This document shows positions 1-32,000 of a stretch of DNA of 32,000 bases, one piece after another. The translations under genes and the position numbers were made by a program. Origin of the DNA: Gemmata obscuriglobus (lineage in GTDB: Bacteria > Planctomycetota > Planctomycetia > Gemmatales > Gemmataceae); contig NZ_CP042911.1 of NCBI RefSeq assembly GCF_008065095.1, positions 6,450,001 through 6,482,000 on the forward strand, in the 5' to 3' direction. How positions within the stretch are numbered: position 1 is the first letter of the stretch; every line of letters starts with the position of its first letter. The notes beneath the pieces are model-generated. The model saw nothing but the letters and a program-made list of their open reading frames with translations. It had not been told where the DNA came from and did not search any database.

Positions 1-1244
1 AAGATCGGGTGCGAGGTCTCGCAGAGCGTGTCACCGGTCACGGTGTCTTTCAGCCCGACGACGCACACGATGTCGCCCGCGGGGCCGGACTCCACCTCTT
101 CGAGCCCGCGCGCCGGGTCCGCGTGCACGTGGAACAGCTTCGCGACGTTCTCCTTCGCGTCCTTGCCAGGATTGAACGCCCGCATGTTGGGCTTCATCAC
201 CCCGGAGTACACCCGCACGAAGAACCGGTTGCCGCTCGGGTGCCACGCGGCCTTAAACACGAGGCCGCAGAACGGCTCCTTCGGGTCCGGCTTCCGCTTC
301 TGCTCCTTCTTCCCTTTGGGGTCGGTGCCCGTCACCGGCGGCCGATCGAACGGGCTCGGCAGGTACAGCGTTACCGCGTCGAGCAGCGGTTGGATGCCGA
401 TGTGTTCGCGCCCGCTCCCGGCCAGAACGGGGTAAATCTTGCGCGCGAGGCACTGTTCGCGCACCAGTTGCCGCACCTTCACGGGATCGGGGTCTTTGCC
501 GTCCAACACGACCGAGGTGATCAGGTCCTTCTCGTCGTGAGCGGTGAGCGCGTCGAACAGCTTCTCGCGGTACTCCTGGGCTTCAAGCAGGCTGTCTTCG
601 GGAATGTCGGCGACGCGCACCGTTTTGCCCAGATCGCCCGCGTCGAAGAACTTCGCCTTCATCTCGATGAGGTCGATCACCCCGCCGAACGGCGTGCGGC
701 TGTCCGCCGGCCCCCCGCTCCCGATGGGAATGACGATCGGGACCGGGCGCCCCTGCTCTTCGGGGTTCGGGGTGAGCCGGGAGTTGACCGACTCCAGGGT
801 GCGTGCGAAGTTCGCCCCGACCACGTCCATCTTGTTGACGAACACGAGCCGCGGCACGCCGTACCGGTTCGCCTGGCGCCACACGGTTTCGGACTGCGCC
901 TCCACGCCCTTCTGCCCGTCGAACACCACCACCGCGCCGTCGAGCACGCGGAGCGAGCGCTCCACCTCGGCGGTGAAGTCCACGTGCCCGGGGGTGTCGA
1001 TCAGGTTGATCGTGTGGCCGGCCCACTCGAACGGCACGCACGCCGAGTAAATCGTGATCCCGCGGGCCTGCTCTTCGGGGTCGTAGTCGGTGTCCGTCGT
1101 GCCCTCGTCCACGCCGCCGAGTTTGTGTTTGGCGGCGGCGTAGAACAGCAGGTGTTCTGTGGTGGTGGTTTTGCCCGCGTCGATGTGCGCGATGACCCCG
1201 AGGTTTCGGACGCGGGTCAGGTCGAATCCCTTATCTTTGGCCAT
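1..1244 (-). CDS. fusA: Elongation factor G, N-terminal ~414 codons; the 3' end runs off the window
   Basis: The reverse complement from 1244 reads MAKDKGFDLTRVRNLGVIAHIDAGKTTTTEHLLFY and continues to ...INLIDTPGHVDFTAEVE, giving the G1 and G3 motifs. It lies directly downstream of rpsL-rpsG as in the str operon. It is absent from the ORF track because it is open at position 1. Confidence 0.9.
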   Translation of the reverse strand, partial: MAKDKGFDLTRVRNLGVIAHIDAGKTTTTEHLLFYAAAKHKLGGVDEGTTDTDYDPEEQARGITIYSACVPFEWAGHTINLIDTPGHVDFTAEVERSLRVLDGAVVVFDGQKGVEAQSETVWRQANRYGVPRLVFVNKMDVVGANFARTLESVNSRLTPNPEEQGRPVPIVIPIGSGGPADSRTPFGGVIDLIEMKAKFFDAGDLGKTVRVADIPEDSLLEAQEYREKLFDALTAHDEKDLITSVVLDGKDPDPVKVRQLVREQCLARKIYPVLAGSGREHIGIQPLLDAVTLYLPSPFDRPPVTGTDPKGKKEQKRKPDPKEPFCGLVFKAAWHPSGNRFFVRVYSGVMKPNMRAFNPGKDAKENVAKLFHVHADPARGLEEVESGPAGDIVCVVGLKDTVTGDTLCETSHPI

Positions 1245-1413
1245 CGCAGCACCGGGGGTCGGGTATCAGGTCTCAGGGGTCAGTTTACGGGCTCCGCACT
1301 CCGGATCGAAACGCCGGCGAGCCAGCGCGGACGGGCGGACAAAAGGAAAGTGGCCAGTAACCGGCGCCGGGTTCGGCACGGGTCACTGACCACCGAGTGT
1401 TGATCGCGTGTAA

Positions 1414-1890
1414 TTACCAGGCGAAGTGGCTGAACGCCTTGTTGGCTTCGGCCATCTTGATGGTCTGCTCGCGCTTCGCCATCGCCTCGCCCTGGCGCTG
1501 GTAGGCCGCCATCAGCTCTTCCGCGAGGCGCAGGTACGTCGGCCGGCCGGACTTGGCGCGGATCGCGGCCAAGATCCAGCGGATCGCGAGGCTCTCGGCC
1601 CGCTTCGGCTTCACCTGCATCGGCACCTGGTAGTTCGCACCACCGACGCGCCGGGACCGCACTTCCAGCGTCGGCTTGATGTTGTTGAGCGCCTCGGTGA
1701 ACACCTGGATCGGGTCGGCGTCCGGCATGCGCTTCTTGATCTGGTCGAGCGCGTCGTAGACGACGCGAGTGGCGACGGACTTCTTACCGTCGCGCATCAG
1801 GCAGTTGATGAACTTGCTCAGGAAGAGGGACCCGTAGCGGGTGTCCGGAGCGAGCTTCGTGTAGCTGGCGGTGCGAGTTTTGGAGCCCAT
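1414..1890 (-). CDS. rpsG: 30S ribosomal protein S7
   Basis: 158-aa ORF with S7-typical sequence (RSRRVGGANYQVP, C-terminal NKAFSHFAW). It sits between rpsL and fusA. Confidence 0.95.
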   Translation of the reverse strand: MGSKTRTASYTKLAPDTRYGSLFLSKFINCLMRDGKKSVATRVVYDALDQIKKRMPDADPIQVFTEALNNIKPTLEVRSRRVGGANYQVPMQVKPKRAESLAIRWILAAIRAKSGRPTYLRLAEELMAAYQRQGEAMAKREQTIKMAEANKAFSHFAW

Positions 1891-1904
1891 TGTTCGTCAG
1901 TCTC

Positions 1905-2055
1905 AAGTCGTAAGGTCAAAAAGCCGTAAAGTCGTGAACCGAAAGGTTGTCGTCGACTCAACGACCGGTTTGTGTCCCTGCCGTCTTCTGTCAGCCGCAA
2001 GCCACGAAGTCGAATCGGAAGGCCTTAGTCATCAAGACCTTCGACCTTACGACTT
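1905..2055 (-). promoter_or_regulatory. Structured rpsL-rpsG intercistronic spacer closed by a long-range helix; possible S7 autoregulatory site
   Basis: 1905-1922 (aagtcgtaaggtcaaaaa) is complementary to 2038-2055 (ccttcgaccttacgactt). This gives 13 Watson-Crick bp (AAGUCGUAAGGUC/GACCUUACGACUU), extendable to ~22 bp with G-U pairs. The helix encloses ~115 nt of the 182-nt spacer. Confidence 0.35.
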
Positions 2056-2072
2056 TCAGACCTGAGACCGGC

Positions 2073-2447
2073 TTACTTGCCTTCCTTCTTCGCCCCGTAC
2101 TTCGAGCGGGCCTGCTTGCGGTCGGTGACCCCCTGGGAGTCGAGCACGCCGCGGACGATGTGGTAGCGGACGCCCGGCAGGTCGCGGACGCGGCCGCCGC
2201 GCACGAGCACGATCGAGTGCTCTTGCAGGTTGTGGCCTTCGCCCGGGATGTACGCCGTCACCTCGATGCCGTTCGACAAGCGGACACGGGCCACTTTACG
2301 CAGCGCCGAGTTCGGCTTCTTCGGGGTCATCGTCTTCACGACGGTACAAACGCCACGCTTCTGCGGGCACCCTTGCATGGCGGGGTGCTTGGGCTTGGAG
2401 CGCTGCGGGACCCGGGGGCTTTTGATCAGCTGGTTAATCGTCGGCAT
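2073..2447 (-). CDS. rpsL: 30S ribosomal protein S12
   Basis: Track ORF 2073..2567 trimmed to the internal ATG at 2447, giving [12 protein letters not shown]... (124 aa). S12 motifs [10 protein letters not shown] and [10 protein letters not shown] are present. Confidence 0.95.
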
Positions 2448-2530
2448 TGGCAAGTCCTGTTCAACCGTCGGCGCCGGCCGAACGGGAAATAGTATGTTAG
2501 TGGCTCGACCTGAACCGGGAAGAGCGCCCT

Positions 2531-2592
2531 CAGAAAAAGAGAGCCGGGGGCTGACAACAGGTCGCACACGGGTACGCCGCTGTCGTCAGCCC
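2531..2592 (-). terminator. Putative intrinsic terminator or attenuator downstream of rpoC
   Basis: On the minus strand, GGGCUGACGACAG (2592-2580) pairs with CUGUUGUCAGCCC (2560-2548). That is 13 bp with one G-U pair and a 19-nt loop, followed by CCGGCUCUCUUUUUCUG. It starts 12 nt after the rpoC stop. Confidence 0.5.
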
Positions 2593-2603
2593 TCTAACTT
2601 CGA

Positions 2604-6995
<4,392 letters not shown>

Positions 6996-7020
6996 GGTTC
7001 ACCTTGTATTTCAGAGGTCC

Positions 7021-7131
7021 GATTTATGATTGGCGATTTCACGGCGGATTGTCGGTGCCGCCGCGCCCCGGCCGGCGGCCGGGGCGGGCACAGCGTTTCA
7101 ATCTCAGATCAAAAATCAGCAATCACCAATC
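7021..7131 (-). repeat. Nested inverted repeats filling the rpoB-rpoC spacer
   Basis: Outer AT-rich arms 7021-7038 (gatttatgattggcgatt) and 7114-7131 (aatcagcaatcaccaatc) are complementary at 14 of 18 positions. The inner GC hairpin 7064-7086 (cgccccggcc ggc ggccggggcg) has a 10-bp perfect stem. The element begins immediately after the rpoB stop. Confidence 0.5.
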
Positions 7132-10896
<3,765 letters not shown>

Positions 10897-11348
10897 CGGT
10901 CGCTCCTTACCAGAAAAACACGAGCGCGACGCATCATGCACGCCGTTACCAATGCGGCAACGGGGCTTGCGTCGGTGAGCAACGAGCGTTATTGAAGAGT
11001 AGAGAAGGCTGTTCCCGCCGCAACCGCACGCGAAGGGCGCGCGACGAAGGACGGCTCGCGGAACACGACTCCCCCACACAGACCCGGCACACAAGGCGCC
11101 TGGTTCGCAGCGGGGACGTCAACGGTCATAGGCATGGTTTTGAATCGAAGAGGTACGACACATCGGAGCGAGTGGGTCGTGTACATTGTCACCACTGGCT
11201 ACGCGGAACCGCCCCTCTCACTCACATCTCAATCCCCGGTCGCGCTCGCGAGCGGCACCGGAAGCGACGAATAGCAAGTGAAGAGAGAACAGGGGTCGTA
11301 ACGGCCGTAACAGGGCGTGGCGCGACCACACGCCATACGACAATAATA

Positions 11349-11392
11349 CCCAGGCGGGGTGGAAAAGTCACCCCACCTGGGCATTTTTTTTG
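11349..11392. terminator. Intrinsic-terminator-like hairpin in the rplL-rpoB spacer; the T8 run is on the plus strand
   Basis: The stem 11349-11361 / 11369-11381 is 13 bp with one mismatch and has the loop gaaaagt. On the plus strand it is followed by CA + TTTTTTTT (11384-11391). Read on the minus strand it is preceded by A8 and followed by GUAUUAUUGUCG. It lies 55 nt downstream of the rplL stop. Confidence 0.55.
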
Positions 11393-11445
11393 CATCCCAC
11401 CAGGACCACCTAGTCGCTATCGACCAGGTGATCTTCGGAGCAAAA

Positions 11446-11832
11446 TTAGCCAGCCGGCTTGATGGAGACCTTCGCACCGGTCTCTTCCAGCTTCTTCTTG
11501 ACGTCTTCGGCGGTCTTCTTGTCCACACTTTCCTTGATCGACTTCGGCGCACCTTCGACCGTCGCCTTGGCTTCGCCGAGGCCCTGGCCGGTGATTTCGC
11601 GCACGACCTTGATCGTCTTCACCTTGTCGGTGAAGCTCTCCAGGATCACGTTAAACTCGGTCGCTTCAGCCGGCTTTTCGGCCGCAGCAACGGGACCCGT
11701 GGGAGCAGCGACCGCAACCGCGCCAGCGGCCGGCTCGATCTGATACTTATCCTTGAGGTAGGTCTTGAGTTCAACAGCCTGAACGAGGGTGAGGCCAGCG
11801 AGAGCGTCGCCGAGTTCTTGAACGGAAGCCAT
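11446..11832 (-). CDS. rplL: 50S ribosomal protein L7/L12
   Basis: 128-aa ORF with an Ala/Pro hinge ([20 protein letters not shown]) and the C-terminal domain [15 protein letters not shown]...[11 protein letters not shown]. Confidence 0.95.
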
Positions 11833-11953
11833 GACTTCGATCCTTTGGTGAATGCGCCGGGTGAAGCGATCCGGCTAGGTGCGTAATAGCTGGTCAGGTT
11901 AAAAGCCCGAGCCACACTCGGGCTCAAATAGACAATTAAAATCCCAACAGAGT

Positions 11954-12505
11954 TCAGCTAGCAGCAGCAGGGGCCGCAGCCCCTTCGCTCTGCTTCTCTT
12001 CGATCGCCTTAAGAATCCCGGCGAGCTCCGCACCCGGCGCCATGAGAGCACCGGCCAGAGCGGCCCCCGGCGCAAGGACGGCGGCGACAACCTCGCCAAT
12101 CGCCTCTTGCTTGGTCGGCACCTTGGCGAGCTGCGCCAGGGTCATGATCTCGCCGTCAGCGATGCCGGTCTTTTCTTTGACCTTCTCAGGCACCTTCAAG
12201 TCCGGACGGAGCAGCTTGAGAGCAGCCTCCACTGCGGTCCCAAGAGCCTTCGCGCTGTCGGCACCCCAGCACAGAAGGGTCGGGCCGGAGCCCGTTTCCA
12301 CCTTCATGCCGTTCTCGCTGAACACCTTCCGCACGAAGCTGTTCTTGACCATCTTCACTCGAACCTTCTTCTCACGAAGGCTCTTCCGAAGCGTATAGTC
12401 AGCCGCGGAGTCCAGCTTCAGCGGTTCCAGCAGAACGAAGTCCCGCACACCCTGAAAGGTCTTGCGGAGGCTGTTCAACTCCAGTTCTTTGATCTTCTTG
12501 CTCAT
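11954..12505 (-). CDS. rplJ: 50S ribosomal protein L10
   Basis: 183-aa ORF immediately upstream of rplL. It has an L10-like N-terminal region and an Ala-rich C-terminal helix (L12-binding type). Confidence 0.9.
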   Translation of the reverse strand: MSKKIKELELNSLRKTFQGVRDFVLLEPLKLDSAADYTLRKSLREKKVRVKMVKNSFVRKVFSENGMKVETGSGPTLLCWGADSAKALGTAVEAALKLLRPDLKVPEKVKEKTGIADGEIMTLAQLAKVPTKQEAIGEVVAAVLAPGAALAGALMAPGAELAGILKAIEEKQSEGAAAPAAAS

Positions 12506-12506
12506 T

Positions 12507-12611
12507 GGTGTCTCGTGTTTGGCGCCTTGTGCTCAGTGTTTTGCAACCGGAACTTGCTCGCCAGCACACAAGGGCGGCAAGCAAAGCGCCGGACACAAAA
12601 CACGAAACACC
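12507..12611 (-). promoter_or_regulatory. Structured rplJ leader (L10-leader-like)
   Basis: In the RNA, 5' GGUGUUUCGUGUUU (12611-12598) pairs with AAACACGAGACACC (12520-12507), 14 bp with one G-U pair. GGCGC (12590-12586) pairs with GCGCC (12526-12522). The 3' arm ends 1 nt before the rplJ ATG, so it would occlude the ribosome-binding region. An internal hairpin GCUUGCCGCC...GGCGAGCAAG is also present. Confidence 0.4.
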
Positions 12612-12616
12612 AATTA

Positions 12617-13486
12617 TTAGATCGACAACCGGATGCCCGGCGACATGGTGGCCGAGAGCACGACGCCGTTGATGAAGTTCCCCTTGACGCCCGAAGGCTT
12701 CACGGAGCGAATCTGCTCAACGAAGGTCGTAATGTTCTCAACGAGCTTCTGCTCGTCGAAGCTCAACTTGCCGACACCAGCGTGGATCTGACCCGTCTTG
12801 TCGGTGCGGTACTCGACCTTGCCGGCCTTGAACTCCCGCACGACCTGGGCGAGATCGCCGGTCGCGGGCACCACCGTACCGGCCTTCGGCGTGGGCATCA
12901 GGCCGCGCGGGCCGAGCACCTTACCGAGCCGGGACACCTGGCCCATCATGGCCTGCACCGCGAGCACCACGTCGAACTCGAGGAAGTTTTCTTTTTGAAC
13001 CTTCTCAACGAGATCCGCCCCGCCAACGACATCTGCACCAGCGGCCTTCGCCTTGGCGACATCGTCACCCGAGCAGAACACCGCGACGCGAACACTCTTA
13101 CCGATCCCGTGCGGAAGCGGAATTGCGCCACGAACCATCTGGTCCGACTGGGTCGGGTCGATGCCGAGGTTGATGTGCAACTCGACGGTTTCGTCGAACT
13201 TGGCCCGCTTTAACTTCTTCAGCTCAGCGACAGCCTGCTTGACCGGGATCGAGCCGGCGTCTTCGAGTTTCTTCTTGACGTTGTTCAGGTGGTTACGAAG
13301 CTTCTTGCCGCGGCGGGGACCCACGCCCGGCTTTTTGTTCTTCTTGGCCTGCGGCAACTCGGCCTCAACAACCTTCTTCTCAACCGCTTCGACCGCGGCG
13401 GGCGCCGGCGAGTCGGCGGGCGGAGTTGCAGGAGCAGCCAGCGCCACTTCAGCCCCCGCAACAGCGGGTTCGTTCTCGTTCGCCAT
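12617..13486 (-). CDS. rplA: 50S ribosomal protein L1 with a ~60-75 aa Ala/Pro/Glu-rich N-terminal extension
   Basis: The L1 core runs from ...[52 protein letters not shown] to the C-terminus. The start is taken as the ATG at 13486 (MANENEPAV). The track start at 13531 is a GTG and cannot be excluded. Confidence 0.88.
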
Positions 13487-13669
13487 AATCTCGTTTCTCT
13501 CGGTAGCGGGGGTCACAGCGGCGATCGCCACCGTTACAGCCCCTCCCGCCGCGTGCCCAAAAAGCTGCGGCGGTATGAGAAGATATCAATTACAACACCA
13601 AACGCGTGCCGACAAGAAGCCCGCACGCGTTTTTCAGCCACTTTTAACGGACCAAAAACGCACGGAACC

Positions 13670-14137
13670 TCAACCTTCAACCACGGTCAGCCCCATGCTC
13701 CGGGCCGTACCTTCGATGATCCGCATCGCGTGATCAACATCACGAGCGTTCAGGTCCGCTTGCTTCTGCGCGGCGATGTCCCGCACTTGCTTCTTGGTGA
13801 CGCTGTGATTCTTGTACTTGCCCTGCTTCTTGGCGTCGGCGGGGATCACTTCCTTGCCGGCCTTCTTCGCGTGCGGAATCTTGGCCGCGAGCTTCAGCAG
13901 AATGGCCGCGGGCGGGCTCTTGATTTTGAACTCGAAGCTCTTGTCCGAGTAGACCGTGATCACGACCGGCAACATCAAGCCCTTCATCTCGGGCTTGTTG
14001 GTCTTGTCGTTGAACTGCTTCACGAACATGCCGATGTTCACGCCGTGCGCACCGAGCGCGGGACCGACCGGCGGGGCGGGCGTTGCCGACCCACCCGGGC
14101 ACTGGAGCTTGACCTGCGCGGTTACCTGCTTCGCCAT
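13670..14137 (-). CDS. rplK: 50S ribosomal protein L11
   Basis: 155-aa ORF starting [43 protein letters not shown] (L11 N-terminal domain). It carries a ~13-aa Lys-rich insertion ([22 protein letters not shown]) relative to typical 141-aa L11. Confidence 0.95.
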
Positions 14138-14216
14138 TACTGCACCTGAGCCGGATTGATCTTTTTCAAAACGTGTATCTTAGGCGGAGGCCACAGCATG
14201 GCCACAGAATTTACAG

Positions 14217-14266
14217 CACAACTGCCCCTCCCAGTAACACGACGGCTACCAAGAGGGGCAGTTGTG
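14217..14266 (-). terminator. Hairpin between nusG and rplK; possible attenuator or terminator
   Basis: A 14-bp perfect stem (cacaactgcccctc 14217-14230 / gaggggcagttgtg 14253-14266) with a 22-nt loop. On the minus strand it is followed by CUGUAAAUUCUG. It starts 20 nt after the nusG stop. Confidence 0.35.
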
Positions 14267-14285
14267 TTGGGAAACGCCGTGAGGC

Positions 14286-15179
14286 TCACGCCTTGGTCAC
14301 CTGCCAGTATTCCAACTCAACATCAAGAGGCCGGCCCCAGAACGTCACGGTCACGATAACCTTGGGCGGGTCGGTGGGGTCCTTCGGCAGGATCACGTCT
14401 TTCACGTCACCTTCGGAGTCCTTGAACGACCCTTCCTTGATCCGGACGCGATCACCCTTCTCAAAGTCCACCTTGACCTTGGTCGGCCCCTTCTCCGGCC
14501 CGACCTTCTCGCCGAGCATCTGCTTCACTTCAGCATCGCTCATCGGCTCCGGCACCGGCGTATCGTTCGGGCGCGGACGGAGCTTCAGAAAATCGCCGAC
14601 CCCGCTGGTTTCGCGAATGAGGTACAGGAGCCGGTCGTTGAACTCCAGCTCCGCGAAAATGTAGCCCTGAAACTTCTTGACCTTTCGCTCGACCTTTCGC
14701 TCGACCGTATTATACTCGCCTGTTTTCTTATCTTTGACCTTGACCGCTTTCTTCTCGATCACCTTTTCGACCGGCACCATGATCTGGCCGAACACGTCTT
14801 CCAAACCTTCGATCGCGATCTTGCGCAGAATGGCAGCCTTGATCGTGTCCTCACGACCACTCTGCACCTTAATCGCATACCACTTCTTTTTGTTCTCGGG
14901 CACCTCTTCGGCGGAGTCAACATCCCCTTCCGAATGCGGAGGAACCTCGCCTTCCACATCCTCAGACACGGCGGCACGATCTTCGCTGACTACAGCCCCT
15001 GCAGACTCGCCGGCTACGATCTCAGCCGCTTCCTCACTCACGTGAGAGCCGTCCGGCACGGGCAGAGATTCGGCAGCCGCGACCTCCGCGTCACCCGACC
15101 CATCGGCAGTCAAATCCGGGCTGGACGCCGCGGCGGGCGACTCATTTACAGCAGCATCGGCGGCGACATTGTCACTCAT
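14286..15179 (-). CDS. nusG: Transcription termination/antitermination factor NusG with a ~100-aa acidic N-terminal extension
   Basis: The NGN core is KKKWYAIKVQSGREDT...FQGYIFAELE, and the KOW region is FEKGDRVRIKEGSFKDSEGDVKDV...VTVTFWGRPLDVELEYWQVTKA. The start is set to the ATG at 15179 (MSDNVAAD), which has GGAAGG ~9 nt upstream. The track start at 15224 would overlap the secE stop. Confidence 0.9.
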   Translation of the reverse strand: MSDNVAADAAVNESPAAASSPDLTADGSGDAEVAAAESLPVPDGSHVSEEAAEIVAGESAGAVVSEDRAAVSEDVEGEVPPHSEGDVDSAEEVPENKKKWYAIKVQSGREDTIKAAILRKIAIEGLEDVFGQIMVPVEKVIEKKAVKVKDKKTGEYNTVERKVERKVKKFQGYIFAELEFNDRLLYLIRETSGVGDFLKLRPRPNDTPVPEPMSDAEVKQMLGEKVGPEKGPTKVKVDFEKGDRVRIKEGSFKDSEGDVKDVILPKDPTDPPKVIVTVTFWGRPLDVELEYWQVTKA

Positions 15180-15217
15180 GTTGCTTCGGCCTTCCGGCCG
15201 CCTCGCAGGAACCCGCG

Positions 15218-16192
15218 TCACCACTTCGCTTCTTGAACCTGCGCGCCCTTATCGGCGTTCGTCGCCCGCGCCGGGAGCACCCCGACCGTTTGCCGACTCA
15301 ACAGCCAGCCCCAGAACAGGTCGACCGCGAGCAGAAACACGGTCATCAGCAAGGTCGTAACCAGCACCACGACGGTGTCCTGCGCGAGCCTCTTGCGAGT
15401 GGACCAGGACACCTTGTTCATCTCCGCCTCGGTGGCGATGAGGAACTCGGCGAAGTCCGGCACATTAACCGCACGCAGCGACACCCAAAGCGTCACGGCA
15501 ACGAGCAGGGCAAGCACGACCACCTTCGCACCGATCGTCAGCAGGAAGCCGTGCATCAGCGGCACCGAACGCCAACCGAACGGCAAGGTCAATTCAAGCT
15601 GCTCACCAACCAGTCCGTTCGTGAACATCGACCACGCACCGGACACGCCGATAATGAGCACCCCGAGTATGGTGAGGCGCCGAACCTTCACCCCGAGCGA
15701 CCGCTTATACTGGTGCGTCGTGAACCACCCCTGTTCTTCGAGCATCACCATCCACTTCGCTCCGGTCACGCCGGCAAGAAACCGAACGGCACCGAACGCG
15801 AGAGCCAGGGCAACCACGCCAGCGACCGCCATTCCGGGCGGCCCTTCAATATTCATCGCAAACGCGCGGGCCACGAAGAAGATGGCAATCACAGCCGAAA
15901 TGACGAGAAAAATGCCGGCGTGCGTGCCCTTTGGAGGGTTGCCGGCAATTTTGAATCCGACCCAACTGAGCCCGATCAGCGCCGCCACCTCGGCAGTAAA
16001 CCAAAGCAGGTAATCTGCCGGCCGACTGCCGATCGACGGCGAGACACTTTGTGACCAGAACAGTGGGATCACATAAAGCACGATAGCCAGCACGGCGACG
16101 ACATAGATCGCCCCGAGCAAGCTTGCGACGGGCAGACTCAACGACTGACCCGGAGTGCTGGGTGCGGAACTGGTTTCAACGGCAGTCGCCAT
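15218..16192 (-). CDS. secE: Preprotein translocase subunit SecE fused to a ~260-aa polytopic N-terminal membrane region
   Basis: The C-terminal 70 aa (FLIATEAEMNKVSWSTRKRLAQDTVVVLVTTLLMTVFLLAVDLFWGWLL) form a SecE core in the canonical position between tRNA-Trp and nusG. They are preceded by ~6-7 hydrophobic segments. The start is set to the ATG at 16192 (MATAVETS), with GGAGAGGACGGAG upstream. Confidence 0.8.
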   Translation of the reverse strand: MATAVETSSAPSTPGQSLSLPVASLLGAIYVVAVLAIVLYVIPLFWSQSVSPSIGSRPADYLLWFTAEVAALIGLSWVGFKIAGNPPKGTHAGIFLVISAVIAIFFVARAFAMNIEGPPGMAVAGVVALALAFGAVRFLAGVTGAKWMVMLEEQGWFTTHQYKRSLGVKVRRLTILGVLIIGVSGAWSMFTNGLVGEQLELTLPFGWRSVPLMHGFLLTIGAKVVVLALLVAVTLWVSLRAVNVPDFAEFLIATEAEMNKVSWSTRKRLAQDTVVVLVTTLLMTVFLLAVDLFWGWLLSRQTVGVLPARATNADKGAQVQEAKW

Positions 16193-16313
16193 GCTCCGTC
16201 CTCTCCATCCCTGTCGTGACCGCAACCGCCGACCCGGCGCCTGGGGCGCATCTTCGGCGCGTCAATAAGCGGCGTGAAGTAAACGAGTTGCGGCACAACT
16301 GCCGCATTGAGCC

Positions 16314-16360
16314 AACCGGCCGCCGAGAAGGGATTTATTTCCCCTTCTCGGCGGCCGGTT
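16314..16360. repeat. 19-bp perfect GC-rich hairpin between tRNA-Trp and secE
   Basis: aaccggccgccgagaaggg (16314-16332), a 9-nt AT-rich loop atttatttc, then cccttctcggcggccggtt (16342-16360). No U-tract follows in either orientation. A second 7-bp hairpin (tgcggca caac tgccgca) lies at 16289-16306. Confidence 0.7.
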
Positions 16361-16446
16361 GAAACTCGACGACTGCTTCAGTGCCGCACTAGCTTGGCAA
16401 GCGACGGCACCCACTCGGCCGCTAACGGCCAACCGATCCGCGACAG

Positions 16447-16518
16447 CACGAGCGGAGGGATTTGAACCCCCAACCGACGGTTTTGGAAACCGTTGCTCTA
16501 CCGTTGAGCTACGCTCGT
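16447..16518 (-). tRNA. trpT: tRNA-Trp (anticodon CCA)
   Basis: The reverse complement folds as a cloverleaf: acceptor ACGAGCG/CGCUCGU, D arm GCUC-AACGGUA-GAGC, anticodon arm ACGGU-UUCCAAA-ACCGU, T arm GGGGG-UUCAAAU-CCCUC, discriminator G. The A1-U72 pair is typical of bacterial tRNA-Trp. No encoded CCA. Confidence 0.9.
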
Positions 16519-16622
16519 AGCTCAGGGATCGGAAATCAGGCGTCAATAGTCAGTGGACGCACACCTCAACAACTCTCGCCCACCACCTACTTACCGACTC
16601 TGATCCCCACCCCTGGCAACAA

Positions 16623-17927
<1,305 letters not shown>

Positions 17928-18047
17928 CGCTCCTCACTCCTCAACGGTAACGTAGGTGCTTGCCTGAGTCCCAAACGGCTCCAGCGGCTGGCCGCCCCGC
18001 GTCGAAGCGACTCGCCCGCCCCAACCCTGCCGATTTTACCAACCCTT

Positions 18048-18091
18048 CTGCGTCAGCGGCCGCCCACAAAAGTGGGCGGCCGCTGACGCAG
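18048..18091. repeat. 20-bp perfect GC-rich hairpin between tRNA-Thr(GGU) and tuf
   Basis: ctgcgtcagcggccgcccac (18048-18067), loop aaaa, then gtgggcggccgctgacgcag (18072-18091). It begins 11 nt downstream of the tRNA 3' end on the minus strand. No U-tract follows. Confidence 0.75.
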
Positions 18092-18102
18092 CCGTCCGAA
18101 AG

Positions 18103-18175
<73 letters not shown>

Positions 18176-18312
18176 GATACACAGATACAGGGTAAAAGGT
18201 TCGGCGAAAAAGTGAAGGGGGCAGACAGCTTAGACAACAATTTCTGAAGTCTCTTCCTTCCTCGACAACTTACTAACACGGCAGCACTTCGGCAACACAA
18301 CCTCGAACCCAG

Positions 18313-18384
18313 AGCGGGCGATGGGATTTGAACCCACGACATCTTGCTTGGAAGGCAAGAGCTCTACCGCTGAGCTACACCCGC
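18313..18384 (-). tRNA. tRNA-Gly (anticodon UCC)
   Basis: Cloverleaf: acceptor GCGGGUG/CGCCCGC, D arm GCUC-AGCGGUA-GAGC, anticodon arm CUUGC-CUUCCAA-GCAAG, T arm GUGGG-UUCAAAU-CCCAU. Confidence 0.9.
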
Positions 18385-18464
18385 GAATCGCGGCCCATTC
18401 GCCCGCCGAGAGTCGCCACAACCTCCAACGCCGCCACGCGCACGTCACAACAACACCTAACCAG

Positions 18465-18547
18465 TGGGTAGGGAGGGATTCGAACCCCCGAACTCCGAAG
18501 AGGCCAGATTTACAGTCTGGTGCAATTGACCGCTCTGCCACCTACCC
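18465..18547 (-). tRNA. tRNA-Tyr (anticodon GUA), long variable arm
   Basis: Acceptor GGGUAGG/CCUACCC, anticodon arm CCAGA-CUGUAAA-UCUGG, long variable arm (CCUCUUCGGAGU), T loop UUCGAAU. Length is 83 nt. Confidence 0.88.
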
Positions 18548-18620
18548 GTGAATTTTGCCCCCGTTCCTAGCTCCAGCACACCTCGACACCCTGATTGTAT
18601 GAACCGTTCGCTAAACGGAA

Positions 18621-18692
18621 AGCTCGCGGAGGGAGTTGAACCCACGACCAGCGGTTTACAAAACCGCTGCTCTACCACTGAGCTACGCGAGC
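18621..18692 (-). tRNA. tRNA-Thr (anticodon UGU)
   Basis: Acceptor GCUCGCG/CGCGAGC, D arm GCUC-AGUGGUA-GAGC, anticodon arm GCGGU-UUUGUAA-ACCGC, T arm GUGGG-UUCAACU-CCCUC (one mismatch). Confidence 0.85.
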
Positions 18693-18710
18693 ACTTTCCT
18701 CTCACCTCCG

Positions 18711-18756
18711 AGACTACGGGCGGTTGGCCGCGTCCGCAACTTTCGTTTTTTTAACG
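18711..18756 (-). promoter_or_regulatory. Putative sigma70-type promoter with an A/T-rich UP element for the tRNA-tuf operon
   Basis: On the minus strand the order is GTTAAAAAAACGAAAG (UP-like), TTGCGG (-35, 18739-18734), a 17-nt spacer, then TAGTCT (-10, 18716-18711). The -10 ends 18 nt upstream of the first tRNA. Confidence 0.45.
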
Positions 18757-18836
18757 CTCGGTCGTTTGGAAACAGCCGGGCAGATCGTTACCACTCTTCA
18801 GCCGGTCTACCACAACTGCCGTTCGCGGCGGCCGTC

Positions 18837-19485
18837 ATGTCTAAGAGCGATTCTAAGGCGCCCGGGTTCGCCAGCAAGACTCAGAAACCGCAGAAGCCGT
18901 ACCCGCAATTTCCACTCTTCCCGCACACCATCAGCCGCTGGGCGAAGAAAATCCATGGCAAGCTGTACTATTTCGGCCCATGGGACGACCTTGACGGAGC
19001 GCTCCAGAAGCACGCCCTGCACTCCGGTCGGAAGCCGCGCGAACTGTCAGCGGGTGTCACCGTCAAGGACGTGTGCAGCACGTACCTGAACCACCAGAAA
19101 CCCGAACGCGACCGCAGCGATCTCTCGCCGCGCACGTGGAGCAACTACTGCCCTGTCGAAGCTAAATTTTCGGGTTGCCGAAGTGACAGTCATAGGGAGT
19201 TCCTGCAAAGTGGGGCGTTTCCGGCCCGAAAATATAGCGTAGACAGAGCACTACCACGACACGGCCGAACTCATCGTCACGCGATTCGGTAAGAGCCGTA
19301 TCATCGCGGACCTGCGGCCCGACGACTTCTCTGACCTGCGAAAGCACCTGGCCCGGAACTGGGGACCAGTCCGCGTGCGCAACTTCATCCAGCAGGTCCG
19401 CAGCGTGTTCAAGCGAGCGCTCGGCACCGAGCGGTTCGCCACTCCAATGCGATTCGGCCCCAGCTTCGACCGGCCTACGAATGAA
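18837..19485 (+). pseudogene. Tyrosine recombinase / phage-type integrase, N-terminal ~180 codons only; interrupted and truncated
   Basis: The first part, MSKSDSKAP...YPQFPLFPHTISRWAKKIHGKLYYFGPWDDLDGALQKH...GRKPRELSAGVTVKDVCSTYLNHQ...LSPRTWSNY, is in frame 0. After a 106-bp insertion it resumes in frame +1: HDTAELIVTRFGKSRIIADLRPDDFSDLRKHLARNWGPVRVRNFIQQVRSVFKRALGTERFATPMRFGPSFDRPT. This resembles the N-terminal/SAM-like region of planctomycete integrases. The catalytic domain is absent. Confidence 0.7.
19149..19249. mobile_element. MITE-like ~101-bp palindromic insertion flanked by a 5-bp direct repeat ACTAC
   Basis: ACTAC occurs at 19144-19148 and 19250-19254. Removing 19149-19254 restores an in-frame integrase reading ...TWSNY|HDTAELIVTRFGK. 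The ends pair as an imperfect hairpin from g19150:c19249 inward, ~25 positions with 4 mismatches. That includes ATTTTCGGG (19166-19174) against CCCGAAAAT (19225-19233). Confidence 0.7.
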
Positions 19486-19499
19486 GATGCTCCGACCGA

Positions 19500-19735
19500 G
19501 GCCGGGTGCGCGGCGTGGACCGAGGGCTTCACTCGGCACACCACGTTGGCTACCCGATCGACGCACGGGGAGAACAGGCGTTCGCGCTCGTGCCGGCCCC
19601 CGGCGACGCGCACGAACAGGTCTTCCAGGTGCGCCGGGTCGAGCGCGTACTCGAACGCGTCCGAGCCGCGACCGCCATCGGTCGGTGAGCGATAAACCGC
19701 TCCAGGACCGCACCCAGCAACATCCGTGCCCCCAT
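19500..19735 (-). pseudogene. IS4-family-like DDE transposase, N-terminal fragment (~75 codons, at least one frameshift)
   Basis: The minus strand reads MLLGAVLERFIAHRPMAVAAR, then (shifted frame) AFEYALDPAHLEDLFVRVAGGRHERERLFSPCVDRVANVVCRVKPSVHAAH. By my recollection this matches the N-terminal pattern of one IS4-family subgroup (..SP.SVM.R..LE....PE.LD.+F......Y.R.LLFS..V.LM..VVC...PSV.AAY). It abuts the truncated integrase, and the junction at ~19485-19505 is not resolved. Confidence 0.4.
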
Positions 19736-19767
19736 TCAGGCGCAACCAAACATCTATCATCAGTAAA

Positions 19768-20202
19768 CTATTGCTGGTCGTGCATGCACGAGTGTTCAAC
19801 GGCACAGAGTACGTCGAGCGCTGTGACGCCGAGCACCGCGGCGGTCGAGGCGAGAATCTTTGTGCGGTCGGCGGATGTGGCTTCGACGTATCCAGCGGCG
19901 AGAGTGGCGAGGTCAATTACGTCTCCGCCCACCCGGCTCCAGAGCCAGAACGCGGGGCGCTTGTTAGTCAAGATGCCCAAGCCACTCATCATTTCGCGCA
20001 ACCCGTACGCGCGCAGTAAGGCGGGAGAGCGGACACCGGTCGCTCGGGCCATCGTACCGGGCGCCAAGGCTTCAGCCAGTCCGAGCCCCAGGCTGAATAG
20101 GCCGAGAGCGGTAGCCAGCGGATGAAACGTCGAGCCAGCGGCGCCGGCGGGGAGGTGTGTTTTGACCGTCCGCGCCGGCAAAGGCTGAGTTACGGCTGTC
20201 AT
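19768..20202 (-). CDS. Hypothetical small membrane protein (144 aa)
   Basis: ATG-initiated ORF with 3-4 hydrophobic segments (LATALGLFSLGLGLAEAL, MMSGLGILT, VIDLATLAAGYV, AAVLGVTALDVLCAV). No motif I can name. Confidence 0.55.
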   Translation of the reverse strand: MTAVTQPLPARTVKTHLPAGAAGSTFHPLATALGLFSLGLGLAEALAPGTMARATGVRSPALLRAYGLREMMSGLGILTNKRPAFWLWSRVGGDVIDLATLAAGYVEATSADRTKILASTAAVLGVTALDVLCAVEHSCMHDQQ

Positions 20203-20631
20203 GGTTTAAACGCTCTCATACGATTGGCACACAAATCGACGCCTCGTGTTGTCAGTGCAAGGGTAATGCCCGGCTACCCACCCGAGCCGTGTTTGCTGAC
20301 TTCTCTGACGCCATCGTGGGGCCTGACGCGTGTAACATCACGTCTTCCCCAGATCGCATGTCACAGCCCACAAGAGGGGATGATCGGAACAGCATGTCCC
20401 ACGCACTCGCATAAGCACATTCGTCCTGCCGCGACCCGTAAACGGCTTGACGGTCTCGCACCTGATACCACACCCACGCCGGTGACGGTACACCTTGCGG
20501 CCGCGTGACAGGAGTTTCCTCAAAACTCGACCAAAGGATTCGTTGACGTGCGCCGGCCGCACCTTCGGCTCCGAGGTTGCTACTGAGGTCCGTTGGTTGA
20601 ACCGGGTCGTTGCTGTTCGAAAGGAACAACC

Positions 20632-20928
20632 ATGACAGCTCGTGAGCAAGGGACGCTGGCGTCTGCCGTCGGTGCGTTACTCGTCGTGGCTGGCGCGGCG
20701 TTGGTGTGGTACGGCCTCAGCCGCCGTCGTGACGCGGCAGGGGTAGGACGGCGAGCGGCTCACTTGGCGCGCTACGGAGCCGGTGTGAGCACTGGCATTT
20801 ACGACCACGTTGCGCAGGCCGCCAAAGAGGAACGGCACCCGGCCGGGACGCTCATTGAAGACGTTGTGGAGGAAGCATCAGATGATTCTTTTCCCTGCAG
20901 CGACCCGCCCTCTTGGACGGCCCGCTGA
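20632..20928 (+). CDS. Hypothetical small membrane-anchored protein (98 aa)
   Basis: Track ORF 20593..20928 trimmed to the ATG at 20632, which has AAGGAA 5 nt upstream. It has one N-terminal TM segment (LASAVGALLVVAGAALVWYGL) and a C-terminal acidic tail ending DDSFPCSDPPSW. I recall that motif recurring in small uncharacterised bacterial proteins. Confidence 0.55.
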   Translation: MTAREQGTLASAVGALLVVAGAALVWYGLSRRRDAAGVGRRAAHLARYGAGVSTGIYDHVAQAAKEERHPAGTLIEDVVEEASDDSFPCSDPPSWTAR

Positions 20929-21122
20929 CAAGGTTCGACCGCGAGCCGGCTTCGCTGCCGATGTGGACCGTAGCTCTTTGCACGCCCTAAACCCCTCTGT
21001 GGGAAAATTGAAACGTGCACCGCATTATGTGTGCAGTTACCGGCCCGGGCGGCCTGGGTGCTGGGTCTGGCACCATGCTTGCGGCTCGAGTCCCGTCCCA
21101 CCTTACACCGCAGGTCCGCGTA

Positions 21123-22043
21123 ATGGCCACGCACTCAGAAATGCAATCCGGGGCAAACGTGTTCCGCGTGCCGCTGTCGATCGTGAATGCATACTTGATC
21201 GGCCCTCCGCTCGCTACCGACCGCGGGTGGGTGCTGGTCGACGCCGGCCTCTCGATCTCACGGGCGGCAATCGTCGCGGCGGCGGCGGCGGCCTTCGGCC
21301 CGCGCTCTCGGCCGGCGGCAATCGTGCTCACTCATGGACACTTCGACCATGTCGGCTCGGTCAAAGCCCTCGCAGAGCTCTGGGACGCGCCAGTGTACGC
21401 ACACCCGCTGGAGCTGCCGTACCTCACCGGCCGGTCCGATTACCCGCCCCCGGACCCCGCTGTGGGCGGTGGTGCGATGGCGTTCGTGTCACCACTGTAT
21501 TCGCGACGCGGGATCGATCTGAGTTCGCGGGTCCGCCCCCTACCTGACAACGGGGCGGTGCCGCACCTGCCCGACTGGCAGTGGGTCCATACCCCGGGAC
21601 ACACGCCGGGGCACGTGTCGCTGTTCCGAGCCGAAGATCGGACGCTGGTTGCCGGCGACGCGTTCGTCACCACCAAACAGGAGTCACTTCTCGCCGCCCT
21701 ACTCAAGCCAGAAGCCGTGCACGGTCCGCCCGCGTACTTCACCACCGACTGGGAAACCGCTAAGGCGTCGGTGCGGGCCCTCGCCTCGCTGCAGCCAGAA
21801 GTTGCTGCGACCGGGCACGGCGTACCGATGCGGGGGCGCGAGCTGCGTGAGCAGTTGGACCGACTCGCACGCGACTTCGACCGGCTCGCGGTGCCCGTCG
21901 ATGGGCGGTACGTGCGGCGCGCGGCAGTCGCAGACATCCGGGGCGTGCGTTACGTGCCGCCCCCGGTATTCCCGCCGGCCGCGGTTCTGCTTGCGGTCGG
22001 TGCTGGTGCGGTGGTCGGAGCACTAACATCAGGCAGGGACTGA
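21123..22043 (+). CDS. MBL-fold metallo-hydrolase with a C-terminal hydrophobic anchor
   Basis: Contains THGHFDHVGS (the HxHxDH metal motif), later HTPGHTPGH, GDAF and TGHG. The C-terminus PPAAVLLAVGAGAVVGALTSGRD is hydrophobic. The start is uncertain: ATG 21123 (MATHSEMQ) is preferred over the track start at 21015. Confidence 0.8.
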   Translation: MATHSEMQSGANVFRVPLSIVNAYLIGPPLATDRGWVLVDAGLSISRAAIVAAAAAAFGPRSRPAAIVLTHGHFDHVGSVKALAELWDAPVYAHPLELPYLTGRSDYPPPDPAVGGGAMAFVSPLYSRRGIDLSSRVRPLPDNGAVPHLPDWQWVHTPGHTPGHVSLFRAEDRTLVAGDAFVTTKQESLLAALLKPEAVHGPPAYFTTDWETAKASVRALASLQPEVAATGHGVPMRGRELREQLDRLARDFDRLAVPVDGRYVRRAAVADIRGVRYVPPPVFPPAAVLLAVGAGAVVGALTSGRD

Positions 22044-22135
22044 TCACCTTACTCGGTTAGCAGGTTCGTCAGAAACCGACACCATCGTGCGTCTCGCTCA
22101 CATCGCCCAACCACAGATATCGACCCGCATACTTC

Positions 22136-22699
22136 CTATGGGCCGGTGTAGATTCTGCGCGCGACGAACATCCGCACAGGCATCAGCCGCCGCACCAGAA
22201 CGACCACGGCACGAAGTGCGCGGCTCCCACGAATAACGCACTCCGTTACCCGGGCCGAGCCGGCGACGGCAATGGCAATGGCCCCCATCCGACGCCACCC
22301 CGGCAGAGACTTTTTTGAGGGACACGCGCACCTGCGCCTCCTTCCGCCACACGCCCACGTCTTGATGCGCCCGGCCGCCTCGGCAACGGTGTGCGGCGGG
22401 CGCTCGCGGAACTCGGCCTCCAAGGCCACCCAATGCGCCTCCGGCGCGCCGACGGGCTTGGCCCAATGGAACACCTTCAGACCGGCAAGCCCGTGCCGGC
22501 GGAAGATGGCGACGAATCGGGCAACCGTGGCCTTCGTGGCGCCCGCCAGTTGACCGCTACGGGCCTAGGTCTCGCCTTGGCTGATGAGCCACAGTACCTC
22601 CATCCGCTGCTGCACGCGTGGATCGGGATGCGCGTAACGCTCCGCGCCGAGAGCTTCGAGAGGGGCGGGCGTGAACGTTAGGGTGGCGGGGCGGGACAT
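22136..22699 (-). pseudogene. IS630-family-like transposase, N-terminal HTH fragment with an in-frame stop and frameshifts
   Basis: The minus strand from the ATG at 22699 reads MSRPATLTFTPAPLEALGAERYAHPDPRVQQRMEVLWLISQGET*ARSGQLAGATKATVARFVAIFRRHGLAGLKVFHWAKPVGAPEAHWVALEAEFRERPPHTVAEAAGRIKTW... The TAG stop is at 22567-22565. Similarity then jumps frames (..QVRVSLKK / SLPGWRRMG) and is lost. No DDE domain remains. Confidence 0.5.
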
Positions 22700-22741
22700 C
22701 GGCAAATCCTCACAGGTTTCCATTCCACCACAGCGGCTTCG

Positions 22742-24051
22742 GAACGGGCACGGAATAACTTCCCGACTTCATGGTGGGTCTGGAAGTGCGGTGTAGTTCC
22801 ACTTGGGTAGGACCGGATCGAAGACGATCTTCATCGCCTTCTTGAACCCGGTCACGCACTTCCGGCCGGTCGCGTACGCCTTGTTCAACCGCCCGACGAA
22901 GATCCGCAACCCGGTCGTCGTCTCGGACTTCGCCATGTAATGGCGAACCGCCTCCACGGTGTGGAACACCACCCGCGACAGGCCCGGCTCACGTGCGGGA
23001 ACAGCCGGTGTTCGATCGGGTTGTACTTCGAGCAGTACGGCGGGTCGTGGGCCACCCGAATCTCCAGCCCGGTCGCTTCGCCTACTCCTGAAGGTCTTCC
23101 TGGAGCAGGTACTGGGGCGCATTATTGCTGCCCCGGCCGTTGCACAACACCAACGCCTTCTTCGCCTCCGGATACCGAGTGCGGCCGTGCTGCTCCCACC
23201 ACGCCGCGAGGCCGCCGCACGCCAACGCGCTGGTGTCATGGCTCGTGTTCACATGCACGAACCCCTCGTTGCGCCCCCACGTCGTACAGGCGTGCGGGAC
23301 ACCTTGCCCCCGCCCTGACTCGGGAACTCGTGGTCGTTGGTGGTGATCGTCTTCCGCGTGCCGCTCACACCATCGCGGTAGAAGCCCCCCAGCAACTCCT
23401 TTTTCTTTGTGTCGATGCTCAACACCGGCAGGCCCGCCGCAAGGTACGGGCCCTTCAACCGGGCGATGGTCTCGAACGGGGCGTTGCGGTCCAGGTGCCG
23501 GCCCATCGTCTTCCTCTTCAACGCCTTGCGTTGGCGGTACCCGTGCCGGCGCAACAACGGGCCGACGGTCCGGCGGCTGACCGACGCCCCCAGCGCCTTC
23601 ATCCGCCGCGCGATCTGTCTGCGGGACAGGCTGGTCCACCTCACGTCCGAGTTCATGGGGCCATCGACCGTGTGGCCCCAGAGTACCTCCGCGAACGGTC
23701 CCGACACGCCCGGCTTGGGGTCGATCAACTGCTTGCGTCCGCCCCCTTTTCCGCACCCGCGGGGTGTCGAGTTCGTCTTCGGCTTCCAGTTCACCAATCC
23801 CCTGGCGAATCGTCTTGAGATCGCAGCCCAGCAACGTGGCGATGTACTCGGTTCCGCCGTGCCCGAGTTTGGTGGCCTCGATCGCCGCGTATCGGCGTCG
23901 GTCGTTCTCGCGGAGAGAGAGCGGTACAACCGCTTCATCATTCGCTTCACGGCGGCTGGGTACGGACTCGTGGCGCACTCCGCTCGGTCCCGGAACTGGA
24001 GGGAGCGTAACCGAAGACTACAATTCCGGGAAGTTACTCCGTGCCCGTTTC
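22742..24051 (-). mobile_element. ISAzo13-family-like insertion sequence (~1.31 kb) with terminal inverted repeats
   Basis: 22742-22763 (gaacgggcacggaataacttcc) is the reverse complement of 24029-24051 (ggaagttactccgtgcccgtttc), apart from one substitution and one extra t. These repeats enclose the degenerate transposase below. Confidence 0.7.
22769..23978 (-). pseudogene. ISAzo13-type (Rhodopirellula-type DDE) transposase, at least 3-4 frameshifts
   Basis: The reading must hop between three minus-strand frames. The pieces are ...RYAAIEATKLGHGGTEYIATLLGCDLKTIRQGIGELE...RVRKRG, then GGRKQLIDP...RWTSLSRRQIARRMKALGASVSRRTVGPLLRRHGYRQRKALKRKTMG...LSIDTKKKELLGGFYRDG, then ...FVHVNTSHDTSALACGGLAAWWEQHGR..., then YCSKYNPIEHRLFPHVSRA, then VVFHTVEAVRHYMAKSETTTGLRIFVGRLNKAYATGRKCVTGFKKAMKIVFDPVLPKWNYTALP. 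Confidence 0.7.
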
Positions 24052-24070
24052 TAATCGCGGCCCGCCGGAG

Positions 24071-24862
24071 TCAACGATGCGCGGCGGTCAGCAGGTAGCC
24101 GACCAGTTCATCCAGTTGCGCGGCGCCACACCCTGCCCGGCACGCGTCCTCGACGGAACCGGCCGCGGCGGAGATGTGCGGCAAACCGTACATGCCGGCC
24201 GACCCACGTAATTGGTGGGCAAGTTCGGATACTCGAAGCATGTTCCCCTCGCGGAGCGCCTCGCCGATCGCGCGTACCTTCTCAGGCAGCGCCCGGCAGT
24301 AATCAGCGGTCAACTGGGCCAGACCCGACGGAACGGCCTCCCCATAACCCACAGAAGGCGGCACATCGAACCAAGTCGGGGAGCAACTCATCCCCCAACG
24401 ATCCGGCGAGAGGTAAGTTCTTACGACCTGGAGCAGCTTGTCCGGATTTACTGGCTTGCTCAGATATGTGTCGCAACCGGCCGACAGGCATTTCTCTTCA
24501 TCACACGACTGCGCGTGTGCGGCGAGTGCCACGACCGCCCCTGAGTACCCGCGCCGGCGCAATGCGCGAGCCGCCGCGTACCCGCCCGGCTCGCGCATCT
24601 GCATATCCATCAGGATCACGTCGAACGCACCACCGGACGCCAGTTCCAGTGCAGTGCGGCCGTTCTCAACCGCTTCCACTTCCAACCCAGCACGCTCTAA
24701 AATGTGCCGCAGCACTGATTGCGTCTCCGTCGCGTCCGCGGCCAGTAGTACCCGTCCGGCAAGCCGCTCCGCCGGATCCTGCGGGATCGAACCGGGGCGC
24801 GACTGTTCCGCAAGGCCGGCTGGGTCTGGGGACTCGCTCATCTCGACCTCGCGCAGGGACAT
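24071..24862 (-). CDS. Response-regulator receiver fused to a C-terminal Hpt domain (REC-Hpt phosphorelay protein)
   Basis: REC: RVLLAADATE...FDVILMDMQMREPGG...VVALAAHA...YLSKPV. The phospho-acceptor Asp and the Lys are present. Hpt: LRVSELAHQLRGSAGMYGLPHISAAAGSVE (HxxKG-type motif as HQLRGSAG). The start is the ATG at 24862 or 24841. Confidence 0.8.
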   Translation of the reverse strand: MSLREVEMSESPDPAGLAEQSRPGSIPQDPAERLAGRVLLAADATETQSVLRHILERAGLEVEAVENGRTALELASGGAFDVILMDMQMREPGGYAAARALRRRGYSGAVVALAAHAQSCDEEKCLSAGCDTYLSKPVNPDKLLQVVRTYLSPDRWGMSCSPTWFDVPPSVGYGEAVPSGLAQLTADYCRALPEKVRAIGEALREGNMLRVSELAHQLRGSAGMYGLPHISAAAGSVEDACRAGCGAAQLDELVGYLLTAAHR

Positions 24863-25068
24863 CGTGGGATCACCGCCGGGTCGGTGCGCCCCTGAGGCCG
24901 CTCACAAGTTGCTCCGGTGAGCCGCCCCACGTGCGTACCCAGCGATCGCTGTGAATCTGGCTTTGAGCCACCAATCGCCGCCCGCGCCTGCGGCGCAATT
25001 CCCGCGGTGTCGCAAGCCGTGTCCGCCGACCCGCGTGGGGCGCTCCGGACCGGAAGTGACAGGCGCAC

Positions 25069-27393
25069 TCACAAGCGCTCTGCGCCAGCCAGAAAGATGC
25101 GGTCGAACTGGTCGGCGATCGAACCGAACGCGTACACCAGCACAGGGTCGAACTGCCCCGGGGACTCGGCTACGATGACCCGCACCGCGCGGGGGTGGCT
25201 CAGCGCCGGCCGGTACGGCCGGCGGCACCGCAACGCGTCATACACGGACACCAACGCCACGAGCCGCGCGGCCAGTGGGATCTGTTCGCCGCGCAGCCCG
25301 TCCGGATATCCGGTACCGTCCCAGCGCTCGTGGTGCCCCTTCGCAATGTCGGCCGCCACCGCCACCCCCACGGCTTCCGGGTGCGCCGCGGCCAACCGGG
25401 CAAGCAGGTGACCGCCGACGGTCGGGTGCGCTTGCACCGCCAGCCGCTCGGTCTCGTCCAGCCGCCCCCGTTTGGACAGCGTGTCCGGCGGGACCGACAG
25501 CATGCCAACGTCGTGGGCCGGTGCGGCCTTGGCCAGCAGGTCCACGAACACCGGGTGCGACAGCCGCACGTACGCGCCCGTGTGCGGAACTGCCGCGGCA
25601 AGGGCACGGACGTACTGAGGGATCCGAGCGTGGTACCCGCGGTCCACCGCGCCGACCTCTTCGGCCAACCGGCACGCCCCTTGCGCCAACAGGGCGACGG
25701 CCGTGGACGCCGTCGCATCGGGCGCCACATCGGCGGGGGGCCGGCTCCCGGTGCCGCTGCCGTGGTGCCGCCCGAGTTCGCCGCGGCGGGCCAGCAGCCC
25801 CCGCACGCGAGAGAGGAACTCGGGCGGGGTGAACGGTTTGCGGATGAAGTCGTCCGCGCCGCCCAGAAGCAACCCGCCGAGCGACTCGGTGGGCACCCGG
25901 CCCGACATGTACAGGATCATCGGGACCGGCGGGGCCGCGACCTGCTGCACCCGGGCAATGAACTTGGAGCCGTCCAGCCGCGGCATCTCTTGATCGACCA
26001 CCAGGAGATCGAACCGCCCACCTTCGACCCGCCCCAGCCCGTCCCGCCCGTCGGCCGCCTCCACGCACTCGTACCCGTCGCCCAGCAGCGCGCGCACGTA
26101 CGCGCGCACGTCGGGGTCGTCGTCGATCACCAGCACCCGGGGGCGCGGCGGGCCGGCCGCGCCGGCCCGCGCCGGCGGCCGGTAACTGACGAACGGCAGC
26201 AGCGCCGCCGCCGCCGCCGCCGCCGAAGGGAACCGCCGCCCGGGGTCCGGGTCCATGAGCTTGGCCACCAGCGCGTCCAACTCGGCCGGCAGTTCGGGGC
26301 GGTGCTCGCGCACCCGCGGCACGGTCCCGTGCAGCCGCCGCGCCACCATCGCCATGAGGTCCCCGCCGGCGGGAAACGGGTCGCGCCCGGTGAGGGCCAG
26401 GAACAGCGAGGCGCCCAGCCCGAACACGTCGGCCCGGCCGTCGACCCGACTCGGGTGTTCGACCTGTTCCGGGGCCATGTACCCGACCGACCCGATCAGC
26501 ACCCCCGGCTCGGTCAGCTCCTGGGCCGAGTGCCGCGCGAGCCCGAAGTCGAGCACCTTGGCCTTCCAGTCCGGGGTGACCAGGATGTTGGGCGGTTTGA
26601 TGTCCCGGTGCACCAGCCCGTGCCGGTGCGCCTCGGCCAGCGCCTCGGCGACCTGGCGGAGCAGGTCCGCCGCCCGGTGCACCGGGAGCGGGCCGCCGCC
26701 GGCCACGGTGGCCTGCAGGTCGGCCCCCGGCACTAGGTCCATCACGTAGTACTCGCGGGCGGGGCCGCCCGGGCGCAGCGGCCCCTCGCGCCCGGCGTCC
26801 AGGCAGCTCACGATGTTCGGGTGCTGCAGCCGGGCCACGGCCCGGGCCTCCAGGAAGAAGCGGCTGCTGAGCCGGGCGTCACCCGCGTGCCGCTCGGTCA
26901 ACACTTTGAGCGCCACCGGGCGCCGCAGGTGCCGGTGCTCGGCCCGGTACACCAGCCCCATGCCCCCGCGCCCCAGAGGCTCTAACAGGCGGTAGTGCCC
27001 CAGCAGCAGCGAGGCGCTGTCGCCGGCGCGCACCGCGTCCGCCTGGAACCGGGTCAGCAGGTGCCGCCCCATCAGCGCCGTCAGTGCGGCGTTCGTGTCC
27101 GCTTGGGCGGCGAGTTCGGCCCGCACCTCGGCGGGCAACTCGTCCCACTCCTCGCGGAGCAGAACGCCGCTGCTCAACAAATCCAGCACCGGCGTGGGCT
27201 GGGGTCCCCCCGGCGGCGCCCGGCGCGCGTCCGCCGGGCCGGACCGGGTCCCGTTGCGCAACTGGTTCACCCCACGGACCTCCGCGCCCCGCCGCTTCGT
27301 GCGCCGGGGCTGTGCTATAGAGAAATCGGGACGCACGCTGAACTCTAGTGCGCGTCCGAACCGGCTCCGACCGCGCCAGCCGGAACACAGCAT
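25069..27393 (-). CDS. Hanks-type Ser/Thr protein kinase - REC - HD-GYP three-domain fusion (774 aa)
   Basis: Kinase, aa ~134-385: LGRGGMGLVYRA, VALKVL, HRDIKPPNIL, DFGLA, GYMAPE. REC, aa ~419-533: VLVIDDDPD, LLVVDQEMPRLDG, ILYMSG, IRKPF. HD-GYP, aa ~575-760: HDVGM, HHERWDGTGYPDGL. The N-terminal 130 aa and the exact start are uncertain; the ATG at 27393 is the longest option. Confidence 0.85.
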   Translation of the reverse strand: MLCSGWRGRSRFGRALEFSVRPDFSIAQPRRTKRRGAEVRGVNQLRNGTRSGPADARRAPPGGPQPTPVLDLLSSGVLLREEWDELPAEVRAELAAQADTNAALTALMGRHLLTRFQADAVRAGDSASLLLGHYRLLEPLGRGGMGLVYRAEHRHLRRPVALKVLTERHAGDARLSSRFFLEARAVARLQHPNIVSCLDAGREGPLRPGGPAREYYVMDLVPGADLQATVAGGGPLPVHRAADLLRQVAEALAEAHRHGLVHRDIKPPNILVTPDWKAKVLDFGLARHSAQELTEPGVLIGSVGYMAPEQVEHPSRVDGRADVFGLGASLFLALTGRDPFPAGGDLMAMVARRLHGTVPRVREHRPELPAELDALVAKLMDPDPGRRFPSAAAAAAALLPFVSYRPPARAGAAGPPRPRVLVIDDDPDVRAYVRALLGDGYECVEAADGRDGLGRVEGGRFDLLVVDQEMPRLDGSKFIARVQQVAAPPVPMILYMSGRVPTESLGGLLLGGADDFIRKPFTPPEFLSRVRGLLARRGELGRHHGSGTGSRPPADVAPDATASTAVALLAQGACRLAEEVGAVDRGYHARIPQYVRALAAAVPHTGAYVRLSHPVFVDLLAKAAPAHDVGMLSVPPDTLSKRGRLDETERLAVQAHPTVGGHLLARLAAAHPEAVGVAVAADIAKGHHERWDGTGYPDGLRGEQIPLAARLVALVSVYDALRCRRPYRPALSHPRAVRVIVAESPGQFDPVLVYAFGSIADQFDRIFLAGAERL

Positions 27394-27523
27394 TTCGCGC
27401 GGCGGCCGGAATCATCAGCCGGGGCGCGAAATACGGTGAGCCCGCAAATTCGGCCCGAACCGCTCGATAAGCGGAGTGAGCGTCTGGAACCCTCCGGACG
27501 CATTGCCGAGCGGAGAGCGACGA

Positions 27524-27838
27524 ATGGCCGGTGCATCCCCGGTTCGCGTGACCGACGACGAGCGCCCGGGGTGGGCCCGGCTGGTGCTCGCCGGCCGGGT
27601 GACCGTCACCGACGCACACCCGCTGCACGCCGCGGCCCGCGAAATACTCGCCCGCGGCGCCAACGTGGCGGTGCGGTGCGAGGGGGTCGAGCACCTCGAC
27701 ACGGCCGCGATCCAAGTGCTACTGTCCCTGAGCCGCGAGGTCCGTCGGGCGGGCCGGCAGTTGGTCGTCGGCGGCGTCCCCGGCCCCATCGCGGAGTACT
27801 TACGGCTGGCCGGACTGGCCGGACAGCCCGCCGCCTGA
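27524..27838 (+). CDS. STAS-domain protein (anti-sigma-factor-antagonist-like)
   Basis: ARLVLAGRVTVTDAHPLHAAAREIL...VAVRCEGVEHLDTAAIQVLLSLSREVRRAGRQLVVGGVPGPIAEYLRLAGL follows the SpoIIAA/STAS layout. Thr occupies the position of the phosphorylatable Ser (DSSG becomes DTAA). The start is set to the ATG at 27524, with GGAGAG 6 nt upstream. The track GTG at 27476 is also possible. Confidence 0.7.
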   Translation: MAGASPVRVTDDERPGWARLVLAGRVTVTDAHPLHAAAREILARGANVAVRCEGVEHLDTAAIQVLLSLSREVRRAGRQLVVGGVPGPIAEYLRLAGLAGQPAA

Positions 27839-27873
27839 CCGGCCCTTTCCCGAGAATCCGGGACCGAGGAACG

Positions 27874-28239
27874 ATGAACAAGACCATCCTGATCGTGGAC
27901 GACTCCCCCACCATGCGGCAGATGGTGGGCGACACGCTTCGCGGCGCCGGGTACGCGGTGCTCGAAGGGGTCAACGGGTCCGACGCGCTCGCGAAGGTCG
28001 CGGGGCGCACGGTGCACCTGGTCATCACCGACTTCAACATGCCGGTGATGGGCGGGCTGGTGCTGATCGAGCGGCTCCGCGCCAAACCCGAGTTCCGGTT
28101 CACCCCGATCCTGGTGCTGACCACCGAGTCCGAAACGTCGCGCAAGGAACAGGGGAAGGCCGCGGGCGCGACCGGCTGGGTGACCAAGCCGTTCGACCCG
28201 GCGCGGCTGGTCCAGGTGGTTAAGCGGTTAATGCCCTGA
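27874..28239 (+). CDS. cheY: CheY-like single-domain response regulator (121 aa)
   Basis: The internal ATG of track ORF 27436..28239 gives MNKTILIVDDSPTMRQM...HLVITDFNMPVMGG...ILVLTTES...GATGWVTKPF. The acidic pocket DD, the phospho-Asp, Thr and Lys are all present. It lies immediately upstream of cheA. Confidence 0.9.
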   Translation: MNKTILIVDDSPTMRQMVGDTLRGAGYAVLEGVNGSDALAKVAGRTVHLVITDFNMPVMGGLVLIERLRAKPEFRFTPILVLTTESETSRKEQGKAAGATGWVTKPFDPARLVQVVKRLMP

Positions 28240-28256
28240 CACGAACGGCGGACGCC

Positions 28257-31200
28257 ATGCAACTCGATCCCGAGCGCTACCTGCGCACCTTTTTCGACGA
28301 GGCCGTCGAGCACATCAGCGCCCTTGAGGGGGCGCTGCTGCGGCTCGAATCCGGGCCGCACGACCCCGCGGCGGTGGACGCCGCGTTCCGGGCCGCCCAC
28401 TCGGTCAAGGGCGGCGCGGACGCGGTCGGGCTCCCGCACATCGCCAAGTTCACTCACGGGCTCGAGGGGTTCCTGGAGCGGTTCCGGGGCGGGGGCAAGA
28501 TCCCCCGCCGGGTGCTGGACCTGTTGCTCGAGGCGACCGACACGCTCGGCCGGCTGGTGTCGGCCGCCCGCGCCGCCGAGGCGCCCCCCCCGGGCGTCGA
28601 CGAGCTGCTCGCGCGGCTCACCACCGACGCCGGCGGGTCGATGGTCTCCAAGTCGTGGTGGGCCGCCCCGCAGGCGCTGGGCGCGCTCCAGTCGCAGGCC
28701 GGCGCCCCCAAACCGGCTCCGACCTCTGGGTCGCAGGCCGGGAGCCCCAAACCGGCCGCTCCGGCGCCGGCCGCTCCGCCGCCGGCCGCGGCCCCCGAAC
28801 CGACCACCTACACGGTGACCGTCGTCCCGCACCCCGAGGCGCTGCGGTCCGGCCTGGACCCCCTCGGGCTGCTGCGCGAGGTCGGCGCCCTGGGGACCGT
28901 CGAGCGGGTCGAGGTGCACACGAAGGGGCTGCCCGCGCTCGCCGACCTGGACCCCGAGCGGTGCTACCTCTCGTGGACCCTCCGGCTCAGCACCGCGCAG
29001 CCCGCGGACGCGATCCGCGACGTGTTCGCGTTCGCTCCGGCCCTGGTAAAGGCGACCGTGCAGGTCGGTGCCACCGACCCGTCGCCAGCCGACTCGGCCG
29101 CGCCGCCCCAGGCGCCGCCCGCTCCGCCGCCGCCGAAGGCCCCGCCCGCGGCCCCCAAGACCCCGGCCGCCACCTGGGTCGCATCGTTCGAGCGCAAGCT
29201 GCCGATTCCGGACCCGATCCGGTTCGCCACCTTCCTCGTGGACCGGGGGACCGTTACCGCACCGCAAGCGCTCACCGCGCTCGCCCGACAGCACGAGGCG
29301 CGCCCGACCCTCGGGCGCGTCGCGGTCGAGGCCGGGCTGGTGACCGTCGAGAACCTCACGGGGCTGCTCGCCCACATGGGGCCGGACGAAGGGTTCGGGA
29401 GCGCCGCGGTGCGGCTCGGGTACCTGTCCGAGAACGACCTGGGGCGGCTCGTGCTCGCGCAAGAGCGGCAGGCCCCGCCGATCGGGGAGTGCCTGGTCGA
29501 AACCGGGGCCCTGACCCCCGACCAGTTGAGCACCGAGACGCTCCAGTTCTGCGCCAAGGCGGCGACCGCGCCGCACCCCGCCTCCAGCTATTGCGACCTC
29601 CCCCCGCCGCCTGTGGAGATGCCCCGCGCCCCCGGGCAGTCGCTGCTGCTCGAGAACGGCCCGATGATCGGTGACTTCTGCCAGGAGGCGTCCGAGCACC
29701 TGGAAACGGCCGACAGGAACCTGCTGGTCATCGACGGCGACCCCACCAACGCGAACGCCCTGAACGCGGTGTACCGCGGGTTCCACACCATCAAGGGCGT
29801 GTCCAGCATGCTCGGGCTGGCCGCGGTGCAGATGGTGGCCCACGAGGCCGAGAACCTGCTCAACCTGGCCCGCGACGGCAAAGTGCGGCTCCAGGGCAAG
29901 CCGATGGACCTGGTGTTCGCCAGCACCGACGCGCTGAAGCGCCAGGTGCAGTTCATCCGCGCCTGGAGCACCGAAGGCGGGCGGCTCGCAGAGGACCCGG
30001 CCCTCCCGGCGCTGGTCGCGGAGCTGCGCGTCGCGGCCAGTGGCGCGACCGAAGCCCCGCCCCGGGCCGCACCCAAGTCCGTCGCCCCGCCGGCCCCCGT
30101 TGCTGCGGCCGCGCCGGCACCGGCGGCCGAGCACGTCCCGGCCCCGGCCCCCAAGGCGGAGAAGGCCGAGCACGCCCCGGCCCCGGCACCGGCACCGAAG
30201 GCGGAAAAGGCCGAACCTGCCGCCGAGGGCGCCGGCCTGCGTCGCATCCCCGAGAAGGAAACGGTGCGGGTCGACAAGGACCGGCTCGACAAGCTCATCA
30301 ACACCATCGGCGAGCTGGTCATCGCGCAGTCCATGGCCCAGCAGGAGTTCGACGAGATGTCCAACGGCTCGGGCGTGGGCTCGCTGGCCCTGCCCGAACT
30401 GGCGAAGATCTCGCGGGACCTGCAGGAGCTGAGCCTGTCCCTGCGAATGGTGCCGCTCCAGGGCACGTTCCAAAAGATGGCCCGGCTGGTGCGGGACCTG
30501 TCCCGCAAGATGAACAAGCCGGTGGAGCTGGAACTCCACGGGGAGGAAACCGAACTCGACAAGACGGTGGTGGACCAGCTCGGCGACCCGCTCATGCACA
30601 TGGTCCGCAACGCCGTCGACCACGGGCTCGAAGACCCCGACGAGCGGACCACGGTGGGCAAGACGCGGGAGGGGCACGTCGAGCTCCGCGCGTACCACCA
30701 GGGCGGCAGCGTGTTCATCGAGCTGACCGACGACGGCAAGGGGCTGGACCGTGAGCGGATCCTGAAGAAAGCGGTCGAGAAGGCGATTATTGCCGAAGGC
30801 CAGCGGCTCACGGACCCCGAGATCTACGCGCTCATCTTCGAGCCCGGGTTCTCGACCGCCAAGGCCGTCACCGACGTGTCCGGCCGCGGGGTCGGGATGG
30901 ACGTGGTGCGGCGGAACGTGGAGGCGCTGCAGGGCAACATCCTGATCCGCACCCAGGCCGGCAAGGGCACCACGTTCACCATCCGGCTGCCGCTCACGCT
31001 GGCCATCATGGACGGGCTGATGGTCGCGCTCGGGGACGACGTGTACGTGCTGCCGCTGCTGTCGGTGGTCGAGTCGTTCCGCCCGCACCCCGCGGACCTG
31101 CGCCGGGTCGCGGGCCACGGCGAGGCGGTGACGGTCCGCGGCGAGGTGGTGCCGCTCCTGCGGCTGCACCAGCTGTTCGGCCGCTCCGCGCGGGTCGAGG

Positions 31201-31457
31201 ACCCGGGCCGGGGGCTGGTGGTGCTGGTCGAGGACCAGGGCAAAAAGCACGCGATCCTGGTGGACGAGCTGCTGGGCCAGATGCAGGCGGTGGTGAAGAG
31301 CCTGGACGCCAACTACCGCCGGGTGGAAGGGCTCGCCGGGGCCACGATCCTCGGCGACGGCCGGGTGGCGATGATCCTCGACATCCACGGGCTGGCCCAG
31401 TTGCACGCCCAGGGCGGCGGGGCCCTGGAACCGATGTTGGCCCCGGCCGCGGTGTGA
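28257..31457 (+). CDS. cheA: Chemotaxis-type histidine kinase CheA with two Hpt domains and an intervening MshEN/T2SSE_N-like repeat module (1066 aa)
   Basis: Hpt-1: FFDEAVEHISALE...FRAAHSVKGGADAVGL. A conserved post-P1 module follows (TYTVTVVPHPEALRSGLDPLGLLREVGALG...DPERCYLSWTLRL). Four 24-aa repeats occupy 29220-29549. Hpt-2: FCQEASEHLE...YRGFHTIKGVSSMLGL. An Ala/Pro linker carries the duplicated PAPAPKAEKAE. The rest is a dimerisation region (VRVDKDRLDKLINTIGELV), HATPase (HMVRNAVDHG, DDGKGLD, GRGVGMDVV, GKGTTF) and a C-terminal CheW-like P5 (VLPLLSVVE...GATILGDGRVAMILD). Confidence 0.9.
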   Translation: MQLDPERYLRTFFDEAVEHISALEGALLRLESGPHDPAAVDAAFRAAHSVKGGADAVGLPHIAKFTHGLEGFLERFRGGGKIPRRVLDLLLEATDTLGRLVSAARAAEAPPPGVDELLARLTTDAGGSMVSKSWWAAPQALGALQSQAGAPKPAPTSGSQAGSPKPAAPAPAAPPPAAAPEPTTYTVTVVPHPEALRSGLDPLGLLREVGALGTVERVEVHTKGLPALADLDPERCYLSWTLRLSTAQPADAIRDVFAFAPALVKATVQVGATDPSPADSAAPPQAPPAPPPPKAPPAAPKTPAATWVASFERKLPIPDPIRFATFLVDRGTVTAPQALTALARQHEARPTLGRVAVEAGLVTVENLTGLLAHMGPDEGFGSAAVRLGYLSENDLGRLVLAQERQAPPIGECLVETGALTPDQLSTETLQFCAKAATAPHPASSYCDLPPPPVEMPRAPGQSLLLENGPMIGDFCQEASEHLETADRNLLVIDGDPTNANALNAVYRGFHTIKGVSSMLGLAAVQMVAHEAENLLNLARDGKVRLQGKPMDLVFASTDALKRQVQFIRAWSTEGGRLAEDPALPALVAELRVAASGATEAPPRAAPKSVAPPAPVAAAAPAPAAEHVPAPAPKAEKAEHAPAPAPAPKAEKAEPAAEGAGLRRIPEKETVRVDKDRLDKLINTIGELVIAQSMAQQEFDEMSNGSGVGSLALPELAKISRDLQELSLSLRMVPLQGTFQKMARLVRDLSRKMNKPVELELHGEETELDKTVVDQLGDPLMHMVRNAVDHGLEDPDERTTVGKTREGHVELRAYHQGGSVFIELTDDGKGLDRERILKKAVEKAIIAEGQRLTDPEIYALIFEPGFSTAKAVTDVSGRGVGMDVVRRNVEALQGNILIRTQAGKGTTFTIRLPLTLAIMDGLMVALGDDVYVLPLLSVVESFRPHPADLRRVAGHGEAVTVRGEVVPLLRLHQLFGRSARVEDPGRGLVVLVEDQGKKHAILVDELLGQMQAVVKSLDANYRRVEGLAGATILGDGRVAMILDIHGLAQLHAQGGGALEPMLAPAAV

Positions 31458-31558
31458 CCGGCGGCGCACACGCACCCGCGACGGGGTCACGTTCGGACCG
31501 GGCCGCGACCGTAAGGACCGGCCCGCCCGGGACGAGACGCCATCACCGGGTCCGAGGG

Positions 31559-32000
31559 TCAGTACCGCACCGCGAACCCGACACCGGCGAAGAGGTCGCC
31601 CGCCCGGCGGTTCAGGCCGAACCCGAACCGGGCGTCGACCTGGAAATTCGGAGTCACCCGGTACAGGAGCCCGCTGTCGAAGTAATACTGGGGACCGGCC
31701 CGCGGGGTGTCGGCCCCGGCCGGCGCGAGCACGAAGAACTCGGTGAACGCCCCGAGCCGCTCGGTCAGAGTGTACCCCACCGACAGCGATTGCGCGAGCT
31801 GGGCGTACGTGCCCCCGGTGTCGTCCACGGCGGCGGCCGCGGCGCTGGTCCCGCCGAGCGACACCAGGTCGGGGATCAGCTCCCACGAGTAGAGGTACAG
31901 TAGCCCCGGCAGCGGGTGCCGGCCGCTCAGCTCCCGCCGCCCGGTGGGGACGGTCATCTGCAAGGTGACCGCGGTTTCCGGGCGCCAGCCGGCGCCCTCC
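31559..32000 (-). CDS. Outer-membrane beta-barrel-type protein (resembles the 'MetA-pathway/transporter' family), C-terminal part; the 5' end lies beyond the window
   Basis: The frame is open to position 32000 (..EGAGWRPETAVTLQMTVPTG..). It shows alternating beta-strand-like patterning and the terminal ...LLYRVTPNFQVDARFGFGLNRRAGDLFAGVGFAVRY, an aromatic C-terminal residue typical of OM barrels. It is convergent with cheA. Confidence 0.45.
   Translation of the reverse strand, partial: EGAGWRPETAVTLQMTVPTGRRELSGRHPLPGLLYLYSWELIPDLVSLGGTSAAAAAVDDTGGTYAQLAQSLSVGYTLTERLGAFTEFFVLAPAGADTPRAGPQYYFDSGLLYRVTPNFQVDARFGFGLNRRAGDLFAGVGFAVRY

Follow-up and report, generated by a model that had tools for sequence, protein, structure and literature searches.

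Back-to-back chemotaxis operon start and RpfG/RpfC-like unit with a Hanks kinase-REC-HD-GYP protein in Gemmata obscuriglobus

In the Xanthomonas RpfC/RpfG system, a hybrid kinase with REC and Hpt domains feeds a REC-HD-GYP regulator. In the canonical chemotaxis operon of Planctomycetota the gene order is CheY-CheA-CheW-MCP-CheR/CheD-CheB, as in Rhodopirellula baltica (L064). The Wsp system of Pseudomonas (WspA-F and WspR, a REC-GGDEF protein) belongs to class ACF; in Wsp, chemosensory phosphorylation sets c-di-GMP, and the c-di-GMP-modulating chemosensory systems known so far fall into classes ACF and TFP (PMC8846402). MshEN_N inside CheA was catalogued in 2016, with Actinobacteria and Proteobacteria as the listed hosts (PMC5013675, Supplementary Table 4).

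The locus described here resembles each of these systems in part. Two signalling units stand back to back: the start of a chemotaxis operon, and a gene pair encoding a kinase-REC-HD-GYP (STK-REC-HD-GYP) protein and a REC-Hpt protein.

Gene content of the locus

The window, the whole stretch of DNA that was analysed, comprises 32 kb. The five genes that a preliminary description had placed at 24071-31457 are present there, and all of their Pfam domain calls exceed the gathering scores. The minus strand encodes the REC-Hpt protein (24071-24862, 263 aa; Response_reg 1.2e-22 at residues 38-147, Hpt 3.3e-11 at 184-251) and the Pkinase-REC-HD_5 protein (25069-27393, an ORF of 774 aa; 1.8e-41, 8.4e-19 and 1.4e-24). 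The plus strand encodes STAS (27524-27838, 104 aa in the NCBI record, with the ORF open from 27476; STAS_2 7.4e-15), CheY (27874-28239, 121 aa; Response_reg 8e-26) and CheA (28257-31457, 1066 aa; two Hpt, H-kinase_dim, HATPase_c and CheW-like). By Pfam, the claimed inventory of three REC domains, three Hpt domains, a CheA core, a Hanks kinase, an HD-GYP domain and a STAS domain holds.

The flanks are also as described. A transposase fragment (partial DDE_Tnp_ISAZ013; 23082-23978, minus strand, Pfam 1.5e-14, profile positions 126-206 of 308) adjoins the REC-Hpt gene. At the other side lies the 3' part of a convergent gene for a Phenol_MetA_deg outer-membrane protein (31559-32000, minus strand, 320 aa, running off the window; Pfam).

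The five-gene neighbourhood is not widely conserved: the exact unit was found in G. algarum only. In a Gemmata MAG the layout is identical except that a full hybrid kinase replaces REC-Hpt. The unit is missing from Gemmata sp. G18 and most other Gemmataceae compared.

The chemotaxis operon and its CheA

STAS-CheY-CheA forms the conserved start of the main Gemmataceae chemotaxis operon. In the source chromosome (G. obscuriglobus CP025958), CheW starts ~590 bp past the window end; two MCPs and a CheR_N-CheR-CheD fusion come next. The operons of G. algarum and Gemmata sp. G18 additionally carry CheB, CheY2 and CheX; by comparison, the G. obscuriglobus operon would continue with these genes past CheR-CheD. 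The order (STAS)-CheY-CheA-CheW-MCP-CheRD-CheB recurs across 80 genome loci. STAS is the first gene of the Gemmataceae operon and immediately precedes cheY-cheA in about 17 loci, and cheY is immediately upstream of cheA in every operon compared. CheY is 99% identical to that of G. algarum and 49-87% identical to those of the other listed Planctomycetota operons. Only G. obscuriglobus and G. algarum have an outer-membrane gene separating cheA from cheW (gene maps: L081 versus L083, and L001). In Gemmata sp. G18 the operon is contiguous, with a cheA-cheW spacing of 3 bp. The Phenol_MetA_deg gene is hence an insertion within the chemotaxis operon.

The preliminary description, having seen no MCP, CheW, CheB or CheR, had read the five genes as a closed, receptor-less phosphorelay hub. 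This absence, the sole support for such a model, holds inside the 32-kb window only. Receptor and adaptation genes appear to be absent because the window edge cuts the operon. CheW, two MCPs and CheR-CheD follow immediately on the same chromosome, the same operon runs uninterrupted in G18, and only G. algarum shares the five-gene set. The closed circuit is thereby refuted, and a hub of exactly these five genes is extremely improbable. In the complete operon, receptors would control CheA, CheA would phosphorylate CheY, and CheR-CheD and CheB would carry out receptor adaptation.

CheA was mapped with Pfam and an alignment of 15 full-length homologues, and its insert by PDB profile and fold matches. 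Along the plus strand the protein consists of Hpt1 (about 28278-28556, His48), a ferredoxin-like domain in the P2 position (28800-29072), two tandem MshEN_N-like units (29220-29549), Hpt2 (29664-29945, His510), the dimerisation domain (30258-30431), HATPase_c (30585-30998) and the CheW-like P5 (31014-31400). Shorter Gemmataceae CheAs lack only residues about 287-450.

The earlier MshEN-like call stands by profile and fold but not by Pfam, which does not call T2SSE_N on this module. A profile search against PDB sequences finds PilF (2.4e-8) and MshE (3e-3). The best Foldseek matches of the module's model (pLDDT 95) are c-di-GMP-bound MshE and PilF-GSPII. These matches support a predicted MshEN_N-type module in CheA.

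Through the tandem module, c-di-GMP or some other ligand or partner may exert feedback on the CheA kinase. Whether it makes CheA a c-di-GMP receptor, such that the level set by the HD-GYP protein tunes the kinase, is doubtful. The matches to c-di-GMP-bound folds favour this feedback loop, as does the 24+5+24 spacing, which occurs twice in the module. Largely retained are the hydrophobic positions and Gly10, on which c-di-GMP binding by MshEN_N depends most (PMC5013675). However, the polar c-di-GMP contacts are mostly missing. None of the four repeats keeps the strict signature RLG...Q: Arg at position 1 occurs only in repeat 1, Gln at position 24 only in repeat 3, and Gly at position 3 is variable. 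The module is found in 6/6 che operons that have both the kinase gene and a visible CheA, which also fits the loop, but as about 14 of 18 Gemmataceae CheAs contain it anyway, this co-occurrence is not significant.

The HD-GYP protein and its decaying partner

On the minus strand, the large protein of the second unit combines a Pkinase (26227-26994), a REC (25804-26136) and an HD-GYP domain (25141-25578; all Pfam) with a conserved N-terminal region of about 70 aa that has no assigned function (27001-27210). Comparison with homologues puts its probable true start at the GTG at 27273, for a length of 734 aa. Over 120 clusters of full-length homologues share at least 46% identity with it; where the source names the organism, almost all are Gemmataceae/Planctomycetota. 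Residues of the HD-GYP domain (HD, HHERWDGxGYP), the kinase (K162, HRD, DFG, APE) and the REC are invariant or nearly so in 21 homologues. The HD-GYP call is thus borne out by Pfam (HD_5, 1.4e-24) and by its motifs, and the domain looks catalytically intact. Between G. obscuriglobus and G. algarum the protein is 93% conserved, with all motifs intact.

The REC-Hpt protein is only 64% identical to its G. algarum copy, compared to 89-100% for the neighbouring genes. Its REC residues carry the substitutions E->A, T->A and P->R. Over the full length it is 45-48% identical to hybrid-kinase residues 977-1229 of 1239 (L084) and 686-914 of 933 (L086), and the match begins exactly at the HATPase_c end of both kinases. 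Instead of the phosphate shuttle proposed earlier, it is a truncated, fast-decaying relic of the C-terminus of a PAS/GAF hybrid histidine kinase, under relaxed selection. A hybrid kinase ending in REC-Hpt lies directly downstream of STK-REC-HD-GYP in L084, L086 and the P0130 contig. In L175, where the contig ends, only the N-terminal PAS part is visible; it matches the L084 kinase. STK-REC-HD-GYP and REC-Hpt together are an RpfG/RpfC-like unit.

Linkage of the two units and comparison with described systems

At least eight genomes or MAGs have STK-REC-HD-GYP genes within or next to che operons, in about five arrangements. The gene is divergent from STAS in the window (not co-operonic with the che genes), in L001 (93% identity) and in L174/L175 (83%). 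It follows CheB in L009 (58%) and L176 (66%; 25 bp after cheB), stands between CheR-CheD and CheY2-CheX in L170 (53%) and follows CheX in L015 (52%). In L084 (72%) it comes after CheR of a second che operon, divergent from STAS-CheY-CheA. When look-ups were started from the kinase protein, four of the seven informative ones were che-linked (the eighth, P0130, is uninformative for che linkage, as only 347 bp separate the gene start from the contig end). The rough chance expectation is ~1% per look-up, if che loci are assumed to take up ~100 kb of a 9-Mb genome. The link is facultative, because Gemmata sp. G18 has a complete che operon with no STK-REC-HD-GYP within about 10 kb beyond either end. 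With several paralogues of the family in each genome, the che-linked copies need not be orthologous.

Such recurrence is what signalling from CheA, or from the che pathway, to the receiver would lead one to expect. Given that in other Gemmataceae the gene recurs directly after cheB, cheR, cheR-cheD or cheX or divergent from STAS, we favour, with moderate confidence, a che operon back to back with an RpfG/RpfC-like pair whose STK-REC-HD-GYP receiver would be a second phospho-acceptor of the che pathway. That CheA feeds this receiver is plausible from gene neighbourhoods. CheA~P would pass phosphate to the REC by way of one of the two Hpt domains, and phosphorylation of the REC would activate the HD-GYP phosphodiesterase and lower c-di-GMP. 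This would couple taxis signalling to the motile/attached decision. The Hpt of the hybrid kinase would be the other, ancestral input, reduced in G. obscuriglobus to the decaying REC-Hpt stub. Weak evidence also comes from the REC of the large protein, whose scores against CheY2 and CheY slightly exceed those against the hybrid-kinase receivers.

Alternatively, two unrelated modules are merely adjacent: STK-REC-HD-GYP answers to hybrid kinases only, by way of their Hpt domains as in RpfC/RpfG, and the che operon signals only to CheY, CheY2 and CheB. In G. obscuriglobus the kinase partner would then be disappearing, and the module itself may follow, in line with the decaying REC-Hpt and the adjoining IS debris. 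The downstream hybrid kinases, including the partial one in L175, point the same way, since an adjacent kinase with its own Hpt is sufficient input, as in RpfC/RpfG. So do the G18 operon and the members in L086, L169 and L088, near which no che gene was seen within the DNA covered. This reading has to accommodate recurrence inside che operons in several arrangements, including L176 and also L170, where no hybrid kinase was called in the 10 kb downstream, as well as a large protein that keeps its sequence and motifs in G. algarum. We regard it as possible, albeit unlikely. Far less likely is a partner switch, in which the Hanks kinase would phosphorylate the SpoIIAA-type Thr of STAS and thereby control a sigma factor or CheA. 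Mycobacteria provide a precedent for Hanks kinases phosphorylating STAS proteins, and the canonical position of the window STAS does hold the Thr pointed out earlier. Yet the closest relative, G. algarum, has Ala at this site, and other orthologues carry Val, Ala, Pro or Ser there, which makes the switch unlikely. Moreover, the window and the examined flanks show no gene for an anti-sigma kinase or a PP2C phosphatase, and STAS accompanies CheY-CheA also where the kinase gene is absent.

Our preferred reading, a che operon linked to an RpfG/RpfC-like pair, shares features with each described system. With RpfC/RpfG it shares a REC-HD-GYP output beside a hybrid histidine kinase with a C-terminal REC-Hpt (L084, L086, P0130 contig) and intact HD-GYP motifs in the window protein. 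The planctomycete regulator differs in its extra Hanks kinase domain, its partner kinases in their cytoplasmic-type PAS/GAF sensors, and the pair in its repeated linkage to che operons; in G. obscuriglobus the partner has lost sensor and kinase core, and REC-Hpt survives. Like Wsp, a chemoreceptor/CheA-type operon encodes a receiver-domain c-di-GMP enzyme, with a coupling that gene neighbourhood alone suggests here. Unlike in Wsp, the enzyme is a predicted HD-GYP phosphodiesterase with an N-terminal Hanks kinase and not a cyclase, the window CheA is not a CheA-REC hybrid, and the operon has CheY, CheY2 and CheX, like motility-type systems.

The combination of genes had been thought undescribed, but as regards MshEN-CheA it is already in the literature (PMC5013675). 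Both CheA types carry an MshEN_N-type helical module between the N-terminal phosphotransfer/P2 region and the dimerisation domain. The window CheA has two tandem 24+5+24 units followed by a second Hpt, its Arg and Gln contacts are poorly conserved, and its host is a planctomycete. Finally, the operon has gene order and orthologues in common with the canonical Planctomycetota operon, such as that of R. baltica, and its CheY, CheA and CheW are 49-100% identical to those of the tabulated Planctomycetota operons. In Gemmataceae the operon is extended by STAS at the front and CheY2-CheX at the rear, some members also have the MshEN_N insert in CheA, and the outer-membrane protein gene splits the operon of G. 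obscuriglobus and G. algarum.

The signalling genes and the chemotaxis operon

ORF listing and Pfam scans place five genes at 24071-31457, and all of their domain calls exceed the Pfam gathering scores. Two genes lie on the minus strand. One encodes a REC-Hpt protein of 263 aa (24071-24862), the other a Pkinase-REC-HD_5 protein with a 774-aa ORF (25069-27393), which we call the large protein. On the plus strand are the genes for a STAS protein (27524-27838), a CheY of 121 aa (27874-28239) and a CheA of 1066 aa (28257-31457) with two Hpt domains, a dimerisation domain, HATPase_c and a CheW-like domain. The preliminary description counted three receiver and three Hpt domains here, and both counts are correct. 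It also listed the domains that Pfam should find: Pkinase, Response_reg, HD_5, Hpt, STAS, H-kinase_dim, HATPase_c and CheW are all present, but T2SSE_N is not.

The same description treated the five genes as a closed phosphorelay and c-di-GMP hub, free of receptor or adaptation genes and ending at an OM-protein gene. This hub is not real. On the Gemmata obscuriglobus chromosome CheW begins about 590 bp past the window end, after a convergent Phenol_MetA_deg gene. It is followed by a 766-aa MCP (4HB_MCP-HAMP-PAS-MCPsignal), an oppositely oriented Alginate_exp gene, another MCP and a 512-aa protein in which Pfam recognises a CheR_N-CheR-CheD fusion. Since the operon resumes directly past the edge, the lack of receptor and adaptation genes is an artefact of the window boundary. 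The OM-protein gene does not end the cluster, and STAS, CheY and CheA belong to a fuller che operon.

In Gemmata sp. G18 this operon is uninterrupted: STAS-CheY-CheA-CheW-MCP-MCP-(Alginate_exp)-MCP-CheR/CheD-CheB-CheY2-CheX, with a gap of 3 bp between cheA and cheW. In G. algarum, MCP-CheR/CheD-CheB-REC runs up to the contig end. The chemosensory system is hence complete, with CheW, two MCPs and CheR_N-CheR-CheD in G. obscuriglobus and with CheB, CheY2 and CheX seen in G. algarum or G18. We searched 80 genome loci, found via the CheA alignment, with the operon proteins (tblastn). The standard Planctomycetota chemotaxis operon in these loci is CheY-CheA-CheW-MCP(s)-CheR/CheD-CheB, and Gemmataceae-type loci add STAS 5' of CheY.

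Other genes occur within or beside these operons. In G. obscuriglobus and G. algarum, cheA and cheW are separated by the oppositely oriented Phenol_MetA_deg OM gene (31559-32000 onward; 13303-14265 in L081, our G. obscuriglobus locus), a lineage-specific insertion within the che operon. A porin-like Alginate_exp gene lies between MCP genes, again on the opposite strand, in G. obscuriglobus (L081), G. algarum (L171/L172) and G18 (L083/L173). Some Gemmataceae carry a second che operon, divergent beside STAS-CheY-CheA: CheA2-CheW-MCP(GAF)-CheB-CheR in one relative's locus (L084:2724-9750) and a divergent CheA-CheY in another (L170:1-1522). In L084 the second operon is followed by a kinase-REC-HD-GYP gene and a PAS hybrid kinase, then by flgE.

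No chemotaxis gene lies in the remainder of the 32-kb window. It holds the rpsG, rpoC, rpoB, rplJ, rplA, nusG, secE and tuf region with five tRNA genes, a metallo-beta-lactamase-fold gene (21015-22043) and a partial ISAZ013-type transposase. Four of the tRNA genes (Thr, Tyr, Gly, Thr) cluster at 18102-18692. Between this cluster and the metallo-beta-lactamase-fold gene (18700-21000), both strands carry ORFs of about 200 aa without a Pfam match. The signalling genes (25-32 kb) have a G+C content of 0.72-0.76, higher than the 0.58-0.63 of the stretch with the ribosomal-protein, tuf and tRNA genes (11-20 kb). Taken alone, the window is an ordinary operon start with a neighbouring regulator. We hold this structural description of the locus with high confidence.

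The large protein and its REC-Hpt neighbour

The large protein has a sizeable family: at an identity of at least 46%, its full-length Pkinase-REC-HD-GYP homologues form more than 120 clusters, and nearly all clusters with a source name are from Gemmataceae or Planctomycetota. The protein is a Hanks kinase by its Pkinase match (1.8e-41) and by residues that are invariant in 21 aligned members (K162, H261-R262-D263, D281-F282-G283, P307-E308). In the same alignment the receiver residues (the DDD pocket, D466, S496, K518) are invariant or nearly so. This also holds for H626-D627, H655 and H686-H687-E688...D691...G694-Y695-P696, the HD and HHERWDGxGYP motifs of an HD_5 domain (1.4e-24) that is preceded by the receiver, as in the RpfG family, and has predicted c-di-GMP phosphodiesterase activity. 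The first metal-motif His (GYHAR) is present in the large protein and variable in more distant homologues.

Because the homologues begin at the GTG of residue 41, the real start of the gene is probably at 27273. Ahead of the kinase domain lies a conserved N-terminal region (27001-27210, residues 62-131; EEWDELP ... HLLTRFQAD) in which E, W, L, T and Q are invariant. These 70 aa have no Pfam match, and their profile has none among PDB sequences. A metagenome scan with the family alignment, working on generic kinase motifs, returned 80 unrelated Hanks kinases and nothing informative.

Conservation of the five-gene neighbourhood, which the hub required, does not hold up: among the loci compared the exact arrangement occurs only in G. 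algarum. A Gemmata MAG has the same arrangement with an intact hybrid kinase, of which the N-terminal PAS part is seen, in place of REC-Hpt. Gemmata sp. G18, IIL30 and most other Gemmataceae loci do not have the five-gene arrangement.

The gene of the large protein nevertheless recurs at che operons. It lies 115 bp and 25 bp 3' of cheB in two relatives (L009 and L176), between cheR/cheD and cheY2-cheX in L170, after cheX in a block divergent from STAS-CheY-CheA in L015, and after cheR of the second che operon, itself divergent from STAS-CheY-CheA, in L084. When look-ups were begun from the large protein instead of CheA, four of the seven informative ones were che-linked and three were not; an eighth could tell nothing, the gene being at the end of its contig, and was left out of the count. 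The chance expectation is about 1% per look-up, a rough figure that assumes che loci to fill about 100 kb of a 9-Mb genome and ignores paralogy. Hence, even two or more matches in seven would be improbable. Of the earlier model, only this recurrence gains real support. The receiver of the large protein also scores slightly above hybrid-kinase receivers against CheY2 and CheY, which is a weak hint of coupling to che.

What, then, is the REC-Hpt protein? It was proposed to be a shuttle. Over its whole length it is 45-48% identical to the C-terminal REC-Hpt of PAS/GAF hybrid histidine kinases in two relatives (L084, L086), where these kinases lie directly downstream of the large protein's orthologues, and the similarity begins exactly at the end of their HATPase_c. 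The large protein of the Gemmata MAG (83% identity) is directly followed by the N-terminal PAS part of such a kinase. Between G. obscuriglobus and G. algarum REC-Hpt is only 64% identical, in contrast to 89-100% for the neighbouring genes, and three canonical receiver residues are gone from the copy in G. obscuriglobus. The 206-bp spacer between the REC-Hpt and large-protein genes of G. obscuriglobus holds no HisKA or HATPase remnant. The match to kinase C-termini, the missing remnant, the fast divergence and the lost residues together argue that REC-Hpt is, judged by its sequence, a truncated and relaxed relic of an RpfC-like partner kinase and not a purpose-built shuttle.

An IS insertion could have truncated the hybrid kinase, and an IS fragment does lie beside the gene. 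We reject this idea because the fragment is on the 3' side of REC-Hpt while the missing sensor and kinase part would be 5', where the spacer is free of remnants. In G. algarum (L001:5866-6612) the frame 5' of the REC-Hpt start reads ...GAGR..TVPL, like the end of HATPase_c, and may be a deletion scar.

Two conserved modules in CheA

CheA is a histidine kinase, with two Hpt domains, H-kinase_dim, HATPase_c and CheW all above the gathering scores. Fifteen homologues all keep its His48 and His510. These full-length homologues share the order Hpt1, a conserved 90-aa domain, a helical insert of about 110 aa, Hpt2, P3, P4 and P5. Other Gemmataceae CheAs lack only residues 287-450 or so.

Pfam on the insert alone gives no T2SSE_N and only DUF4388 (E=0.026), so profile and fold searches were needed. 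Against PDB sequences the insert profile matches Thermus PilF (E=2.4e-8), the Vibrio MshE N-domain (5HTL, E=3e-3) and also PilB. The AlphaFold model has eight helices (pLDDT 95.5). Its best Foldseek matches are MshE (5htl) and PilF-GSPII-B, both c-di-GMP-bound, with a probability of 0.95-1.0 and an rmsd of 1.6 A over 57 columns; the E-values of only about 0.5-1.2 are in line with what a short helical module should give. The insert consists of two tandem 24+5+24 units, with five-residue spacers between repeats 1 and 2 and between repeats 3 and 4. Profile, model and spacing thus all point to an MshEN_N fold. The preliminary description was right about this fold, but the architecture was already known. 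What sets this MshEN-CheA apart as a variant is its tandem duplication, its second Hpt and its planctomycete host.

The strict signature RLGxx(L/V/I)(L/V/I)xxG(L/V/I)(L/V/I)xxxxLxxxLxxQ is not found in both motifs. Across repeats 1-4, Arg1 is kept in 12/14, 0/14, 3/14 and 0/14 sequences, Gly3 in 2/14, 9/14, 10/14 and 4/14, and Gln24 in 4/14, 0/14, 13/14 and 0/14. The three never occur together in one repeat; the hydrophobic positions and Gly10 are largely retained. Each repeat of the window's CheA has one or two mismatches to the relaxed MshEN motif (Wang et al. 2016). Hydrophobic residues dominate c-di-GMP binding, changes of Arg9 and Gln32 cost less than fivefold, and some MshEN proteins are listed without a recognisable binding motif (Wang et al. 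2016, PMC5013675). Binding of c-di-GMP is a candidate function of the CheA insert. We also weighed the co-occurrence of the insert with the kinase gene as a possible signal; the base rate of the insert is so high that the co-occurrence has no significance.

The 90-aa domain between Hpt1 and the insert (28800-29072, CheA residues 182-272) is strongly conserved, with invariant G18, DPL, PE.Y..W and F.F. Its position is that of the CheY-binding P2 in other CheAs. The window's copy has no Pfam match, some short homologues carry PF27543, and the profile found no homologue among PDB sequences. AlphaFold predicts a ferredoxin-like beta-alpha-beta-beta-alpha-beta fold (pLDDT 92.7). Foldseek returned only generic ferredoxin-like or S6 matches, and its top 50 did not include a P2 structure of CheA. 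The domain presumably resembles a segment of alpha-proteobacterial CheA (Sinorhizobium).

A possible circuit and known systems

In the circuit we propose, MCP-CheW-CheA signalling would phosphorylate CheY, with adaptation by CheR-CheD and CheB, and the large protein is probably a second phospho-acceptor. Phosphorylation-activated c-di-GMP hydrolysis is established for the RpfG-type family. By analogy we infer that phosphorylation of D466 would activate hydrolysis here. The phosphate could come from the Hpt domains of CheA, which the recurring neighbourhood favours, or from the Hpt of a partner hybrid kinase, as adjacency in relatives suggests. The latter route is cut down in G. obscuriglobus to a stub, which could act at most as a phosphate sink or relay. 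We put phosphotransfer from CheA onto the large protein at slightly under an even chance. A whole one-locus feedback loop is unlikely: in it one of the two CheA Hpt domains would feed the large protein, chemoreceptor signalling would lower c-di-GMP and possibly switch the Ser/Thr kinase, and the MshEN_N module in CheA would read c-di-GMP back. We know of no description of such a loop for motility-type che systems.

If the coupling is true, one kinase would be common to taxis signalling and the swim-or-settle second messenger. Motile swarmer cells alternate with attached cells in the planctomycete life cycle, and to our knowledge planctomycete signalling is almost unstudied. The locus also offers a natural series for response-regulator sharing between CheA and a hybrid kinase: intact kinase, REC-Hpt stub, no partner.

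The chemosensory systems known to modulate c-di-GMP belong to class ACF or TFP (review PMC8846402). A che-linked Hanks-kinase-REC-HD-GYP protein is not described in the literature that we searched, though it may be described elsewhere.

The locus is unlike partner-switch STAS systems. The Hanks kinase had been suggested to act on the Thr of the STAS protein. At this SpoIIAA-type phospho-site the closest orthologue (G. algarum) has Ala, and others have Val, Ala, Pro or Ser. Pfam showed no RsbW-like anti-sigma kinase or PP2C phosphatase gene in the window or flanks, and STAS travels with CheY-CheA whether the Hanks kinase gene is present or absent. The protein thus has the STAS fold of SpoIIAA/RsbV-type anti-sigma-factor antagonists, but neither a conserved phospho-site nor the partner genes, and a Hanks-kinase/STAS partner switch appears unlikely from these sequences.

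The likeness to RpfC/RpfG, a hybrid kinase feeding a REC-HD-GYP protein, is seen in relatives; unlike the intact pair, only REC-Hpt is left in G. obscuriglobus. A likeness to Wsp, in which a chemosensory pathway feeds a receiver-domain c-di-GMP enzyme, is possible and is read here from gene neighbourhood: the large-protein gene is co-operonic with che in five relatives' loci (L009, L170, L176, L015, L084) and divergent in G. obscuriglobus. Wsp, an ACF-class system with a cyclase as output, is the main known case of chemosensory control over c-di-GMP. If our reading is true, the present system would differ from Wsp: its output would be a phosphodiesterase that carries a eukaryote-like kinase and is coupled to a complete CheY/CheX-type che operon.

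Follow-up and report, generated by a model that had tools for sequence, protein, structure and literature searches.

Why does a chemosensory kinase carry, in the tether between its two phosphotransfer domains, four tandem copies of a motif related to MshE's motif for c-di-GMP binding, and are these copies likely to bind the nucleotide? The question is raised by the CheA protein of the planctomycete Gemmata obscuriglobus, encoded in the window analysed here, which is a stretch of 32,000 nucleotides from contig NZ_CP042911.1. The order of domains in this protein is Hpt1, P2-like domain, four-unit MshEN_N-type module, Hpt2, P3, P4 and P5, with the following positions in the window.

28257-31457, + strand: cheA, 1066 residues (open reading frame, Pfam and NCBIfam CheA models)
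28257-28586, + strand: Hpt1 (P1), approximately residues 1-110, with the motif HSVKG and His48 at nt 28398-28400 (Pfam, motif)
28812-29081, + strand: P2-like alpha/beta domain, residues ~186-275, with the signature DLDPERCYLSW (orthologue identity)
29082-29207, + strand: Pro/Ala-rich flexible linker, residues 276-317 (10-69% identity among orthologues)
29214-29567, + strand: folded eight-helix module, residues 320-437 (AlphaFold2, Foldseek, NF053729.1)
29664-29945, + strand: Hpt2, residues 470-563, with the motif HTIKG and His510 at nt 29784-29786 (best Pfam Hpt stretch, motif)
30258-31400, + strand: kinase core, comprising the P3 dimerisation domain (30258-30431), P4 HATPase_c (30585-30998) and the P5 CheW-like domain (31014-31400) (Pfam)

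All four Pfam families found in the protein (Hpt, which occurs twice, H-kinase_dim, HATPase_c and CheW) score above their cut-offs. The NCBIfam CheA models also match, with scores that fall short of the equivalog thresholds (538.6 against 793), which is to be expected for a CheA of atypical architecture. The repeats were initially placed between the two Hpt domains. This is correct, although the P2-like domain and Pro/Ala-rich linkers separate Hpt1, with its His48, from the repeats; because this conserved domain follows Hpt1, the immediate neighbours of the module are the P2-like domain and Hpt2, with its His510. No Pfam model matched the P2-like domain, whose identity among orthologues (28-81%) is well above that of the linkers and whose signature is common to the CheAs of many phyla, including those of Nitrospira, Leptospira and Spirochaetales. 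Among the N-terminal domains Hpt2 shows the highest conservation (59-99% identity); it is joined to P3 by a linker of about 100 residues. The linker at residues 276-317 contains an imperfect DNA tandem repeat of 21 bp, at 29118-29171.

The genes around cheA are these.

27476-27838, + strand: STAS-domain gene, first of the STAS-CheY-CheA operon (Pfam STAS_2, STAS)
27874-28239, + strand: CheY-like single-domain response regulator, 17 nt upstream of cheA (Pfam Response_reg, ATG located)
25069-27393, - strand: divergent Ser/Thr kinase-REC-HD-GYP gene, a candidate c-di-GMP phosphodiesterase (Pfam Pkinase, Response_reg, HD_5/HD)

The HD-GYP gene had been described as lying next to cheA. It is in fact divergently transcribed, with the STAS and CheY genes in between, and in the G. 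obscuriglobus lineage it is placed 80 nt upstream of the operon. It is a neighbour of cheA only in the loci of the two closest relatives (L001 and L007), and is absent beside cheA in four others (L002, L003, L004 and L008). The STAS gene, by comparison, is found upstream of cheA in all Gemmataceae loci, whether the insert is present or absent, and the CheY-like gene is kept in the orthologous loci. We have therefore rejected the HD-GYP gene as a conserved partner of cheA, since only the STAS-CheY-CheA group is kept across these loci; its association with cheA is a weak, lineage-specific one.

The module itself comprises four 24-residue units within residues 322-431 (nt 29220-29549, in frame), separated by the spacers HEARP, GPDE and ERQAP (5, 4 and 5 residues), exactly as the initial annotation had read them. 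In the AlphaFold2 model the folded region extends slightly further, to about residue 437 (nt ~29567). Its elements are given below.

29220-29291, + strand: unit 1 (outer), residues 322-345, RFATFLVDRGTVTAPQALTALARQ (repeat, orthologue alignment, AlphaFold2)
29301-29306, + strand: Arg349-Pro350, immediately upstream of unit 2 (orthologue alignment A1, columns R45 and P46)
29307-29378, + strand: unit 2 (inner), residues 351-374, TLGRVAVEAGLVTVENLTGLLAHM (repeat, orthologue alignment)
29391-29462, + strand: unit 3 (inner), residues 379-402, GFGSAAVRLGYLSENDLGRLVLAQ (repeat, orthologue alignment)
29478-29549, + strand: unit 4 (outer), residues 408-431, PIGECLVETGALTPDQLSTETLQF (repeat, orthologue alignment)

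The pairwise BLOSUM62 scores of the four units sum to +91, compared with -121 +/- 32 for random 24-mers of the same protein and -116 +/- 24 for within-unit shuffles. This is some 7 standard deviations above the null, and the observed value was reached in none of 20000 trials under either null. No DNA-level tandem repeat was found inside the insert, implying that the repeat is old and survives at the protein level only. When all six frames of the window were scanned for additional MshEN-like units, five other single matches (at least 10/11) appeared, all of them isolated.

To which family do these units belong? The NCBIfam model NF053729.1 ('c-di-GMP_motif, MshE-related'; 53 positions, curated cut-off 38 bits) scores 46.5 bits with the whole CheA and 54.4-54.6 bits with the fragment (two stretches, E 8e-15), and it matches all 15 orthologous inserts. 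Pairs of units scored on their own all stay below the cut-off, at 31.7, 28.1 and 22.4 bits. A profile built from the 15 inserts finds Thermus thermophilus PilF (6f8l, E 1.3e-9) as its best sequence match in the PDB, together with Vibrio cholerae MshE (5htl, E 1.2e-3). AlphaFold2 predicts eight helices in four helix-turn-helix units, with a pLDDT of 86 (above 90 over the core) and a pTM of 0.71, and the predicted model resembles the four-helix bundle of 5HTL, its top Foldseek match (probability 1.0, rmsd 1.6 Å over 57 columns, 32% identity); the next is the complex of PilF GSPII-B with c-di-GMP. With so few columns aligned (57), the Foldseek E-values are weak, the best being 0.45. The relationship to the MshEN c-di-GMP motif proposed from the initial reading is thus borne out by the HMM, by the profile matches and by the predicted fold, and sequence comparison leads us to regard the repeats as homologous to MshEN_N, the N-terminal subdomain of GSPII domains.

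The Pfam model that had been suggested as a check, PF05157 (T2SSE_N), behaved differently from the MshEN-related HMM: there was no match at E<=1 in CheA, in the fragment or in any of the 15 orthologous inserts. This result is expected and uninformative, since the PF05157 consensus, as aligned by Wang et al. 2016 (PMC5013675), has its start inside motif II. The C-terminal alpha/beta subdomain of MshEN is absent from the Gemmata protein, where the linker after unit 4 runs straight to Hpt2. Together with the lack of a PF05157 match, this places the insert in the category that Wang et al. describe as having MshEN_N only, with no T2SSE_N1 domain.

Does the module retain the residues required for nucleotide binding? 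The hydrophobic positions 2, 17 and 21 are as the motif requires in both inner units, as Leu352, Leu367 and Leu371 in unit 2 and Phe380, Leu395 and Val399 in unit 3, and are weaker in the outer units (F, A, L in unit 1; I, L, T in unit 4). The position 3 glycine is present in unit 2 (Gly353), unit 3 (Gly381) and unit 4 (Gly410) and is replaced by Ala in unit 1, such that pairs 2+3 and 3+4 have both glycines and pair 1+2 does not. In unit 1 the first helix of the AlphaFold2 model also begins two residues early, after a conserved PDP. Position 1 reads R, T, G, P in units 1 to 4, and position 24 reads Q, M, Q, F, where the aromatic residue of unit 4 is typical of the family and the Gln of unit 3 is Gln402. 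As had been noted from the sequence, only unit 1 therefore has Arg at position 1, and only units 1 and 3 have a position 24 Gln. Any possible pair has only one Gln, where the motif has one in each unit, and the inner pair (Thr, Gly) departs from the extended consensus of R, K or L at position 1 (Neissner et al. 2024). Pro at that position is permitted in the relaxed motif with which Wang et al. 2016 searched.

The effect of such deviations is best known from the three GSPII domains of PilF (Neissner et al. 2024, 2025; PDB 8PDK, 9G1W and 6F8L). GSPII-B binds c-di-GMP without any arginine, which makes the arginine dispensable, whereas in GSPII-A binding is abolished by minor deviations and by a helix alpha1 that is longer and N-capped. 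In the latter domain Ser at position 1 abolished binding, binding could be measured only once the position 24 His/Arg had been replaced by Gln, and within the full domain no binding was seen even with a perfect motif; the double change Q190E and Q218E likewise abolished binding in PilF (Neissner et al.). At position 3, replacement of the glycine of either unit by a larger residue (G11L, G40I) abolishes binding and Ala costs about 10-fold. Counted against the relaxed motif, the CheA pairs score 18-19 of 22, the non-binder GSPII-A 19 and proven binders 20-22; the count fails to separate binders from GSPII-A and so cannot decide the Gemmata case.

Orthologues of the CheA give a mixed picture. In a word-indexed protein search the insert alone gave no match, and the whole CheA served as query. 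Identity within the insert is 90% to the closest orthologue and 38-62% among more distant ones, similar to that of the P2-like domain, compared with 10-36% for the two linkers upstream. Arg349-Pro350, with the Arg two residues upstream of unit 2, is invariant in all 15 inserts and Gln402 is kept in 14, while the other invariant residues of the insert (L23, A31, A52, A80, L86 and L109) are mostly core or structural. Both position 3 glycines are present in 10 of the 15 for pair 2+3, in four for pair 3+4 and in two for pair 1+2 (unit 1 has the glycine in 2/15 and unit 4 in 4/15). One or both inner glycines are missing in the remaining five, all of which retain the module: four (P0007, P0008, P0009 and P0013) lack both and one (P0004) lacks that of unit 2, so that four of the five orthologues without the unit 2 glycine are also without that of unit 3. 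With five of 15 orthologues short of inner glycines, a function common to the whole CheA clade cannot depend on a canonical site. The module is, moreover, missing from close orthologues of the CheA, which work without it, and this counts against an explanation by c-di-GMP.

Much of what can be said about the pairing of the units comes from outside CheA. Relatives that match along the whole four-unit length number 3926 with E<=1e-3, and 1371 with the stricter E<=1e-10. At the stricter threshold the family has at least 1371 clusters (50% identity), most of them free-standing proteins 115-190 residues long, typically about 130, which belong to no Pfam family and whose clusters are named only 'hypothetical protein'. 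The four-unit module is thus much commoner as a free-standing protein than inside CheA, and the family is large and unannotated. No chemotaxis or c-di-GMP genes were found in the neighbourhoods of two free-standing relatives (L052 and L053). We considered whether these proteins might be the cyanobacterial receptor CdgR and rejected this, CdgR being a ComFB-like protein that binds at a dimer interface and is confined to cyanobacteria.

Conservation and coupling were analysed in 157 free-standing relatives, all of which share the 5/4/5 spacing. The position 3 glycine is found in 97% of them in unit 2 and 99% in unit 3, compared with 65% in unit 1 and 41% in unit 4, and the position 24 Gln of unit 3 is present in all 157. 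Arg occupies the place of Arg349 in 104, and the family has its own conserved substitutions, with a hydrophobic residue at position 24 of unit 2, an aromatic residue at position 24 of unit 4 and Pro at position 1. In a mean-field DCA, based on only ~157 effective sequences, 14 of the 30 strongest couplings run between units 2 and 3, where 4.4 are expected (P = 2.8e-5), and these include the reciprocal pairs 11-16 and 16-11 as well as 2-20. The HMMER alignments to 5htl also span units 2+3. From the conservation of Gly and Gln, the couplings, these alignments and the paired loss of glycines in orthologues, we infer that units 2 and 3 most likely form the MshEN-like four-helix bundle and are the functional pair. 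The alternative pairing, 1+2 with 3+4, is favoured by the HMM scores and by its strictly 5-residue spacers.

We propose that the module entered, as a single cassette, the flexible tether that links the P2-like domain to Hpt2. The bundle of inner units would correspond to the c-di-GMP pocket of MshE, with the backbone amides of Gly353 and Gly381, Gln402 and possibly Arg349 as candidate contacts and the Leu352/Leu367/Leu371 and Phe380/Leu395/Val399 sets as candidate hydrophobic clusters, while units 1 and 4 may pack together. The G. obscuriglobus module is predicted to bind c-di-GMP, probably with micromolar or weaker affinity, and the bound nucleotide could stiffen or reshape the tether, altering the access of Hpt1/P2 and Hpt2 to P4 or to partner proteins and so coupling the level of c-di-GMP to the flow of phosphate towards the co-operonic CheY. 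Taken as a whole, this explanation has in our judgement a little less than an even chance of being right. Ligand binding is its uncertain step, because positions 1 and 24 deviate as they do in PilF GSPII-A and because orthologues have lost key glycines. An extended form of the proposal, which we consider unlikely, would make the family a distinct class of MshEN-derived receptor. Its pocket would be made by the two inner units in a nested topology, U1[U2 U3]U4, with the Arg-Pro element and the single invariant Gln replacing the canonical Arg/Gln pairs. One copy would have been captured inside CheA in the Gemmata lineage, where the choice of the Hpt domain served by the kinase would depend on c-di-GMP; with the neighbouring REC-HD-GYP protein this could form a feedback loop between chemosensing and c-di-GMP turnover.

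Could the module instead have kept the fold and lost the ligand? On this account it would be a degenerate MshEN_N module that binds no nucleotide and acts as a rigid spacer in the Hpt1-Hpt2 tether or as a docking surface, for instance for the co-operonic STAS protein, CheY or another part of the signalling array. We give this serious weight, though clearly less than an even chance. Folded counterparts without ligand exist in the N-terminal domains of XpsE, Pseudomonas aeruginosa PilB and PilF GSPII-A, and many MshEN domains carry changes that are likely to have cost them binding (Wang et al. 2016, PMC5013675). The likeness to GSPII-A is close, extending to the key deviations (Thr/Gly at position 1, Met/Phe at position 24), to the Ala and the early helix after PDP in unit 1 and to the relaxed-motif score; the loss of glycines from orthologues in which the module is still under constraint, and the largely structural nature of its invariant residues, also fit a scaffold. 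Against this, Gemmata CheA and its nearest relatives keep the glycines of units 2, 3 and 4 and every position of the hydrophobic clusters, Arg349-Pro350 is invariant, and the near-universal Gln402 and the inner glycines of the wider family are hard to explain by the fold alone. The insert of Aeromonas veronii CheA, moreover, does bind c-di-GMP.

A pocket altered at positions 1 and 24 might also have turned to another ligand, such as 3'3'-cGAMP, c-di-AMP or another guanine nucleotide. VcMshEN binds cGAMP weakly (Wang et al. 2016; KD 330 uM as quoted in PMC7288161), and the substitutions specific to the family, including the Arg that stands two residues upstream of unit 2, are not random but conserved. 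However, no MshEN-type domain is known to prefer such a ligand, the part of the site that is conserved is the position 3 glycines, whose backbone amides contact the guanine O6 and N7, and the gene context gives no support; we regard this as quite improbable. As for a Leu/Ala-rich helical linker that is periodic by chance in a high-GC genome, with no real domain at all, the missing PF05157 match and the weak Foldseek E-values might seem to allow it, but it is refuted by the repeat score, the HMM match of the fragment, the thousands of relatives, the high pLDDT over the core, conservation well above that of the linkers and the isolation of the other six-frame matches, and we give it almost no credence.

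The Gemmata CheA is a sharper test case than the A. veronii fragment for an effect of c-di-GMP on kinase output, because the module lies between two Hpt domains, where a change in the tether could determine which histidine is phosphorylated. Close orthologues that lack the module or have lost its glycines offer natural controls. Should the free-standing four-unit relatives bind c-di-GMP, they would constitute a sizeable class of small receptors with a role comparable to that of the single-domain PilZ proteins; if the module is degenerate, it would be an unremarkable instance in which a sensor domain has come to serve as a scaffold.

How does the module compare with known systems? V. cholerae MshE (PDB 5HTL), whose four-helix bundle is its best structural match, has the same 24-residue helix-turn-helix units with the pattern xLGxxhhxxGhhxxxxLxxxLxxQ. 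The Gemmata module differs in having neither the C-terminal subdomain (T2SSE_N1/PF05157) nor an ATPase, in lacking the position 1 Arg in units 2-4 and the position 24 Gln in units 2 and 4, and in that its best-matching units are 4 residues apart, with two extra units flanking this core. PilF belongs to the same motif family and has three consecutive units at residues 300-384. Its domains, however, have the C-terminal subdomain and stand at the N-terminus of a traffic ATPase, and they are consecutive two-unit bundles, whereas covariation suggests a nested arrangement in Gemmata. The '(MshEN_N)2' proteins of Wang et al. 2016, namely Cyanothece cce_1044 (free-standing), Geobacter lovleyi Glov_2742 ((MshEN_N)2-CheX) and Myxococcus MXAN_7396 ((MshEN_N)2-REC-ACyc), have four units in a row, alone or in signalling fusions that include a chemotaxis phosphatase. 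This likeness is one of described architecture; none of the three is inside a CheA, and the tables of that paper give no binding test for them.

PilZ-type adaptors such as MapZ, which acts on CheR1 in P. aeruginosa, resemble the arrangement proposed here in that c-di-GMP acts on a chemosensory pathway, but their receptor folds are unrelated to MshEN and they act in trans. Here and in the CheA-dependent activation of the phosphodiesterase Pch, in which CheA acts on c-di-GMP breakdown, the likeness is one of function only.

The nearest precedents are themselves CheA proteins. The initial annotation saw in the insert an unusual route for c-di-GMP control, but MshEN_N within CheA had already been described: an HPT-P2-MshEN_N-P3-P4-P5 type is listed by Wang et al. 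2016 (PMC5013675; Nat Commun 7:12481, Suppl. Tables 4, 6), who showed that residues 261-390 of A. veronii CheA bind c-di-GMP with a KD of 2.6 uM; motif I of this fragment has no Arg at position 1. When we searched the literature for functional studies of MshEN in CheA, the only results were that paper and reviews citing it. These searches gave no binding measurement for the Gemmata CheA or for any other four-unit protein of its family, and in the literature searched the single A. veronii KD stands with no report of an effect of c-di-GMP on the kinase output of such a CheA. In our own sample, two-unit MshEN_N matches above the HMM cut-off were found just before P3 in CheAs of Nitrospira, Leptospira, Magnetococcales and Spirochaetales. 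As in Gemmata, the motif of the published type lies in the tether downstream of P2. There are differences, however, in the host, which is a planctomycete here and belongs to the Actinobacteria or Proteobacteria in every CheA of Wang et al., and in the motifs, which are more degenerate at positions 1 and 24 in Gemmata, where binding is only predicted. The published CheAs have two units directly upstream of P3, whereas that of Gemmata has four, with 5/4/5 spacing, followed by Hpt2. We conclude that the fusion of MshEN_N to CheA is not new, and that the Gemmata protein is set apart by its four units, by their membership of a large unannotated family and by their place before a second Hpt domain.

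The repeat lies within the coding sequence of a CheA whose open reading frame and principal Pfam domains are as follows.

28257-31457, + strand: cheA open reading frame, 1066 aa
residues 668-725: H-kinase_dim
residues 777-914: HATPase_c
residues 920-1048: CheW

Pfam also finds Hpt in two stretches of this protein, the best at residues 470-563, and the phospho-acceptor motif is kept in both Hpt domains, as HSVKG (His48) and HTIKG (His510). Nucleotides 29220-29549 are in frame with cheA and code for residues 322-431, which comprise four 24-residue units separated by the spacers HEARP, GPDE and ERQAP, exactly as the initial annotation had them. Summed over all pairs of the four units, the BLOSUM62 score comes to +91, compared with -121 ± 32 for four random 24-mers from the same protein, and this sum was reached in 0 of 20000 trials under each of two null models; the repeat is far above chance. 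At the DNA level no repeat was found within the insert, and the sole tandem repeat found is an imperfect 21-bp element a short way upstream of the module (29118-29171, 2.5 copies, 78% matches), which codes for part of a Pro/Ala-rich linker. The units do lie between the two Hpt domains, as had been proposed, but a conserved P2-like domain (residues ~186-275) and linkers also intervene after Hpt1. What this CheA contains is a folded module of the MshEN_N type, placed between the P2-like domain and Hpt2 and bordered on either side by flexible linkers.

Kinship of the insert with MshE's c-di-GMP-binding motif, which the initial annotation had linked to T2SSE_N, is supported by the family model NF053729.1, by a profile of the inserts and by structure prediction, but not by PF05157 (T2SSE_N), for which Pfam gives no match in the window CheA, in the fragment or in any of 15 orthologous inserts. 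This absence is expected, because the PF05157 consensus, as aligned by Wang et al. 2016 (PMC5013675), starts only within motif II. These authors defined the two 24-residue motifs with their 5-residue spacer, and the insert fits the class that they call 'MshEN_N only, no T2SSE_N1 domain'. NF053729.1, the NCBIfam 'cyclic di-GMP-binding domain-containing protein, MshE-related', covers in its 53 positions two motifs and the spacer. Against a curated cut-off of 38 bits it scores 46.5 bits with the whole CheA and 54.4 bits with the fragment, in two stretches, and every one of the 15 orthologous inserts is matched at E<=0.01. Searched singly against PDB sequences, the fragment gives weak matches (PilF, E 1.3e-3; MshE, E 0.68), and the 15-insert profile gives clear ones: PilF 6f8l (E 1.3e-9), MshE 5htl (E 1.2e-3) and PilB 9g1w (E 6.5e-3). 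AlphaFold2, run on the alignment of the 15 inserts, confidently predicts eight helices, two per unit (mean pLDDT 86, core >90, pTM 0.71). For this model the first-ranked Foldseek match in the PDB is 5htl, MshE with c-di-GMP (probability 1.0, rmsd 1.6 Å over 57 columns, 32% identity), followed by several PilF GSPII-B structures with bound c-di-GMP. The Foldseek E-values are weak because the alignment covers under half of the model, and Foldseek found no PDB structure that spans the eight-helix module from end to end.

How the units pair is less straightforward. The strict 5-residue spacers and the scores of isolated pairs on NF053729.1 (31.7 bits for units 1+2, 28.1 for units 3+4 and 22.4 for units 2+3, all below the cut-off of 38) would suggest that units 1+2 and units 3+4 form two bundles in tandem. 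Mean-field direct coupling analysis (DCA) of 170 sequences (~157 effective) out of at least 1371 relatives, which recovers the hairpin contacts within units sensibly, places 14 of its top 30 couplings between units 2 and 3, where 4.4 would be expected (P = 2.8e-5), with only two between units 1 and 2, only one between units 3 and 4 and four between units 1 and 4. The couplings of units 2 and 3 include the reciprocal pair 11-16/16-11, the symmetric 3-3 and 6-6, and 2-20, near the MshE contact Leu10-Leu54/Leu58. The HMMER alignments to 5htl likewise run through units 2+3, the identity of 32% reported by Foldseek is nearer to that of units 2+3 (29%, by our own count) than to that of the outer pairs (25%), and of the five CheA orthologues that lack the glycine of unit 2, four also lack that of unit 3. 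On these four grounds we lean, with modest confidence, towards a nested arrangement, U1[U2 U3]U4, in which the MshEN_N-like bundle would be central.

The most interesting by-product of the analysis is a large family of free-standing proteins with four units, as yet unannotated. A HMMER search of 1.84 billion representatives with the insert profile returned 3926 proteins at E<=1e-3, of which 1371 reach E<=1e-10; CheAs number ~10 among the top matches, and the others are proteins of 115-190 aa that span the entire four-unit module. These free-standing relatives (P0128-P0288) score 40-83 bits on NF053729.1, mostly in two or three registers, have no Pfam match on record and are named at best 'hypothetical protein'. 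Two of their gene neighbourhoods were examined and proved uninformative, and an identification with CdgR was rejected, CdgR being ComFB-like. When 157 of them were aligned to the insert HMM, the spacer was five residues long between units 1 and 2 in 154 and between units 3 and 4 in all 157; between units 2 and 3 it varies, with 4 residues in 103 proteins, 6 in 33, 5 in 15 and 10-11 in five. The 5/4/5 spacing of the window CheA is therefore the family norm. Glycine occupies motif position 3 in 65%, 97%, 99% and 41% of units 1 to 4, respectively, and glutamine position 24 in 86%, 30%, 100% and 0%, this position in unit 4 being Phe or Tyr in 80%. Longer arrays also occur, with 8 units in P0125 and ~12 in P0173 (296 bits on NF053729.1), and P0179 is a fusion in which four units precede a C-terminal region whose HD-type matches are weak.

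Within the Gemmataceae, where the genome closest to the window is that of Gemmata algarum JC673 (89% identity), the four-unit insert is present in the CheAs of loci L001-L004, L006-L008, L010 and L015 and in proteins P0002-P0014 and P0016. Orthologues of ~850 aa (P0015, P0017-P0024) keep Hpt1, the P2-like domain and Hpt2, with a plain Pro/Ala linker replacing the module; three of them carry a precomputed match to PF27543.1. The 688-aa CheA of a Frigoriglobus MAG (L009 / P0025) is without both the module and Hpt2, and retains at residues ~245-260 the sequence 'FDPVRIAALLARPE', which resembles what remains of unit 1's beginning and hints at secondary deletion. Identity of the module across the more distant orthologues is 38-62%, close to that of the P2-like domain; for the two upstream linkers the same pairs give 10-36%. 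Given this conservation and the orthologues that do without it, the module is a constrained but dispensable cassette.

Elsewhere in the window lie a housekeeping cluster and, nearer to cheA, further signalling genes.

2604-17927, - strand: conserved housekeeping cluster (rpoC, rpoB, ribosomal protein L1, NusG, SecE, EF-Tu)
2604-6995, - strand: rpoC
7132-11094, - strand: rpoB
23082-23978, - strand: ISAZ013-type DDE transposase fragment, covering only profile positions 126-206 of 308
24071-24862, - strand: REC-Hpt protein, 263 aa, adjoining the next gene
25069-27393, - strand: Ser/Thr kinase + receiver + HD-GYP protein, 774 aa, with intact HHERWDGTGYP

The transposase fragment lies between the housekeeping cluster and the signalling genes. 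The listed reading frames of NusG and SecE, at 312 and 335 aa, are of unusual length; the Pfam domain is confined to their C-terminal part, and they may have N-terminal extensions or over-called starts. The kinase-REC-HD-GYP protein joins three kinds of signalling chemistry in one polypeptide, an unusual combination, and the REC-Hpt protein, conserved in locus L001 at 64% identity, could be a further phosphorelay component of this locus. The HD-GYP gene had been described as next to cheA; it is nearby, but divergent, and the STAS and CheY genes, the latter at 27874-28239, intervene. The STAS-CheY-CheA operon (27476-31457) ends after cheA, and the next gene, convergent, encodes an outer-membrane-channel-like protein (Phenol_MetA_deg, 31559-31963). 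At the orthologous loci the STAS-CheY-CheA triad is kept whether or not CheA carries the insert; only L001 and L007 have the kinase-REC-HD-GYP neighbour, which is lineage-specific. No gene for a chemoreceptor, CheW, CheR or CheB was found among the scanned reading frames of the 32-kb window, so that cheA stands apart from the genes of these partners.

Does the module bind c-di-GMP? In MshE, mutation of any conserved hydrophobic residue reduces binding >10-fold, and G11L and G40I abolish it, while changes at Arg9, Asp12 or Gln32 cost <5-fold. PilF GSPII-B binds the ligand very tightly with Lys and Leu, not Arg, at position 1, and loses binding with Q190E + Q218E. The window CheA has glycine at position 3 of units 2, 3 and 4, with alanine in unit 1; in the inner units, positions 2, 17 and 21 all carry large hydrophobic side chains. 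Near-invariant residues are Gln402 and Arg349-Pro350, as are the inner glycines in the wider family; one or both of these glycines are lost in five of the 15 orthologues. At position 1, units 2, 3 and 4 carry Thr, Gly and Pro, respectively; at position 24, unit 2 has Met and unit 4 has Phe; and the first helix of unit 1 begins two residues early, behind a conserved PDP. The main rival reading, by analogy with XpsE and PilF GSPII-A, is that the module may be a ligand-free scaffold or docking domain. Rescue of binding in GSPII-A, a non-binder, required removal of the C-subdomain and of an N-capped extra helical turn, together with Ser->Arg at position 1 and His/Arg->Gln at position 24, and alanine for glycine at position 3 cost a further 10-fold. 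In a relaxed-motif count the window pairs reach 18-19 of 22 and proven binders 20-22; with GSPII-A itself at 19, the count cannot decide between binding and non-binding. Binding of c-di-GMP by the Gemmata obscuriglobus module is a possibility that we place just short of an even chance.

Beyond the placement of the module, we infer how such binding might act. The ligand, if held at the unit 2/3 face, would be expected to behave as it does in PilF GSPII-B, whose first helical turn unwinds on binding while the adjoining subdomain is reoriented. It could thereby alter the shape or stiffness of the tether, and so change how Hpt1/P2 and Hpt2 reach P4 or partners, for example the CheY of the operon. 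The neighbouring, lineage-specific HD-GYP protein might in principle accept phosphate on its REC domain, closing a loop; in P. aeruginosa the phosphodiesterase Pch is activated by CheA.

A c-di-GMP sensor within a CheA was initially regarded as an unusual route of control, a view that other CheAs do not support. Wang et al. 2016 (PMC5013675) give, in Supplementary Table 6, a KD of 2.6 µM for the Aeromonas veronii CheA fragment 261-390, and list (MshEN_N)2 as free-standing, (MshEN_N)2-CheX and (MshEN_N)2-REC-ACyc proteins. Among our sampled loci, a two-unit NF053729 match is found just upstream of P3 in CheAs of Nitrospira (51 bits), Leptospira (46.1), Magnetococcales (42) and Spirochaetales (46.7). 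MshEN_N in the CheA tether is therefore a known and fairly widespread architecture. In the Nitrospira CheAs of L023, L041, L045 and L046 (residues ~265-315) the motifs are one residue apart (...ALAQQ-K-RVGEILVEQ...), not five, and still score 51 bits on NF053729.1; this adds one more spacing variant of the motif within CheA. A literature search found no paper on the effect of an embedded MshEN_N on kinase function in CheA. New in the window CheA are the downstream second Hpt, the planctomycete host, probably the nested topology and the number of units: CheAs of the published type in our sample, such as those of Nitrospira, have two just before P3, whereas this one has four.
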